Shown here: positions 1 through 64,000 of the stretch, one piece after another
Layout: each line of letters starts with the position of its first letter
Position numbering within the stretch: position 1 is the stretch's first letter
The notes under the pieces: generated by a model
Seen by the model: only the letters and a program-made list of their open reading frames with translations
What the model was told of the DNA's origin: nothing
Database searches by the model: none
From: an uncultured Collinsella sp.
Lineage (GTDB): Bacteria > Actinomycetota > Coriobacteriia > Coriobacteriales > Coriobacteriaceae
Length of the DNA stretch: 64,000 bases
Assembly (NCBI GenBank): GCA_900546475.1
Contig: URDI01000004.1
Location: forward strand, 1,451 to 65,450
Direction of reading: 5' to 3'
Position numbers and translations under genes: made by a program

Positions 1-223
1 GCATGCCGCAGCTCTGACAATAGTGCTCGGACATTTCGAGCAGATGAGACAGTGGCTCGCCGGTCACGGCGGCAATGAGCTTCATCATGTCGATGCCCGG
101 TGTGACCTCGCCGCGTTCCCAACGGCTGATGGCCTGGCGTGTGACGAAGAGCTTGGCGGCGAGCTGCTCCTGAGTAAGGTGATGGGCGCGACGGACAGCG
201 ATAAGCTTTTCTGCAAAGGCCAT
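1..223 (-). CDS. XRE-family helix-turn-helix transcriptional regulator (partial, C-terminus runs off the window start)
   Basis: The reverse strand from ATG (cat at 221-223) reads MAFAEKLIAVRRAHHLTQEQLAAKLFVTRQAISRWERGEVTPGIDMMKLIAAVTGEPLSHLLEMSEHYCQSCGM. This is a typical XRE HTH (TQEQLA...ISRWERG). It has no stop in the window, so it is absent from the ORF track. Confidence 0.8.
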   Translation of the reverse strand, partial: MAFAEKLIAVRRAHHLTQEQLAAKLFVTRQAISRWERGEVTPGIDMMKLIAAVTGEPLSHLLEMSEHYCQSCGM

Positions 224-355
224 AACGGCTCCTTTCTGCTGGTTGATGGCTTAAGCATACGCGGCAGCAGGCGCCCTTCCAAGCAACCGTTGGTTGCACG
301 ACGGGGGACCGCGGCGAAGAATTGCTTGCCACGCCCCACATCTTCATGCCGTACA

Positions 356-1102
356 ATGACCGGCATGGAACCTATCGCACGCATACATACCGACCTGCCG
401 CAGAAGTTCGGCATTCCGCGCAACAGCTTTTTGGCGCCTCATCTTGAGGGGCGCATTATCTTTGAGCCGGAGTTTGCCTCTAACGCCGCGGTTGCAGGGC
501 TCGAATCATTCTCGCACCTATGGCTGCTCTGGCGCTTCGAAAACGGAACGCCCGGCGGCACGGCGGAGGATATTGCCACCGATGCCAAAACACAGGACAA
601 AACCGGTACCACTGCCAAGTGGTCGAAGACCGTGCGTCCACCGCGCCTGGGTGGCGCCGAGCGCGTGGGCGTGTTTGCCACGCGCAGCCCGTTTCGCCCC
701 AATCCCATCGGTCTTACCTGTGTCAAGCTCGATCGTGTCGAGCTTACCGACGATGGTCCCATCATCCATGTGCTGGGGGCCGATCTGCGCGACGGCACGC
801 CCATCTACGACATCAAGCCCTACATTCCGTTTGCGGACTGCCACCCAGATGCGACCGGAGGCTGGATTGAGGACACTCCGTGGCAAGAGCTTGATGTTGA
901 GTTTCCACAGGCGCTGCAAGACAAGGTCCCGCCCGCAAAGTTGCCCGGCTTAATCGAGGTCCTTCGCCAAGATCCACGCCGCGCAGGCAGCAAACACGAG
1001 CCAAACCGCGTCTACCACTTGGCCTATGCTGGGCTCGATATATCGTTTGCGGTCGACGGGGCGCAGCTTTCCGTGGTAGACGTCAGCAAGGCTCAAAGCT
1101 AA
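356..1102 (+). CDS. trmO: tRNA (N6-threonylcarbamoyladenosine37-N6)-methyltransferase TrmO (TsaA/YaeB family)
   Basis: Motifs FGIPRNS, HLWLLW, VFATRSPFRPNPIG and DGTPIYDIKPY are seen. The N-terminal ~110 aa of track ORF 23..1102 are the antisense of the XRE gene and are discarded. The start is ATG 356 or ATG 365. Confidence 0.85.
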   Translation: MTGMEPIARIHTDLPQKFGIPRNSFLAPHLEGRIIFEPEFASNAAVAGLESFSHLWLLWRFENGTPGGTAEDIATDAKTQDKTGTTAKWSKTVRPPRLGGAERVGVFATRSPFRPNPIGLTCVKLDRVELTDDGPIIHVLGADLRDGTPIYDIKPYIPFADCHPDATGGWIEDTPWQELDVEFPQALQDKVPPAKLPGLIEVLRQDPRRAGSKHEPNRVYHLAYAGLDISFAVDGAQLSVVDVSKAQS

Positions 1103-1216
1103 CCACCACGGCGCCCACGCCCCGATCAAATTCAACCCCAAAACCCGTATCAAAGCCGCCCGTTCTGGTGGACAATAACGCCTACCGAACCAATCCGCTT
1201 TGTACGGGAGCTCAGC

Positions 1217-2431
1217 ATGAAATACGACTTTACCTCGCTTATCGACCGCCACGGCATGGATGCCATCGCCGTTGACTCCTGGGGCGAGATCCCCGGTATG
1301 GCGCCAAACGTGCCCGACGAGGGCTTCGACCGCATCCCGATGTGGGTGGCGGATATGAACTTTGCCACGGTTCCCACGGTCCAGGAGCACATCATTCAAC
1401 GTGCTCAGCATCCTATGTTTGGCTACTTTGATCCACGCGCCGAGTACTTCGATCGCATCATCGAGTGGCAGAGCCATCGTAACGGCGTTGAGGGTCTGGC
1501 GCCTGAGCATATTGGCTATGAAAACGGTGTGCTGGGCGGTGTCGTGTCGACGTTGCGCGCCTATGTGCAGCCCGGTGACGCGGTGCTGGTCCATAGTCCC
1601 ACCTATATCGGCTTTACCAAGTCCATCGAGGCTGCGGGCTACCGTATTGTTCACAGCCCACTGAAGCTCGACGAACAGGGCGTGTGGCGCATGGACTTTG
1701 AGGACATGGAGTGCAAGCTCGCGCAAAACCGCATCCATGCCGCCGTCTTCTGCTCGCCGCACAATCCCTGCGGCCGCGTATGGGAGCGCGACGAGATCGA
1801 GCGCGCCATGGGCGTCTATCGCCAGCACGATTGCGTGGTGATCTCGGATGAGATTTGGTCCGACATCATCCGTCCCGGGCACAAACACATTCCGACGCAG
1901 TCGGTGAACGAGGATGCCCGCATACGCACGGTTGCCCTCTACGCGCCCAGCAAGACCTTTAACCTCGCGGGCCTGGTCGGCAGCTACCACATCATCTATA
2001 ACGAGACGCTACGCGACCGCGTGTGCGCCGTGTCCAACAAGACCCACTACAACGAGATGAACGTCCTTTCGATGCATGCGCTCATTGGCGCCTATCAGCC
2101 GCAGGGCTACGAGTGGGTTGATGAGCTCAACCAGGTGCTTGCTGACAATATCGAGTACTTCTGCACATATGCAGAGAAACATTGGAAGGGCGTCGCGTTT
2201 TCGCGCCCGCAGGGCACCTACATGGTGTTCCTGGACTGCACGGCGTGGTGCCGCGAGCATGGCCGCGATATTCAGTGGTTGCTCGACGAGGGTGCGCGCG
2301 TGGGCGTGGGATATCAGGACGGTCGCCCGTTCCATGGACCCTGCCACATTCGCGTGAATCTGGCACTACCGCTTGCGCGTGTAAGGGAAGCATGCGAGCG
2401 CCTGGACCGATATGTTTTTAATGCACGGTAG
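1217..2431 (+). CDS. MalY/PatB-type PLP-dependent C-S lyase (class I/II aminotransferase fold)
   Basis: 404 aa with N-terminus MKYDFTSLIDRHG and an SPHNPCGRVW..SDEIW..APSKTFNLAG pattern (PLP lysine in SKTFN). A GGGAG Shine-Dalgarno lies upstream. Confidence 0.85.
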   Translation: MKYDFTSLIDRHGMDAIAVDSWGEIPGMAPNVPDEGFDRIPMWVADMNFATVPTVQEHIIQRAQHPMFGYFDPRAEYFDRIIEWQSHRNGVEGLAPEHIGYENGVLGGVVSTLRAYVQPGDAVLVHSPTYIGFTKSIEAAGYRIVHSPLKLDEQGVWRMDFEDMECKLAQNRIHAAVFCSPHNPCGRVWERDEIERAMGVYRQHDCVVISDEIWSDIIRPGHKHIPTQSVNEDARIRTVALYAPSKTFNLAGLVGSYHIIYNETLRDRVCAVSNKTHYNEMNVLSMHALIGAYQPQGYEWVDELNQVLADNIEYFCTYAEKHWKGVAFSRPQGTYMVFLDCTAWCREHGRDIQWLLDEGARVGVGYQDGRPFHGPCHIRVNLALPLARVREACERLDRYVFNAR

Positions 2432-2574
2432 GCGAGCGCTGCATGCGGGGCTTTTCTGCTGGGTTGGCCGGAGGGCCCTATGTGGCAAAGCATCTGTAAT
2501 CACCGAGCACTGGCGCGGTTTTGTCTGATATTATTTTACAGTTTACGTCTGTAACCAGGATTGTCTGGAGCACG

Positions 2575-3453
2575 ATGAAAAGATCCCGTCGCTCGGTTGC
2601 CATATCGTTGTTTGTTGCGCTTGCGGTAGCGAGCGCCTTTGTCGTGGCAATAGCCGGCTGTTCCAGGTCGGATGACGGAACCTCGACGTCTGCAGTAGAA
2701 GGCCCAGCCGCCTCGCAGGTCAAAGACGACAAAGACGCCAGCCTCAAAACCCTCAACGTCGGCAGCGACCTCTACCCGCCGTTTGTGTATAGCGACGAGT
2801 ACGGCAATATTGTCGGCCTGGATGTCGAGATTTTGACCGAGGCCTTGGCCCGCATTGGCTACAAGCCAAAATATCAGCTCATCGACTGGGAAAAGAAGAA
2901 AGAACTGCTGGCGAGCGGCGAGCTCGATTGCGTCATGGGCAGCTTTAGTATGACGGGTCGAGAAAACGAGTATCGCTGGGCCGGCCCCTACCTTGCGAGC
3001 CGACAGGTGGTTGCTGTCGATCCCGAGAGCGATATCTATACGCTTGCCGATCTGAAGGACAAGGTCGTGGCGGTCCAGTCCACCACCAAGCCCGAATCGA
3101 TTCTGCTCAATCACACCAATGAAAACGTCCCGCAGATCAAAGAGCTCTACAGCTTTTCGGACCGATCGTACCTGAACCCGGCGCTCGTCGAGGGCCTGGT
3201 CGACGCCATCGCCGCGCATGAGTCTTCGCTGCTCACCTACGAAAAAGACTACGGTGTGACGTATCGTATTCTTGATGAGCCGCTGCTAGAGGTTGGTTTG
3301 GGTACCGCGTTCGATATCAACGATACGCGCGGCATCGACGTTAAGCTCACCCATGCCTACCAAAAAATGCTTGCCGACGGCACCATGAAGCGCCTGGTGT
3401 CAAAGTACTTTGATGACCCCTCGCCCTTTTTGAATATGGAGGGCCTGTCGTGA
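2575..3453 (+). CDS. Family-3 solute-binding lipoprotein (amino-acid ABC-type SBP fold)
   Basis: The signal peptide has a lipobox (VVAIAGC). The mature part resembles polar amino-acid binding proteins (DLYPPFVY..GLDVEI). Its end overlaps the kinase start by 4 nt (GTGA). Confidence 0.8.
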   Translation: MKRSRRSVAISLFVALAVASAFVVAIAGCSRSDDGTSTSAVEGPAASQVKDDKDASLKTLNVGSDLYPPFVYSDEYGNIVGLDVEILTEALARIGYKPKYQLIDWEKKKELLASGELDCVMGSFSMTGRENEYRWAGPYLASRQVVAVDPESDIYTLADLKDKVVAVQSTTKPESILLNHTNENVPQIKELYSFSDRSYLNPALVEGLVDAIAAHESSLLTYEKDYGVTYRILDEPLLEVGLGTAFDINDTRGIDVKLTHAYQKMLADGTMKRLVSKYFDDPSPFLNMEGLS

Positions 3454-5642
3454 CTGATGCGCCCTGCCGCACCGCCCAGAAGCGGAACGATCGTTCGACC
3501 CGGGCACGGCTCCTTGCCGTCCTGTTGGGGATAGCGCTTTCGGTTGTTGCTGGCATGATGAGCTACGTTTACACGACGGCCCAGGCCGAGCAGCGCTTTG
3601 CCGGCGTTGTCGATTACGTGGCAACGCAGAGCCTTTCCTACGATGCGTTCAACAGCGCCTATGCGACCAAAAATCTGATTCGCGTTACGGAGATTGCCGG
3701 AGAGGTGGCGCGCGATATGGAGCGCGACGGCTCGGCGGATAACGCAACGCTCAAGCAATATACCGACCAGTTCAACGTGAGTGCACTGATCGTGACGGAC
3801 GCATCGGGCAACTTGGTGTCCGAGTCCTCGACGGATGACGCGAGCTACGAGTCGCTCGCTGCGCATCTCAAAGAAGCACCCGTGTTGGAGGTGGCGGCCT
3901 ATCCGCTTAAGTCCTATACCGCCCGCATCGCGCTTGCGGATGATTCGGTCGCAGACATTGGCTGTGTGTCTCGGCAGGACGGCGAGGGCATCGTTATCGC
4001 GGTAAGGCACCAGAGCGCCAAGGCGGTCGCGAGCAATACGCTCAAGTTGCAGAGCTTGCTCGACGGCTATGAAACCATCGATAGCGGTAATATCGTGATT
4101 GAAAACGATGCCAAGGTCGTTGCGACGAATGCCGTTGAACCCACCACGTCGGGCGCATTTGTTTTGCCTGCAACGGATGCCACCATAGTCGGAGGTATTA
4201 AGAAACGCTGCCTGGGCGGTAAGGTTAGCTTGGTCAACGCCAACGGCGAGTGGTATCTGGGCACGTTTGGTAGAGCACGCCAATTCTACGTGTACACCTA
4301 TACGTCCGCGCAGCGTTACTTTGAAACCATCGCAGTCGTAGTCGCCAGCGTGTTGGTGCTCTACAGCGGTGCTTTGGCCGCAGCTGCGTTGGCGCGCCGC
4401 CATGCAGAGCGCCAACGCTTGACCGATCTGTTGCTGCAGGAGCGCGACTATGGCGACAAGCTGGCAAAGGCAGCACGCGAGGCCTCGTCTGCCAACTCTG
4501 CAAAGACGGAGTTCCTGCGTCGTATGAGCCACGACCTGCGCACGCCTATCAACGGTATTCGCGGTATGGTCGAGGTGGGCAATGCCAACGAAGATGACTT
4601 GCAAAAGCAGGCTGAATGCCGCTCAAAGATCTGGACGGCATCGGGACTGCTGCTCGACCTTGCGAACGAGGCACTCGATATGAGTCGCCTGGAGAGCGGG
4701 CAGGTCAACCTGGATCTCGTGCCCGCAAATTTGGTGGCCCTCAACCGTGAAGTGTGCGATATTCTGGAGCGCCAGGCCGAGGAGCGCCTGGTGACAATTG
4801 TCTGCGACCAGCAGTCCCTTGATCATCCCTATGTTCGGGTGAGCGTGACGCACCTTAAGCGCTTGTTGGTCAACATCGCCGGTAATGCCGTCAAGTACAA
4901 CCATCGGGGCGGCTATGTTCGCCTGGCGTGTCGCGAGGTAGAGCCGGTAGACGGCGTCCCCATCTATGAATACACGATCGCCGATAACGGCATCGGCATG
5001 AGCGAGGAGTTCCAGCGGCACATCTACGAGCCGTTTAGCCGCGAGGCACAACGGGTGGAGGGCGCTTCGTCGGGTACGGGCCTGGGTGTGTCCATTGCCA
5101 AACAGTTGGTCGAGCTTATGGGCGGAACCATGAGCTTTACGAGCGCCTTGGGGCAGGGAACGACGTTTACCATTCGCCTGCCGTTTGAGCAGTGCGAGCG
5201 CTCCGAGATTCCTCAGGCAGTTCGCGTGGATGCGGTTGACGTCGATGCAGTCCGGGGCCTGCGCGTTTTGCTCGTGGAGGATAACGAGCTGAATGCCGAG
5301 ATCGCACAGTTTACGCTCGACCGTGCCGGTGCCGTCGTGGTGCATGTTAAGGATGGCGAGTCTGCTGTCGAGACGTTTGCCGCGAGCGCGCCGCACGAGT
5401 ACGACGTGGTGTTGATGGACATTATGATGCCTGGCATCGATGGCCTTGAGGCCACGCGCCGGATTCGAGCGCTCGACCGCGAGGATGCCGCGACCACGCC
5501 GATTATCGCCGTGAGCGCCAATGCCTTTGCCGACGACCGTAGGCTTTCGCGCGAGGCGGGCATGAACGCCCACCTGAGCAAACCCGTGAGCGCACGGGAG
5601 CTCGTTGAGGCGCTTGCACACATAGCCGCCGACGCTTCATAA
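3450..5642 (+). CDS. Hybrid sensor histidine kinase / response regulator (TM sensor, HisKA, HATPase_c, REC)
   Basis: H-box FLRRMSHDLRTPING, N-box NAVKYN, G-boxes DNGIGM and GTGLGVSI, and C-terminal REC (LLVEDNELN..DVVLMDIMMPGIDG..SKP). GTG start with a GGAGGG Shine-Dalgarno. Confidence 0.9.
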   Translation: MTDAPCRTAQKRNDRSTRARLLAVLLGIALSVVAGMMSYVYTTAQAEQRFAGVVDYVATQSLSYDAFNSAYATKNLIRVTEIAGEVARDMERDGSADNATLKQYTDQFNVSALIVTDASGNLVSESSTDDASYESLAAHLKEAPVLEVAAYPLKSYTARIALADDSVADIGCVSRQDGEGIVIAVRHQSAKAVASNTLKLQSLLDGYETIDSGNIVIENDAKVVATNAVEPTTSGAFVLPATDATIVGGIKKRCLGGKVSLVNANGEWYLGTFGRARQFYVYTYTSAQRYFETIAVVVASVLVLYSGALAAAALARRHAERQRLTDLLLQERDYGDKLAKAAREASSANSAKTEFLRRMSHDLRTPINGIRGMVEVGNANEDDLQKQAECRSKIWTASGLLLDLANEALDMSRLESGQVNLDLVPANLVALNREVCDILERQAEERLVTIVCDQQSLDHPYVRVSVTHLKRLLVNIAGNAVKYNHRGGYVRLACREVEPVDGVPIYEYTIADNGIGMSEEFQRHIYEPFSREAQRVEGASSGTGLGVSIAKQLVELMGGTMSFTSALGQGTTFTIRLPFEQCERSEIPQAVRVDAVDVDAVRGLRVLLVEDNELNAEIAQFTLDRAGAVVVHVKDGESAVETFAASAPHEYDVVLMDIMMPGIDGLEATRRIRALDREDAATTPIIAVSANAFADDRRLSREAGMNAHLSKPVSARELVEALAHIAADAS

Positions 5643-5711
5643 ACATATGGCTCGGCTCCACTGTTGGTTGGAACCGGGCCATATCACTCTGTGCAAGACC
5701 TGCTTATGGGT

Positions 5712-6191
5712 CTACTTTTCATGAATCTGCTTGCCGCAAAGATGCTCAATCGAGATCTCGTAGAGCTGGACACCCTTGATGTCCCTGGCGATCTCTTCTT
5801 CGACTTCTTCGGCAGAAGGGTAGTACCTAAGCGCGAGCTGGCGGACTTTGTCCTCGATAAACGCGGGGGCCTCATCTACCAGACGGCAACGGCCAAAGAC
5901 CACGGTACTCATAACGTAGGGGGCCCAGTCATCGTCCTTGTACCACTCATTGCCGTAAACGGTAAAGCAGACTTTGTCATCACGCCTGAGTGAATCGACC
6001 TTGTGGCCAGCCTTGGCGCCATGGAGGTAAATCTTGTCGTGCTCGGCGTCAAAGAAGTAGTTGACGGGAATGGCATAAGGATAGCCATCATCGCCGTTGA
6101 CGGCAAAGACACCGCGTTTGCAGGTGGCGAGCAACTCGCGTGCCGCCTCATCGGAAATGGCGCGTTTTTTTCTGCGTAGGGGCCTAAACAT
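5712..6191 (-). CDS. Pyridoxamine 5'-phosphate oxidase-family FMN-binding protein
   Basis: MFRPLRRKKRAISDEAARELL..GVFAVNGDDGYPYAIPVNYFF..IYLHGAKAGHK is the typical PNPOx-like split-barrel N-terminus. Confidence 0.75.
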   Translation of the reverse strand: MFRPLRRKKRAISDEAARELLATCKRGVFAVNGDDGYPYAIPVNYFFDAEHDKIYLHGAKAGHKVDSLRRDDKVCFTVYGNEWYKDDDWAPYVMSTVVFGRCRLVDEAPAFIEDKVRQLALRYYPSAEEVEEEIARDIKGVQLYEISIEHLCGKQIHEK

Positions 6192-6233
6192 CGTGGGCTT
6201 CCTTTCTAGTTGCGTATGGTAGTTGAGCACAAA

Positions 6234-9044
6234 CTATAGCGAAATAGTTCCGTTTTTCTTGATGCAGGCGAGCATGTCTTTAAGCTTGTTAAAGTCAAGC
6301 GGCTTGGGCAGATGGGCGTTCATGCCGGCGTCACGTGCCGCTTGTGCGTCCTCGGCAAAGGCGTTGGCGGTCAGTGCGATGATGGGGATATCGGCAGCAT
6401 CGGCCTTGTCGCTGAGGCGGATTGCGCGGGTTGCTTCGTAGCCGTCCATCTCCGGCATCATAACGTCCATCAGGATTGCATCGAAACTGCCGGCGGGACG
6501 TGAAAGGTATAGATCGAGCGCATCGCTGCCGTTGTCTGCATGGGTGACTATGATGCCTTCGGTCTCCAACAAGGTCTGGACGATTTCGGCGCTCAGCTGG
6601 TTGTCTTCGGCAAGTAACACGCTCATGCCGGTCAGTGAGACCTTGGGTGCCCTCGCATCCGTCTGTGTTTGAATCTGAGGACACGTATCGATAGCGAATG
6701 GAATCCGAACGTAAAATGTCGATCCAGCTCCAAGCTCACTCGTCACCTCGATTGTTCCCCCCATGGCGTCGACAAGTGATTTGACGATCGGCATGCCCAT
6801 GCCAGTTCCCTGAAATTTGCTGCGGGCATCGTTGCCTTCTTGGGCAAACGGTTCGTAGATATGCTTAAGAAACTCGGACGACATGCCGATGCCGGTGTCC
6901 GAGACGTTAAAGCAAAAGAGCACTCGGTTATCATCGAGCGGTTTAATCTGCGATGTAAAGGTGACGGTTCCGCCATCTTTGTTGTACTTGATGCTGTTGT
7001 CGAGCAGGTTAATGATAATCTGACGTACATGAGTGGGGCTTCCCATTACATGTGGATTGCAGAGGGGATGCGCGCTTTGATCCTGCATCGTGATATTGCG
7101 ATCGGAAGCGCGGAGCTTGCACGGCACAATTGCATCGTTGCAGAGCTCTTCGAGGTTAAATGGGACATGCTCAAGCGTTAGCTTACCATTTTCAATCCTG
7201 CCCATTTCTAGAATGTCGTTGATGAGCGAGAGCAGATGGTTGGCGGCGATTCGCGCCTTAGCTCGGTTTTCACGGGCGGCATCGACATCGTCTTCGCGCA
7301 ATTCCTCAAGTTCGATGAGTCCCAGAATACCGTTGAGCGGCGTGCGGATGTCATGACTCATGCGTGTAAGAAAGGCCGTTTTGGCGGCATTTGCGGCGAG
7401 TGCCTTGTTTTGTTCTGCTCGGGCTCGCTGCAGGGCCCAGGTTAGAATCGCTACCCCAGTCAACAGTACACCGACGATGATGACGACAATCGCACTACGA
7501 TGTCGATACATAAACCTGAGCGTGTCCGACTCCTGCGCGCTATACGACGTAGAGGAATAATTGCTCGCAGAAAGCGATTCTCCGGCGTTGATGATGCCCT
7601 TGTTGACAATACTTAATAATTCGGGTTTTCCGCGTAACATGAGGCAAGAGAGTTCGGCCGTGCGTGAGAGTTCCTGTATCTCGTAGTCTTTGATATCGTA
7701 GCTTTCTCGGATGGTTTCCAGCCGTGCACTGGGAACAATGACGCAGCTTGACCTCCCATCCTTAAGGGCAGTAAGTATTTCGTCTGCAGACTGATATTCG
7801 GTTATATTTGCATTTGGAAATAAGTATTGTAATTCGTTGCGGTTTACGATTGAAAAATCGGCGCAACAGATATTGCGCAGATCCCTGTTAAGATCGTTGG
7901 TGGCGTGGATGGCAGTAAGAGAGATCGTTCCCATCGAAATCGATTGGACCGTCCCCATTTGCTCGGCAAGCCAGTAGTCACTATATACCGGTAGGGCGAT
8001 GTCGATATCCCCCCTTGAGAGTGCTTCCGCCATTTGCTGGTTGCCTGGATAAGCGATCGTGCGTACGGTAATGCCAAATTTGTCGTGTAGCGCTGTAACG
8101 AACGAGACGAGTGAGCCTTCCATTTCTCCCTTATCATCTTGGTTGCAGTAGGGGAGATTGTTGCTGAGGTAACCTAGCGTAAGCGTGCTTTTCTTGGCCT
8201 TGAGCCACGACCGTTCGGAGCCGGTAAGTGATGCGGATCCACTGTTTTGTGCCGAGTAGTTTGATTTGACTTCGTCGTTGTAGCGCGGGTTGATGCGATT
8301 GATTGCTGCCATGGCCGAGTTGATGTCGTCCATCAGGTCGGGACGGCTTTTGGGCACTGCAAAATAGTAGTCGCTCGAACCTACGTAGAACATAGGGGAA
8401 GCGTTGGGTGAGGAGATGGTGTCATTCATGATGATGGCGTCGACCTCATCGTTTGCGAGTGCGTCAAAGAGGTCACCGCCACCGGCGAATTCTTTATAGG
8501 TGCAGGTAATACCTTCGTTGGAAAGCCACTGCCGACCGACGGCGGTTTGCATAACGCCGGGGTTATAACCGATGGTTAGCCCTTGGAGCGCTTGAGGATC
8601 GCCTTTAGAGAGATCGTCGCGGTCGGGCTTGGCGTAGATGTAGTAGCGCTCGGTTCCTTCGGGGTTCGAGGAGTAGAGCAACTTTTGTGCTCGCTCTGCC
8701 GAATACGAAATATTCGGCAGCAGATCGATTTCGCCCTTCTCGAGCATATCCATGAGCTCGGTGAAGGTGCCGGAGACGTATTCGTACCGCCAGCCGGGCG
8801 TGTAGTACGATAGGGTCTGGAGGTAGTCGTAGCCCCATCCCGAGAGGCGCTCGCCTGGCGTGCCGTCCTGGAATCCCTCGTTGTTGATAAGCCAGCCGAC
8901 GCGTACCGTTTTGATCTGTTGATCAGAGTCATTGGCATGGGCGGGGGCGGGCATGAGGGCGTTCAGTAGGGTAAGTGCGGCAAGCACGATAATCAGGGCG
9001 CGAAGTACAGTTGAACGAAGGATAGCGGTAGCTCTCACGGGCAA
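6234..9044 (-). CDS. Hybrid sensor histidine kinase with two periplasmic family-3 solute-binding domains (BvgS/EvgS-like architecture)
   Basis: The order is signal peptide, two SBP_bac_3-like repeats, TM segment, H-box FLTRMSHDIRTPLNG, HATPase (NSIKYN, DTGIGM, GTGMGM), then REC (LLAEDNQLS..ILMDVMMPEMDG..PKP). The track start is TTG 9044. GTG 9038 has better Shine-Dalgarno spacing. Confidence 0.9.
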   Translation of the reverse strand: MPVRATAILRSTVLRALIIVLAALTLLNALMPAPAHANDSDQQIKTVRVGWLINNEGFQDGTPGERLSGWGYDYLQTLSYYTPGWRYEYVSGTFTELMDMLEKGEIDLLPNISYSAERAQKLLYSSNPEGTERYYIYAKPDRDDLSKGDPQALQGLTIGYNPGVMQTAVGRQWLSNEGITCTYKEFAGGGDLFDALANDEVDAIIMNDTISSPNASPMFYVGSSDYYFAVPKSRPDLMDDINSAMAAINRINPRYNDEVKSNYSAQNSGSASLTGSERSWLKAKKSTLTLGYLSNNLPYCNQDDKGEMEGSLVSFVTALHDKFGITVRTIAYPGNQQMAEALSRGDIDIALPVYSDYWLAEQMGTVQSISMGTISLTAIHATNDLNRDLRNICCADFSIVNRNELQYLFPNANITEYQSADEILTALKDGRSSCVIVPSARLETIRESYDIKDYEIQELSRTAELSCLMLRGKPELLSIVNKGIINAGESLSASNYSSTSYSAQESDTLRFMYRHRSAIVVIIVGVLLTGVAILTWALQRARAEQNKALAANAAKTAFLTRMSHDIRTPLNGILGLIELEELREDDVDAARENRAKARIAANHLLSLINDILEMGRIENGKLTLEHVPFNLEELCNDAIVPCKLRASDRNITMQDQSAHPLCNPHVMGSPTHVRQIIINLLDNSIKYNKDGGTVTFTSQIKPLDDNRVLFCFNVSDTGIGMSSEFLKHIYEPFAQEGNDARSKFQGTGMGMPIVKSLVDAMGGTIEVTSELGAGSTFYVRIPFAIDTCPQIQTQTDARAPKVSLTGMSVLLAEDNQLSAEIVQTLLETEGIIVTHADNGSDALDLYLSRPAGSFDAILMDVMMPEMDGYEATRAIRLSDKADAADIPIIALTANAFAEDAQAARDAGMNAHLPKPLDFNKLKDMLACIKKNGTISL

Positions 9045-9123
9045 TCCTAACGAATCGAGACATTACCTCATAATCATACCAGCTGGTCTGCTTGGTCGGC
9101 AGGCATGCCGCTAAACAGTCCGC

Positions 9124-9233
9124 CCGGCAATTGGGGACGTTCTTAAACGATTGGTCATCGGGGACGTTCTTGTTTGACTCGTCATTTAAGAACGTCCCCG
9201 ATGACTCGTTAAAGGAACGTCCCCAACTGCCGG
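9124..9233. repeat. Compound nested palindrome carrying four GGGGACGTTCTT-type cores (two forward, two reverse)
   Basis: The inner 18-bp arms are perfect: GTCATCGGGGACGTTCTT at 9154-9171 against its reverse complement at 9188-9205. The outer arms CCGGCAATTGGGGACGTTCTTAAACGA (9124-9150) and TCGTTAAAGGAACGTCCCCAACTGCCGG (9206-9233) are imperfect. Confidence 0.85.
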
Positions 9234-9286
9234 TTGTGGGACAATATCGAGCGAACGTGATGGGGTGTCTGGGAAAAGGGGTCGCG

Positions 9287-9712
9287 ATGAACAAGTTGAG
9301 GACGCTTGCGGACGTATTGCGCCAGGCTGGCTTTGCGCGCATCACGAGTCTGTTTCTTATCTTCTACCTGCTGTGTTCGACGGCTGTCTGGCTGTCCGAA
9401 CCTACGACCCTCACGTTTGGTGATGGCCTCTGGTTTAGCTTTGAGACGGTCTCGACGATCGGCTTTGGCGACATCCCGGCCGCAACGCCGGTTGCCCGTG
9501 CCATTACCGTCGTCCTAAGCGTTATCAGCATTTTCTATATCGCTATGCTCACGGGCGTGGCGGTGAACTACTGCAATATGCTTATCAAGATGCGCCAAAA
9601 GGACACCATGGCACGCTTTATGGACGATCTTGAACATTTGGAAGATCTCGATCGCGATGAACTCGCCGATCTGTCACGCCGCGTGCGCGAATATCGCCGA
9701 CGCCAGCGCTAG
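9287..9712 (+). CDS. Two-TM potassium channel family protein
   Basis: Selectivity filter TVSTIGFGD lies between two hydrophobic helices. ATG at 9287; an alternative start is at 9260. Confidence 0.8.
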   Translation: MNKLRTLADVLRQAGFARITSLFLIFYLLCSTAVWLSEPTTLTFGDGLWFSFETVSTIGFGDIPAATPVARAITVVLSVISIFYIAMLTGVAVNYCNMLIKMRQKDTMARFMDDLEHLEDLDRDELADLSRRVREYRRRQR

Positions 9713-9722
9713 AGGGGGCTAG

Positions 9723-10256
9723 ATGAATATCACGGTATACCTGGGCGCGAACGTCGGCAACGACCCGGCGTTTCTGCCCGCGGTGCAGGAGCTGGGCGAC
9801 TGGATTGGCGCCAACGGCCACGCGCTGGTATACGGCGGGTCCAAGTCGGGGCTGATGGGCGCGCTCGCCGATAGCGTACTCGAGGCAGGTGGACACGTGA
9901 CGGGTGTTGAGCCGAGCTTTTTTATCGAGGCTGAGTTTCAACATGACGGTATCGACGATCTCATCGTGACGAGCGATATGGCCGAGCGCAAGGCCAAGAT
10001 GATCGAGCTCGGCGATGCATTCATTGCCTTTCCGGGCGGTACGGGCACGCTCGAGGAGATCGCCGAGGTCATGTCCGCGGTGTCGTTGGGGCACCTGAGT
10101 GCTCCGTGCATCCTGTATAACCTGGACGGTTACTACAACGACCTCAAGGCGCTACTCGGGCACATGATCGATAAGGGCTTATCGAGCCCGCAGCGCCAGC
10201 ACGGCATTTACTTTGCCGACGATTTGCGCGAGATTGCCTCGATTGTCAACGGGTAA
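9723..10256 (+). CDS. LOG-family (TIGR00730-type) nucleotide phosphoribohydrolase
   Basis: YGGSKSGLMG and the diagnostic PGGTGTLEE motif are present. Confidence 0.85.
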   Translation: MNITVYLGANVGNDPAFLPAVQELGDWIGANGHALVYGGSKSGLMGALADSVLEAGGHVTGVEPSFFIEAEFQHDGIDDLIVTSDMAERKAKMIELGDAFIAFPGGTGTLEEIAEVMSAVSLGHLSAPCILYNLDGYYNDLKALLGHMIDKGLSSPQRQHGIYFADDLREIASIVNG

Positions 10257-10381
10257 GTCTTGAGCCTGCCCCGCTACGACTCCCAATGGTGCCGTTTGCG
10301 GCGCAGATGGTTGGCTTGTTCGGGCAACGCTCGCTCTACAATAAAACGTATCTATGTCGACTTTGACCGCGGGAGGACCCG

Positions 10382-11686
10382 ATGGATAGCCTTGCCAAGC
10401 CCACAAACCGCGCGCTGTTTTTAGGTAGCGTTGCCGTGACCGGTGCGTTCGCAGGTGCCGCAGTCTGGCTGTTCTTCTTTGCGATGGAGCACGGTATCGA
10501 TTATCTATGGACCGAGATTCCGCATGTGCTGGGCGTCGCTTCGCCCGAGCTTGCCAGCGGTCCGTTCGGTTTTCTGCCGTACCCGTTTTTTGTCTGCCTG
10601 CTGGGCGGCCTGCTGATTGGCCTGTACGAAAAGATGACGGGCACCAAGACCGATGACCTTAACCAAGTGATGGCCAAGGTAAAGCGCGATGGACGCTACC
10701 CGTACGACAACCTGGGCAAGCTTTCGCTCGCGGCATTGCTGCCGCTGTTGTTTGGCGGCAGCATTGGACCGGAGGCCGGCCTGACCGGCGTCATTGCGGG
10801 GCTGTGCAGCTGGGTCGGCGACCGCATGCGCCGTTTTGGAGCCGAGTTTAGGGAGCTCACGCTGCTGGGTACCCAGGCCGCCCTGACGGCGCTCTTCACC
10901 GCGCCCGTGTTTGGCTTTGTGGCACCGCTTGCCGGAAGCGCCGACGGCCAGGGTGCCGGCGATGGCGATGATTCCGAATCCGGTGAGATAACCATCAGGA
11001 TGCCCAAGGCGCAAAAGACCGTGGTTTACGGCATCGCGATTGCCGGCGGCCTGGGCACCTACCTGCTGCTCGGACAGCTCATGGGCGGCGGCATGGGCAT
11101 GCCGAGGTTCGAGGCTGCCGTGGTGGGCAACCTGGAGCTTACCTGGCTCATTCCCCTGTCGTTGATCGGAACAGTCTGCGGCTGGCTGTACTTTGTCTCT
11201 GAGCACGCGAGCGAAGCGCTTGCCCATGCAATAGGGGAGCGTCCTGTCGTCAAGGCGATGCTGGCTGGTTTGGCGCTCGCGATCTGCGGCACGGTCCTGC
11301 CCTACACCATGTTTGCCGGCGAGACGCAGGCTGATGTGCTCATGGAGACCTATATGGACATCCCCGCTGGCGTGCTTATCGCGACCGGTCTTGTCAAGGC
11401 CATGTTGACGCCTGCCCTCATCAACCTTGGCTGGCGTGGCGGCCACTTCTTCCCGGTTATCTTCTCGGGTGTGAGCCTGGGCTACGGCCTTGCCATCCTC
11501 ACCGGCGCCGATCCGGTCTTTTGCGTCGCCGTTTGCACGGCCTCGACGATGGGCGCCGTCATGCGTCAACCCGTCATGGTCGTGGGCCTGCTGCTCATGT
11601 GCTTCCCACTCAAGGGCATCGTCTGCATGATCATCGCGGCCGCCATCGCCGCTGGCATTCCGCTGCCCAAGCCACTGCACAAGTAG
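10382..11686 (+). CDS. ClC-family voltage-gated chloride channel / H+-Cl- antiporter
   Basis: A polytopic membrane protein with GGSIGPEAG (a GSGIPE-like selectivity motif). A GGGAGGA Shine-Dalgarno lies upstream. Confidence 0.8.
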   Translation: MDSLAKPTNRALFLGSVAVTGAFAGAAVWLFFFAMEHGIDYLWTEIPHVLGVASPELASGPFGFLPYPFFVCLLGGLLIGLYEKMTGTKTDDLNQVMAKVKRDGRYPYDNLGKLSLAALLPLLFGGSIGPEAGLTGVIAGLCSWVGDRMRRFGAEFRELTLLGTQAALTALFTAPVFGFVAPLAGSADGQGAGDGDDSESGEITIRMPKAQKTVVYGIAIAGGLGTYLLLGQLMGGGMGMPRFEAAVVGNLELTWLIPLSLIGTVCGWLYFVSEHASEALAHAIGERPVVKAMLAGLALAICGTVLPYTMFAGETQADVLMETYMDIPAGVLIATGLVKAMLTPALINLGWRGGHFFPVIFSGVSLGYGLAILTGADPVFCVAVCTASTMGAVMRQPVMVVGLLLMCFPLKGIVCMIIAAAIAAGIPLPKPLHK

Positions 11687-11847
11687 CGTGGTGGTGTGCG
11701 GCCAATACAGGCATCCCAGGCCCGGCGTGAGAACGTAGCGTCTGCTGGGCTGCTGTTCCAACAGCCATTAAGAAAATATGCCAGATGACAGAGGTGGAAC
11801 GGCGCAACAAACCACGGTCAGCGCCTAGATCTCGCTCGGCATCGGCG

Positions 11848-12723
11848 CTACTTCCAAACCGCGAGCGCCGCAGTGCCCAGTACGATGAGGGCGAGACCGA
11901 TGGCGCTGCGTCGCGAGACTTTTTCGTTGAATGCCAGGCGCGCAAATAGTACCGATACGACAATCGATAGTTTGTCGATCTGCACCACGACGCTCACCTG
12001 GCCTGCGGCGATGGCATAGTAATAGAGCGGCCACGATGCTCCGGTCGCGATGCCCGATGCCGCGAGAAATACGAGTTCGTAGCGGTCTACGTGCACGGCT
12101 TGGCCCATCTTGCCTTTAGCTGCCACGATTGCCCATGCCATAACCAGTACCACGCAGGTACGGATTGCCGTGGCCAGGTTGGACTCGACGCCTTCGATGC
12201 CAACCTTGGCGAGGACGGAGGTGAGTGCTGCGAACACGGCGGCGCCGAGGGCGTAAGCGAGCCAGGTCCGGTCTTGCTGCTGCTCGGGTCCGGTTGACTG
12301 CTGCTTCTCGATCATTAAAAACGTGCCGAGGGTGATGACGGCGGTTCCCCCGAGCTTAACCGCAAGGTTGCTCGTCTCGCCAAAAAGCACGATGGCGATC
12401 AGCGCGGCGAGCACGGTGCTCATCTTGTCGACCGGTACGACCTTATTGACGTCTCCGATGCTCAACGCCTTAAAGTAACAGATCCACGAAGCGCCGGTAG
12501 CGAGTCCCGAGAGGACGAGAAAGAGCCAGGATCTGGGTTCGATGCTGCCAATGGTTCCAATGGATCCAGAAATACCCGCCATTGCCCAGGCGAAAACGAG
12601 CACCACGCAGGTGCGAATGGCCGTCGCGACATCGGAGTCGGTCTGCTTGATGCCGCATTTGGCCAAGATGGATGTGATGCCGGCAAAGAATGCTGACGCA
12701 AATGCTGCGACGACCCACGACAC
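11848..12723 (-). CDS. EamA/DMT-family transporter (two EamA repeats)
   Basis: Ten predicted TM helices. Internal duplication is visible (SDVATAIRTCVVLVFAWAM and SNLATAIRTCVVLVMAWAI). GTG start with an AAGGAGG Shine-Dalgarno. Confidence 0.8.
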   Translation of the reverse strand: MSWVVAAFASAFFAGITSILAKCGIKQTDSDVATAIRTCVVLVFAWAMAGISGSIGTIGSIEPRSWLFLVLSGLATGASWICYFKALSIGDVNKVVPVDKMSTVLAALIAIVLFGETSNLAVKLGGTAVITLGTFLMIEKQQSTGPEQQQDRTWLAYALGAAVFAALTSVLAKVGIEGVESNLATAIRTCVVLVMAWAIVAAKGKMGQAVHVDRYELVFLAASGIATGASWPLYYYAIAAGQVSVVVQIDKLSIVVSVLFARLAFNEKVSRRSAIGLALIVLGTAALAVWK

Positions 12724-12863
12724 GGGTTGAGCGCCTCCTTGGATAATGGGTTTATCCTGCGAGTTTTATGGACATGAGGATACCGCCCCGCCATGAAGGT
12801 TTGATATGGCCGCGGCGAGACGGGGGTCATGTTGCGGGGAGCCATTTGGTTAAGGCTCGAATT

Positions 12864-13043
12864 GAAGGTGAATGTTTTTCCGAGAAGTGAACGAGTCAAT
12901 ATGGACCCCTGGAGCATGCACGCTTTTTTCGAATAAAACCGCTGGATTTCTAGGCAAAAAGCGCAGGAACTAAGCCCATAAAAATGTCAATGATACAGGG
13001 TGCTGATTTTACTCGTTCACTTCTCGGAAAAACATTCACCCTC
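12864..13043. repeat. 33-bp terminal inverted repeat pair flanking a 114-bp segment (candidate inverton or MITE)
   Basis: GAAGGTGAATGTTTTTCCGAGAAGTGAACGAGT at 12864-12896 matches the reverse complement of 13011-13043 with one mismatch. 30 bp are perfect. Confidence 0.85.
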
Positions 13044-13173
13044 GATATGCTGTCGGCTTCTCTTTGGTCGCCAAGATCTAAACGGTACGCCGTGAAGGGT
13101 GGTAGCGACGTTGTTGCTGCTTCTCTTATCTAGTAAATGAGGTGGGGCGCCGCCCAAGTCCTTTAGCTGTCGA

Positions 13174-13875
13174 TCACAGGTCGCGTGCCCGGTAGACCTT
13201 GGTGCTGATGGCGCAGCTGACAACGCCAAGGATGACCGTTGCCAGCGCGACGGCACCACACAGGCAACCGAGGACGGCAAGATCGGGATTCGTCCCTGCA
13301 ATCGACATGAGCTGGTTGCTGATGGGGTTGAATGAGTTTAGCGTGACCATGATAAGGCACATGAATAGGGCGTACAGACCAACGGATAGGCGTTGCGCCT
13401 TCATGTGTTCAAATCGAAAGAACAGAGGCAGTACCAAAAACACCGCCATGAGGGAGAAAAGCATCGATATTGCCGAGGCGATTGCGGTCTCAAAGACGGT
13501 CTCTCCCGTGGAGGGGATACCCACGCTGTTTAAGATCGGGATGGCGACGATACTCAACAGCACGGCCGCGCACGCCATGATGACCGAGAAAATAGTGATG
13601 CACAGGTAGCGTGCGCTGACGATGTCTTTGCGTGAGATGGGCAGCGTTGCCCGATAGCGCTCCCATCCGTTTTGGTTGTCGAGCCCGGCCAGCGACGTCA
13701 TGGCCATGATAGGCGACATGGCACTGATCGCGAAGGCGCCGGCGGCGCTCATGTCGGAATCACCATTCGATGCCCTGACGGCGGTCAGCACGACGAAGAT
13801 GAACAGGCCGACACCTGCGATGCTCGGGACGAGCGTGCGAACGATGGGAAGCTCGGACATAATGGCGCGTTTCAT
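13174..13875 (-). CDS. ABC-2-type transporter membrane protein (YtrC/D-like)
   Basis: Six hydrophobic helices. Its start overlaps the ATPase stop (ATGA), which implies an operon with the GntR regulator and the ABC ATPase. Confidence 0.7.
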   Translation of the reverse strand: MKRAIMSELPIVRTLVPSIAGVGLFIFVVLTAVRASNGDSDMSAAGAFAISAMSPIMAMTSLAGLDNQNGWERYRATLPISRKDIVSARYLCITIFSVIMACAAVLLSIVAIPILNSVGIPSTGETVFETAIASAISMLFSLMAVFLVLPLFFRFEHMKAQRLSVGLYALFMCLIMVTLNSFNPISNQLMSIAGTNPDLAVLGCLCGAVALATVILGVVSCAISTKVYRARDL

Positions 13876-14753
13876 TTCAAAGCCCCTTTCAGCATGAAGC
13901 GAAGATAGTCATCAATGGTTGCCCGATCGCAGGGAATCTCGGGGAAGGCCTCGAGCACTTCGCGGTGGTTGGGCACGAGCACGTCCACGCTGTAGGCGTG
14001 GCGGGCGGCGCGGGTGCCTTCGACGCAAGCCATGAGCTCGGCGGCCTGTGCCTGGGTGCAGTGGGCGATGCCGGCGCGGTCGGTAATGTCCTCGCGTGGC
14101 AGGTCAAACACAATCGAGCCGTTATCGATGCAGATGACGCGGTCGGCAGCACGATCGAGATCAGACGTAATGTGGCTCGAGAGCAGCACGCTGCGCTGGC
14201 CGTCGGCGACAAAGGCGAGCAGCTCATCGAGCAGTTCCTCGCGTGCCATGGGATCGAGGCCCGCGGTGCCTTCGTCCAAAACGAGCAGCTTGGCATGGTG
14301 GCTGAGCGCGCAGGCGAGCTGCAGCTTCATACCCATGCCGCGGGAGAGGTCCTTGACCTTTGTCTTGGGATCGAGGCCAAATCGGTTGATGAATCCGGCG
14401 AACGTTTCGCGGTCCCACGTGGGGTACGCCGGGCCTACGAGCGCCTCGATCTGGCCGACCTTGAGCGTGGAGGGGAAGGGACATGTGTCCAGCACGAGGC
14501 CGATGCGAGAGCGCAGGTGGCGTTGCGACTCATCGGGCGCGTCGGTGCCACAGCGCTGCCCAAACAGGTGCACCTCGCCGGCATCGAGCTTTATAAGCCC
14601 AAGCGTGGCGCGAATGGTCGTCGTCTTGCCGGCGCCGTTTGCGCCCACAAAGCCAACAATTTGGCCGGGCTCCACGGCCAACGTGACGCCACGTAGCGAA
14701 AAGCGGTCGCTCACGCGGCGTGAGATGCTTTTGAGTTCTAGCAAGTTTTGCAT
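13872..14753 (-). CDS. ABC transporter ATP-binding protein
   Basis: Walker A GANGAGKTT, signature LSRGMGMKL and Walker B LLVLDEGTAGLD are present. Confidence 0.92.
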   Translation of the reverse strand: MQNLLELKSISRRVSDRFSLRGVTLAVEPGQIVGFVGANGAGKTTTIRATLGLIKLDAGEVHLFGQRCGTDAPDESQRHLRSRIGLVLDTCPFPSTLKVGQIEALVGPAYPTWDRETFAGFINRFGLDPKTKVKDLSRGMGMKLQLACALSHHAKLLVLDEGTAGLDPMAREELLDELLAFVADGQRSVLLSSHITSDLDRAADRVICIDNGSIVFDLPREDITDRAGIAHCTQAQAAELMACVEGTRAARHAYSVDVLVPNHREVLEAFPEIPCDRATIDDYLRFMLKGALK

Positions 14754-14776
14754 GGCATAGCCTTTCTTGCAGATGG

Positions 14777-15157
14777 TTACTGCATGGTTTCGGGGGCTAC
14801 CAGGTCGAGCATCTCGTGCAGTTTATCGCGCGTGACGCCCACGGCTTCGGCTTGCGTTGCTGCCTGTGCGAGCAGCTCTTCGATATGGCAGAGCTGATTT
14901 TCGCGCAAGAGTTCTTGGTTGCCCTCGGCGACAAAACAGCCCTTGCCCTGCACAGTGCAGATAAAGCCGAGTTGCTCCAGGTCGGCGTAGGCGCGCTTGG
15001 TGGTGATGACACTCACGCCAAGATCGCTCGCGAGTGCACGGATGCTGGGGAGTTTGGCTCCCGCAGCAAGCGTGCCCGAAAGGATCTGAGCTTTGACCTG
15101 CGAGGTTATCTGCTCGTAGATGGGCTTGTCGCTCGAATTGGATAGGATGATGTCCAC
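14777..15157 (-). CDS. GntR-family transcriptional regulator, YtrA-like short form
   Basis: 126 aa with a winged HTH (KLPSIRALASDLGVSVITTKRAYADLE) and a short C-terminal helical tail. It is the first gene of the GntR-ABC operon. Confidence 0.88.
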   Translation of the reverse strand: MDIILSNSSDKPIYEQITSQVKAQILSGTLAAGAKLPSIRALASDLGVSVITTKRAYADLEQLGFICTVQGKGCFVAEGNQELLRENQLCHIEELLAQAATQAEAVGVTRDKLHEMLDLVAPETMQ

Positions 15158-15184
15158 AGCGGCTCCTTAGCTGATGGGCTACAC

Positions 15185-15216
15185 GTGTATATAACCGGTA
15201 AGCACAGTATATACAC
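15185..15216. promoter_or_regulatory. Candidate GntR operator (inverted repeat GTGTATATA-N14-TATATACAC)
   Basis: A perfect 9-bp inverted repeat lies 28 bp upstream of the GntR start. The right arm contains GTATATAC, which fits the GT-N-TA-N-AC GntR-type core. Confidence 0.4.
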
Positions 15217-15272
15217 ACTATGTACAGTTGTGCAAGAGGAAATTACGGGGCTGTCCGTCCCTCTACTCATTC

Positions 15273-15570
15273 ATCTCAATCTGTAACAGTAAGACCCGTT
15301 TTGGATGACTAACTGTTACAGATTGAGATCTTTCTGAGACGTCCGACCGTTTGTCTCGATTTGTAACATCTGGAGGTCAAAGACCCGTTTATCTGTTACA
15401 GATTGAGATTTTGTCGACAGGTCCATTCATTTGTCTTGATCTGTAACATCTAGACCCGTTTTTGCTGGCTAACTGTTACAGATCAAGATATTGGCTGCCC
15501 GCCCTGTGCGTTCATCTCAACCTGTAACATCTGGAGGTCGAAAACCCTTCTAGGTGTTACAGATTGAGAC
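15273..15570. repeat. Array of four ~80-bp tandem units, each a 16-18 bp stem hairpin (eight alternating copies of a TCTCAATCTGTAACA-type arm)
   Basis: The arm pairs are 15273-15290/15312-15329 (18 bp perfect), 15353-15368/15394-15409, 15433-15448/15474-15489 and 15514-15529/15555-15570. The loops share AGACCCGTTT. Unit starts are spaced 80, 80 and 81 bp apart. Confidence 0.9.
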
Positions 15571-15714
15571 AAACCGTCGCGGAACACCGCTGACATTCCA
15601 CCGTCCGAGCCCCAACTGATGAATTTGTCCTGATAGGCGCCCTATGGCGAGGTTTCGCGGCTACAATAGTGCGGTTACATCGACGTAATGCACTCAATGC
15701 AAGAAAGGATCCGC

Positions 15715-17328
<1,614 letters not shown>

Positions 17329-17334
17329 TGCATC

Positions 17335-17373
17335 GGCGCGGTGGCCCTGTGGGGCTGCCGCGCCGTTTGCTTG
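17335..17373 (+). terminator. Probable intrinsic terminator after prfC
   Basis: A GC-rich stem (GGCGCGG..CCGCGCC plus an inner GCCC/GGGC) is followed by GTTTGCTTG. Confidence 0.5.
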
Positions 17374-17427
17374 CCTGATGCCGTGTGAGCGGCTATTATA
17401 CCCATCGTCGTCTCAAGACCGTGACGT

Positions 17428-17478
17428 CCGAGCAGTTCGGGTCCGATATCCTGCTCGTTAAACCTAAAACCAAAGGAG
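17428..17478 (+). ncRNA. Candidate preQ1-I-like riboswitch
   Basis: The sequence is GAGCAG-UUCGGGUCCGAUAUC-CUGCUC-GUUAAACCUAAAACCAAAGGAG. It has a short P1, a loop starting UUC and an A-rich tail running into the Shine-Dalgarno. It sits directly upstream of a YhhQ-type queuosine precursor transporter gene. Confidence 0.4.
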
Positions 17479-17484
17479 TACATA

Positions 17485-18207
17485 ATGATCAAGAAGGTCA
17501 TGGAGGACTACAAGGTCCTGTTGCGGAGCATTCCCGCGGCAACGGTTTCGCTGTTTTTCGTGAGCGTCATCATGATGAACCTGCTGGCCAACAAAGAGCT
17601 CATCAGCCTGCCGTATCTGGCACTCGATTGCGGCTTTGTGGTGAGCTGGGTTTCGTTTTTGTGCCAGGACATGATCTGCAAGCGCTTTGGCGCCAAGGCA
17701 TCCATCAAAATCTCTATCCTCGCGCTGCTGGTCAACCTGGCCGTGAGCCTGTGCTTTTGGGCATGCTCGCTCACGCCCGGCATGTGGGGCGCCTACTACG
17801 ACACGGGCATGATCGAGGTCAACAGCGCCCTTAACGCCACCATTGGCGGCACCTGGTACGTGGTGCTGGGCTCTTCGCTGGCAATGCTCGTTTCTGCCGT
17901 GGTTAATTCCACGCTCAATCAGTCGCTCGGCCGTATGCTCAAAAAGAATAACTTTGCGAGCTTTGCCTTCCGCTCTTATGTGTCCACGGGTGTTGGCCAG
18001 TTTATCGACAACTTGGTCTTTGCCATTGTGGTGAGCCACACGTTCTTTGGTTGGACCTGGGTGCAGGTCCTTATGTGCTCGCTGACCGGCGCTGTTGCCG
18101 AGCTGCTGTGCGAGGTCTTTCTGAGCCCCGTGGGCTATAAGGTCGTGCGCGGCTGGGAGCGCGAGAATGTGGGCTCCGAGTACCTCGAGCGCCACGCAAC
18201 CGCCTAA
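17485..18207 (+). CDS. yhhQ: Queuosine precursor transporter (YhhQ/DUF165/VUT family)
   Basis: 240 aa and polytopic, with NLLANK..LDCG..SFLCQD..FG and QFIDN family motifs. Confidence 0.8.
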   Translation: MIKKVMEDYKVLLRSIPAATVSLFFVSVIMMNLLANKELISLPYLALDCGFVVSWVSFLCQDMICKRFGAKASIKISILALLVNLAVSLCFWACSLTPGMWGAYYDTGMIEVNSALNATIGGTWYVVLGSSLAMLVSAVVNSTLNQSLGRMLKKNNFASFAFRSYVSTGVGQFIDNLVFAIVVSHTFFGWTWVQVLMCSLTGAVAELLCEVFLSPVGYKVVRGWERENVGSEYLERHATA

Positions 18208-18216
18208 GGAGCAAGT

Positions 18217-18897
18217 ATGCGGGTTTTGATCACGGGCGCTTCGGGCGGTATCGGAGCCGCGTGCGTGCAGCGCTTTTTGGACGAGGGCCACGAGGTCGTG
18301 GGCTTTGACCTGCTGCCGGCGGCGGTCGAGCACGAGCGCTACCGCCATTTGATCGTTGATGTCCGCGAGCCTGACTCGTTTCCAGGCGACCTTGAGCCTC
18401 AAGTAATCGTGAACGTTGCCGGTACGCAGGATTCGGCCGACGACATTGCCGCCAACCTGTGTGGCACCATCAACGTGACCGAACGCTACGCCTTTGTGGG
18501 GGAGGGGCTTGCCGCCAAGCCGACAGCGGCTATCAAATCTGTGGTCAATGTGGGGTCCGCGAGCGGACATACGGGATCGGAGTTTCCCGCCTATGCTGCC
18601 AGCAAGGGTGGCGTTATCGCCTACACCAAGAACCTTGCAAACCGCCTGGCGCCGCAGGCCATCGCCAACAGTGTGGACCCGGGCGGCGTTATCACGCCGC
18701 TCAACCGTTGCGTGATGGAAGACGAACGCCTGTGGAACCAGATTATGGAGCTTACGCCGCTTAAGCGCTGGGCCACCGCCCAAGAGATCGCCGAGTGGAT
18801 CTACTTTGTGGGCGTGACCAACCGTTTTATGACCGGGCAGAGCCTGCTGATCGATGGCGGCGAGGCCGGCCGCACACAATTTATTTGGCCCGAATAG
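18217..18897 (+). CDS. SDR-family oxidoreductase
   Basis: TGASGGIG cofactor motif, with catalytic YAASK. Confidence 0.88.
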   Translation: MRVLITGASGGIGAACVQRFLDEGHEVVGFDLLPAAVEHERYRHLIVDVREPDSFPGDLEPQVIVNVAGTQDSADDIAANLCGTINVTERYAFVGEGLAAKPTAAIKSVVNVGSASGHTGSEFPAYAASKGGVIAYTKNLANRLAPQAIANSVDPGGVITPLNRCVMEDERLWNQIMELTPLKRWATAQEIAEWIYFVGVTNRFMTGQSLLIDGGEAGRTQFIWPE

Positions 18898-18898
18898 G

Positions 18899-18934
18899 AA
18901 ACGCGCCCGATGGAAAGCCGTCGGGCGCGTTTTT
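18899..18934. terminator. Bidirectional intrinsic terminator between the SDR gene and ung
   Basis: AACGCGCCCGATGG-AAAG-CCGTCGGGCGCGTT is followed by TTTT. Confidence 0.7.
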
Positions 18935-18947
18935 GATGTATCGGTTT

Positions 18948-19673
18948 TTAGCCGAGGCAAGTCCAGTTGACGGGGGTCGAGCCGTGCTGTTCGAGTAGCC
19001 GATTGGCAGCGGAGAAGGGGCGCGACCCCATAAAGGCGGGGAGTTCTGCCGTGGCGCGGTTGGCCGAAAGCGGCGAGGGATGCGTGGAGGCAAGGCAGAA
19101 CTTGCCGGTTGCCTTGCCCGCACCAGTTGGGACGAGCTTGCCTTCGACCATCTGCTGGGCAAAGCGACCCCATGCCAAAAAGACGACCGGTTGGGGCAGC
19201 AGACAGCAGCGTTCGATAACATAGTCGGTGAGCGCGCTCCAGCCCAGTTTGGCGTGCGAGTTGGCGGCATGCTCGCGCACGGTGAGCGTGGTGTTAAGGA
19301 GCAGGACGCCCTGTTGTGCCCATGGGGTTAGGTCTCCCGTGGCGGGAATGGGGCAGTCCAGATCGGCGTTGAGTTCCTTATAGATGTTGCGCAGACTCGG
19401 CGGCAACTTGGTTTGCGTCGCAGGCACCGAGAACGACAGTCCCATGGCCTGGTTGGGTTCGTGATAGGGATCTTGGCCCAAAATGACAACCTTGACTTGG
19501 TTGGCCGGCGTATAGGCGAGGGCATTGAGGATGTCGTCTTGTGCTGGGTAGATAGTCTGCTCGGCACGCAAAAGGGCGATGCGCTCGAGCAGCTGGTTCG
19601 TCGTGTCACGTACCGGCTGTGGCGCATCGCCCAACCAAGTTGTTATGTTGCGGTCGCGAGTTGCGGTGTCCAT
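18948..19673 (-). CDS. ung: Uracil-DNA glycosylase (family 1)
   Basis: GQDPYH water-activating motif and HPSPLSA leucine-loop motif. Confidence 0.93.
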   Translation of the reverse strand: MDTATRDRNITTWLGDAPQPVRDTTNQLLERIALLRAEQTIYPAQDDILNALAYTPANQVKVVILGQDPYHEPNQAMGLSFSVPATQTKLPPSLRNIYKELNADLDCPIPATGDLTPWAQQGVLLLNTTLTVREHAANSHAKLGWSALTDYVIERCCLLPQPVVFLAWGRFAQQMVEGKLVPTGAGKATGKFCLASTHPSPLSANRATAELPAFMGSRPFSAANRLLEQHGSTPVNWTCLG

Positions 19674-19761
19674 GGGGCTCCTTTATGGCAGATGCTCTGT
19701 TGGCATCTATTGTAAAGGCGCACCGGTTGCCTTTATGCCGCGGCTGCATGAAGAGTGGGGT

Positions 19762-20664
19762 CTACGAGACGCGCTCGGGCGCTCCTGCCATGTGAGCGTG
19801 CCCGTGTGCACGAAGACGCGGGAGCTCGACGGTTGCCACCATGACGCCGGTGAGGATGAGGGCGGCGCCAAAGAAGGCGATGGGGCTCAGGACCTCGCCG
19901 ACCAGGAAGAACGAGAAGACAGCGGAGCAGACCGGCTCGAGCGAGAAGGCAAAGCCGGTGGTCTCGGCGGGCACGTGGGGCTGCGCGAGCGTTTGGGTGA
20001 TAAAGCCGTAGGCAGAGCAGATGAGCGCGAGTGCGACGACGACCACGACCTCGCCCGGCGTGCCGGGAAGCGTGAAACCGCCAAAGGTGAATGCGGCGAT
20101 GCCCGAGAACAGGCCGCCGAAGCCCAGCTGCCAAACGCCCAAGGCCAGCGGATCGACTTCCTCGACAAAGCGCTTGGCTACGATAATGTGGCCAGCATAG
20201 ATAAAGGCCGAGAGCAGCATGATGATCGCACCGGGATTCAGGCTGGTAAAGTCGGCGCCCGAGAGCAGCAGCATACCGCAGGTGACGATGGCGGTGCCGA
20301 TGAGTACCTTGCGCTCGGGGGCGCGACGCAGCAGGGCGGCGTTGGCAAACGGCACGATCACGACCGTCAGGCTCTGCAAAAAGCCGGCGGTGGAGGCGGA
20401 GGTAAGGCTGGAGCCCAAGCACATGCAGGTGAGCTCGGTTGCCATGATGGCGCCGATGATGGCGGCGCGAACCATAAGGTCGCGGTTGATGCGCAGCGCG
20501 TGCTTGTGGAAGAGCAGCAGGCAGGCCACAAAGGCGATGATGCAGCGCAGCGCAACGATGCTCGTGGCGTTCATGCTGTCCATGCCGATCTTCATGAGGG
20601 GGTACGAAAAGCCCCATGCGACGGGAACGGAAAACGAGAGCGCGATTGCTTTTTTGCGATCCAT
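19762..20664 (-). CDS. DMT/EamA-family transporter
   Basis: 300 aa with ten hydrophobic helices. It is divergent from a LysR regulator gene. Confidence 0.75.
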   Translation of the reverse strand: MDRKKAIALSFSVPVAWGFSYPLMKIGMDSMNATSIVALRCIIAFVACLLLFHKHALRINRDLMVRAAIIGAIMATELTCMCLGSSLTSASTAGFLQSLTVVIVPFANAALLRRAPERKVLIGTAIVTCGMLLLSGADFTSLNPGAIIMLLSAFIYAGHIIVAKRFVEEVDPLALGVWQLGFGGLFSGIAAFTFGGFTLPGTPGEVVVVVALALICSAYGFITQTLAQPHVPAETTGFAFSLEPVCSAVFSFFLVGEVLSPIAFFGAALILTGVMVATVELPRLRAHGHAHMAGAPERVS

Positions 20665-20822
20665 GGGACTCCTTTTGTTACAGAACGGTTTCGCAAAAAG
20701 GATTCTGCTCCCAGATATGGATGTAGTAAAGCGAATGTATCTTCAGTATGATTAAGAAATACTAATGCTAGTAGAAAAAGCCCTGGCAAAACGTTTTACG
20801 GCTATACCGATGTGGAGGCACG

Positions 20823-21689
20823 ATGGCATCGCGATATCAGATTGTATGTATGGTGGTCGATTGCGGCAGCCTGAAACGCGCGGCCGACGAGCTAGGCTAT
20901 ACGCAAAGTGCGGTGAGCCAGGCCGTCAAGGCGCTCGAGCGCGAGCTGGGTACCACGCTTATCGAGCGCGGTAAGCAGGGCGTTTCGCTTACGCGCGACG
21001 GCAAGCAGTACCTGCCGTATCTGCGACAGATCGTAACTGCCGAGGCCGAGCTTGAGGGCAAACGCCAGGAATTGCTGGGACTCTCCTCGACTGATATTCG
21101 TATCGCAACGTTTACCAACGTGAGCCGCACCGTGTTGCCGCGCGTGATCCGCGACTTTGGTGCCCTGCATCCGGGTGTACGCTTTACGCTCAAACAGGGC
21201 GATTACACGCGCAATGCCCAGTGGGTGCACGATGGCGTGGTTGATTTTTGCTTTACGGCACGCGGATTTACTGCTGGGCTCGAGAAGCGCGTGGTCTATC
21301 ACGATGAGTTGGTAGCACTGTTGCCGGCCGCGCATCCGCTGACGGCAAAGGAAAAGGTGACGCTCGCCGACCTGGCGTCCGAGCCGTTTGTGCTGCTGGA
21401 TGAGGGCGAACAGAGCCTGGTGCTCGATGCATTCGCGGCGCATGGGCTGTCGCCGCACGTGACGAGCGAGGTGACCGACGACTACACCATCATGGCGATG
21501 GTGGAGGAGGGCCTAGGCGTGAGTATGCTGTATCGCCGTACCGTCGAGGGCATGAGGGCCGATATTCGCGTGCGTCCCATCGTGCACGCTCCCTCGCGTG
21601 ACGTAGTGGCAGCCTGGCGCAGCTGGGACACCATGCCTATCGCCACGAGGCACTTTATCGACTATATGAGCTCACATATTGTCAATTAA
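20823..21689 (+). CDS. LysR-family transcriptional regulator
   Basis: N-terminal HTH (GSLKRAADELGYTQSAVSQAVKALERELG) and a LysR substrate-binding domain. Confidence 0.9.
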   Translation: MASRYQIVCMVVDCGSLKRAADELGYTQSAVSQAVKALERELGTTLIERGKQGVSLTRDGKQYLPYLRQIVTAEAELEGKRQELLGLSSTDIRIATFTNVSRTVLPRVIRDFGALHPGVRFTLKQGDYTRNAQWVHDGVVDFCFTARGFTAGLEKRVVYHDELVALLPAAHPLTAKEKVTLADLASEPFVLLDEGEQSLVLDAFAAHGLSPHVTSEVTDDYTIMAMVEEGLGVSMLYRRTVEGMRADIRVRPIVHAPSRDVVAAWRSWDTMPIATRHFIDYMSSHIVN

Positions 21690-21716
21690 TGACTGGCATG
21701 GCGTTGAGTGCGGTGT

Positions 21717-23099
21717 TTAGCGGGCTGTCGCTTTGGCTTGGGCGGCGCGATAGGTGCGTGCCGGGTGGCAGAGTAGTACCGCCACGACCATAAAGAACGC
21801 CGTGGTGCCCAGGCTGATGGGGTAGACCATCATGATGTTCGCAAAGGTGCGGAAGTGCGGGAACACGCAGAATACCCAATAGAAGCGAATACCGCAGACG
21901 CAGATCATGGTGATGAGGGCGGGCATGAGCGAGATGCCAAAGCCGCGCAGGTAGCCGGACATGTTTTCGTAGAACATGCTAAAGGCGTAGGCAGGGAAGA
22001 TCGAGCACACGCGGATATAGCCGATCGAGACGATGTTGGGGTCGCTGTTGAACAGCGCCAGGATTTCGCGTCCCAAGCCTACGATGATGACGATGGTGGT
22101 GAGCGCGACGATACCGCCTTCGATCAGGCAGACCTTGAGCGTCTTGGTGCAGCGGTCGATCTGGCGAGCGCCGTGGTTTTGTCCCACAAAGGTGGTGCAA
22201 GCCTGGCTAAAGCTGTTGAGCAGGTTGTAGCACACGTACTCCAAGCTCATGGCGGCGCTTGATGCCGCCATGACCTCGGTGCCCAAGCTGTTGATGGCGG
22301 ACTGGATGATGATGTTAGCGACGGCAAAGACAGCGCTTTGGATGCCGGCGGGCAGGCCGATCTTGACGATGCGCTTGAGGGCGACGGGGTCTAAGCCTAA
22401 GTCGCGTGGGGTGACGCGGACGACGGAGTCGGTCTTGAGCAGGTGGACAAAGAGTGTGGCGGCGCTGACGGTGTAGGCGATGGCGGTGGCGATGGCGACG
22501 CCCGCGACGCCCCAGTGGAGCACGGGGACAAAGATGAGGTCCAGGCCAATGTTGAGGACGGTGGACACGGCGAGCGCCTGCAGCGGCATGCGGGTGATGC
22601 CGACGGAGCGGAAGATCGCGGCCTCAAAGTTGTAGAGCAAGATCGAGGGCATGCTGAGCAAAAAGACGCGCAGGTAGAGCGAAGCGAGCGGCATGGTCTC
22701 GGCAGGCACGTTGAGCGCAGCGAGCATGGGCTCGGCAAAGATCTCGCCCAGTGCGATGACGACAAAGCCCACGAGCGCCATTAAAATCGAGGTGTGGACG
22801 GCGCGGTTGACCATGTTCTGATCGTTGCGGCCGATAGCGTTGGCGATGACCACGTTGGAGCCAAGCGACATGCCAATAAAAAGGTTGAGCATAAGACTGG
22901 TAAGCGGAACATTGGAGCCGACCGCCGCCATGGCGAGGGTTCCCTGGTCGCCCGAGAAGTTACCGATGATGACCGTGGCGATGAGGTTCGACAGCTGCTC
23001 CAAGATGCTCGTGGCGGCCACGGGGAAGGCGAACAGGGGAATATTGCGCCATAGCGAGCCGGTGGTCATGTCAATGTGCTTAGATGCGGTGTCTGCCAT
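21717..23099 (-). CDS. MATE-family efflux transporter
   Basis: 460 aa with 12 TM helices. The N-terminus (GSLWRNIPLFAFPVAATSILEQL) is typical of NorM/DinF-type MATE proteins. Confidence 0.85.
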   Translation of the reverse strand: MADTASKHIDMTTGSLWRNIPLFAFPVAATSILEQLSNLIATVIIGNFSGDQGTLAMAAVGSNVPLTSLMLNLFIGMSLGSNVVIANAIGRNDQNMVNRAVHTSILMALVGFVVIALGEIFAEPMLAALNVPAETMPLASLYLRVFLLSMPSILLYNFEAAIFRSVGITRMPLQALAVSTVLNIGLDLIFVPVLHWGVAGVAIATAIAYTVSAATLFVHLLKTDSVVRVTPRDLGLDPVALKRIVKIGLPAGIQSAVFAVANIIIQSAINSLGTEVMAASSAAMSLEYVCYNLLNSFSQACTTFVGQNHGARQIDRCTKTLKVCLIEGGIVALTTIVIIVGLGREILALFNSDPNIVSIGYIRVCSIFPAYAFSMFYENMSGYLRGFGISLMPALITMICVCGIRFYWVFCVFPHFRTFANIMMVYPISLGTTAFFMVVAVLLCHPARTYRAAQAKATAR

Positions 23100-23168
23100 A
23101 CGCTCTCAATCTCTAATATGCTCTTTCGTGCTTATTTGCGCAGACGATGATACTCCTAATGCAGCCAG

Positions 23169-23222
23169 CCGGCACTTAGGGACGTTCCTTTTCTGTCGGC
23201 AGCTGGGGACACTCCTTGTCTC
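23169..23222. repeat. Two tandem direct copies of the CCGGCA-N-TTGGGGACGTTC repeat family
   Basis: GCCGGCACTTAGGGACGTTCCTTTT is followed by TCGGCAGCTGGGGACACTCCTTGT. It is related to the arms of the 9124-9233 element. Confidence 0.6.
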
Positions 23223-23290
23223 TTCTATGACTAGGTGGGGAAGGCGTGCGACAATGGTGGGCGTTGTGTTGTTCGCGCTAAGGAGTTGCC

Positions 23291-24103
23291 ATGTTGTTGT
23301 GTCCCGTTTGCCATGAACCGTTGGTGGACGACGAGCGCGGTGCTGCATGCGCGGGCGGACACCGATTTGACCGTGCGCGCGAGGGCTATCTGTATCTGCT
23401 GCGCTCGTCCAAGAGCGGCGACTCCATGGGCGATCCCAAGTCGCAGGCGCGCAGCCGTCGCGACTTTCTTAACCGCGGTTACTACGCGCCGTTGCGCGAT
23501 GCGATGGTCGAGCTGGTGCGCGAGCGGGTGTCTGAACGTGCCGCGTCTACGAACGGCCCCATGACCTTGCTCGATATTTGCTGCGGCGAGGGCTACTACA
23601 CCAGCGCCATGGGTGCGGTGCCGGGCGTGGATGCTTACGGTTTCGACCTGGGCAAAGAGATGGTGCGCCTGGCCGCCAAGCGCGGCGATGCGACCTACTT
23701 CGTGGCCAACATGAAGGACATCCCCGTGGCTGATGGCGCCTTTGATATGGTGACCGAACTCTTTGCTCCCTTTAACGAGCGTGAGTTTTCTCGCGTGCTG
23801 GCGCCCGAGGGCTCGCTCTACACCGTGGTGCCGGGTGCTCGGCATCTGTTTGGGCTCAAGGAGGTGCTCTACGACACGCCATATCTCAACGATGAGAAGC
23901 TGCCGAAGACGACCGAGCTGGAGTTGGTGGGAACGCAACGGGTGTCTGCGAACATTACGCTCCAGACGCAGGCCGACATCGAGGCGGTGTTCCAGATGAC
24001 ACCGTACTACTACCGCACGCGCCCCGCCGACAAAGAGCGCCTGGCAAACCTGGACACCCTTCAAACCGACATCGACTTCATCATCGCCGAGTACCGCCAC
24101 TAA
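23291..24103 (+). CDS. 23S rRNA (guanine-N1)-methyltransferase RlmA-like
   Basis: N-terminal zinc site LLCPVCHEPL..CAGGHRFD..GYLYLL is followed by a class I SAM methyltransferase motif (LLDICCGEGYY). Confidence 0.8.
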   Translation: MLLCPVCHEPLVDDERGAACAGGHRFDRAREGYLYLLRSSKSGDSMGDPKSQARSRRDFLNRGYYAPLRDAMVELVRERVSERAASTNGPMTLLDICCGEGYYTSAMGAVPGVDAYGFDLGKEMVRLAAKRGDATYFVANMKDIPVADGAFDMVTELFAPFNEREFSRVLAPEGSLYTVVPGARHLFGLKEVLYDTPYLNDEKLPKTTELELVGTQRVSANITLQTQADIEAVFQMTPYYYRTRPADKERLANLDTLQTDIDFIIAEYRH

Positions 24104-24153
24104 CCTACCAAAAAGGGACAGGTTTATTTTGGCAGGTTTTATCTGGGCAAATG
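24103..24153. repeat. Copy of the ACCTGCCAAAAAGGGACAGGTTTATTTTGGCAGGT hairpin repeat family
   Basis: ACCTACCAAAAAGGGACAGGTTTATTTTGGCAGGTTTTATCTGGGCAAA is nearly identical to the units at 48323-48424. Confidence 0.8.
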
Positions 24154-24154
24154 C

Positions 24155-24192
24155 AAAGGGCCGACCGCGGAGATGTGCGATCGGCCCTTTTT
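24155..24192. terminator. Bidirectional intrinsic terminator
   Basis: AAAGGGCCGA..TCGGCCCTTTTT has an A-run before the stem and a T-run after it. It lies between convergent genes. Confidence 0.7.
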
Positions 24193-24228
24193 AGTTGCTT
24201 GGCTGCAGAGGCTATGAGAAGCGAGCGC

Positions 24229-24630
24229 TTACAGGCGGTCCTTGTTCTCGGCCTTGACGGCGTGCGCCTGCTGAACAAAGAACAGGTCGTACACCACGAT
24301 GACAAAGGCGCCAAAGTTGATGGCGTCGCCGCCAAACGCGGGAAGCGTGAGCACGGCCTGCGCAATCGTGGCGATTGCGGCGACGATGCCGAGCTTAAAC
24401 GCGCCATCCACCTGCGAAGGCTTGTTGGCGCCCTTGATGCCCGCAACACCTGCGGCAAGATCGACAAGACCCTTGATGACAAGTACGGCCGCGGCGAGCA
24501 TGGCGTTCGGCCCGTACGTGGAATCGAGACTGCCTCGGGCGATGCCGACGCCGGCGATGACGAGGCTGGCGATGCCCAAAACAAAGTAAATGAGGGCAAG
24601 GATTTTGAGTGTCTTGCGAGCGTAGCTCAT
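24229..24630 (-). CDS. Small integral membrane protein, function unknown
   Basis: 133 aa from MSYARKTLKILALIYFVLGIASLVIAG, with four hydrophobic segments. The upstream part of the track ORF has no coding character. Confidence 0.55.
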   Translation of the reverse strand: MSYARKTLKILALIYFVLGIASLVIAGVGIARGSLDSTYGPNAMLAAAVLVIKGLVDLAAGVAGIKGANKPSQVDGAFKLGIVAAIATIAQAVLTLPAFGGDAINFGAFVIVVYDLFFVQQAHAVKAENKDRL

Positions 24631-24859
24631 GGCTGGATCCTTTCGATACGAGTACGGCCGATCTGGCGTACCCCCTGTGCTGCACATATGGTGAAGCACA
24701 TTGTAGTTCAACGCGGCGGCGCATGCGTCTGAAAGCGCTTTAGGCCTGCGCACCTCAACCTTTCAAAAAGGAAAGCTGGACGTAAGTCAAATCGATGGCA
24801 GCTCATGTGCGGCGCTGCGATGATGAGGATGTAACAAGGAGTTGGTCTAAGGAGGAGCC

Positions 24860-25003
24860 ATGATGTACGGAACAGGGCAGGCGCGCGAGCCGCAATCGTT
24901 GGGAAGGCGCATGAGCGATTCTGTGATCGCTGCCGTGTGCACGGGATTGATGGCGGTGCTTTGCATTGGGATGCTGTGGGCCATGTCGCATGTGGGACAA
25001 TAG
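24860..25003 (+). CDS. Candidate 47-aa single-pass membrane micro-protein
   Basis: A strong AAGGAGGAG Shine-Dalgarno lies immediately upstream of ATGATG. The translation is MMYGTGQAREPQSLGRRMSDSVIAAVCTGLMAVLCIGMLWAMSHVGQ. It is below the ORF-track length cut-off. Confidence 0.4.
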   Translation: MMYGTGQAREPQSLGRRMSDSVIAAVCTGLMAVLCIGMLWAMSHVGQ

Positions 25004-25066
25004 CGGACGATTGGGTGCCGACACATGCGGCGCTCACGTATCCGCTTTGCTTGCTAAGGAGTACCC

Positions 25067-25771
25067 ATGGGCGTCGTCGATCCCTTTTCTGTTGCTCGGG
25101 CCGCGGGGCTTGAGCTGATCGGGAAGCCCGAGGGCCTCACGCTCACCGACGGTGCGATGGAGTTGCGTGCCGATTTTGGCCGCATGCTTCCACGGCTCAA
25201 GCAGGGCCGTCTGCAGCAAGAGCTACTGGTGAAGGCTGCGCGCACAAAAGGCATCGAGCAACCATGGGCGATTGACGCCACGGCAGGCTTTGGCGAGGAT
25301 TCGCTGCTGCTGGCGGCAGCGGGCTTTACCGTCGATCTGTATGAACAGGACTGCGTGATCGCGGCGCTGCTCCAGGATGCCCTGGATCGCGCGGCAGATG
25401 ATTCGGCGCTTGCGGCCGCCGTGGCGCGCATGCACTTACATGCGGGCGAGGACAGCATTGCCGGCCTTCGCCATACAGCTGAGCTGATCGGGCAGGGCGA
25501 GCTTGCCGCTCCCGACGTGGTGTATCTGGACCCCATGTTTCCCGAGCGCACCAAGAGCGCGGCGGTGAAAAAGAAGTTCCAACTCTTGCACCATTTGGAA
25601 CAGCCGTGTGCCGATGAGGAGACGCTGGTTAAAGCTGCGCTTGCGGCGCGCCCGCGCAAGGTCGTTATCAAGCGGCCGGTAAAGGGACCGCTGCTTGCCG
25701 GCGTTAAGCCGAGCTATCAACTTGCGGGCAAGGCCGTTCGTTACGATATTTTGGTGCCGCCGCGCCCGTAG
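25067..25771 (+). CDS. 16S rRNA (guanine-N2)-methyltransferase RsmJ-like SAM-dependent methyltransferase
   Basis: DATAGFGEDS SAM motif and YLDPMFPERTKSA, which is typical of the RsmJ (PF04445) family. Confidence 0.75.
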   Translation: MGVVDPFSVARAAGLELIGKPEGLTLTDGAMELRADFGRMLPRLKQGRLQQELLVKAARTKGIEQPWAIDATAGFGEDSLLLAAAGFTVDLYEQDCVIAALLQDALDRAADDSALAAAVARMHLHAGEDSIAGLRHTAELIGQGELAAPDVVYLDPMFPERTKSAAVKKKFQLLHHLEQPCADEETLVKAALAARPRKVVIKRPVKGPLLAGVKPSYQLAGKAVRYDILVPPRP

Positions 25772-25819
25772 CTTGCGCGCGATAGCTGGCGCTCCGTCAG
25801 TGCCGTGCCGAAGTGGCGC

Positions 25820-26116
25820 CTATTTCCAAGGGTGCGACGTCAGGTGCCATCCGCCGCAGTATTCGCATTTGTAGCAGGCCAAACCGCGCCGTCCGCGGTT
25901 TTCGCAGTCGGCCATAACTGCCTCGGCCTCGGCGCGCGTGTCGTAACGGTTTTTGCGCTCGCACGACTTGTAGCGCCAGGCTTCATCGCGCTCGGCGTCT
26001 AGTGCGTCGCGGCGCACGTCTTCGCGTGCAAACAGGTCGCTCATATCGCCGCCCGTGGCAGCGCCTAAAAACTCGCTTTTGGCTTTTGACCAGGCGGCTC
26101 GCTTTTTGCTACCCAT
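25820..26116 (-). CDS. Hypothetical small protein with a C-terminal Cys-rich knuckle
   Basis: 98 aa ending ..ACYKCEYCGGWHLTSHPWK, with plausible coding bias. I recognise no family. Confidence 0.45.
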   Translation of the reverse strand: MGSKKRAAWSKAKSEFLGAATGGDMSDLFAREDVRRDALDAERDEAWRYKSCERKNRYDTRAEAEAVMADCENRGRRGLACYKCEYCGGWHLTSHPWK

Positions 26117-26190
26117 CTGCTTCGCGCCCTTCTCAAAACGTTGGTATCATTGCTCAATCAAAGTGATACCAATAAACGTGAGGTCGCCGC

Positions 26191-26682
26191 GTGATGATCA
26201 GAAAAACCCTCGATACCGACATTCCCGCCGTCATGGCTATCTATGACGCGGCCCGCGCCTTTATGCGTGCGCATGGCAACGCCACGCAGTGGCCCGAGGG
26301 CACGCCTTCTGCCGAGCAGCTGGCTGCCGATATCGCCGCCGGTGGCAGCTATGTGTGCGAAGTCGACGGTCGCGTGGTGGCGACGTTTGCCTTTTTGCCG
26401 GGCCCGGACGAGTGCTACGACGTCATCGAGGACGGCCAGTGGCGTAGCGACACTCCGTACGCCGTACTGCACCGCGTGGCGTCCGACGGCACCGTGCACG
26501 GTATCGCGGCTGCGATGTTTGCCTTTGCCAAGGAGCGCGCCGACCATCTGCGTATCGATACGCACGCGGACAACCTGCCCATGCAGGGCGCGAGCATGAA
26601 GGCGGGGTTCGAGCGCGCCGGCGTCGTGTATGTGTCGGACGGCACGCCGCGCGTCGCGTTCGATTGGCTGCGCGAGGCATAA
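26191..26682 (+). CDS. GNAT-family N-acetyltransferase
   Basis: 163 aa with an acetyl-CoA pocket region (HRVASDGTVHGIAAAMFAFA). Confidence 0.75.
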   Translation: MMIRKTLDTDIPAVMAIYDAARAFMRAHGNATQWPEGTPSAEQLAADIAAGGSYVCEVDGRVVATFAFLPGPDECYDVIEDGQWRSDTPYAVLHRVASDGTVHGIAAAMFAFAKERADHLRIDTHADNLPMQGASMKAGFERAGVVYVSDGTPRVAFDWLREA

Positions 26683-26716
26683 GAGCGGGGACGCGTATCA
26701 ACAATCCATGTACATG

Positions 26717-26744
26717 AAAATGGCCCCGGGTGGGGCCATTTTTG
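26717..26744 (+). terminator. Intrinsic terminator after the GNAT gene
   Basis: AAAATGGCCCC-GGG-TGGGGCCATTTT. Confidence 0.75.
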
Positions 26745-26939
26745 GTCGCTGCGCTGTTAGGGGAGGTGCCGGCTTTCGCAAGGCGCGAACCTACGAAAAT
26801 CGCCGCGCGGCAACGCAGGGCGATGAGCTCGGTCGGGGGATAGGGCCCGCTTCGCCCGCCGGCTCGTAAATTGTATCATCCAGTGTGGAACGAGAATGCC
26901 TGTCGCCGTGCGCGACGGGCTTGCAATAAGAGGAGAGCC

Positions 26940-28943
26940 ATGTCGAAGCAAGCGGTCGTTGGAATCTTGGCGCATGTCGATGCCGGCAAGACTACGCTGG
27001 CCGAGGCCATGCTGTTCAACGCAGGTCGCATTCGCAAGCGCGGCCGTGTGGACGACGGCGACTCGCACCTGGATACCAACGCTATCGAACGCGAGCGCGG
27101 CATCACGATTTTCTCGTCGCAGGCCGTGCTCGACCACGGAGATGCCAACGTCATGCTCGTGGATGCACCGGGGCATGTCGATTTTTCTGCCGAGGCGGAG
27201 CGCACGTTGCGCGCGCTCGACTACGCGATTTTGGTTGTGGGCGCCAACGATGGCGTGCAGGGACACACCGAAACCCTGTGGCGCCTGCTTGCGCGCTATG
27301 ACATCCCGACGTTCGTCTTTATCAACAAAATTGATTTGGAGCATCCCGGCCGCGATGTTTTACTGGCACAACTTGGGCAGCGCCTTTCCGAGGGCTGCCT
27401 AGATGCCAGCGAACTACTGGCGGGTGGTGCCGTTCAGGAGGACGCTGCTGCGTTGGACGAGGCGGCGCTCGATGAGTTTCTTGAGACGGGCGAGCTTTCT
27501 GTTGCAACGCTGTCGCGCATGGTTCCCGAGCGCAAGCTCTTTCCCTGCTTTGCCGGCTCGGCGCTCAAGGACCAAGGCGTTGACGAGCTGCTGGATGGCA
27601 TATGCGCGCTGATGCGTGAACAGGCGTGGCTCCCGGAGTTTGCTGCGCGCGTCTATCGTGTCAGCCGCGGGGATCGTGGCGAGCGCTTGGCTTGGGTTAA
27701 AGTGACCGGCGGCACGCTGCATGCCAAACAGATGATTGACGGACGTTCCGGTGCCGAGGCATGGGAGCAGAAGGTCGATCAGGTACGCATCTATAACGGC
27801 GAGAAGTATGAGCTTGCCCAGGAAGTTGCCGCTGGCGGCATCTGCGCCGTGACGGGCCTCGCACACGTTCGCCCGGGTGATGCCCTGGGCGCGGAGCCCG
27901 CGGGCGATGCACCTGTCATTGCGCCGGTCCTCACCTATACGGTGCTACCGGGCGAACACGATGTCCATGCGGTGTTTAAAGCGCTGACCGAGTTGGCGGA
28001 CGAAGACCCCATGCTCGGCGTAAGCTGGAATACGCATCTTGAGCAGATTCACTTGCAGTTGATGGGAGCCGTGCAGCTCGAGGTCGTGCAGCGGGTGTTG
28101 GCCGATCGCTTTGGCCTTACGATTGAGTTTGAGTCCGGCGGCATTCTCTATAAGGAGACGATCTCGCAGCCGGTCGAGGGTGTGGGCCACTTTGAGCCAC
28201 TGCGCCATTACGCCGAGGTGCACCTGCGCCTTGAGCCGCTGCCGGCGGGCTCAGGCGTGCAATTTGGTACCGCTACCTCGACTGACGAGCTCGATCTGAA
28301 CTGGCAGCGCCTGGCGCTCACCAACGCCATGGAGCGCGATCACCTGGGCGTGTTGACCGGCTCGCCCATCACCGATGTGCGCATCACGCTTACGGGTGGC
28401 CGTGCACATGCCAAACACACCGAGGGCGGTGATTTTCGTCAGGCCACGTACCGCGCGATTCGTCAGGGTTTGATGCGGGCACGCGAGGCGGGTGCGGCGG
28501 TGCTGTTGGAGCCGTGGTACCACTTTGAGCTCGAGGTGCCGGGGGAGTGCGTGGGCAGGGCGCTTTCGGATGTCACGCGCATGGGCGCCGAGTACGAGCC
28601 GCCGGCGATGGCGGCCGACCGGGCGAAGCTTGTGGGTCGCGTGCCGGTATCCGAGGTGCAGGATTACGCGCTGGAGGTGGCTGCCTACACGAGCGGCCGC
28701 GGGCATTTGTACCTTGAGTTCGCCGGTTATGCGGCTTGCCATGATGCCGAGCGCGTCATCGAGGCGGCCGCCTATGAGCCCGAGGCCGATCTGCCCAACA
28801 CGCCCGATTCGGTCTTTTGCGCCCACGGCGCCGGCTATACGGTCAAATGGTACGACGTGCCCGCCGCGGCACACGTAAAGATCGATCCCGCCACCTTCCG
28901 CCCCTATCGCCCCGCCGACGCCGAGTTTTTCGGCCACATGTGA
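26940..28943 (+). CDS. TetM/TetO-like ribosomal-protection-type translational GTPase (EF-G paralog)
   Basis: GILAHVDAGKTTL, DAPGHVDF and FINKID G-motifs, with EF-G-like domains II-V. ATG 26940 has an AGGAGAG Shine-Dalgarno. The TGA stop lies inside palindrome copy 1. Confidence 0.85.
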   Translation: MSKQAVVGILAHVDAGKTTLAEAMLFNAGRIRKRGRVDDGDSHLDTNAIERERGITIFSSQAVLDHGDANVMLVDAPGHVDFSAEAERTLRALDYAILVVGANDGVQGHTETLWRLLARYDIPTFVFINKIDLEHPGRDVLLAQLGQRLSEGCLDASELLAGGAVQEDAAALDEAALDEFLETGELSVATLSRMVPERKLFPCFAGSALKDQGVDELLDGICALMREQAWLPEFAARVYRVSRGDRGERLAWVKVTGGTLHAKQMIDGRSGAEAWEQKVDQVRIYNGEKYELAQEVAAGGICAVTGLAHVRPGDALGAEPAGDAPVIAPVLTYTVLPGEHDVHAVFKALTELADEDPMLGVSWNTHLEQIHLQLMGAVQLEVVQRVLADRFGLTIEFESGGILYKETISQPVEGVGHFEPLRHYAEVHLRLEPLPAGSGVQFGTATSTDELDLNWQRLALTNAMERDHLGVLTGSPITDVRITLTGGRAHAKHTEGGDFRQATYRAIRQGLMRAREAGAAVLLEPWYHFELEVPGECVGRALSDVTRMGAEYEPPAMAADRAKLVGRVPVSEVQDYALEVAAYTSGRGHLYLEFAGYAACHDAERVIEAAAYEPEADLPNTPDSVFCAHGAGYTVKWYDVPAAAHVKIDPATFRPYRPADAEFFGHM

Positions 28944-28968
28944 CAAAGGGACAGTCCCTTTGTCACAT
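28938..28968. repeat. Palindrome family 1, copy 1 (ATGTGACAAAGGGAC-A-GTCCCTTTGTCACAT)
   Basis: A perfect 15+1+15 palindrome with central base A. Confidence 0.95.
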
Positions 28969-29036
28969 TCAGTTGGTGTAACTCGGTATAAGTTGGTATA
29001 ACTATTACCAGCCTTTGCCAATTCGAGGAGGCCGAC

Positions 29037-30149
29037 ATGAATCCAAATCCCTTTAAGCCAACGGCTGGTAAGCGGCCTCCGCTACTCATCGGTCGCGAGT
29101 CGGTCATCGAAGATTTTGAGGAAGGGCTCGATAACGGCGCCGGGGCGCCGGGCAGGCTCATGCTCATTACAGGAAACCGCGGCTGTGGCAAAACAGTTCT
29201 CCTGCGGGAGCTGCAACGTCTGGCCAGTGAGCGCGGATGGGCGGTTGTCTCCGATTCCGCTTCGCTTGGTTTATGCGACCGCTTGGCCGACGCACTCCGC
29301 TCGAATAAGCCCGTTGTGACGTCAATGGAGTTTGGCCCATCGTTTGGACGGATGTCGGTTGAGGCGGCGCGGGCAAAAGGCGAGACGTTGCGAGGGCTGG
29401 TCAACGAACGTCTCAAGAAACTCGGTCCAGGTAAGGGCATCCTGTTTGCGATTGACGAGGCTCAATCGGCGTCTATTGAGGAGCTGGCGGCCCTTGCCGT
29501 TCTTTATCAGCAGGTGCTGGGAGATCAGGATGCCACGGGCTTGCCCGATAGCGACCAGCGCGGTCTTGCGCTGGTCTTTGCCGGCTTGCCCAGCATGGTT
29601 GACGATCTGCTCGAAGAGCCGAGCGTGACGTTTTTGCGACGTGCCCAGCAGCGTACGTTGGGGACGATTTCTTTGCCCAAGGTGCGCGATTCGTATATCC
29701 AGACGGTCGAGTGTGCCGGTCTTTGCGTTGATGCGGGAACGGCGGACCTTGCAGCGCACAAGAGCATGGGGCATCCCTATATGGTTCAGCTGGTGGGATA
29801 TTACATGTGGCGGTCTGCTGTCCGGCGTGGCTCGCAAGTCATTGAAAGGCGCGATGTCGAGGATGGCCATGCGGATGCCGTCTCCGAGTTCTACGAAGCG
29901 GTTGACGCGCCTCTGTATTACGGACTGCGCACCCCACAGCGTCTCTTTATCGAGGCCATGGCGGTTGACGAGGACAAGCCGACGCGCATGGCGGATATCA
30001 TTGAGCGCTGCGACCGTACCCAGAGCTGGGCGAGTAAATATCGCGCAAGCCTGATTCGCGAGCGCGTCATCGAGGCTGCCGGATACGGTCTCGTCCGGTT
30101 TACCGTGCCCATGCTGAGCAAGTACATTCGCGATTGCGTTTTAATGTGA
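29037..30149 (+). CDS. AAA/STAND-like ATP-binding protein with a C-terminal winged-helix-like region
   Basis: Walker A GNRGCGKT and Walker B ILFAIDEAQ. The C-terminal part (TRMADIIERC..SKYRASLI) looks like a wHTH. The stop lies inside palindrome copy 2. Confidence 0.7.
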   Translation: MNPNPFKPTAGKRPPLLIGRESVIEDFEEGLDNGAGAPGRLMLITGNRGCGKTVLLRELQRLASERGWAVVSDSASLGLCDRLADALRSNKPVVTSMEFGPSFGRMSVEAARAKGETLRGLVNERLKKLGPGKGILFAIDEAQSASIEELAALAVLYQQVLGDQDATGLPDSDQRGLALVFAGLPSMVDDLLEEPSVTFLRRAQQRTLGTISLPKVRDSYIQTVECAGLCVDAGTADLAAHKSMGHPYMVQLVGYYMWRSAVRRGSQVIERRDVEDGHADAVSEFYEAVDAPLYYGLRTPQRLFIEAMAVDEDKPTRMADIIERCDRTQSWASKYRASLIRERVIEAAGYGLVRFTVPMLSKYIRDCVLM

Positions 30150-30175
30150 CAAAGGGACTGTCCCTTTGTCACATT
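30143..30175. repeat. Palindrome family 1, copy 2 (central base T)
   Basis: AATGTGACAAAGGGAC-T-GTCCCTTTGTCACATT, perfect 16+1+16. Confidence 0.95.
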
Positions 30176-30196
30176 CGATCAACAGGAAGGGGAGCG

Positions 30197-32689
30197 ATGG
30201 CGGTGTCGCAACAACCAAGCGCTATCGAGGTGCGTGGCGCGCGTGTCCATAACCTTAAGGACATCGATATCGATATTCCGCTGGGAAAGCTGGTGGGTAT
30301 TGCCGGCGTGTCGGGCTCGGGCAAGAGCTCGCTGGCGCTGGGTGTTTTGTATGCCGAGGGCTCGCGCCGTTACCTGGAGGCGCTCAGCACCTATACCCGC
30401 CGTCGGCTGACGCAGGCAGAGCACGCTCAGGTGGACGAGGTGCTGCACGTGCCGGCGGCACTCGCATTGCATCAGCGCCCCAGTGTACCGGGCGTGCGCT
30501 CGACTTTTGGCACCATGACCGAGCTCAACAACAGTCTGCGTCTGCTCTTTAGCCGCTGCGCCCATCACGTGTGCCCGCATTGCGGGGCGCGTGTGGAGCC
30601 GAGCCTTAACGTGGCCGCGGGCCTGTCGCTCGCGTGCCCCGCATGCGGCCGCGAGTTCTATGCGCCGGGGGCCGAGGACCTTGCCTTTAACAGTGGCGGC
30701 GCGTGTCCTACCTGCGGAGGCACCGGCGTCATGCGCGAGGTGGACGAGGCGAGCCTGGTGCCCGACGAGTCAAAGACCATCAACGAGGGCGCGGTGCTTC
30801 CCTGGGGCACGCTCATGTGGGATCTGATGAAGCAGGTGGCTGGCGAGGTGGGTGTGCGCACCGACGTGCCGTTTAACCAGCTCACGCCTGTCGAGCGCGA
30901 TATCGTGTTTCATGGTCCGGCGGTTAAGAAACACATTCTCTACGTTCCCAAAAACGGCGAGGGCGCCACGCCGCTCGACTTTACCTATTACAACGCCGTC
31001 TATACCGTTGAGAATGCGCTCGCCAAGGTTAAGGACGATAAGGGACTTAAGCGCGTAGCTCGCTTTTTGCGCGAGGGCCCGTGCCGCGATTGCGGCGGCA
31101 CGCGTCTCTCCGAGGCTGCGCGCCAGCCCCAGGTGCGTGGTATCAATCTGGCACAGGCGGCGGCCATGACGCTGGGCGAGGCGATTGAGTGGGTGCGCGA
31201 GGTGCCTTCATCCTTGCCGACCGAGATGCGGCCCATGGCGACGGACATCTGCGATTCGTTTTTGAGCACGGCGCGTCGCCTGGTCGACCTGGGGCTCGAT
31301 TACCTTTCGCTCGACCGCGCCGGTGCCACGCTATCCACAGGTGAGCGCCAGCGCGTGCAACTTGCCCGCGTGGTGCGCAACCGATCGACGGGTGTGCTCT
31401 ATGTGCTGGACGAGCCCTCGATCGGTTTGCATCCTGCCAATGTCGACGGCCTGGTAGGCGTGATGCGCGATTTGGTGGATGACGGCAACACCGTGGTCGT
31501 TGTTGACCACGATACGCGCGTTCTAGCGGAAGCTGACTATCTGGTCGAGATGGGCCCCGTTGCCGGAGCAGGCGGTGGTAATGTGATTGCTGCAGGTACG
31601 GTGGACGAGGTCGAACAATCGCAGGGCAGCCGCATCGCCCCGTTCTTGCGCTCGGACCCCAAGCGTCTGCGCCCGCAGGTGGCTGACGACGAACTGTTCG
31701 ACCTAGGCCATATCCGCATGGCGACCGATGCCATCCATACCGTCAAACCACTCGAAGTCGATATCCCGCGCGGCCGCCTTGTCGCGGTGACGGGTGTTTC
31801 GGGTTCGGGCAAGACGACACTGGTGCTCGAGACGCTCATCCCGGCACTCAAGGCGCAGGCAGCCGGCGAGCGCCTGCCCAGGCACGTGCGTTGGATCGAT
31901 GCCGAGGGTATCGCGCGCGCCAACCTGATTGACGCCACGCCCATCGGTGCCAACGTGCGCTCGACGGTGGCGACCTATGCCGACATCCATGACGAGCTGC
32001 GCCGCGCCTTTGCCCGTACGCCCGAGGCCAAGGAGGCAGGGTATAAGGCGGGCGCCTTTAGCTACAACACTGGCACCTTGCGCTGTCCTACGTGCGATGG
32101 CACGGGTTCGATATCGCTTGACGTGCAGTTTTTGCCCGATGTCGAGATCGTCTGCCCTGCATGCCGCGGCTCGCGTTATGCCGACGCAGCCTCGTATATC
32201 CATCGCGAGGGCAAGGACGGCAGCCTACTTACATTGCCGCAGCTCATGGATATGAGTGTGGACGAGGCCATTGACGCCACGTTGGGACTCAAGAAAGTCC
32301 AGGCGCGCTTGCAGACCTTGCACGACCTGGGTTTGGGCTACTTGACACTGGGCGAGCCCACGCCGGCGCTCTCGGGCGGCGAGGCGCAGCGACTTAAGCT
32401 TGCGAGCGAGATGGGCCGCGTGCAGGACGATGCCGTATTCGTATTCGACGAGCCCACGATCGGCCTGCATCCGCTCGATGTTCAGGTGCTGCTGAGTGTG
32501 TTTGACGGCCTCGTTGCCAAGGGCGCCACGGTTATCGTGATCGAACACGACCTCGACCTTATCCGTAATGCCGATTACGTGATCGACATGGGCCCGGGCG
32601 GCGGCGACGCAGGCGGACAAATCGTCTGTGTCGGCACGCCGGGTGACATCGCTGCCTGCTCCGCAAGCATCACCGGCCGCTACCTCTAA
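30197..32689 (+). CDS. UvrA-like excinuclease ABC subunit A paralog (two ABC ATPase modules with zinc fingers)
   Basis: VHNLKDIDIDIPLGKLVGIAGVSGSGKSSLA, LSTGERQRVQLA, a second GVSGSGKTTL and LSGGEAQRLKLA, plus CxxC pairs. The protein is shorter than canonical UvrA. Confidence 0.88.
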   Translation: MAVSQQPSAIEVRGARVHNLKDIDIDIPLGKLVGIAGVSGSGKSSLALGVLYAEGSRRYLEALSTYTRRRLTQAEHAQVDEVLHVPAALALHQRPSVPGVRSTFGTMTELNNSLRLLFSRCAHHVCPHCGARVEPSLNVAAGLSLACPACGREFYAPGAEDLAFNSGGACPTCGGTGVMREVDEASLVPDESKTINEGAVLPWGTLMWDLMKQVAGEVGVRTDVPFNQLTPVERDIVFHGPAVKKHILYVPKNGEGATPLDFTYYNAVYTVENALAKVKDDKGLKRVARFLREGPCRDCGGTRLSEAARQPQVRGINLAQAAAMTLGEAIEWVREVPSSLPTEMRPMATDICDSFLSTARRLVDLGLDYLSLDRAGATLSTGERQRVQLARVVRNRSTGVLYVLDEPSIGLHPANVDGLVGVMRDLVDDGNTVVVVDHDTRVLAEADYLVEMGPVAGAGGGNVIAAGTVDEVEQSQGSRIAPFLRSDPKRLRPQVADDELFDLGHIRMATDAIHTVKPLEVDIPRGRLVAVTGVSGSGKTTLVLETLIPALKAQAAGERLPRHVRWIDAEGIARANLIDATPIGANVRSTVATYADIHDELRRAFARTPEAKEAGYKAGAFSYNTGTLRCPTCDGTGSISLDVQFLPDVEIVCPACRGSRYADAASYIHREGKDGSLLTLPQLMDMSVDEAIDATLGLKKVQARLQTLHDLGLGYLTLGEPTPALSGGEAQRLKLASEMGRVQDDAVFVFDEPTIGLHPLDVQVLLSVFDGLVAKGATVIVIEHDLDLIRNADYVIDMGPGGGDAGGQIVCVGTPGDIAACSASITGRYL

Positions 32690-32691
32690 CC

Positions 32692-32726
32692 GAATGTGAC
32701 AAAGGGACTGTCCCTTTGTCACATTC
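32692..32726. repeat. Palindrome family 1, copy 3 (central base T)
   Basis: GAATGTGACAAAGGGAC-T-GTCCCTTTGTCACATTC, perfect 17+1+17. Confidence 0.95.
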
Positions 32727-32878
32727 CCGTTAAAGCCAGCATCTGTCGGCATGGCGCTTGAACAGTTTTCGCGTGAGGGTCAAAATGGCCTCAACCCATT
32801 CGCGAAATTTGCACGCCCTATAGTGAGTGGGCTCTCGCTTGAGCTGATGCTGCCAAGAGGCAGCCGATAGGGGCAATT

Positions 32879-33514
32879 ATGGACAATCGAATCTTTGGGT
32901 ATGCGCGTGTCTCTTCCGCAGACCAGAACCTGGGCCGCCAATTAGACGCGCTGGCAAGGTTTCCCGTGCAACGGAGCCAGATTTATGCTGACAAGGCAAG
33001 CGGTAAGGACTTTAAGCGTCCCCAGTACCAGCGTCTTCTTCGCAGGCTGCGCGAAGGCGACGTTCTCGTGATCAAAAGTATCGATCGTTTGGGCCGCAAT
33101 TATCGTGAAGTCCTCGATGAGTGGCGACGCATCACGGTGGATAGGAATGCTGCCATCGTGGTGCTTGATATGCCATTGCTCGATACGCGCGAGCAGCCTG
33201 ATGGCATTACGGGAACGTTCATGGCGGATCTGGTTCTTCAAATCTTGAGCTATGTGGCGCAGCTAGAGCGCGAAAACATCAAGCAACGCCAGGCGGAGGG
33301 CATCGCGTCGGCGCGTTTGCGTGGCGTGAAATTTGGAAGGCCGGCATTCGAACGCCCAGATAGCTATCGCGATGTCATCAAATTATTCGAAGGGGGAGAG
33401 GTTACGAGGCGAGAGGCTGCTGCGCTTTTGAACGTCAGCGTCTCGACGTTCGATCGTTGGAGACGGGCGGACGCGACCAGTTTTGACCGTTTGTCGTCTG
33501 CTCGTCCTCTTTAG
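32879..33514 (+). CDS. Small serine recombinase (resolvase/invertase family)
   Basis: FGYARVSSADQNLGRQ carries the catalytic Ser, with VIKSIDRLGRN and a C-terminal HTH (EAAALLNVSVSTFDRWRR). Confidence 0.9.
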   Translation: MDNRIFGYARVSSADQNLGRQLDALARFPVQRSQIYADKASGKDFKRPQYQRLLRRLREGDVLVIKSIDRLGRNYREVLDEWRRITVDRNAAIVVLDMPLLDTREQPDGITGTFMADLVLQILSYVAQLERENIKQRQAEGIASARLRGVKFGRPAFERPDSYRDVIKLFEGGEVTRREAAALLNVSVSTFDRWRRADATSFDRLSSARPL

Positions 33515-33679
33515 CTAGACATTTTGACGAGGGGAGTTAATTACACAGAGCCCACTCCTTCCCTCGATGTTTATCCAGTTCACGCCCTTGAACCAAATAG
33601 TGCCACCGCGTTGCCAATTCGTCTGCTTTTTGACGAGGGCTATATATCGTGTTTTGTTTTGTATTTAAAGGAGGACGAA

Positions 33680-34492
33680 ATGAAAAGGCGTTATGGAATG
33701 GCTCTGGTGACCGCGCTATTTGCGATGGTGTTTTGTGGGGCGCTTCTGCTGAGCGGCTGTTCGCAGTCTGAGAAGAAAAATGATGAACCTGATTATGCCG
33801 ATGACCGTGCAATGGCTGTGATTGCTCAAGGTTATCAAAAGCGGTCGGATTATATCGAATCGCTTGGAGAAGATGCTGATCTAAGCTCGAATAAAGTGCG
33901 AAAAGAGATAATTAAAACCGAGATCGATAACGACAAAGAACTCAAAAAGGCGCCTTTTAAAGACGCTAAGATGCAGGAAGATGTCATCGCCTATCTCAAC
34001 CTGCTTGACAATCAGCTTGATGTTACCAAGAAGTATGCGGAATCTGATCCTAAGTACTACGAGGAATGGGAAAAGGCCTACGACGCACGATCCGCACAGC
34101 TTAAGAAACTGGTCGATCGATATGACTTAACAGTCGATGACGAGTATCAAGATGAGTTTGACGAGCTAATTAAGAACGGTAGGACCGTAGAGGAGAAGAC
34201 GCATAACGATGAGGTTATCAACGGTTTGCTCTCATCGGCGAATTTTGAGAAAAGTGATGATGGCTACGGTCTCTATACGTACACCGCAATCGTCGAAAAT
34301 ACCTCTGACATATCGTTCGAAAACGTTTATCTAAACGTTGCCCTTTACGATGCCGATGGTGTGAGGGCGGAAGAATGCTACGCAGATACATCTGCCTGGG
34401 CGCCTGGCGAGAAGGTGAAGTTTGAGGTAATGAGCGAGGTTGACGCCTCGAGGCTTGCGCCGACGGTGTCGGGTTACAGCGTCAAGGAATAG
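33680..34492 (+). CDS. Lipoprotein, helical N-domain plus C-terminal beta domain (possible FxLYD-type)
   Basis: Lipobox LLLSGC, an AAAGGAGGA Shine-Dalgarno, and a C-terminal ..NVYLNVALYDADG.. motif. The gene is low in GC. Confidence 0.75.
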   Translation: MKRRYGMALVTALFAMVFCGALLLSGCSQSEKKNDEPDYADDRAMAVIAQGYQKRSDYIESLGEDADLSSNKVRKEIIKTEIDNDKELKKAPFKDAKMQEDVIAYLNLLDNQLDVTKKYAESDPKYYEEWEKAYDARSAQLKKLVDRYDLTVDDEYQDEFDELIKNGRTVEEKTHNDEVINGLLSSANFEKSDDGYGLYTYTAIVENTSDISFENVYLNVALYDADGVRAEECYADTSAWAPGEKVKFEVMSEVDASRLAPTVSGYSVKE

Positions 34493-34636
34493 TTCGCGGG
34501 AATTGAAATGAAAGCGCGGCCGTTTTCTTTGAACGGTCGCGCTTTGCATTGAGCCGTTGACGGAATGATTCGTGCCATCATGCTCGCGCTGGAAGATGAT
34601 GGGAACGTCGGGGCAATAAAGGAAAGGTGAAACAGG

Positions 34637-35281
34637 ATGGCAAAAACAAAATTTCTTACAACGATACCGCAAAAGGTTGCCTTTGGCGGGTTAGTCGTTG
34701 TTACGGTTCTAGCGGTTGCCTGGGGTATCTGGATGTCATTGACGCGTAATCCTACAACGATCAGCGATGATTCGATTCGCGAGGAGATCACGCCAGTCGT
34801 TAAGCTCGTGACGTACGAGTACAACTTCACCCAGCTGCTTTCAATTGATGAGGCGGGCAATCCGCTTGGGTGGGAAAACCCCTTTACGTCTAAGCGATAT
34901 GTCGCAACGATTGACGGCAAAGCTGACATCGGGATCGATGCCGATAAGATGAAGGTTACAATCGTACGGGCTAATATGGCCGATAAGAATTCAGAGGTCA
35001 AGAGCGTAAAGGTTATACTGCCTCACTCGGAGATCACCTCGTTCTCGACAGACCCCAATACGCTTAAGAAATATGTTGAGGACAATGGCTTTCTTAACTG
35101 GAATCAAGTAAGCACGGATGATCTAAACACGTTATTGAAACAGGCAAAGAAAGAGCAGACCAAGAAGGTCAAGGAAAGCAATATGCTCCAAGAATCTGAT
35201 GATAGAGCCTGCGCCCTTATCGAAAAACAGGTCAAAGCCTTATGCGGCGATGACGTCAATGTTGACGTTGCGTTTGAGTAG
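34637..35281 (+). CDS. N-terminally membrane-anchored hypothetical protein (possibly DUF4230-like)
   Basis: A single TM (FGGLVVVTVLAVAWGIWM) is followed by a ~180-aa soluble domain. The family assignment is from memory only. Confidence 0.65.
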   Translation: MAKTKFLTTIPQKVAFGGLVVVTVLAVAWGIWMSLTRNPTTISDDSIREEITPVVKLVTYEYNFTQLLSIDEAGNPLGWENPFTSKRYVATIDGKADIGIDADKMKVTIVRANMADKNSEVKSVKVILPHSEITSFSTDPNTLKKYVEDNGFLNWNQVSTDDLNTLLKQAKKEQTKKVKESNMLQESDDRACALIEKQVKALCGDDVNVDVAFE

Positions 35282-35292
35282 GGGTGAATAGC

Positions 35293-35424
35293 ATGTTGGA
35301 TAAACGGCAACAGATCGCTGGGGCCGGCTCGCTTCTGATCGGGCACTACACCACCTTTCTCGACACTACCTTCAACTCGGCATTTGGCGATGAATATACG
35401 GTTGATTTCGACTATCGGAAATAG
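35293..35424 (+). CDS. Possible 43-aa ORF filling the gap between island genes
   Basis: MLDKRQQIAGAGSLLIGHYTTFLDTTFNSAFGDEYTVDFDYRK. Its TAG overlaps the GGAGG Shine-Dalgarno of the next gene. Its own Shine-Dalgarno (GGGGTG) is weak. Confidence 0.25.
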   Translation: MLDKRQQIAGAGSLLIGHYTTFLDTTFNSAFGDEYTVDFDYRK

Positions 35425-35433
35425 GAGGTCACA

Positions 35434-36495
35434 ATGGAGGATAAAGACGATCTGGCTGTTGTCGAAAGGGAGGAGCCGCCGCGACATAAGCAGAGTTTTG
35501 ATATCCGTAAGGCCGCTGCCGGGTTGGTTGATGGCGCCGGAAGCGCGATGGCGGGCGCGGTTGCAACCGTACAGAAAGTTGCCGATGGTGCAATGCGTGC
35601 TGCAACTCCGCTGGTCGATGACGCCTTGGCAGCTATTGCTGATGCGGCCGATGGTGCGGCAGGTACTGCTGCGGATATCGGTGACGCGGTCAACGATTGG
35701 GCATACCAGCAGCAGCTTAATAGATACAGGCCGGTAACCAAGGAGACCTATCAGAGTCCTTCATTCCATTTGCCGAACATGATTCGAATTGTTGACGGAA
35801 ATGAGCGCCGGGGCATCGACGCCTGTAGAGATGCTATTGGTTGGCTGGATACTGTTAAGGGCACGCAGATTTTCAATCTGTACCGCGAGGCAATCGGGGA
35901 TAGCGAATTGTCTTTCTATCCTAAACCATCTCTTTACTCCACATATTACATAGATGCTTTTGATCGGTCTCGCTTTGTTGACCTTGACTCTTATTTTGCA
36001 ACCATGCAACAAGACAAGATGGCCGAGTTGAGACGGATTGCGTTCATGCTTGGCGCGAAGCGCTGCAAGCTGGAGGTGACGGAGTACGAGGAAACTCGGC
36101 GAGGCCGCCAGGTTAAGGGAAATGCCAAGGCGGGAAAGAAGGGCTCGGTTCGAATCGACGGTTCCTTGAGCGATTCAACGAGAAGCGAGAAGAAAATTCT
36201 GTTTACACAGGAATTTGAGGGCGACATGGTTCCACAGCGCCCTGAGCTCCATTGGTATGCCCATGACTCAGATGTTCTCTTGTTAATTGAGACGAGATGT
36301 GGTGGAGAGGATAAAAACAAGGCGAAGAGCTATCGGGTCGAATTGAAAAGTGAAACGACCATGACCATGTCTGTATCACTTGCTATGGCTATCGACGAGG
36401 CATGCAGCAAACTGAACATAAGGGCGAATTCGAGCCTGACAAGCCAAGCTAAGCGAGAACTCCGGCAATCGTTTGTATTTGAAGTTGAATTCTGA
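35434..36495 (+). CDS. Hypothetical 353-aa protein, no family recognised
   Basis: A GGAGG Shine-Dalgarno lies 6 nt upstream. The N-terminal ~90 aa are an Ala/Asp/Gly-rich low-complexity region. The C-terminal ~250 aa are globular and mix charged and hydrophobic residues. Confidence 0.75.
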   Translation: MEDKDDLAVVEREEPPRHKQSFDIRKAAAGLVDGAGSAMAGAVATVQKVADGAMRAATPLVDDALAAIADAADGAAGTAADIGDAVNDWAYQQQLNRYRPVTKETYQSPSFHLPNMIRIVDGNERRGIDACRDAIGWLDTVKGTQIFNLYREAIGDSELSFYPKPSLYSTYYIDAFDRSRFVDLDSYFATMQQDKMAELRRIAFMLGAKRCKLEVTEYEETRRGRQVKGNAKAGKKGSVRIDGSLSDSTRSEKKILFTQEFEGDMVPQRPELHWYAHDSDVLLLIETRCGGEDKNKAKSYRVELKSETTMTMSVSLAMAIDEACSKLNIRANSSLTSQAKRELRQSFVFEVEF

Positions 36496-36653
36496 TGTGT
36501 GGGGACCATTTGCTGCGGGGTTCCTGTCCTTTACGGGGTGGAAGCATAGAAACCCATACGGTGCAACTCAGTAAAAGTTAGTAATATACTGGCATCTTTT
36601 CTAGTTAAAAGCGTTTAAAACCGGTTAATTCCATTTAAATCAGTAGGTGCAAT

Positions 36654-36684
36654 ATGTGACAAAGGGACAGTCCCTTTGTCACAT
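36654..36684. repeat. Palindrome family 1, copy 4 (central base A)
   Basis: ATGTGACAAAGGGAC-A-GTCCCTTTGTCACAT, perfect 15+1+15. It contains the trmL stop codon on the minus strand. Confidence 0.95.
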
Positions 36685-37278
36685 TCCGGGGAAGTTTGTC
36701 TGGCGCAGGGCCTCGTAGAGGACGATGGCGGCGCTGTTGGAGAGGTTGAGTGCGCTGATGCGGTAGTCGTCCGGATTGACGAAGTTGCCGCAGATATCCT
36801 GCTGAAGGATGGCCTCGTGGCCGCTCTCGCTATGCCCGAGCGCCTCCTCGTGGGCTTCCCAGGCCTCGGCGTTATCGAGCGAGTCGCAGTCGCGCAGCAT
36901 GGGGATGCGCTCGCAGCGCGCAGGCGCTGCGGCGAGCAGCTCTTCGGGAATCCCCGAGCTCTCGCTGCCAAAGACCAGATAGTCACCGTCGCGGTAGGTG
37001 CTTTGCGCATAGGTGCGGCGCGCCTTTTTGGTCAGCAGATGCAGGCGTTCATCGGCGGGGGAGAGGCCGTTGCACGTAAGGAAATCCTCCCAGCCGGCAT
37101 AGGTCGTCACGTCCAAGTTTTGCCAGTAGCCCAGGCCGGCGCGACGCACCGTCTTGTCGTCGAGCGAAAAGCCCAACGGCTCCACCAGGTGCAGGCGGGT
37201 ACCGGTGACCACGCAGGTACGGCCGATATTGCCCGTATTGGCCGGAATCTCGGGCGCATACAGCACGATATTGAACAT
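36679..37278 (-). CDS. trmL: tRNA (cytidine/uridine34-2'-O)-methyltransferase TrmL (SPOUT) with an internal insertion
   Basis: MFNIVLYAPEIPANTGNIGRTC, LVFGSESSGIP, RIPM and LNLSNSAAIVLYEALRQ are present. The start is at cat 37276-37278. Confidence 0.85.
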   Translation of the reverse strand: MFNIVLYAPEIPANTGNIGRTCVVTGTRLHLVEPLGFSLDDKTVRRAGLGYWQNLDVTTYAGWEDFLTCNGLSPADERLHLLTKKARRTYAQSTYRDGDYLVFGSESSGIPEELLAAAPARCERIPMLRDCDSLDNAEAWEAHEEALGHSESGHEAILQQDICGNFVNPDDYRISALNLSNSAAIVLYEALRQTNFPGM

Positions 37279-37376
37279 GAATCTCCTTGGCTCAGAATGA
37301 AAAACCACCACGAAGGGGACAGGCACCTTCGTGGTGGTTTGGCGGTTACGTGGCAGAAAATGCTCGCTTCGATAGC

Positions 37377-38528
37377 CTAGGCGCGGTGCCAGTCGGTCAG
37401 GCAGGCATCGAGGGCGGCGATGAGCGCATCCTTGTCCATGTGACGGCCGATGATGCACAGGCTCGTCATGCGGTCGCCCGTCTCGTCGTCCCAAATCTGC
37501 ATGATCTCGGGGTTCTCGTCGATAATCTTCTGCTTCTCGCCCTCGGGCGCAGAGTCGACAAACAGACCGTTCTCCATCAGACGCATCTGGTGGCCGGCCT
37601 GCTCAAACATGTAGCACATGTCCGGATCGCCGGTCTGCCACAGCGGGCCCTTGACGCGAATGACCTCGTCGGGCCACTCCTGCTCAACAAAATCGGTGAA
37701 CTTCTGCAGGTCAAACGGCTTGCGGCGGGAGTACACAAAGGTCTCGATGTCGTACTCGAGCACCTCGGGGTCGTCGTGCTCCTCGGGATGCTCCATGGCC
37801 TCGATCCAGGCGGCGGAGTTGTAGGCGCGCATAAAGTCGAAGCGGTCGGTGTCGAGCAGCTCCTCCATGGGGACCTCGCCGTTTTGGGCCTCGACAATCA
37901 CGGCGTCCTTCTGCAGGCTGCGCACGATGGCCTTGAGCTCGGCAATCTGCTCAGGCGTGACGGTATCGGTCTTGTTGAGGATCAGCGTGGAGCAAAACTC
38001 GATCTGCTGAATAAGCAGGCTCTCGATGTCGTCCTCATCGATATCCTCGGCGAGCAGGTCGCGACCGCCGTTGAACTCGTCGTACATGCGGGCGCAGTCG
38101 ACCACGGCCACGATGTTGTCGAGCGCGAGCTTGGGCTCGCCGCCCACCTTGGCCTCGTCGCAGAAGCTCGAGATGGTGTAGGCGATGGGGATGGGCTCGC
38201 AAATACCCGAGGCCTCGATGATGATGTAGTCGAACTTGCCCGAATCGGCGATGCCCTGCAGCTGGTTGGCCAGATCGTCCGAAAGCGTGCAGCAGATGCA
38301 GCCGTTGGTGAGCGGGATGAGGTCGTCGGTCTCGGAAAGGCCGCCGTCGGCGATAAGGCTGGCGTCGACGTTGATCTCGCCGATATCGTTGACGATCACG
38401 GCGGCGCGGATGCCGCCGTCGTTAGCGAGGATGTGGTTGAGCAGCGTGGTCTTGCCGGCACCGAGGTATCCGGTAAGCATGATGATCTTCACGGGTCTGT
38501 TGGGCATGTGCCCTCCTTTGTTAGACAT
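37377..38528 (-). CDS. COG0523-family (CobW/YjiA/ZigA-like) metallochaperone GTPase
   Basis: GYLGAGKTTLLNHIL P-loop, GCICCTL metal-binding motif and a C-terminal CobW_C-like domain. Confidence 0.88.
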   Translation of the reverse strand: MSNKGGHMPNRPVKIIMLTGYLGAGKTTLLNHILANDGGIRAAVIVNDIGEINVDASLIADGGLSETDDLIPLTNGCICCTLSDDLANQLQGIADSGKFDYIIIEASGICEPIPIAYTISSFCDEAKVGGEPKLALDNIVAVVDCARMYDEFNGGRDLLAEDIDEDDIESLLIQQIEFCSTLILNKTDTVTPEQIAELKAIVRSLQKDAVIVEAQNGEVPMEELLDTDRFDFMRAYNSAAWIEAMEHPEEHDDPEVLEYDIETFVYSRRKPFDLQKFTDFVEQEWPDEVIRVKGPLWQTGDPDMCYMFEQAGHQMRLMENGLFVDSAPEGEKQKIIDENPEIMQIWDDETGDRMTSLCIIGRHMDKDALIAALDACLTDWHRA

Positions 38529-38593
38529 GGCTTACAGTTAAATCTTATGCCAAACGCCTGCTCTTATACCCACGCGCCGGCAAATAACACAGG

Positions 38594-38935
38594 CTACTCC
38601 CAGGCTCCCCACACATCGGGGCAATAACCGACGGTGGCCTTCTTGCCGTTGCGCACGATGGGCTCGGCCAGAACCTGCTGGTTCTCGAGCAGCTTATCAA
38701 AGCGCTGGCTGGGGGTGAGGTGCTGGATGAGTGCGAGCGTCTCCTCGTCCTTGGCTTTGGGGTTGAGCAGCTTGTCGATGCCGCCGACCGCCTGCATCAC
38801 GCTCGTGAGCTCGCCCTTGCTCATCTCCTTTTCCTTAAGGTCGATAAACTGCACCTTAATGCGGCGCTCCTTAAAATAGCGCTGGGCCTTCTTGGTATCG
38901 AAGGACTTTTTGGTGCCGAAGATTTGCACGTTCAT
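38594..38935 (-). CDS. ArsC/Spx/YffB-family small thioredoxin-fold protein
   Basis: MNVQIFGTKKSFDTKKAQRYFKERRIKVQFIDL is the family-typical N-terminus. Confidence 0.75.
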   Translation of the reverse strand: MNVQIFGTKKSFDTKKAQRYFKERRIKVQFIDLKEKEMSKGELTSVMQAVGGIDKLLNPKAKDEETLALIQHLTPSQRFDKLLENQQVLAEPIVRNGKKATVGYCPDVWGAWE

Positions 38936-38952
38936 ATTTATGTTCCGCCGTT

Positions 38953-39576
38953 CTACCGAATAAAGTTGGTCCTAGCGCGATCGGCCTGGGGGGCTTCGAT
39001 GCCGGCGGCCTTTCCCGCCTCGATGCAACGTAGGAGCCAGGCCATGTTTTTGCCGATGTTTCGCATGGTGGCAAGGCCTTCGGCGTCCTGGGCGGCCTCG
39101 CCCGGCATGGCGCCAAAGACGTTGTTCCAGTAGGTGGATGCCACCACGGGCATCTGGTTGATGGTGAAGTATTTGTTGAGCACATCGAAGGTGGTCGACG
39201 TGCCACCGCGACGGGCAACGGCGACAGCGGCGCCCGGCTTGTGCGCAAAGGCCTTGCTGCCAGCATAGAATGCACGGTCGAGGGCAGAGAGGATGCGTCC
39301 GCTGGGATGCGCGTAGTAGACGGGCGAACCAAAGACAAAGCCGTCTGCCTGCTCGGCAGCGGCAATCAGCTCGTTGACCATATCGTCGTCAAAGGTGCAG
39401 CGGCAATCGAGCTTGCCGCACTGGCCGCACCCGATGCAATCGCGAATAGGCTTGGCGCCCAGCTGAAACACCTGCGTCTCAATGCCCTCTGCGTTGAGCT
39501 GCTCGGCAATCTCGGCGAGTGCGCGGTCGGTGTTGCCGTTTGCCTTGGGGCTGCCATTGACCAAAAGAACCTTCAT
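38953..39576 (-). CDS. Flavodoxin-like NAD(P)H-dependent FMN reductase / iron-sulfur flavoprotein
   Basis: MKVLLVNGSPKANGNT, a Cys cluster CIGCGQCGKLDCRC, and GSPVYYAHPSG. Confidence 0.8.
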   Translation of the reverse strand: MKVLLVNGSPKANGNTDRALAEIAEQLNAEGIETQVFQLGAKPIRDCIGCGQCGKLDCRCTFDDDMVNELIAAAEQADGFVFGSPVYYAHPSGRILSALDRAFYAGSKAFAHKPGAAVAVARRGGTSTTFDVLNKYFTINQMPVVASTYWNNVFGAMPGEAAQDAEGLATMRNIGKNMAWLLRCIEAGKAAGIEAPQADRARTNFIR

Positions 39577-39959
39577 CACAAACTCCCTCTGCTGTCGGTG
39601 ACTTCTGCGGAGGATTATCGCACGAGCGGGCAGATGGCGTGGGGCGCGATTCCAGCGACCGCCCATCATGCGCCCCGTCTCGATCGGTAGCTTCATCCGA
39701 GTGTTTCTCGGGGCCGGGAAGCCGGCCCCGAGGGCCAACGGCGGGCTCGCTCACCAGGTACGAGAGGGACACGGTCCAGAGTATGTTGGAGCTCGGGGCC
39801 TCATGCAAGCCGATTGTGAGGAGTCTGGGCAGGTCGCCTTCGATGGCGAACTCTGAGGTCTTAGAAGGCGGGCTGCTGCGGCGGCTATGGTTTATACTAA
39901 GGCGGTTGCTATCGAGTAATTCATACTTGGTTTGATTCGATTGTGAATGCGTAACTAGG

Positions 39960-40301
39960 ATGGAAAGCAAAGGAAACTCTATGGAAACAGAGGATGCTGT
40001 TTGCTTGATGACTTCGATTGCCTTGATTGTCCTTTCAATCCAATACCGAAGAGGAAGATGGCTCTGCTCAATTGCTGGATATGATGTCACAAAAAGGGAG
40101 AGCGAGATTGATATACGCCCCTACGCAAAGCTGATTTCTTCTGTGACGTTATGGATGGGGCTGCTGTTTTTCTTGTGGGCGGTAGAGGGCTGGGTACGCG
40201 ATTGGAATACCAGCGTTTTTGAAGTTTTGGTTCTACTTCTGTTCAGCTTGGCCTCTTTGTCGTTCGTGCGGCTCGTTAGGTTTGTGTTTATGAGGCGATA
40301 G
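39960..40301 (+). CDS. Small hypothetical membrane protein in an AT-rich islet
   Basis: 113 aa with three hydrophobic helices. The locus is visibly AT-richer than its surroundings. An alternative start is at 39981. Confidence 0.45.
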   Translation: MESKGNSMETEDAVCLMTSIALIVLSIQYRRGRWLCSIAGYDVTKRESEIDIRPYAKLISSVTLWMGLLFFLWAVEGWVRDWNTSVFEVLVLLLFSLASLSFVRLVRFVFMRR

Positions 40302-40587
40302 CCAGCGGAAGTGGCTGGACGACAAAATGGACCAATGCAGCCAATTGTCAATAGAATTTGATAGGCTTGGCTTAACAGATTTACTCGAGGGCATATCCGT
40401 GGCGGGGGATAGGTTCTATCTTGTTGAGCACTTATTTGCATCAGGCAAAGTAAACCAAGAGTATCGAAACGGTGCCCCCGGGCCCGCTAGGGACTGCGGG
40501 GGGGGCGTTCGGCTAACTGCGGGTACGGCCTATTTGCCCAATGTGTTCGCCCGAGATCGGAAATTAACCATCATGCGCCCCATAACG

Positions 40588-42120
40588 CTAGTCCAGCTTG
40601 GTGCCCGGTACCTGTGGCGCCTCTTTAATCAGCGCATTAAGTTCGTTCAAAATGGAAACGGGCTGTCGGTCGACGGCGTCCAGATGAAGCGTCGCCACGC
40701 GAAGGGGCGGCTGATATTCAAATGAGCCGAGGAGCACGGGCGATCCCAAGAACCGTTCGATTTCGTCTGCAACCGCGTCGGTCTCTTCGGGATCAAAGTC
40801 GTCAAAGAGCGCCACGAACATCGGTCCGGTCGAGCGGAACAGACGACCCTTGCCGCGCGAGCAATCCATGAGGCAGGCGGCGCTTTCTGCCAAAACGCGG
40901 TCGCCTGCATCAAAGCCAAAGCGGGCATTGACCTGTGCGATTTCGTCGATTTTAATGGCGATCAAGCCCGCGTTTCGTGCCACGCGACGCATCTCGCCAA
41001 TGGCGTTGACCAGGGCGTGGATATCGCCCAGACCGGTCACGGAATCGGTCGTATCTGCCAAGCTTCGGTTGGTGACAATGCCCACATACATGTTGGGCTC
41101 GGTATCGGTGCCGTCCAGGCGGTAACCTGTGCAGTCGCAAAGCGCGTATTTTCCGGCGGTATTCATGACGCGATACTGCATGCAGTGGAAGTGCCACGTG
41201 CCGTTTACCACCATATCGAGCTCGGCACGTACGTTGTCGCGGTCCTCGGGGTGAACACGGGCAAGCCATATATCGAGCGAGTTGTAGGGATGCTGGGAGG
41301 GTAGGTCAAAATCGCGCACGGCATTAACCGACCATTGCGATTCGCCGGTGTCGAGGTTAATGATGAACGGATAGCGTGTCTCGGAGCTCATGGAGATCGC
41401 TTGGAACACTCGGTCGTTGCAGGGGGGGGGTTGTTCGGTGACCGGGCGTTGCGGCGCATCGCCTTCTTCCGGTTGTTGCACACGGTACATGAGCTTGTAG
41501 CGATACATTTTGCGGTCGGCGTCCTTTGTCATCTGGCGACGCGTATCGCCTGCAAGTGGGTCGACGCGCGAGCAGCCAAAGCTAAAGCTGGCGATCATGG
41601 GCGCCTTGCCGTCCGATGTTGCCTCGATAAGATTGGCACGCGTCCGCTCCAGGCGCTGCTCGAGCTCGGCTTCGTCTGTCGTGGGGGATATAAGTACAAA
41701 TTCGTCTCCACCGATACGGAACAGCAACTCATCGTGCTCCATTGTCTCGGTGAGTGCGCGGCAGATGCTCAGAATGTAGCGATTGCCCTCGGCGTGGCCA
41801 AACTTATCGTTGCAATGCTTAAGGCGGTCGATATCGATATAGGCGCAGGTGAAGGGGGTGCCTTTGCGCCAGAGCCGATCGACATGGCGGTCGAGTCCGC
41901 CACGGTTGCCAAGACTGGTGAGCGAGTCGATATAGGCGCCGTGCTCAAGCAGCTCGCGTTCTTGTTGCAGGATGGCAAATGTCTTCTGTAGCTGCTCGCC
42001 GATGGCGCACAGCTCCGGGGGCAGCGCGGCAACATCGAGCTCGGTGGTTGAGGCCCCGTTCGCAAGTCGCTGAAGATGAGCGATGATTGATTGCTCGCCC
42101 AGGCGATACGACTCGTTCAT
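40588..42120 (-). CDS. Diguanylate cyclase: GGDEF - PAS-like - degenerate GGDEF-like domain
   Basis: DSLTSLGNRGG..YIDIDRLKHCNDKFGH..RIGGDEFVLI, then a PAS-like segment and a C-terminal GGDEF-like domain lacking the motif. The start is at cat 42118-42120. Confidence 0.85.
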   Translation of the reverse strand: MNESYRLGEQSIIAHLQRLANGASTTELDVAALPPELCAIGEQLQKTFAILQQERELLEHGAYIDSLTSLGNRGGLDRHVDRLWRKGTPFTCAYIDIDRLKHCNDKFGHAEGNRYILSICRALTETMEHDELLFRIGGDEFVLISPTTDEAELEQRLERTRANLIEATSDGKAPMIASFSFGCSRVDPLAGDTRRQMTKDADRKMYRYKLMYRVQQPEEGDAPQRPVTEQPPPCNDRVFQAISMSSETRYPFIINLDTGESQWSVNAVRDFDLPSQHPYNSLDIWLARVHPEDRDNVRAELDMVVNGTWHFHCMQYRVMNTAGKYALCDCTGYRLDGTDTEPNMYVGIVTNRSLADTTDSVTGLGDIHALVNAIGEMRRVARNAGLIAIKIDEIAQVNARFGFDAGDRVLAESAACLMDCSRGKGRLFRSTGPMFVALFDDFDPEETDAVADEIERFLGSPVLLGSFEYQPPLRVATLHLDAVDRQPVSILNELNALIKEAPQVPGTKLD

Positions 42121-42244
42121 GATGGATGACCTCCTTGGATGGAACAATGGTTTGTATCTTACTCCCAATTTGGTTTAGATTGGGGTATTAGTTAGCTCAT
42201 GGGAACAAACGCTCCCTCGACGGTGGCGTTTGCGCACGAGCGTA

Positions 42245-44962
42245 TTAGTTGCTGTCGCCACCGTCGAGCAGTGCCTCAAAATCCTCCGCCTGCATGGGAC
42301 GGTAGTAGAGGAAGCCCTGAGCGTAGCGGGCGCCCATTTGGCGTAGCATGTTTGCCTGCTCATTTGTCTCGATGCCTTCGATCACAACGGGCAGATGGAG
42401 CGACTGTGCCATCTCGAGCATTGATGAAATGATTTGCGTACTGCGGCCTTGATCGCCGTCATCGGGCACAAACGTGCGGTCGAGCTTGATGACGTCGACG
42501 TTGACGTTCTTGAGCATCGCGAGCGTGGACTGGCCGGTGCCAAAATCGTCCATGTAGGTCGAGAAGCCGCGAGTGTGCAGGTCGGCCGTCAGCCTATCCA
42601 CAGCCTCGGACTCTCCCGTATAGGCCGTCTCGGTGATCTCGATGCGCATGAGCTCGGGCGGCAGGTTGTATTGGGCAGCGAGCGCCCCCATATGTTCGGC
42701 AACGTCGCAGGCAAGGATATCCACGCGCGACACATTCAGCGAGATCGGAACCACGCGCAGCCCTCGATCGATGCGCTCGCGCAGCCACGAGGCGACGCCC
42801 AGCCAAACGTATTTGTCGAGCGTCACCACAAAACCGCTTTCCTCGAGTGCGGGGATAAAGGTAGCGGGCGAAATGAGGGAGCCATCCTTGTCAATCCAGC
42901 GTGTGAGCGCCTCGGCGCCAACGATCTCGCCGGTTTCCATGTCGACCTGGGGCTGCAAGTAGTAGGTAATGCGGCCGTTTGAGAGCGCATACTGGAATTC
43001 GGTCAGCGTGCGGTGGAACGCGATTTCGTGTTCGTATTCCTCGGGGCGGAAAATGGCAATGCGCTCCTTAAAGTCGTTTTTTGCGCGCCGATTGGTAAAC
43101 ATGGCCTTGGCCTGCGCATCGATGGTGATTTCCTCGTTGGAGTCGATGGGGTAAACACCCATGGACGGCCAGAAGCCCGCGCCGTCATCATGCTTGGCCA
43201 CGGCTTCGCGAACACGGCTATAGATTTTATGGACGGTGTCGTGTTCAAAGGGGATGAGTACGCAAAAATCGTCTTGGCCCCAGTACCCTGCGACGCCCAT
43301 GGCGGCATTCTCGATGTCCTTGAGAACCGTGCCCACATCGGCGAGTACGCGGTCACCCTCGGCCTGTCCGTGCCATTCGTTGAACAGTCGCATGTGCCCC
43401 ATATCGACGGTGGCGATACACCAGGCGCCGTTGCGCCTTGTCTCGAGAAATTCGTTGGCGCGGCGCATAAACTCGCTGGGTCGATAGAGACCCGTGAGCG
43501 GATCGATGCGTTCGGCGATGGCGCTTTTGCGTTCCACCTCGGGTATGGGGAGGCTGTCGTTGGGAACAAGCCCGCCGGCCGTGCGAATGCGACGGTCGAG
43601 TTCGCCTAAAACGGCGGCCGTTTGATTGGTCAGGTGCTCGTAAAAGGCCGGAACGACAAGACAGACGGGGGTAATAGTGTCGCCCGCGATTCGAACGGGA
43701 GCGAAAACGGCCTCTTTGAGATGTTGGATCAGTTGCTCGAATGCTTCGTGATCCAAATTGTTGCTAAGCACGACGAACTGGGCGTTGCGTGAACGGAAGA
43801 CGCGACTCCTGCCGCGAGTAATCGACAGCATGCGGCCTGCGTATTCGGCGAGCATGTTGTCGACGGCCTCGGCCCCGTAGAGCTCGTTGAGCTTTGCCGT
43901 GCCGCGAACGCGCACTGCTATAAGCCCCGTCTCGCAACGGTCGCGACGGCAGGCATCGATAGCGTTGATCAGCGTGCGCTGCGTTCCGAGACCCGTGGCG
44001 GCGTCGACGGTCTCGGCAAGCGAGTGGTTGACGAGCTCGCCGACATAGAGCGAGGGGACATTTCCGTCGCCGTCGATACGAAACCCGCGAGCACGGCCGA
44101 GGATGTAATCGCCGGCGGCATTGCGCACGCGGTACTGCATGACGTGACGATGTTTGGAGCCGTCATAGATTTGGTCGATGTCGTTGGTATAGGCCTCAAG
44201 GTCATCGGGATGGACACGCGTTTTCCAATAATCGTGACAGTTGTCTATATGCTCCGAAGGAAGACCAAGATCGCGCAAGGCGCCTTGTGACCAAAGGGTT
44301 CGATGTTTGTCCAAGTTCTCGATAAAGAAATAGCGGCCTTCGTTGAGCATCGAAAGGGCGTCGAAAATTCGATCGCTTATTTCGAAGTCGTCGGTGTGGG
44401 CTTGTGCGATATTGCGTCGATCAAGGTGCACGGCATGACGTAGCTTGTAGTCGTACATGCGATGGTCGGCATCGTTCGTCAAGCGATTGGGGGCTTCGCC
44501 CAGGGCGGGGTCGGCGTGTGCCACTCCGTAGCTAAACGAGTGAGGCATCTCGGCATCGTTGTTTTTGAGCAGGACCGTTCGGCAGCGTTCCAGACGTTCG
44601 GCGAGGTCGTCCTCGGTTGCAATCGTAGACAGGATGGCAAACTCGTCGCCTCCCAGACGAAACGCCGCTTCGTCCACCTCCATATACAGCTTGAGATAGA
44701 GGCTTACCTGCAAAATATAGCGGTTGCCCTCGTCATGGCCAAAGACGTCGTTGCAGTGCTTGAGATTGTCGATATCGATGTACGCCATGGTAACGGGGGT
44801 GTCCTGCTCCCAGAGCTCCTCGAGGGAACGGGCAAAGCCGCCGCGGTTGCCAAGCCCGGTAAGCTGGTCGGTAAAGGCGGTCCTGACCAGATCCTCCTGA
44901 CGCTTGAGAAGGTCGCGGACGGTCTTTTCGAGCGTTTCAGTGTAATTGCTGGGGGTATCCAT
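42245..44962 (-). CDS. Multidomain c-di-GMP protein: GGDEF - PAS-like - GGDEF-like - degenerate GGDEF (GQDDF) - EAL
   Basis: RLGGDEFAIL (intact), a later WGQDDFCVLI (degenerate), and EAL-domain motifs EALTRW, DDFGTGQS and EGIE. The N-terminal ~500 aa are paralogous to the upstream gene. Confidence 0.88.
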   Translation of the reverse strand: MDTPSNYTETLEKTVRDLLKRQEDLVRTAFTDQLTGLGNRGGFARSLEELWEQDTPVTMAYIDIDNLKHCNDVFGHDEGNRYILQVSLYLKLYMEVDEAAFRLGGDEFAILSTIATEDDLAERLERCRTVLLKNNDAEMPHSFSYGVAHADPALGEAPNRLTNDADHRMYDYKLRHAVHLDRRNIAQAHTDDFEISDRIFDALSMLNEGRYFFIENLDKHRTLWSQGALRDLGLPSEHIDNCHDYWKTRVHPDDLEAYTNDIDQIYDGSKHRHVMQYRVRNAAGDYILGRARGFRIDGDGNVPSLYVGELVNHSLAETVDAATGLGTQRTLINAIDACRRDRCETGLIAVRVRGTAKLNELYGAEAVDNMLAEYAGRMLSITRGRSRVFRSRNAQFVVLSNNLDHEAFEQLIQHLKEAVFAPVRIAGDTITPVCLVVPAFYEHLTNQTAAVLGELDRRIRTAGGLVPNDSLPIPEVERKSAIAERIDPLTGLYRPSEFMRRANEFLETRRNGAWCIATVDMGHMRLFNEWHGQAEGDRVLADVGTVLKDIENAAMGVAGYWGQDDFCVLIPFEHDTVHKIYSRVREAVAKHDDGAGFWPSMGVYPIDSNEEITIDAQAKAMFTNRRAKNDFKERIAIFRPEEYEHEIAFHRTLTEFQYALSNGRITYYLQPQVDMETGEIVGAEALTRWIDKDGSLISPATFIPALEESGFVVTLDKYVWLGVASWLRERIDRGLRVVPISLNVSRVDILACDVAEHMGALAAQYNLPPELMRIEITETAYTGESEAVDRLTADLHTRGFSTYMDDFGTGQSTLAMLKNVNVDVIKLDRTFVPDDGDQGRSTQIISSMLEMAQSLHLPVVIEGIETNEQANMLRQMGARYAQGFLYYRPMQAEDFEALLDGGDSN

Positions 44963-45291
44963 GCTGTAGGCGGCTTTCTGGGGTCGGGGCGGATTGCGTC
45001 GGGCGAGCTCGTTGTGCACACGCGTTGTTGCTCAACGCCTCGCGTGTTTCCAAGCCCCCGCCTTGCTGCGTCGTTGGGTTTATTTGTCGGCTGACGTTCG
45101 TTGCTGATAACTACTGAGTAGTATAAACAAGTGTATGGAATTATGCAGGGGTGCCCATGTTGCGGGCGGCCATTATTCGCCATTATTCGCCAAACGGCAA
45201 CGCCTGGGTGCGCATGAAAAATGCGACTGAGTCGATATATGTTGACGGGTATACTTGTCCCGTTTTAAAACGCAGGAACGGAGATGGTCAC

Positions 45292-46161
45292 ATGGCACAG
45301 CCGGATACGACGCGCACGGTGGGGCTTGCGCTCGAGGGAGGCGGCTACCGCGGTATGTATACGGCGGGCGTGCTCGACGTTTGGATGGAGCGCGGTTTGA
45401 CCTGCGACCATATGGTGGGTGTCTCGGCGGGCGCGGCGTTTGGCTACAACTTTAAATCGCGCCAGATCGGCCGTGCCATTCGTTACAACAAGGCTTATTG
45501 CGCCGACAAGCGCTATGCGAGCGTGACCAGCTGGCTGCGAACCGGCGATATGTTCAATGCCGATTTTGCCTATCACGAGGTGCCTATCGAGCGCGATCCC
45601 ATCGACTTGGAGGCGTATCGCGCCTGCCCCATGCGATTTACGTGCGTGTGTACCGATATCGAGACGGGCAAGGCCGTCTACCACGATCTACCGTATGGCG
45701 ACGAGCGCGATATCGAGTGGATCCGGGCGTCGTCTGCCATTCCTGTGGCGACGCGTCCCGTTGCTATTGACGGGCATAAGTATCTGGATGGTGGCGTGGC
45801 TGATTCTATTCCCAGCGCATGGCTGTTTGCGCAGGGGTATGACCGCAATATCGTGGTACTCACGCAGCCGGCGGGCTTTGTGAAGCAGCCCAACAGCGTG
45901 ATGCCCATGCTGCGGCGCGTGTTCCGTCACTATCCGGAGTTTGTTGCAGCGCTTGAGCATCGGCATGAGGTCTACAATGCCACGCTCGATGACCTGGCAC
46001 GTCGAGAGGCTGCCGGCGAAATCTTTGTGGTGCGGCCGAGCGAATCGGTGAAGGTGCCGTCGCTGTGCCGCGAACCGGATGAGCTCGAGCGCATCTACCA
46101 GGTCGGCCGCCACGATGCAGAGGCGACTTTGCCGGCGTTGGAAGCGTATCTGGCGGGGTAA
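45292..46161 (+). CDS. Patatin-like phospholipase
   Basis: Oxyanion GGGYRG, nucleophile GVSAGA (GxSxG) and the DGG Asp of the dyad. An AGGAACGGAG Shine-Dalgarno lies upstream. Confidence 0.85.
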   Translation: MAQPDTTRTVGLALEGGGYRGMYTAGVLDVWMERGLTCDHMVGVSAGAAFGYNFKSRQIGRAIRYNKAYCADKRYASVTSWLRTGDMFNADFAYHEVPIERDPIDLEAYRACPMRFTCVCTDIETGKAVYHDLPYGDERDIEWIRASSAIPVATRPVAIDGHKYLDGGVADSIPSAWLFAQGYDRNIVVLTQPAGFVKQPNSVMPMLRRVFRHYPEFVAALEHRHEVYNATLDDLARREAAGEIFVVRPSESVKVPSLCREPDELERIYQVGRHDAEATLPALEAYLAG

Positions 46162-46172
46162 GGGTCGCATAC

Positions 46173-46218
46173 GGAAAGCGCATCCCGGAATGGAGGCCCA
46201 AACTGGGATGCGCTTTCC
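46173..46218. terminator. Hairpin between the convergent patatin and thiE genes
   Basis: GGAAAGCGCATCCC..GGGATGCGCTTTCC, a 14-bp perfect stem. Confidence 0.6.
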
Positions 46219-46262
46219 ATTGCTGAAGATATGAGGCTGCGAATCAGCTGTTCGGCCTATGC

Positions 46263-46958
46263 CTATGCCTGCTGCCAGGTGTCGACAAGCTCCTTGGCTG
46301 CGGCATGGGGGTCGTCGGCGCTGCAGACGGCGCTTACCACAAAGAAGCCGTCGACGCCGGTGGCCTTAAGCTGCGGCAAGTCGGCCGTCTTAACGCCGCC
46401 GCCCACCACGATGGGCACGGGGCTTGCCGCGTGGAGTGCGGCAAGGTCCTCAAAGCTCTTGGTGATGATAGAGCCGTCGGCCGCGCGTCCGCAGTCGCGC
46501 TTGGTCTCGGTCTCGTGGAGCGGGCCGATGCCCAGGTAGTCGACCAGGCTCATGTCGGCGGTCTTGACGTACTCGAGCATCTCCTCGCAACGGGCCGAAA
46601 GGCCCACGATGGCGTCGGGGCCCAGCAGCTTGCGGCAGACCTCGACGGGAATGTCGCTCTGGCCTACGTGCACGCCATCGACGGCAATGCCCTGCTCGCG
46701 CGCGGCAAGCACACAGTCCAGACGGTCATCGATTAACAGGGCGACCTGACCGGTCTTGCCGGCCTGTGCGATTGCCTGCGCGGCGTCGCCGGTCAGCGCG
46801 ATGATCTCGCGGGCACTTGCCACCTTGGAGCGCACCTGGATGCAGGTAAAGCCGGCGTCGAGTGCCTGGGCCACCACATCGCCCACGGGGCGTCCGAGGG
46901 TGTTTTCGGGGCCGAGTACCAGATAGGCCGAGATATCAAGGTTGTCGCGGATGCTCAT
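46263..46958 (-). CDS. thiE: Thiamine-phosphate synthase
   Basis: TIM-barrel ThiE signature regions (IQVRSK.., VHVGQSD, PIVVGGG). It lies in an operon with thiM. Confidence 0.88.
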   Translation of the reverse strand: MSIRDNLDISAYLVLGPENTLGRPVGDVVAQALDAGFTCIQVRSKVASAREIIALTGDAAQAIAQAGKTGQVALLIDDRLDCVLAAREQGIAVDGVHVGQSDIPVEVCRKLLGPDAIVGLSARCEEMLEYVKTADMSLVDYLGIGPLHETETKRDCGRAADGSIITKSFEDLAALHAASPVPIVVGGGVKTADLPQLKATGVDGFFVVSAVCSADDPHAAAKELVDTWQQA

Positions 46959-47296
46959 CGTGCTTCCTCCTGCTTTTTGATCTGTGCTTCCATGCGCTCG
47001 AGTTTGCCGGTCATGGTGTCGGTAAATCCGGGTCGAATATCGGCTTTGAGCACGACTTCGGTGCGGATGCCCTTGCTCGCCAACACAAAGGTCGCGTCGC
47101 GCACGACCTGCATGACCTCGTCCCAGTCGCCCTCGATCTCGGTGAACATCGAGGTGGTGCGGTTGGGAAGGCCGCTCTCGCGAATGACACGCACGACCTC
47201 GGCGACCTCGGCGGACAGCTCATCGCCGGTGCCGCATGGGGCGATGGCCACGGCGACGAGTGTGTTCATGCCGGCATCGGTTGCGGGCTCGGACAT
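46955..47296 (-). CDS. MTH1187/YkoF-family thiamine-binding protein
   Basis: 113 aa with the ..VAIAPCGTGDELSAEVAEVVRVIRESGL..TEIEG pattern. It overlaps thiE by 4 nt. Confidence 0.7.
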   Translation of the reverse strand: MSEPATDAGMNTLVAVAIAPCGTGDELSAEVAEVVRVIRESGLPNRTTSMFTEIEGDWDEVMQVVRDATFVLASKGIRTEVVLKADIRPGFTDTMTGKLERMEAQIKKQEEAR

Positions 47297-47299
47297 GGC

Positions 47300-48139
47300 T
47301 TATGCCTCCTCGAGCTCGAGTCGGTTATCGGCAATGTCCTGGGCGGTCGCGCGGTAGAGCTCGTCGATAAAGGCGGCCTTAAAGCTTGCCGGGGCATCGG
47401 CGACAGCGGCGGCACGCGTGCCGGCAACGTTGTAGACGGCGGCACCGCAGACGGCTGCCGTAAACGGATCGGCGGCGCAGGCATACACGGCCAGCACGCC
47501 GCCCTGCGAGCAGCCGCAACCGGTGATCTTGGACATGAGCGGGCTGCCGCCGTGGGACTTGGCCACGGTTGTGCCGTCGGTAATCAGGTCGACTTCGCCC
47601 GAGACCACAACGGCGCCGCCGGTGTAGCGGGCGAGCGCCACGGCGGCATCGCGGGCAGCGTCGACCGTGTCGGTGGTATCGACACCGCGCACGCGGCTCA
47701 GATCGGCCGCCTCACCCTCAAGACCCCATAGGCCGGCGAGCGCGATGATCTCGGAGGCGTTGCCGCGCACGATGGCGGGCTTGTACTGCTTGAGTTCGCT
47801 TACCAACTGGGTGCGCAGGCTACCGATGCCCAGGCCAACCGGATCGAGTACCCAGGGCTTGCCGGCGTCGTGTGCCGCCTTGGCCGCGCGGGGAATCGTC
47901 TGCTCGTAGATGGGGAAGAGCGTACCCATATTGAGATAGATGGCGCCGCCGCCGGCAACGAGTGCCTCGCCCTCGTCGGGCAGATAGACCATGGCGGCCG
48001 ATCCGCCCACGGCGAGCTGTGCGTTGGCGACAAAGTCAATCGTCACCGTGTTGGTGATGGAGCCTGCCATCGGATTGGTGGCGCGAATCTCCCCCACGGC
48101 CTTGATCACATGTTGCTTAAGCTGTTCCGAATCAATCAC
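47300..48139 (-). CDS. thiM: Hydroxyethylthiazole kinase
   Basis: 279 aa of ThiM-like sequence (ITNTVT.DFVAN, RGNASEI, ITGCGCSQG). GTG start with an AAGGAGG Shine-Dalgarno. Confidence 0.88.
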   Translation of the reverse strand: MIDSEQLKQHVIKAVGEIRATNPMAGSITNTVTIDFVANAQLAVGGSAAMVYLPDEGEALVAGGGAIYLNMGTLFPIYEQTIPRAAKAAHDAGKPWVLDPVGLGIGSLRTQLVSELKQYKPAIVRGNASEIIALAGLWGLEGEAADLSRVRGVDTTDTVDAARDAAVALARYTGGAVVVSGEVDLITDGTTVAKSHGGSPLMSKITGCGCSQGGVLAVYACAADPFTAAVCGAAVYNVAGTRAAAVADAPASFKAAFIDELYRATAQDIADNRLELEEA

Positions 48140-48164
48140 TGCACATGCCTCCTTGGCATAGAAA

Positions 48165-48190
48165 AGGGGCGCTGTGCATAGACAGCGCCC
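48165..48190 (-). terminator. Attenuator/terminator of the TPP riboswitch expression platform
   Basis: On the minus strand, GGGGCGCTGTC-TATGC-ACAGCGCCCC is followed by TTTTC. It lies between the aptamer and thiM. Confidence 0.7.
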
Positions 48191-48202
48191 CTAAAAAGGC
48201 GG

Positions 48203-48296
48203 CATGCTCCCTACGCCAGCATTAACTGACAGGTTCAAAGGATTGGGCCCCATGCCCTCTCAGCCTTGTGGTTTGCACCGCCGGCACTCCCGCATC
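48203..48296 (-). ncRNA. TPP (THI-box) riboswitch
   Basis: The minus strand reads GGGAGUGCC...GGCUGAGAGGG...GAACCUGUCAGUUAAUGCUGGCGUAGGGAGC, matching the conserved CUGAGA and ACCUGA..UAAU.CCAGCG..AGGGA cores. It lies upstream of thiM. Confidence 0.9.
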
Positions 48297-48322
48297 GAAT
48301 CTGTTGTTCCCTATACTAGCGC

Positions 48323-48424
48323 ACCTGCCAAAAAGGGACAGGTTTATTTTGGCAGGTAACAACTGGGGCTTTGCGTTTTCCCAGATAAAACCTGCCAATA
48401 TAAACCTGTCTCTTTTTGGCAGGT
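48323..48424. repeat. Composite element: two inverted copies of the ACCTGCCAAAAAGGGACAGGTTTATTTTGGCAGGT hairpin repeat
   Basis: 48323-48357 matches the reverse complement of 48390-48424 with 2 mismatches. Each copy is itself an 11-bp-stem hairpin. A third copy lies at 24103-24153. Confidence 0.85.
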
Positions 48425-48464
48425 CGGTACAATAGACGGGATTAAGAATGACCGAGGGGGCCTT

Positions 48465-49373
48465 ATGATTAAACTTGTGCTGACCGATATGGACGATACG
48501 CTGATTCCAGCCGGGCATGACGGCGCCAGCGACTACGCCATCGAGGGCATTCATGCCATGCAGGCGGCGGGTCTGCACTTTGGCCCGGTTTCGGGTCGCC
48601 AGCCCTCCGCGATGGGCTGGATGTTCCGCAATCGCGCCGAGTGCTTCTCGACCGGCGCGTTTTGCAACGGCCAGGTCATGTTTGTGGACGGCGAGGTGGT
48701 AGCCTCGCATGCGACCGATAACGCCGCCCTTATGCGCTTGGCTGACTACTTGGAGCAAGAGACCGACGATACGTATCTGAAGGTCTACAGCCTGGGCGAT
48801 GACTTTTGGGGCAACGATGCCTATTGTGTAACGAGCGACCCCGAGCGTGTGCGCCGCGCCATGGAGTCGGGCGGCAACGCATGGCTCAAGGGCGAAGAGG
48901 CCCCGTGCCGTCCTGTCGTCGATGACGCACCAGTGTTCAAGGCGAATATCTGGAGTGCTCGTTCGCGTGAGGAGCTCGCGGAGCTACGCGAGCGCGTTGC
49001 CGCCGAGGTGCCGGAACTCTCGCTCGTGTTTCCCAACAATCGTGTGCGCCTGTTCGACATTCTTCCAGCAGGTTGGGACAAGGGTTGCGCTGCGCTGGAG
49101 CTGGCGCGCGCTTTGGACCTGACGTCCGACGAGGTGGCCGTATTTGGCGATTCCGATAACGACCTGCCCATGATCGGTGCCGTCCCCAACTCCGTTGCAG
49201 TCGCCAATGCCAACGAGGCCGTCACGGCTGCCGCGCGCTGGCATATCGGCGCTGCGGCAGACGATGCGGTTGCCGGGGCTCTGCATCAGATTGCCGCCTG
49301 CGCCGCGACGGGGGAGATGCCGTCGTTTATGCGTCAGATGAGCACGACGGGTTTCGACGTCACGAACGTCTAG
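48465..49373 (+). CDS. HAD-IIB (Cof-type) phosphatase
   Basis: LVLTDMDDTL motif I and GDSDNDLPM motif IV. Confidence 0.82.
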   Translation: MIKLVLTDMDDTLIPAGHDGASDYAIEGIHAMQAAGLHFGPVSGRQPSAMGWMFRNRAECFSTGAFCNGQVMFVDGEVVASHATDNAALMRLADYLEQETDDTYLKVYSLGDDFWGNDAYCVTSDPERVRRAMESGGNAWLKGEEAPCRPVVDDAPVFKANIWSARSREELAELRERVAAEVPELSLVFPNNRVRLFDILPAGWDKGCAALELARALDLTSDEVAVFGDSDNDLPMIGAVPNSVAVANANEAVTAAARWHIGAAADDAVAGALHQIAACAATGEMPSFMRQMSTTGFDVTNV

Positions 49374-49383
49374 GGAGAAAGCC

Positions 49384-50280
49384 ATGAAGCTTCAGCAGCT
49401 CAGATATGTCGTCAAAGTTGCCGAATGCGGCAGCATCACCGAGGCCTCGCGCCGGCTCTTTGTGTCGCAGCCTTCGATCACCGCATCGATTCGCGATCTC
49501 GAAAACGAGATGGGTGTGCATATCTTTGAGCGCACCAACAAGGGTGTCATTGTGTCCGAGGAGGGCGAGACCTTCTTGGGTTACGCGCGCCAGGTGCTCG
49601 ACCAGGCCGACCTGCTCGAGGACAAGTACAAAGGAGCATCCGAACAGGTGCCGCATTTTAGCGTAAGCTGTCAGCACTATTCCTTTGCCGTCAACGCGTT
49701 TGTCGACGTGATCCGCGAGTTCGATGCCGCGCGCTACGACTTTACCTTGCGCGAGGAGCAGACCCACGAGATTATCGAGGATGTCGCGCATATGAAAAGC
49801 GAACTGGGCATCCTGTACTTATCCGAGCATAACCGCGAGGTCATCGAGCGCATGCTGGTGGCCAACGAGCTCGTGTTCGAAGGACTCTTCTGCGCCACGC
49901 CACATGTCTTCGTCTGCGCCGACCATCCGCTGGCGGACCGCTCCAGCGTGACGCTCGAGGACTTGGAAGACTACCCGTTTTTGTCCTACGAGCAGGGCAG
50001 CTATAACTCGTTTTACTATTCCGAGGAACTGACCTCGACGTTTGAGCGCCACAAGAATATCCGCGTGCGCGACCGCGCGACGTTGTTCAACCTGGCCATG
50101 GGCCTCAACGGCTACACGGTATGTTCGGGCGTGATCAGCCACGAGCTCAACGGCCCCGGCATTATCTCGATTCCGCTCGACGTGGACGAGTACATGGAGA
50201 TTGGCATCATCACACGCAAGAACACGACGCTCACGCGCTACGGTCGGGCCTATATCGACGCGATTCGTCAGCATATCTAG
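49384..50280 (+). CDS. LysR-family transcriptional regulator
   Basis: HTH (GSITEASRRLFVSQPSITASIRDLENEMG) plus a LysR effector domain. Confidence 0.9.
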   Translation: MKLQQLRYVVKVAECGSITEASRRLFVSQPSITASIRDLENEMGVHIFERTNKGVIVSEEGETFLGYARQVLDQADLLEDKYKGASEQVPHFSVSCQHYSFAVNAFVDVIREFDAARYDFTLREEQTHEIIEDVAHMKSELGILYLSEHNREVIERMLVANELVFEGLFCATPHVFVCADHPLADRSSVTLEDLEDYPFLSYEQGSYNSFYYSEELTSTFERHKNIRVRDRATLFNLAMGLNGYTVCSGVISHELNGPGIISIPLDVDEYMEIGIITRKNTTLTRYGRAYIDAIRQHI

Positions 50281-50327
50281 GGTGCTGTGCTCCGCACGGT
50301 TCAAGTCTCTTTATGGCAGTCCAGACT

Positions 50328-50348
50328 GATATAGGAAGCATCTATATC
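50328..50348. promoter_or_regulatory. Candidate LysR box (GATATAG-N7-CTATATC, contains T-N11-A)
   Basis: A perfect 7-bp inverted repeat lies between the LysR gene and the MetE-like gene. Confidence 0.35.
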
Positions 50349-50435
50349 AAACTGTTATAAACGTATATTTTACGATGGTCATATGAGCGCTCATACTCTG
50401 TCCCAGTAAAGCAACCAATGCAAAGGGAGATATCT

Positions 50436-51569
50436 ATGAGCACTTCGATTCAACCGAACGCGCCGTTTCGCGCCGATATCGTCGGCAGCTTTCTTCGTCC
50501 GCAGGCTGTAAAGGACGCCCGTGCCGCCTATGTCGCGGGTAAACTCGACGCTTCCGGCCTTAAGGCCGTCGAGGACGATGCCATTCGCGATTTGGTGGCC
50601 AAGCAGAAGGCCGCCGGCCTGCAGGCGATCACCGATGGCGAGTTCCGCCGCAGCTACTGGCACCTCGATTTTATGTGGGGCCTTAACGGCATTGAGCGCC
50701 GCACCTCACGCACGGGTTATATGTTCCATGACGAGGAGACGACGGCCGACACCGCCGTGGTTACCGGTTCCATTAGCGGCGAGAACCACCCGTTCGTCGA
50801 GCATTTTAAGTTCGTCAAGGCGCTTGAGGGAGAGGGCCAGGTCGCACGGCAAACCATTCCGGCGCCGATCCAGACGTTCTCCGAAGTCACGCTCGACCGC
50901 TGCGACGGCCAGCAGGAGAGTCTACGCGCCGTCTACAAGACCGACGAAGAGCTCGCCGATGCCATTGCCGCAGCATACCGCACCGTGATTGCCGACTTGT
51001 ATGCCGCGGGCTGCCGCAACATCCAATTTGATGACTGCACCTGGGGCATCTATTGCGATACCGACTTTGTGTCCAAGACTGGCATGAGCCCGGTTGACCT
51101 GCAAAAGGTGTCCGAGCTGGGCGTGGCACTCAACAATGCCGCCATCGCGGGCAAGCCTGACGATTTGGTCATCAACACGCACGTGTGCCGCGGCAACTAT
51201 CATTCCACCTATGCTTTTGAGGGCGGCTACGACCCCATCGCGCCGTACCTGTTCGCACATGAGAACGTCGATGCGTTCTATCTGGAGTTCGACACACCCC
51301 GCGCCGGTGGTTTTGAGCCGCTCAAGTACGTTGCCCCCGGCAAGAAGGTGGTGCTGGGACTGATCACTACAAAGGCGGCTGAGCTTGAGGACGAGGACGT
51401 TATCGTCGAACGTATTCACGAGGCCGCAAAGTATGTGCCGCTCGAGAACCTGTACCTGTCGCCCCAGTGCGGCTTTGCCAGCTGCGAGATTGGCAACAAA
51501 CTGACCGAGGACGAACAGTGGGCAAAGATCGCGCTGGTCAAGCGCGTTGCCGAGCGCGTTTGGAAATAG
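50436..51569 (+). CDS. Cobalamin-independent methionine synthase-like protein (MetE C-terminal domain family)
   Basis: FRADIVGSFLRP, ITDGEFRRSYWHLDF, HVCRGN and SPQCGFAS (zinc ligands) are typical of the MetE catalytic-domain family. An AAAGGGAGA Shine-Dalgarno lies upstream. Confidence 0.8.
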   Translation: MSTSIQPNAPFRADIVGSFLRPQAVKDARAAYVAGKLDASGLKAVEDDAIRDLVAKQKAAGLQAITDGEFRRSYWHLDFMWGLNGIERRTSRTGYMFHDEETTADTAVVTGSISGENHPFVEHFKFVKALEGEGQVARQTIPAPIQTFSEVTLDRCDGQQESLRAVYKTDEELADAIAAAYRTVIADLYAAGCRNIQFDDCTWGIYCDTDFVSKTGMSPVDLQKVSELGVALNNAAIAGKPDDLVINTHVCRGNYHSTYAFEGGYDPIAPYLFAHENVDAFYLEFDTPRAGGFEPLKYVAPGKKVVLGLITTKAAELEDEDVIVERIHEAAKYVPLENLYLSPQCGFASCEIGNKLTEDEQWAKIALVKRVAERVWK

Positions 51570-51691
51570 CGGTAACGTTTGCAGGTGACGGCGCGTGCGA
51601 GACATGGTGCATCGCGTACAATGGTTCGGATCGTATCGTTCGGGCAGGTTATCCGATATGCCCGATCGCCCTTCCATTCGAAAGGACATCC

Positions 51692-53026
51692 ATGTCCCAG
51701 TCTTCGACGCCCGCCGTCACCGATGCCATCTACGACGCATCGTCGCTCGGCCGCCCGCGCATGTTTTTGCTCGGCCTACAGCACCTGTTTGCCATGTTTG
51801 GTGCCACGGTGCTGGTGCCCGTGCTCACCGGTCTCTCGGTTTCGGCAACGCTTTTGTTTGCCGGCTTGGGCACGCTGCTGTTCCACTTCCTGTCGCGCGG
51901 TAAGGTGCCGGCATTTTTGGGCTCATCGTTTGCCTTTATTGCCGGTTATGCCGCCATCGCGCCCAACTGCGAGGCCGAGCTTTTGCCCTACGCCTGCCTG
52001 GGCGTTGCCTGCGCCGGTCTACTCTATCCGGTACTTGCGGCACTCTTCCGCGCGTTTGGCGCCAAGCGCGTCATGCGCTTCTTCCCGCCGGTGGTGACCG
52101 GTCCCATCGTCATTTCCATCGGCTTGATTCTGGCGAGCTCCGCTATTGCCAACTGCCAGACCAACTGGCTTGTGGCTGTTATTGCCGTTGCCGTTATCGT
52201 GATCTGCAACATTTGGGGTCGCGGCATGGTTAAGATCGTGCCGATCCTGCTGGGCGTCGTGGTGAGCTATGCCGTTGCCGCCGCGTTGGGTGAGGTCGAT
52301 TTTTCGGGCGTTGCCGCCGCGCCGTGGGTCGGTCTTCCCATCGTGTGGGACAACACCGTGTTTGCACTCTTTGGGCCGCAGTTCGATAGCGGCCTTGCCA
52401 CGACCGCCATCATCACCATCATGCCGTTGGCCTTTGCAACCATGATCGAGCATATCGGTGATATCTCCGCTATTGGCTCCACCTGCGAGCGTAACTACAT
52501 TGCCGATCCCGGCCTGCATCGCACGCTGCTCGGCGATGGTCTCGCCACGATCCTGGCTTCGCTCTTTGGCGCTCCGGCCAACACCACGTATGGCGAGAAC
52601 ACCGGCGTGCTCGCTCTGACGCGCGTGTTCGACCCGCGCGTGATTCGCATTGCCGCGTGCTGCGCCATCGTGCTTTCCTTCTGCCCCAAGTTCGCTGCCG
52701 TGATCGCCGCCATGCCGCCATGCGTTATCGGCGGCGTGTCGCTCGTACTCTACGGCATGATCAGTGCCGTAGGCGTGCGCAACCTCATTGAGAACCAGGT
52801 CGATTTCCAGAACAACCGCAACGTGCTGGTGGCCGCTCTTGTGCTCGTGCTTTCGCTCGGCATCGCGTACAGCACCGCCGGCGCCATCGTGTTGGAGCTG
52901 GGCGGCGTGACGATTTCGCTTTCGGGTCTTGCCGTGGGTTCGCTGGTGGGTATCGTGCTCAATGCGATTCTGCCGGGTAATGACTTTGAGTTCGACGTTT
53001 CCGAACTCGAGGAAGCCGCCGAGTAA
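51692..53026 (+). CDS. NCS2-family uracil/xanthine permease
   Basis: LGLQHLFAMFGATVLVP, EHIGD and NTTYGENTGV motifs. The upstream 75 codons of the track ORF overlap the preceding gene and are discarded. Confidence 0.85.
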   Translation: MSQSSTPAVTDAIYDASSLGRPRMFLLGLQHLFAMFGATVLVPVLTGLSVSATLLFAGLGTLLFHFLSRGKVPAFLGSSFAFIAGYAAIAPNCEAELLPYACLGVACAGLLYPVLAALFRAFGAKRVMRFFPPVVTGPIVISIGLILASSAIANCQTNWLVAVIAVAVIVICNIWGRGMVKIVPILLGVVVSYAVAAALGEVDFSGVAAAPWVGLPIVWDNTVFALFGPQFDSGLATTAIITIMPLAFATMIEHIGDISAIGSTCERNYIADPGLHRTLLGDGLATILASLFGAPANTTYGENTGVLALTRVFDPRVIRIAACCAIVLSFCPKFAAVIAAMPPCVIGGVSLVLYGMISAVGVRNLIENQVDFQNNRNVLVAALVLVLSLGIAYSTAGAIVLELGGVTISLSGLAVGSLVGIVLNAILPGNDFEFDVSELEEAAE

Positions 53027-53051
53027 CGGCTGGCTGTTGATAGGGCTTACT

Positions 53052-53090
53052 ATGGCTCCCATGCGTGCTGCAACGTGTGGGAGCCATTTT
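53052..53090. terminator. Intrinsic terminator between the convergent permease and esterase genes
   Basis: ATGGCTCCCA..TGGGAGCCAT followed by TTTT. Confidence 0.7.
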
Positions 53091-53755
53091 TAGTGCGTGA
53101 GTATCCAGTGGATGCCATGCGCCATGCGCAGGTCGGTCTGGGCAAAGTGATTGCCGGGGTTGAGTTCGAAGGCCGCGGGGATGCCTCGGTCGCCGAGCAG
53201 CTTTTCCATTGCGTGCGTATCGTCGAGTACGTGCCGCATCATGCGGTTGGGTGTCTTGGTCTCCTTTTTGCCGAGCGACAGATAGACGGCGCTGGGCGTA
53301 GCTGTCATCGCGTGGTTATGCGCATAGTCGATAAAGCCGGGAAACCACAGGGACCCCGATGCGCTTGCAGCGCGGTCAAAGGCATCGGTCTGCCAGAGGG
53401 CCCAAAGCGAAAAGAGGCCTGCCAGCGAGTAGCCGGCAATGCCGCGCCAGGTGGGCGGTTGCGGGAGCGATGATTCGGCCTCTGGGATTATCTGCTTCAA
53501 CAACTCGTCAAGAAAACCAGCGGCCTGTCCACCAAAGGGCTCGGCATCGCGCACGGTACCGTCGCATACCCAGGGGCTCAGCTCGCGATTCCAGTTGAGG
53601 CTGCCAATGCCGACAAGCGTGAAGGGCGGGCAGTTGAGCTCTCGGCAGCGTTCATAAACCTCCGTGCCGTCGCCCATGACCACGGGAAGATAGATGACTG
53701 GTGCGCTTTCGGCATGCTGTGCATGAACGGTTATCTGCTTTTGATGCGCTTCCAT
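53090..53755 (-). CDS. Alpha/beta-hydrolase esterase (putative esterase family)
   Basis: GxSxG nucleophile elbow GYSLAG, with family-like spacing. The start is at cat 53753-53755. Confidence 0.7.
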   Translation of the reverse strand: MEAHQKQITVHAQHAESAPVIYLPVVMGDGTEVYERCRELNCPPFTLVGIGSLNWNRELSPWVCDGTVRDAEPFGGQAAGFLDELLKQIIPEAESSLPQPPTWRGIAGYSLAGLFSLWALWQTDAFDRAASASGSLWFPGFIDYAHNHAMTATPSAVYLSLGKKETKTPNRMMRHVLDDTHAMEKLLGDRGIPAAFELNPGNHFAQTDLRMAHGIHWILTH

Positions 53756-53862
53756 GACGGGCTTCTCTCGGCGTTGTGATATCGACGGCCCCCATTGTCG
53801 CACGCCGGCTCATGCAGGTTGGGCTAGACCAAAGACAATCTCGTGCATACCCTGCGGACGCA

Positions 53863-53905
53863 TATGGAAAACGCCACCGCCGGAGGGGAGCTCGGCGGTG
53901 GCGTT
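53863..53905 (-). terminator. Intrinsic terminator of surface-protein paralog 1
   Basis: On the minus strand, the 13-bp stem AACGCCACCGCCG..CGGCGGTGGCGTT is followed by TTTCC. It is nearly identical to 55935-55977. Confidence 0.7.
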
Positions 53906-53962
53906 GTTAAACGGTGCTGGGACTCGGGGCCTTCGCGGGAGCTGCCATGTGCGCAGAGGCGT

Positions 53963-55732
53963 CTAAGAGCGCTTGCGGCTCGCCATGGTGCCTGCGGCGA
54001 TAGCGGCTGTTCCCGCAAGGACGGTTGCCACGATGGCCGCACCCGAGGTGTCGCCGGTTGCCGCGAGCACGCCGGTAGTCTTGGCTTTCGTGGTTGAAGC
54101 CGCAACGGCCTTGGTCGGCTTTGAGCCCTCAGGCTTGGGGTTCTGCTTGGACTCCGCGGGCTTGGTCTCGTCGGGCTTGGGGTCTTCCGGCTTGGCTACC
54201 TCGGGAGGTGCGATGGTCGTGCTTTTGGCGACTGCTTTGATATAGAGGGAGTCGACCGTGGCGTCGCCCGTGCCGATGGCTTGGCCTGCTTCGTAGATGC
54301 CGTCACGGAGCTTGCGATAGTCAATGACCTTGCCGCCTTCGGGCGTCTGGATGGCGGCGTTCTCAATCTTGATGGTGCCGATTGTCTTGCCGTCCGCGCT
54401 CATGGCAAGGGCGAAGATCGCCGCCGTGTCTCCTTCGGCCGTGACCTTGCTGCGGACAATGGAGATGGTCGCGGGCATAATGCCCTCGCTGGTCTGGGCG
54501 ACGATGCCGATGTTCTCGCCTTGGGGTTCGCGCCTCGTCTCGCCATCTTGGTTTTCGCTGTAGGGGGTGGGGCCGTCGCCGTTCTCGACATAGCGGGCTA
54601 TGGCCTTGACAACGGAGTCGCTGATGTAGATGTGGCCACCCTTCTCGTTGGGTCGATCGTTTCTGGTGGAGAATGCAGCCGAAACCTCGCCTTCCGCAAA
54701 CGCGTCCACGGTGGAGCCGTTCTTGACGACGATGTCGTCCTGGTAGGTGAAGAGGGCGATGGCGCCACCGTATCTGCCTTTACCTGCACGGACCGTCACG
54801 TTTGCATGATCGAGGGTGATGCCCTTGTGGGCATAGACGCCATATTCAACACCGTTTACGTTGAGGGAGGCGTTTGTGGCTGCGAGGCTGCCCTTGGCCT
54901 CGACGGCAGCGTCTTTCTCGGAGCTTGCCTTGACCTGGCTGCCGTCCGAGATGTTGATATTGCCGCCGCTCCAAAGGGCCTCACCATCAGCTGAGCTTGC
55001 CTCGACCGTCCCGCCACCCTTGATGGTGAGGTTCTTGTCGGTTCCAATACCCTTGTCCTCGGTAGCCCTGGCGGTGACGGCTCCGCTGTCGTCAATCGTG
55101 ATATTGCCGTTTGCCCTGATGCCATCCGATGCACCCGTGGCGTTGACGTTGCCCGAACCTTTGATAGCGAGATCACCCCCGGCATTGATGGCATCAAACC
55201 CAGTGCTCGTGGCGTTGACGGATCCGGCTCCGTCGATGTTGATATTACCCGTGGAGAGGATAGCGTCCTCAGTAGATGTCACGCTGAGCGTGCTGCCCGC
55301 GTCGCCTTGGATATTGAGCTCGGCATTCTCGTTAGTGCCATGAGAAACGTTGATGCTTTCGATCCATTCGGCAGTGACGATGTTGGTTCCCGAGTAATTC
55401 ACGTTGAGCTTGCCTGCGGCCTGGATCTCGCCGCCGTTATAGTTGTTGAGCTTCAAGTCGTCGGCGCCGTCCCACGACCAGGTACCGGCCTCGTCGCTCG
55501 CCGCGGTGTTGTACTTGTTGCCGCCGACCTTGACCCATTCCGCCGCGAGCGAGACGCTCGGCATGAGCAGCGAGCTCACCGTGAGCGCGCACACGGCGCC
55601 TACGACGATGCGGCGCGTCACGCGGCGCCAGCTGCCGTGCGCGAGTCCTATGCGACGGCGAACGTCGGGTTCGGCAACATGGGTTCCGGCGGTAGTGTCA
55701 TTGCGTTTGGGGGTCGTGAACAAGGCTGCCAT
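53963..55732 (-). CDS. LAxTG-anchored cell-wall surface protein with beta-helix-like repeats (paralog 1)
   Basis: C-terminal sorting signal LAATGDTS plus a hydrophobic helix plus RKRS. There is an N-terminal signal/TM. The body has repetitive GxxNI/VxAxG units. Start at 55732, with an alternative at 55750. Confidence 0.85.
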   Translation of the reverse strand: MAALFTTPKRNDTTAGTHVAEPDVRRRIGLAHGSWRRVTRRIVVGAVCALTVSSLLMPSVSLAAEWVKVGGNKYNTAASDEAGTWSWDGADDLKLNNYNGGEIQAAGKLNVNYSGTNIVTAEWIESINVSHGTNENAELNIQGDAGSTLSVTSTEDAILSTGNINIDGAGSVNATSTGFDAINAGGDLAIKGSGNVNATGASDGIRANGNITIDDSGAVTARATEDKGIGTDKNLTIKGGGTVEASSADGEALWSGGNINISDGSQVKASSEKDAAVEAKGSLAATNASLNVNGVEYGVYAHKGITLDHANVTVRAGKGRYGGAIALFTYQDDIVVKNGSTVDAFAEGEVSAAFSTRNDRPNEKGGHIYISDSVVKAIARYVENGDGPTPYSENQDGETRREPQGENIGIVAQTSEGIMPATISIVRSKVTAEGDTAAIFALAMSADGKTIGTIKIENAAIQTPEGGKVIDYRKLRDGIYEAGQAIGTGDATVDSLYIKAVAKSTTIAPPEVAKPEDPKPDETKPAESKQNPKPEGSKPTKAVAASTTKAKTTGVLAATGDTSGAAIVATVLAGTAAIAAGTMASRKRS

Positions 55733-55934
55733 GGTTGCTCCCGTTCTCATAGGGCCTATACGGCTAGGTTCAGCGTATCTGCTGGATGTTGCCGGCGGTA
55801 GTGCCGTTTGGAGGGCAAAATGTCCAAAATCCGGAAGAGGAATAAGCTGCGCACCTACGCGTTGTCGGGCATTAATCACAAAGCGCGGAGCCGCCTGTTG
55901 CGACTCCGCTCGCGTGTGCACCATACGAGTGCAA

Positions 55935-55977
55935 ACAGGAAACGCCACCGCCGGAGGGGGGGCTCGGCGGTGGCGTT
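55935..55977 (-). terminator. Intrinsic terminator of surface-protein paralog 2
   Basis: It has the same 13-bp stem as 53870-53905. Confidence 0.65.
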
Positions 55978-56035
55978 GCTAAACGGTGCGCGGACTAGGC
56001 GGCTTTAAAAGTGTCGGTTCGTGTATGAAGGGCGT

Positions 56036-57808
56036 CTATGAGCGCTTGCGGCTCACCACGGCGCCCGCGGCGATGGCGGCTGTTCCCGCAAGGGCGGCTG
56101 CCACGATGGCTGCGTTCGAGGTGTCGCCGGTTGCCGCGAGCTTGCCGACGGTCTTGGCTCCCTTGGCTGCAACTGCAACGGTCTTGGTTGTCTTCGTGCC
56201 CTCGGACTTGGAACCCTCGGGCTTGGTCTTGCCGTGCTTTTCCTCGGGCTTGGTCTCCTCGGGAGGCACGATGACCGTGCTCTTGGCGACAGCGGCGTCA
56301 TAGGGGGAGTCAATCGTGGCATCGCCCGTGCCAATGGTCTGCCCCGCCTCGTAGACGATGCCGTCGCTGAGCTCTTCCTTGTTGCGATAGTCAATGACTT
56401 TGCCGCCTGCAGGCGTCTGGATGATGGCGTCCTTGATTTCGATGGTGCCGATCGCCTTGCCGTCCGCGCTCATGGCAAGGGCGAAGATAGCCGCCGTGTC
56501 TCCCTCGGCCGTGACCTTGCTGCGGACGATCGAGATGGTCGCGGGCGTGATGCCCTTCTCGGTCTGCGCGAAGATGCCGATGTTCAGGCCCTCGGACTCA
56601 GGGATGATTTCGTCGTTTTGGTCTCCACTGTAGTGGTCGGGGCCGTCGCCGCCGGTCTCGGCATAGCGGGCTATGGCCTTGACAACGGAGTCGCTGATGT
56701 AGATATGGCCACCCGCTTCGTCGGAGTAGAAATTACTGGTGGAGATTGCAACCGAGAACCTGCCTTCTGCGAGCGCATCCACAGTCGAGCCGTTCTTGAT
56801 GACGATGTTGTCCTCATCGGTGAAGAGTGCGCTGGCTTCCCCGCCATCTGAGCTTGCGCGGACCGTCACGGTCGCGCCATCGAGCGTGATGCCCTTGTAG
56901 ACATAGATGCCATACCCAACGCCACTTGCGTTGAGGGAAGCGTTCGTGACCGTGAGGCTGTTTTTACCGTCGATGGCGGCGTCTTCCTCGGAGCTTGCCT
57001 TGACCTGGCTGCCACCCGAGATCTCGATGTTGCCGTCGGCCCAAATCGCATTGTCTTTGATAGAGCTTGCCTCTACCTTGCCGCCGCCCTTTATGATGAG
57101 GTTCTCGTTAGCATCGATACCCTGATCCTCGGTGGCCTTGGCGGTGACGGTTCCGCTGTTGTCGATCGTGATGTTGCCGTCGGCCCTGATGCCATCCGAA
57201 TCGCCCGTGGCGTTAACGTTTCCCGAGCCCTTGATGGTGACATCGCCCCCGGCATCGATGGCATCGTGCTCGGTGCTCGTGGCGTTGACAGTGCCAGCGC
57301 CGTCGATGTTGATGTTGCCGACGGAAGTGATGGCGTCACGAGAAGATGTCACGTTGAGCGTGCTGGACGCGTCGCCCTGAATATTAAGCTCGGCGTTCTC
57401 GTTCGCGCCATCCTTAACCTTGATGCCGCGGCCGTTGTCGTTAGTGACGGTGTTGTTGCCCTCGTAGCTCACGTTGAGCTTGCCCGCTGCCTCGATCGCG
57501 CCGCCGTTATAGCCGTTGAGCTTCATGTCGTCGGCGCCGTCCCAGCTCCAGGTGCCGGCGGCGTCGCCCGCCGCGGTGCCGGCGTTGTATTGGGTGCCGC
57601 CGACGTCCACCCACTCGGCCGCGAGCGAGACGCTCGGCATGAGCAGCGAACTTACCGTGAGCGCGCATACGGCGCCTACAACGATGCGGCGTGTCACGCG
57701 GCGCCAGCTGCCGTGTGCGAGCAGCGTGCAACGGCGCAGGTCGGGCTCGACAAAATGGGCTCCAGAGGTTTTGTCATTGCGCTTGGGGGTCGTGAACAAG
57801 ACGGCCAT
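56036..57808 (-). CDS. LAxTG-anchored cell-wall surface protein (paralog 2)
   Basis: C-terminal KLAATGDTS..SRKRS. Long stretches are identical to paralog 1 (RRVTRRIVVGAVCALTVSSLLMPSVSLAAEWV, ISIVRSKVTAEGDTAAIFALAMSADGK). Confidence 0.85.
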   Translation of the reverse strand: MAVLFTTPKRNDKTSGAHFVEPDLRRCTLLAHGSWRRVTRRIVVGAVCALTVSSLLMPSVSLAAEWVDVGGTQYNAGTAAGDAAGTWSWDGADDMKLNGYNGGAIEAAGKLNVSYEGNNTVTNDNGRGIKVKDGANENAELNIQGDASSTLNVTSSRDAITSVGNINIDGAGTVNATSTEHDAIDAGGDVTIKGSGNVNATGDSDGIRADGNITIDNSGTVTAKATEDQGIDANENLIIKGGGKVEASSIKDNAIWADGNIEISGGSQVKASSEEDAAIDGKNSLTVTNASLNASGVGYGIYVYKGITLDGATVTVRASSDGGEASALFTDEDNIVIKNGSTVDALAEGRFSVAISTSNFYSDEAGGHIYISDSVVKAIARYAETGGDGPDHYSGDQNDEIIPESEGLNIGIFAQTEKGITPATISIVRSKVTAEGDTAAIFALAMSADGKAIGTIEIKDAIIQTPAGGKVIDYRNKEELSDGIVYEAGQTIGTGDATIDSPYDAAVAKSTVIVPPEETKPEEKHGKTKPEGSKSEGTKTTKTVAVAAKGAKTVGKLAATGDTSNAAIVAAALAGTAAIAAGAVVSRKRS

Positions 57809-57944
57809 GGTTACTCCCATCCTCATAGGGCCTATGCGGTTATATCCAGCATATCTGCAGGATGTAGCCGTCGGTAGTGCCGTTTGGAGAGCAAAACGTC
57901 CAAAACTTGCGAAGCAATACATCGCGCGTCCGTGTGGTGCCTGG

Positions 57945-57992
57945 CTTTAAAAGCAAAGCGCGGAGCCGCTCGATGCGACTCCGCGCTTTGCT
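57945..57992 (-). terminator. Intrinsic terminator of the purine permease gene
   Basis: On the minus strand, the 14-bp stem AGCAAAGCGCGGAG..CTCCGCGCTTTGCT is followed by TTTTAAA. Confidence 0.7.
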
Positions 57993-58015
57993 GTTTGGTA
58001 TTGCGAATCTTGCGC

Positions 58016-59329
58016 CTACGCTACAAAGAAGTAGACGAGGAAGGCGAGGGCTGCGATCCACATGAGCGGCTTGATCTTGGAGGCCTCGCCCTTAAAGAGC
58101 GCGACGATCACGTAGGCGATAAAGCCCAGGCCAATGCCGGCAGAGATGGAGTAAGTGAAGGGCACGCCGGCGACAATCATGAACGCCGGGAAACCCTGCG
58201 ACACGTCGGACCAGTCGATCTCGGAGGCCTCGCTCATCATGAGGTAACCGACGTAGACCAGAGCACCGCAGGTGGCGGCGCTGGAAACGATGGTGACGAT
58301 GGGGGAGAAGAACGCGGCGAGAATGAACAGCACGCCGGTGGTGACAGAGGTGAGGCCCGTGCGGCCACCGTCGGCAGCGCCAGAGGTGGACTCGACGAAG
58401 GTAGTGATGGAGGAGACGCCCATAAAGCCACCGGCAGCAGCGGCCACGGAGTCGACGACCAGGATGGGACGGATGTCCTCGACATTGCCGTCCTCGGTCA
58501 AGAACTCGCCCTGCTTGGCGACGGCCATCGCGGTGCCCATGGTGTCGAAGAAGTCACTCATGAGCAGCGAGAAGGCAACGACGAGCAGCATCGGGTCGGT
58601 CAGAACCTTCACGATGGCCATGTTGCCATCGGCGGTGCTGGCAAACGGGGCGCCAAAGGTCGAGAAGTCGAGCGGTGCGATGAGGCCCTCGGGCGCATGG
58701 GTGACGCCCAGCGGGATACCGGCGATAACGGCAACGATGATGCCGATGAGCAGCGAGCCCGGCACGTTGCGGGAAGCCAGGGCAACCGTCACGACGATGG
58801 AGATGATGCCGACGATAAAGGTGGGGGAGGTGATGTCGCCCAAGCCGACGAGCGTACCGGCGCCAGCGGTGATGATGCCGGCGTCGCACAGGCCGATCAT
58901 GGCGATAAACAGGCCCAGACCCACCGAGATGGCGTGGCGCAGGACCACGGGGATGGCATCCATGATGGCCTCGCGCAGGCCGCAAAGGACGAGCAGCAAG
59001 ATGACGATACCTTCGAGGAAGATAACGCTCATGGCAACGTGCCAGTCACCGCCGCACATGGTGGTGGTGATGCCCGCGATCATGGCGTTGATGCCCAGGC
59101 CCGACGCGCAGGCGAGCGGGCGGTTGGCGAAGATGCCCATGCAGATGGTCATGATGCCGGCGCCCAGGCAGGTGGCGCAGGCGAGCGCTCCCGCATCGAT
59201 GCCAGCGCCCGAGAGCACTGCGGGGTTGACGGCGATGATGTAGGCCATCGCCAGGAATGTTGTCAGTCCAGCGCGAAGTTCGGTCCCGATTGTGGACTTG
59301 CGCTCACTGACGTGAAATAGTTCGTCCAT
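58016..59329 (-). CDS. NCS2/AzgA-family adenine/guanine/hypoxanthine permease
   Basis: The FHVSERKSTIGTELRAGLTTFLAMAYIIAVNP N-terminus is typical of PbuG/PurP-type permeases. Confidence 0.85.
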   Translation of the reverse strand: MDELFHVSERKSTIGTELRAGLTTFLAMAYIIAVNPAVLSGAGIDAGALACATCLGAGIMTICMGIFANRPLACASGLGINAMIAGITTTMCGGDWHVAMSVIFLEGIVILLLVLCGLREAIMDAIPVVLRHAISVGLGLFIAMIGLCDAGIITAGAGTLVGLGDITSPTFIVGIISIVVTVALASRNVPGSLLIGIIVAVIAGIPLGVTHAPEGLIAPLDFSTFGAPFASTADGNMAIVKVLTDPMLLVVAFSLLMSDFFDTMGTAMAVAKQGEFLTEDGNVEDIRPILVVDSVAAAAGGFMGVSSITTFVESTSGAADGGRTGLTSVTTGVLFILAAFFSPIVTIVSSAATCGALVYVGYLMMSEASEIDWSDVSQGFPAFMIVAGVPFTYSISAGIGLGFIAYVIVALFKGEASKIKPLMWIAALAFLVYFFVA

Positions 59330-59522
59330 GCATACCCTTTCCTTGTTCGGCCCCGAGTTTAGGCCGATTGACACGAACTCACCTACTATATCGCCTTTGA
59401 AAGGTTGATGTTCCTCGCGTGTTGAAGTTCGGCGCTTTGTAGCAGACGGACGGTATTATTCGCATGAAAATGTGTAGGTACCGTATACTTAAGCGGTTAC
59501 AACGACCCCTATGGAGGAACGT

Positions 59523-59942
59523 ATGATTAAAGAGCTCTGCCACGACGAGGCTATCCTGTCCCAGCGTTGCGAGGTTGCGACCGTCGAGGACGAGTCGGTT
59601 GCTCAGGACCTGATCGATACCATCAAGTCGCTCGACGATGCCGGCTGCCTTGCCGCCAACCAGATCGGCGTTACCAAGAAGGTCTGCGTCTACCTGGACG
59701 ACGCCGGCGAGCCCCACGTGCTCTACAACTCTCGTCTGGTGTTTGGCCTGGGCGCCAGCAAGATGGAGGAGAGCTGCCTGACGCACGACGAGATCACCAA
59801 GTCCACGCGCTACATCAAGTGCAAGGTTGCCTTTGACCAGATCGTCGACGGCAAGATGAAGGAGTGCCGCCGCGATTACGCAGGCTTTGAGGCGCAAATG
59901 ATCCAGCACATGATTGATCACTGTCTTGGAAAGTTGGTCTAA
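59523..59942 (+). CDS. Peptide deformylase-like protein with a non-canonical motif 3
   Basis: Motif 1 is GCLAANQIG, motif 2 is EESCLT (Cys retained), and motif 3 is QHMIDH instead of QHExDH. A GGAGGA Shine-Dalgarno lies 4 nt upstream of ATG 59523. Confidence 0.7.
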   Translation: MIKELCHDEAILSQRCEVATVEDESVAQDLIDTIKSLDDAGCLAANQIGVTKKVCVYLDDAGEPHVLYNSRLVFGLGASKMEESCLTHDEITKSTRYIKCKVAFDQIVDGKMKECRRDYAGFEAQMIQHMIDHCLGKLV

Positions 59943-60073
59943 GGGGACCAAAGCACCGCACTTCGTCTCTTTTGGTCCGGGCGTGACATTGTTGTCATGT
60001 CCGGGCTTTTGTGTTTAGCGCCTTTTTGTTTGGTGACAATAACCTTAGCAGGACCGTAAAGCTAGGAGGCGCT

Positions 60074-61039
60074 ATGTGCACGAGCATTCGATTTACCGAT
60101 AATTCTGGCCACATGTATCTGGGCCGCAACCTCGACTGGAGCTTTGACTACGGCCAACAGGTTCGCGTGATGCCGCGCGGGTTCCACATTCCGTATTCGT
60201 TTATCGACGATGCGTCGGCGGCACACGCGGTAATCGGCATGTGCATCGATTACAAGAACTATCCCATGTTTTTCGACTGTGGTAACGATGCGGGTCTGGC
60301 TGTGGCGGGGCTCAACTTTCCCGGCTATGCCGAGTATGCCGAGGGCCCTGTCGACGGCAAGAACAATATCGCGGCCTATGAGTTTCCCCTGTGGGTGGCA
60401 GCGACGTTCTCGACGGTCGATGAGGTCGAGGCCGCGCTGCGCGACACGGTGATTGTCGCCAAATCTGCCGGAGAGGGGCTGGGCGTGTCGCTGCTCCATT
60501 GGATTATCGGCGACAGCCAGCGCAGCATCGTGGTCGAGATGATGGCTGACGGCCTGCATGTATACGACGATCCGGTCGACACCCTTGCCAACCAGCCGAC
60601 CTTCCCGTGGCACATGGAAAACCTGCGCACCTATATCACCGCCACAAGCGATTTTCCGCAGACGGCGACATGGCGTGGCGCCGAGCTTAAGCCCTATGGA
60701 GCCGGTGCCGGCATGCGCGGCATTCCGGGCGATTGCTATTCGCCGAGCCGTTTTGTAAAGGCGGCGTACCTCAATGCCAATTACCCGCAAAAGGAGAGCG
60801 AGACCGAAAACGTCGTTCGCATGTTCCGCTCGCTCGAGGGCGTGGTGATGATCGAGGGAGCGTCCAGGATGGGCGATGGCAAGTTCGAGAAGACTATCTA
60901 CACCGGATGCTTTAGCGCGCGCACGGGCAATTATTACTACGCGATGTATGGGGATCCGTCGATTCGCTACGTGAGCCTGATGGATGCCGAGGGCGCGAGC
61001 CCCGATAGGCTCGTGGTTCCCGAGCCGCGCCGTTCGTAG
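60074..61039 (+). CDS. Choloylglycine hydrolase / bile salt hydrolase-family Ntn hydrolase
   Basis: The N-terminal MCTSIRF places the nucleophile Cys2 directly after Met, and GRNLDW follows. An AGGAGG Shine-Dalgarno lies upstream. Confidence 0.85.
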   Translation: MCTSIRFTDNSGHMYLGRNLDWSFDYGQQVRVMPRGFHIPYSFIDDASAAHAVIGMCIDYKNYPMFFDCGNDAGLAVAGLNFPGYAEYAEGPVDGKNNIAAYEFPLWVAATFSTVDEVEAALRDTVIVAKSAGEGLGVSLLHWIIGDSQRSIVVEMMADGLHVYDDPVDTLANQPTFPWHMENLRTYITATSDFPQTATWRGAELKPYGAGAGMRGIPGDCYSPSRFVKAAYLNANYPQKESETENVVRMFRSLEGVVMIEGASRMGDGKFEKTIYTGCFSARTGNYYYAMYGDPSIRYVSLMDAEGASPDRLVVPEPRRS

Positions 61040-61062
61040 CTCACTGGTCCGTTGCGACATAA

Positions 61063-61098
61063 AACGGCCTCGCACCTCTTATGAGATGCGAGGCCGTT
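61063..61098. terminator. Hairpin between the convergent hydrolase and kup genes
   Basis: AACGGCCTCGCA..TGCGAGGCCGTT, a 12-bp perfect stem. Confidence 0.6.
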
Positions 61099-61120
61099 GT
61101 CGTCAATGGCTGGTGGCGTG

Positions 61121-63367
61121 TTAGAAGTTGGCGTCGTTGAACTGGGTGCTCTCGAGTCCGTCGAGTTGCTGTTCGGGCGTATCTGCGACGCTCTCGAGCA
61201 GCTCAGTGGGATCGACGTTCATATTCTTACCGGCTTCGTTGCCGTTGACCAGGTCGTCCGAGAAGATGTCGACTTCCATTTCTTCGGCCTCTTCGATCTG
61301 AACCTCGAGCGGCACTTGGGTGCGCACGAGCTTAACGGCCGGGCGCATGCGGGCAAACAGCGGCACGTACTCGATGATGATGGCCGAGTTCTCGAGACCG
61401 TACCAGCGTGCCGGGCTTCCGCAGGCGCGGCGGACGGCGTACTTGATGGCCATCACGCGGTGGTCATTGCGGTTGATGTCCGTTTCGGGGGCAAGCATCT
61501 TGCGCAGCATGCAAAAGCGGAAGTCACCTACGTTGCCGCGCGTCTCGTAGATGGAGTAGGTGTGATGTTGCGGCGGCAGCTCGCCCGATGCCATCAAGTC
61601 GCCGACGATCTGACGCAGATAGGCGTTGACGCGCTGGTTGACCTTAAAGCCCAGGTCCAGGCGCACGCGGAACAAAAAGTCCGTGCCAAAGGTCTCGACG
61701 GAATACTCGTGCGTATAGGGTTCGTCGGTAACGTGCACGTTGATGAACCAGTATGCCTTGGCGCGCTTGGGATGTTTGTCCAGGATGGAATAGAGCACGT
61801 CGCGGTCGAGCGTGAGCGGATCGGGGCTGTTGGTGAGGAACACCAGATTGTCGGCGAGCACGGGGTAGGTCTCGTCGTTGCGCAGGCGGTTGAGCTGGTC
61901 AATGTACTTGGAGACGGGCAGCAGGATCGTCTGCGTGCGCTCGATGGCGGTGCCGCGGCGCCACACGTACATAAGGCCAAACAGCAGCGAGGCCAAGAAG
62001 ATCATTACGTAGCCGCCGTCAAAGAACATGGTGAGGCACGAGGCGAAGAAGCACAGCTCAATGGCACCGAAGAGCAGGGCGAAGACGCAGGCGCCCAGCT
62101 TGTGCTTGAGGATGCCGACGATATAGCTCGTCAAAAGCGTGGTGGTCATAAGCATGGTCACGGTAATGGCGAGGCCGTAGGCACTCTCCATGCGCTCGGA
62201 GTTTTGGAACAGCAGCACGATGAAGATGCAGCCGACCCACATGATGTTATTGACGAGTGGAATATAGAGCTGGCCCTTGGTGTCGCTGGGGTAGTGGATG
62301 CGCAGGTGCGGCATAAGGTTGAGGCGCGTTGCCTCGGATACCAGCGAGAACGAGCCGGTGATGAGCGCCTGTGAGGCGATGATGGCCGCCACGGCCGAAA
62401 GCACGATGGCAAAGGGGCGCAGGGGCTCGGGGAGCATCATATAGAACGGGTTGACGATATCCATCGCGAGCATCTGGGGGTTGGAGTTATTGGCGAGTAG
62501 CCAAGCTCCCTGACCCAGATAGTTGAGGATAAGGGCCGCCTTAACAAATGGCCAGGATGCATAGATGTTTGCCTTGCCCACGTGGCCCATGTCCGAGTAG
62601 AGTGCCTCGGCACCGGTTGTCGACAGGAAGACAAAGCCGAGCACCATAATGCCCGAATGGTTGATGGGCGAGAACAGGAACATAATGCCGCGGATGGGGT
62701 TGAGCGCGCGCAAGATGGACAGGTTGCCGAGCATGTTGAACAGACCGGCGCCTGCCAGGAACAGGAACCACAGCGTCATGAGCGGGCCGAAGAGCTTGCC
62801 GATTGACGAGGTGCCGGCGCGCTGCATGGCAAATAGGCCGCAGATAATGATGATGGTGATGATGATGACGTTGGTCTGCCCGTCGCCCAGCAGCGCATGG
62901 CCCCATTCGATGGTGCGCAGACCCTCGATGGCTGTGGTGACCGTGACGGCGGGGGTGAGGATGCCGTCGGCAAGCAGTGCCGCACCGCCGATCATGGCGG
63001 GCAGAATCAGCCATGGTGCCACCTTGCGTACGAGGCTGAACAGGGCGAAGATGCCGCCTTCGTTGTGGTTGTCGGCCTTCATGGCGATTACCACGTACTT
63101 GACCGTGGTCACGAGCGTCATGGTCCAGATGACGAGCGAAAGCGCGCCCAGGATCATGTCCTCGCTGACGGTACCGATGCCGCCGTTGTTGGCGACGATT
63201 GATTTCATGGTGTACATGGGGCTCGTGCCGATGTCGCCATAGACGACGCCGAGCGTTACGAGCAGCATGCCAGCGGAGAGGGGGATGGCTCCGTGCCCGC
63301 CTTGCCCGCGCTGGTCTTGGAGGTTTGCCTCCAGTTTGTTGTGTGCCACGAGGACTCCCTTAGACAT
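61121..63367 (-). CDS. kup: KUP/HAK/KT-family potassium transporter
   Basis: GVVYGDIGTSPMY signature, a 12-TM core and a long cytoplasmic C-terminal domain. Confidence 0.9.
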   Translation of the reverse strand: MSKGVLVAHNKLEANLQDQRGQGGHGAIPLSAGMLLVTLGVVYGDIGTSPMYTMKSIVANNGGIGTVSEDMILGALSLVIWTMTLVTTVKYVVIAMKADNHNEGGIFALFSLVRKVAPWLILPAMIGGAALLADGILTPAVTVTTAIEGLRTIEWGHALLGDGQTNVIIITIIIICGLFAMQRAGTSSIGKLFGPLMTLWFLFLAGAGLFNMLGNLSILRALNPIRGIMFLFSPINHSGIMVLGFVFLSTTGAEALYSDMGHVGKANIYASWPFVKAALILNYLGQGAWLLANNSNPQMLAMDIVNPFYMMLPEPLRPFAIVLSAVAAIIASQALITGSFSLVSEATRLNLMPHLRIHYPSDTKGQLYIPLVNNIMWVGCIFIVLLFQNSERMESAYGLAITVTMLMTTTLLTSYIVGILKHKLGACVFALLFGAIELCFFASCLTMFFDGGYVMIFLASLLFGLMYVWRRGTAIERTQTILLPVSKYIDQLNRLRNDETYPVLADNLVFLTNSPDPLTLDRDVLYSILDKHPKRAKAYWFINVHVTDEPYTHEYSVETFGTDFLFRVRLDLGFKVNQRVNAYLRQIVGDLMASGELPPQHHTYSIYETRGNVGDFRFCMLRKMLAPETDINRNDHRVMAIKYAVRRACGSPARWYGLENSAIIIEYVPLFARMRPAVKLVRTQVPLEVQIEEAEEMEVDIFSDDLVNGNEAGKNMNVDPTELLESVADTPEQQLDGLESTQFNDANF

Positions 63368-63506
63368 CCGGTTATCTGTCTAGGACAAAAAACTTTATGC
63401 CGTCTTTATACATACAAGAGCAGTTTGGCACATCGGGTTATTTTAGACAATAATCCTCAGCTGGGGATTATTTATCTACGCAGGTAGCATTTCAAAGCAG
63501 GGGCTT

Positions 63507-64000
63507 TTAAGCACGTGCTATCTGGGCGATGCCAGCCTTGGCGTTTGCGCGTTTGCCGGCGAGTTCGCAAAAAATCGCGCCGCCGATGATAAGCGCGGCG
63601 CCCATCAGGCGGACCGGTGTTATGGCTTCACCCAAAAGGGCGGCTGAGAACACGACCGCCGAAAGCGGCTCGAGGTAGCCGACGACGGCGACGGTCTGAA
63701 CGGGCAGCTTGGCGACGGCGCTAAAGTAGAGCAGGCAACCAATGCCGGTGTTGACGACGCCGAGCATAGCGACGGCGCGCCAATCAATGCTGGCGGCGAC
63801 GCCGGCGGACAGGAACGAGGGAGCGCCCTGCGTGATGAGCGTGAGGGCCAGTGCGGTCACAAAGGCGGCGCTCACTTGGAGTGCGGAGTTCTCGAGGCCC
63901 TCGATGTGAGGCGCACCCTTGCTGGCGATGACCATCAATGCATAGCAGAAGGCCGAGGCGATTCCACAGACGATGCCCGCAATGGGCATATTGCCGCCTA
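63507..64000 (-). CDS. EamA/DMT-family transporter (partial, N-terminus beyond the window end)
   Basis: Five hydrophobic helices of one EamA repeat. The reading frame stays open to the window edge. Confidence 0.65.
   Translation of the reverse strand, partial: GGNMPIAGIVCGIASAFCYALMVIASKGAPHIEGLENSALQVSAAFVTALALTLITQGAPSFLSAGVAASIDWRAVAMLGVVNTGIGCLLYFSAVAKLPVQTVAVVGYLEPLSAVVFSAALLGEAITPVRLMGAALIIGGAIFCELAGKRANAKAGIAQIARA

Follow-up and report, generated by a model that had tools for sequence, protein, structure and literature searches.

A low-GC islet of Collinsella is most likely an inverton module combining a serine recombinase, a 100-bp switch and an envelope operon

Overview of the islet

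Within a window of 64,000 nucleotides (the whole stretch of DNA that was analysed), we investigated a low-GC islet located between a uvrA-like gene and trmL. The host is Collinsella, of the C. aerofaciens group, a genus that ranks among the most prevalent actinobacteria of the human gut. The islet is most likely an inverton module that consists of a serine recombinase similar to Sin/Bin, a switch whose inverted repeats are very degenerate and a co-directional operon encoding, in this order, an FxLYD lipoprotein, a membrane-anchored DUF4230 protein and a protein of 353 aa (P353). This assignment is based on a 100-bp segment that is inverted in two independent genomes and shows the window orientation in ~125 other loci. 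We estimate a probability of roughly 0.7 that the islet is an accessory phase-variation cassette, in which the recombinase flips the 100-bp switch in front of the envelope operon. An inverton in Collinsella or other Coriobacteriia was not described in any paper of the literature searched.

A 100-bp segment occurs in both orientations

The invertible segment (33,521–33,620) lies between the stop codon of the recombinase gene and the start of the lipoprotein gene. It is exactly reverse-complemented in the isolate AM17-1 (loci L004/L019, cargo allele A) and in the MAG HGM04285 (L067, cargo allele B), while about 125 other loci show the window orientation. Positions 33,517–33,624 match the opposite strand of these loci with 96–99% identity, both flanks being collinear, and alignment of the two orientations revealed inversion breakpoints that are identical to the base in both allelic backgrounds. 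Since L004 carries allele A and L067 allele B, the two flips represent independent events. Furthermore, the perfect repeat comprises 4 bp, far below the k-mer sizes of assemblers, so that the flip cannot be produced by assembly. The flipped state was observed in two independent assemblies compared to about 125 loci in window orientation, and in 0 of 37 metagenome contigs; this rarity suggests that flipping is rare or that one state is strongly favoured. In L014, the switch is nearly identical although the flanks diverge and P353 is 66% identical. Overall, the switch and its sites are kept where the flanks diverge, and conservation of the switch across species exceeds that of the flanks.

Based on the breakpoints, we defined a left recombination site (33,505–33,536; core AGAC at 33,517–33,520, inner half ATTTTGACGAGGGG) and a right recombination site (33,609–33,641; core GTCT at 33,621–33,624, outer half GCTTTTTGACGAGGG). 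The stop codon of the recombinase (33,512–33,514) lies within the left site, 3 nt from its core, and a recombinase gene always adjoins the switch. AGAC/GTCT is the only perfect match between the inverted repeats, and 17/36 positions agree around the core. The A/T-rich half-site (...TTTTTGA...) may resemble hix half-sites. The original prediction had assumed a serine recombinase that inverts DNA between palindromes at the islet edges. As an idea, DNA inversion was borne out, but its evident target is the 100-bp switch behind the enzyme's own stop codon, and no sign of recombinase action on the palindromes was found.

We propose that the recombinase carries out the inversion, with the exchange taking place inside the AGAC/GTCT core common to both sites. 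The flip would toggle transcription or translation of the operon and create cells differing in their envelope make-up; phage or host immunity may act as selective agents. A consensus scan with a tool that does not include Coriobacteriia promoters found no sigma-70-type promoter in either orientation of the switch, and inspection by eye revealed a weak -10-like motif (CTCTG-TGTAAT / TACAAT). It is about an even guess that the common orientation of the window is the OFF state, with the -10-like motif facing the operon only once flipped. Several observations weigh against the inverton interpretation, namely the negative promoter scan, the low number of flipped assemblies (two against more than 100) with none among the metagenome contigs, the very weak inverted repeats, a recombinase whose similarity to the resolvases Sin and Bin3 exceeds that to classical invertases, and one allele (L160) in which P353 is missing.

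The recombinase and its relatives

The predicted resolvase/invertase-type serine recombinase of 211 aa (32,879–33,514, plus strand) is indeed present and is the putative invertase of the switch. Its N-terminal catalytic domain is intact (PF00239, E 2.2e-32, profile positions 1–144/145 covered) and is followed by a C-terminal HTH (HTH_23 and HTH_28, E 1–2e-5, residues 166–197). The catalytic motif YARVSSADQ can be read off the sequence, and GYARVSSADQ aligns with the N-terminus of Sin/Bin3. The nearest solved structure is likewise Sin/Bin3 (2r0q, E 2.5e-30), compared to an E-value of 4e-17 for Gin, and the NCBIfam model of Mpi reached 49 bits against a cut-off of 272. In Xiamenia, a recombinase with 65% identity is followed by 74 bp that are framed by a classical 22-bp inverted repeat, which has the same TAGACATTT core, and genes for membrane proteins lie downstream. 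Further homologues in Coriobacteriia (59.5% and 63% identical) likewise precede genes of the same direction, which encode a VanZ family or an SPFH-domain protein.

Considering its similarity to Sin/Bin3 and Tn3-type resolvases and the thousands of plasmid copies in Firmicutes that are 48–50% identical, the enzyme could be a resolvase that remains from a transposon or plasmid insertion now decayed, with the flips being rare accidents or assembly artefacts of no regulatory role. The rarity of the flipped state and the lack of a detected promoter in the switch are in line with this scenario, as is a clearly accidental inversion-deletion elsewhere in the operon of L123. We nevertheless regard it as improbable. 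The breakpoints agree to the base between two allelic backgrounds, conservation across species is higher for the switch than for its flanks, and almost every locus retains an intact recombinase ORF (78–100% identity). Xiamenia shares the layout, there with perfect inverted repeats, and the accident in L123 is unlike the switch flip in that it shows deletions and a 7-nt microhomology.

About equally improbable is a real switch that mainly acts on the recombinase gene itself or on a signal at the transcript level, rather than serving as an invertible promoter of the operon. For instance, flipping could regulate antisense transcription that reaches the 3' end of the recombinase gene, with which the left site overlaps. 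Once inverted, the right site forms the palindrome CCCTCGTCAAAA-N8-TTTTGACGAGGG, and the resulting hairpin of 12–13 bp (-19 to -22 kcal/mol, z -5 to -6), 40–60 nt upstream of the lipoprotein start, is missing in the window state; it could serve as attenuator or stabiliser of a read-through mRNA. The absence of a consensus promoter in the switch fits this alternative as well. On the other hand, no U-tract follows the hairpin in alleles B and C, and the hairpin is perhaps a by-product of site symmetry.

Comparison to known inversion systems

In gut bacteria, well-known invertons are the capsule promoters of Bacteroides fragilis, which are flipped by the serine invertase Mpi, and fimS of E. coli. 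Similar to these, the Collinsella switch is a short intergenic segment found in both orientations beside a site-specific recombinase gene and upstream of surface or envelope genes that are polymorphic between strains. In contrast to Mpi and fimS, the host is an actinobacterium of the class Coriobacteriia, the repeats are degenerate (4-bp perfect core, 17/36), one orientation dominates the assemblies and the promoter scan was empty. Due to this degeneracy, inverted-repeat detectors would probably miss the element.

The layout is also comparable to Hin/Gin/Cin/Pin, where a small serine recombinase with a C-terminal HTH inverts DNA between two sites with a short central core. Compared to Hin/Gin, the Collinsella enzyme is nearer to Sin/Bin3; further differences to the whole group are a segment of 100 bp rather than kilobases and a switch downstream of the recombinase gene, neither enclosing it nor upstream of it. 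Sin, Bin3 and the Tn3-family resolvases share the domain layout and provide the best similarity to a solved structure. Resolvases, however, delete DNA between directly repeated res sites, whereas the product in Collinsella is an inversion, and a transposon or plasmid context is absent.

The cargo combines two hypervariable surface candidates with a conserved protein

The first operon gene (33,680–34,492, plus strand) encodes a lipoprotein of 270 aa with the lipobox LSGC, a helical domain and a C-terminal FxLYD domain. The VALYD motif pointed out earlier in this lipoprotein was confirmed and corresponds to the NCBIfam FxLYD domain (NF038353, E 3e-17; 62.3 bits against a cut-off of 23, residues 197–261). 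In the literature searched, we found no mention of FxLYD. The second gene (34,637–35,281, plus strand) encodes a protein of 214 aa with an N-terminal membrane anchor. The anticipated single-pass membrane protein is therefore present and belongs to the named family DUF4230 (PF14014, E 7e-21; 75.3 bits against the Pfam gathering threshold of 27), the threshold of which is also passed by alleles B and D. Thus, both envelope proteins of the cargo exceed curated family thresholds. Concerning DUF4230, the sole text found reports a non-significant biofilm phenotype in S. mutans (bioRxiv 10.64898/2026.03.25.714184).

Comparison between allele groups showed identities of 58–60% for the lipoprotein, which is hypervariable between strains, 22% for DUF4230, 78–92% for the recombinase, 96–100% for P353 and 91–100% for the flanking genes. 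The DUF4230 protein of the window shares 22% identity with the allele-B protein (PF14014, E 1e-23) and 60% with that of allele D. The two genes with predicted surface-exposed products, those for the lipoprotein and DUF4230, are hypervariable, while the divergence of the recombinase and P353 is no greater than that of neighbouring genes.

Between DUF4230 and P353, a possible 43-aa peptide had been suggested. The ORF exists (43–46 aa, 35,284/35,293–35,424, plus strand), but its last 54 nt (35,371–35,424) are also found, without any difference, at the 3' end of the DUF4230 gene of allele B, which stops 9 nt before P353. Judged from this shared end, it is probably a scar of recombination and not a gene.

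For P353 (35,434–36,495, plus strand), the earlier description of a 353-aa protein with no recognisable domain was upheld by searches without a match in Pfam, NCBIfam or PADLOC. A signal peptide or TM segment was not evident by inspection. Its helical N-terminus is rich in Ala/Gly and of low complexity; in addition, the protein has a conserved alpha/beta domain, which includes a beta hairpin of ~50 residues. Its AF2 model reached a pLDDT of 78.6, with values >90 for 173 residues, including much of residues 90–353, and Foldseek yielded nothing significant in PDB and BFVD. P353 belongs to a large, unnamed family of 631 representative clusters, and exact copies of P353 itself are present in 850 blocks of the public assembly collection.

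Outside Collinsella-like Coriobacteriia, the proposed linkage of the trio is weak: L097 contains a lipoprotein homologue (42% identity) adjoining a P353 homologue, DUF4230 being absent, and in L101 P353 is solitary in a housekeeping context that is Clostridia-like by gene content only. Moreover, the Collinsella allele L160 contains DUF4230 and lacks P353. The notion of a defence, abortive-infection or exclusion system found no backing: the three cargo proteins had no match below E 0.001 in PADLOC-DB 2.0 (the best one for DUF4230 being PbeC, E 0.0037 over 38 residues), none of 32 P353-family members had a PADLOC match at E 0.1, and searches of phage and plasmid collections did not return the family.

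An accessory cassette at a palindrome-marked hot spot

The islet forms an accessory cassette of foreign composition. Its GC content amounts to 0.499 compared to 0.589 for the whole window (sd 0.036, 1-kb windows), and GC3 of its genes ranges from 0.53 to 0.60 compared to 0.75–0.88 in uvrA-like, trmL and cobW. The atypically low GC noted before is hence real, but the values given at that time (33–52% in the islet, 73% in the flank) have to be revised to 0.43–0.57 (300-bp windows) and 0.60–0.65, respectively. Likewise, the operon is not tightly packed, as its gaps measure 165, 144 and 152 nt.

Both edges are formed by palindromes of 35 bp. The left one (copy 3, GAATGTGACAAAGGGAC-T-GTCCCTTTGTCACATTC; 32,692–32,726) is located directly 3' of the uvrA-like stop, and the right one (copy 4; 36,652–36,686) overlaps the trmL stop codon. 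Their presence at both edges was foreseen correctly; the "opposite orientation" ascribed to them rests on a single central base, which is A, T, C or G among strains. An empty site consisting of the uvrA paralog, a single palindrome and trmL, as predicted, was found in L172, where the stops of trmL and the uvrA-like gene are connected by one palindrome copy. The cassette is present or absent at a hot spot marked by palindromes: strains with an identical neighbouring CobW protein contain the empty site or other occupants instead of the islet.

The least probable explanation is the one initially put forward, in which the recombinase uses the flanking palindromes to move or invert the 4-kb islet as a mobile element with a new defence or exclusion system; presence and absence map exactly to the palindromes with a single copy in the empty site, GC and GC3 are foreign to the host and the cargo is envelope-located and uncharacterised, but no islet inverted as a whole was found among >120 loci, the same palindrome also brackets the recombinase-free neighbouring AAA (AAA_16-wHTH) and uvrA-like genes, its sole asymmetric position, the central base, varies freely, the module lies beside trmL without a palindrome in L014/L015, and neither PADLOC nor the phage and plasmid collections provided significant support. 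Moreover, no integration of DNA is known for small enzymes of the resolvase/invertase type.

If the switch of the phase-variation cassette controls the operon, it would offer a handle on surface heterogeneity in Collinsella, an example of an inverton with repeats too degenerate for repeat-based detection, and a natural ON/OFF genetic tool for the roles of the FxLYD, DUF4230 and P353 families. A more far-reaching combined interpretation is unlikely, if somewhat less so than the alternatives discussed above. Here, the locus would belong to a family of cryptic invertons in Coriobacteriia, built on Sin-like recombinases with near-absent inverted repeats and therefore missed by repeat-based detectors. 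It would be joined to a previously unrecognised three-part, phase-varied envelope module, with FxLYD lipoprotein and DUF4230 possibly outside and a novel-fold P353 inside, which may act as phage-receptor mask, surface-exclusion or immune-evasion device. Separately, the palindrome-bounded units between uvrA-like and trmL could reflect a new cassette-exchange mechanism, integron-like but without an integrase. The locus, a hot spot that varies between strains and has a clean empty site, is useful in strain typing and for studying cassette turnover; in other strains, the same site is filled by palindrome-bounded cassettes without a recombinase.

Gene content and composition of the islet

The low-GC islet between the uvrA-like gene and trmL (32692-36686) is best supported as a phase-variation module. 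All of its genes lie on the forward strand, beginning with a 211-aa serine recombinase (32879-33514; PF00239, E 2e-32) that carries a C-terminal HTH. The recombinase is followed by a 270-aa lipoprotein (33680-34492) with a signal peptide, a lipobox (LSG-C) and a C-terminal FxLYD domain (NCBIfam, E 3e-17), which accounts for the “VALYD motif” noted in the original prediction. Further downstream are a 214-aa DUF4230 protein with one N-terminal membrane helix (34637-35281; PF14014, E 7e-21), a short ORF of 43-46 aa (35284/35293-35424) and the gene for P353, a 353-aa protein (35434-36495). Rfam and tRNA searches of the islet returned nothing meaningful.

The GC content is 0.499 in the islet compared to 0.589 across the window, and GC3 is 0.53-0.60 in the islet genes compared to 0.75-0.88 in the flanking uvrA-like, trmL and cobW genes. 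The compositional anomaly is therefore real, yet weaker than the 33-52% versus 73% originally proposed, which overstated its size. Further 1-kb windows with a GC content below 0.52 are found at 6751-8750, about 14751-15750 and 39751-40750.

A 100-bp segment exists in both orientations

Comparing the window with ten loci encoding an identical P353, we found an opposite-strand match to 33517-33624 in isolate AM17-1 (L004), with 99% identity and collinear surroundings. The junctions (breakpoints marked by slashes) read ...CTTTAGCTAGAC/ATTTTGACGAGGGG...GTTGCCAATTC/GTCTGCTTTTTGACGAGGG... in the window and ...CTTTAGCTAGAC/GAATTGG...CCCCTCGTCAAAAT/GTCTGC... in AM17-1, delimiting a switch of 100 bp (33521-33620) between the recombinase stop codon and the lipoprotein start. 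The metagenome-assembled genome HGM04285 (L067) is flipped at identical breakpoints and carries a different lipoprotein/DUF4230 allele, so that this event is independent of the one in AM17-1. Over all fetched loci, 125 have the orientation of the window and three are flipped, the latter representing two independent genomes; in the metagenome-contig collection, all Collinsella elements (37/37) are oriented as in the window.

The two recombination sites match perfectly only in AGAC/GTCT (33517-33520 and 33621-33624) and at 17 of 36 positions around it; since this perfect repeat is only 4 nt long, the inversion cannot be an assembly artefact. The recombinase stop codon (33512-33514) falls within the left site, whose inner half holds the motif TTTTGACGAGGG; a second copy lies in the outer half of the right site. 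The lipoprotein ATG follows the right core after 56 nt. In L014, a locus whose P353 is 66% identical, the switch is nearly unchanged despite diverged surroundings.

A systematic search for a second inversion across all loci yielded nothing beyond self-matches of the palindrome and, in a single metagenome contig (L123), a non-programmed inversion-deletion. Compared to L151, this contig carries 248 bp (L123 2508-2755) in reverse, from the 3' end of DUF4230 into the 5' end of P353, with deletions of 61 and 93 bp and a 7-nt microhomology (CGGATAT); both genes are disrupted. It reflects either an accidental rearrangement or an assembly chimera rather than a programmed event.

With both orientations existing and a recombinase adjacent, the element is an inverton by the core definition. 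Invertons usually have long inverted repeats and a recognisable promoter; the repeats of the Collinsella element are degenerate, and no consensus promoter was found in it. By sequence it is not a Hin/Gin-type system. A PADLOC search gave no significant match to known defence systems, and our literature search found no paper on invertons in Collinsella or Coriobacteriia. Adjacency, family membership and a parallel in Xiamenia suggest that the serine recombinase would exchange strands within the AGAC/GTCT cores and thereby flip the switch. Judging from its position, the flip would in turn alter expression of the envelope operon.

Recombinase family and related elements

Among solved structures, the recombinase is closest to Sin/Bin3 (E 2.5e-30), followed by the Tn3 and gamma-delta resolvases and then Gin (E 4e-17). 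Homologues with 63-69% identity are widespread in Coriobacteriia, including Olsenella, Atopobiaceae, Adlercreutzia and Xiamenia. Xiamenia xianingshaonis (L105, WPCR01000007.1) has a 65%-identical recombinase gene with a near-perfect inverted repeat of 22 bp behind it, AAAGTAGACATTTCCGAGAGTC; the repeat flanks 74 bp (5686-5803) and shares a TAGACATTT core with the Collinsella left site. The two genes that come next code for a membrane protein of 320 aa and a tail-anchored protein of 128 aa. This element is probably a related inverton, seen in a single orientation.

Elsewhere, a recombinase homologue precedes an SPFH (Band_7_1)/zinc-ribbon operon with unknowns of 117 and 520 aa (L107 4001-7892), and a C. 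aerofaciens paralogue precedes a VanZ family gene (L104 4992-6283). Coriobacteriia thus repeatedly pair such a recombinase with genes downstream on the same strand that encode predicted membrane-associated proteins. A clear inverted-repeat switch was found in Xiamenia only; none was evident after the homologues of L104, L106 and L107.

Candidate regulatory outputs of the switch

A scan for sigma-70 consensus promoters in both switch orientations detected none within the switch. Three outputs are candidates: a weak -10-like motif, which only the flip turns towards the operon; a hairpin that forms in the flipped state only; and a fixed TATA-like box immediately past the right site, which could be occluded. 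In the flipped state, the two TTTTGACGAGGG copies form a palindrome of 12-13 bp, with a hairpin energy of -19 to -22 kcal/mol and z-scores of -5 to -6.

Anti-Shine-Dalgarno pairing of the recombinase 3' end with the lipoprotein ribosome-binding site was considered as well. Positions 33502-33512 are complementary to 33668-33678 in allele A, as are 6102-6113 to 6268-6279 in L014 with different bases, so that the pairing looked compensatory; we dropped it because alleles B, C and D lack the complementarity and shuffled sequences reach pairing energies only slightly worse. A leader peptide, for which a 40-aa ORF runs through the switch, was rejected: the ORF is in frame with the lipoprotein in allele A only, and variant differences are not concentrated at synonymous positions.

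Allelic variation of the cargo

The window carries allele A of the cargo. Allele B is found, for example, in L046, and allele C, for example in L056, has a recombinase of about 80% identity and an extra AAA gene. Among P353-bearing loci, which span alleles A-C, P353 is 96-100% identical, the recombinase 78-92% and the lipoprotein 58-60%, and DUF4230 reaches 22% between A and B, both versions matching PF14014; flanking genes are 91-100% identical in close relatives and lower in L014 and L015. A single-sequence structure model of the DUF4230 protein was unusable (pLDDT 41). Allele D (L160 174-2150) has the same switch ahead of genes for a secreted DUF6591 protein and a DUF4230 protein that shares 60% identity with that of the window; trmL follows directly and P353 is absent, which means that P353 is not obligatory in the switched unit. 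A hypervariable lipoprotein and an extracytoplasmic DUF4230 domain under a stochastic switch point to a surface property that may be under phage or immune selection.

The DUF4230 gene of alleles B and C, as well as that of L014, terminates in ...FGDEYTVDFDYRK, and 9 nt separate its stop from P353. The last 54 nt of this other-allele gene (17 codons and the stop) persist in the window after the allele-A stop (35371-35424), forming the end of the 43-aa ORF. This ORF, originally predicted as a possible peptide gene, is therefore a scar of cassette replacement. It places the right breakpoint of the event in which the lipoprotein and DUF4230 pair was replaced by that of another allele.

Truncated alleles of the recombinase, lipoprotein, DUF4230 and P353 all occur, and their recurrence suggests that the module is often lost or inactivated. 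Together with the inactivating inversion-deletion in one contig, they fit a dispensable module under fluctuating selection. Truncated P353 proteins of 238-258 aa form clusters of 32-54 members (truncation cases: P0010, P0011, P0013; L006 9204-9614; L176; L083). Other cases include a DUF4230 protein of 136 aa, a 183-aa recombinase with a 213-aa lipoprotein, and half a recombinase.

The islet occupies a variable site

A 35-bp palindrome is present in four copies in the 64-kb window (starts 28939, 30145, 32695 and 36655), compared to zero expected by chance; its copies bound not only the islet but also the AAA-ATPase and uvrA-like genes. All four copies fall within an array between an EF-G-like gene and trmL (28939-36686), in which the palindrome separates the AAA-ATPase, uvrA-like and islet units. 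The final ATG-TGA (Met-stop) of both trmL and the AAA gene is derived from the palindrome. Its central base differs among strains (A/T/C/G); the opposite orientation formerly ascribed to the third and fourth copies is therefore not a meaningful property.

Alternative states of the site were looked up in contigs encoding a CobW protein identical to that neighbouring the islet. One (L172) has an empty site consisting of the trmL stop, one palindrome and the uvrA-like stop, as predicted. An AAA_16-wHTH gene occupies the site in L169, L170, L173 and L177, and a truncated copy of it in L178. A palindrome copy bounds each unit at this site (L169-L178, around 8820-13850), including cassettes without a recombinase. 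Strains thus vary between an empty site, the AAA_16-wHTH gene and the inverton module, and the islet is accessory.

The palindrome could delimit cassettes or mark a recombination hot spot, or it could be just a local hairpin of the REP-like or terminator type. In the more distant relatives L014 and L015, whose P353 is 66% identical, the whole module adjoins trmL with no palindromes at all. We classify the element as a probable phase-variable envelope operon with uncharacterised cargo; the palindromes mark the hot spot in which it is carried as a cassette.

Distribution and the P353 family

Exact P353 occurs in 850 blocks of a public assembly collection, mostly from human gut metagenomes. A scan of species-representative genomes gave 155 matches; the best 80 of these all belong to Collinsella/Coriobacteriaceae, and in every one of these 80 whose contig extends into the flanks, the module is found between the uvrA-like gene and trmL and keeps the same orientation.

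P353 has no match in Pfam, NCBIfam or PADLOC. Its family is large and unnamed: clustering at 50% identity gives 631 clusters with E < 1e-3 and 318 with E < 1e-30. A second profile search in a set of 5.8 billion proteins, limited to a capped number of candidates, contributed little more. In an AlphaFold model derived from 32 diverse members, residues 90-353 are predicted with confidence and form an alpha/beta domain with a beta hairpin of ~50 residues; the N-terminal helices before it have low confidence. Foldseek found nothing significant in PDB or BFVD (best E 0.1 and 0.0025, respectively; TM-scores <= 0.14), and the likeness to pore-forming toxins and the FliF ring that topped the PDB list reflects the long hairpin only. 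A profile search of PDB sequences matched only helical bundles, and these to the N-terminus, where a few family members weakly match apolipophorin-like amphipathic helices. A phage or plasmid origin was rejected, as phage and plasmid collections contained no matches to the family.

Outside Collinsella, the linkage of P353 with the lipoprotein and DUF4230 is loose. One homologue is accompanied by a MerR-like gene and an FxLYD lipoprotein (42% identical) without DUF4230 (L097), another is found with MerR, a multi-pass membrane protein and a TM2 protein (L098), and a third is solitary amid housekeeping genes (L101). In P0143, a family member of 451 aa, the N-terminal 267 residues are joined to a DUF3427 domain (PF11907, E 9e-71), either as a real fusion or as a chimeric gene call. 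Within the window, the low-GC stretch at 39751-40750 contains a small ORF for a membrane protein (39960-40301), which related loci lack or carry in variable form.
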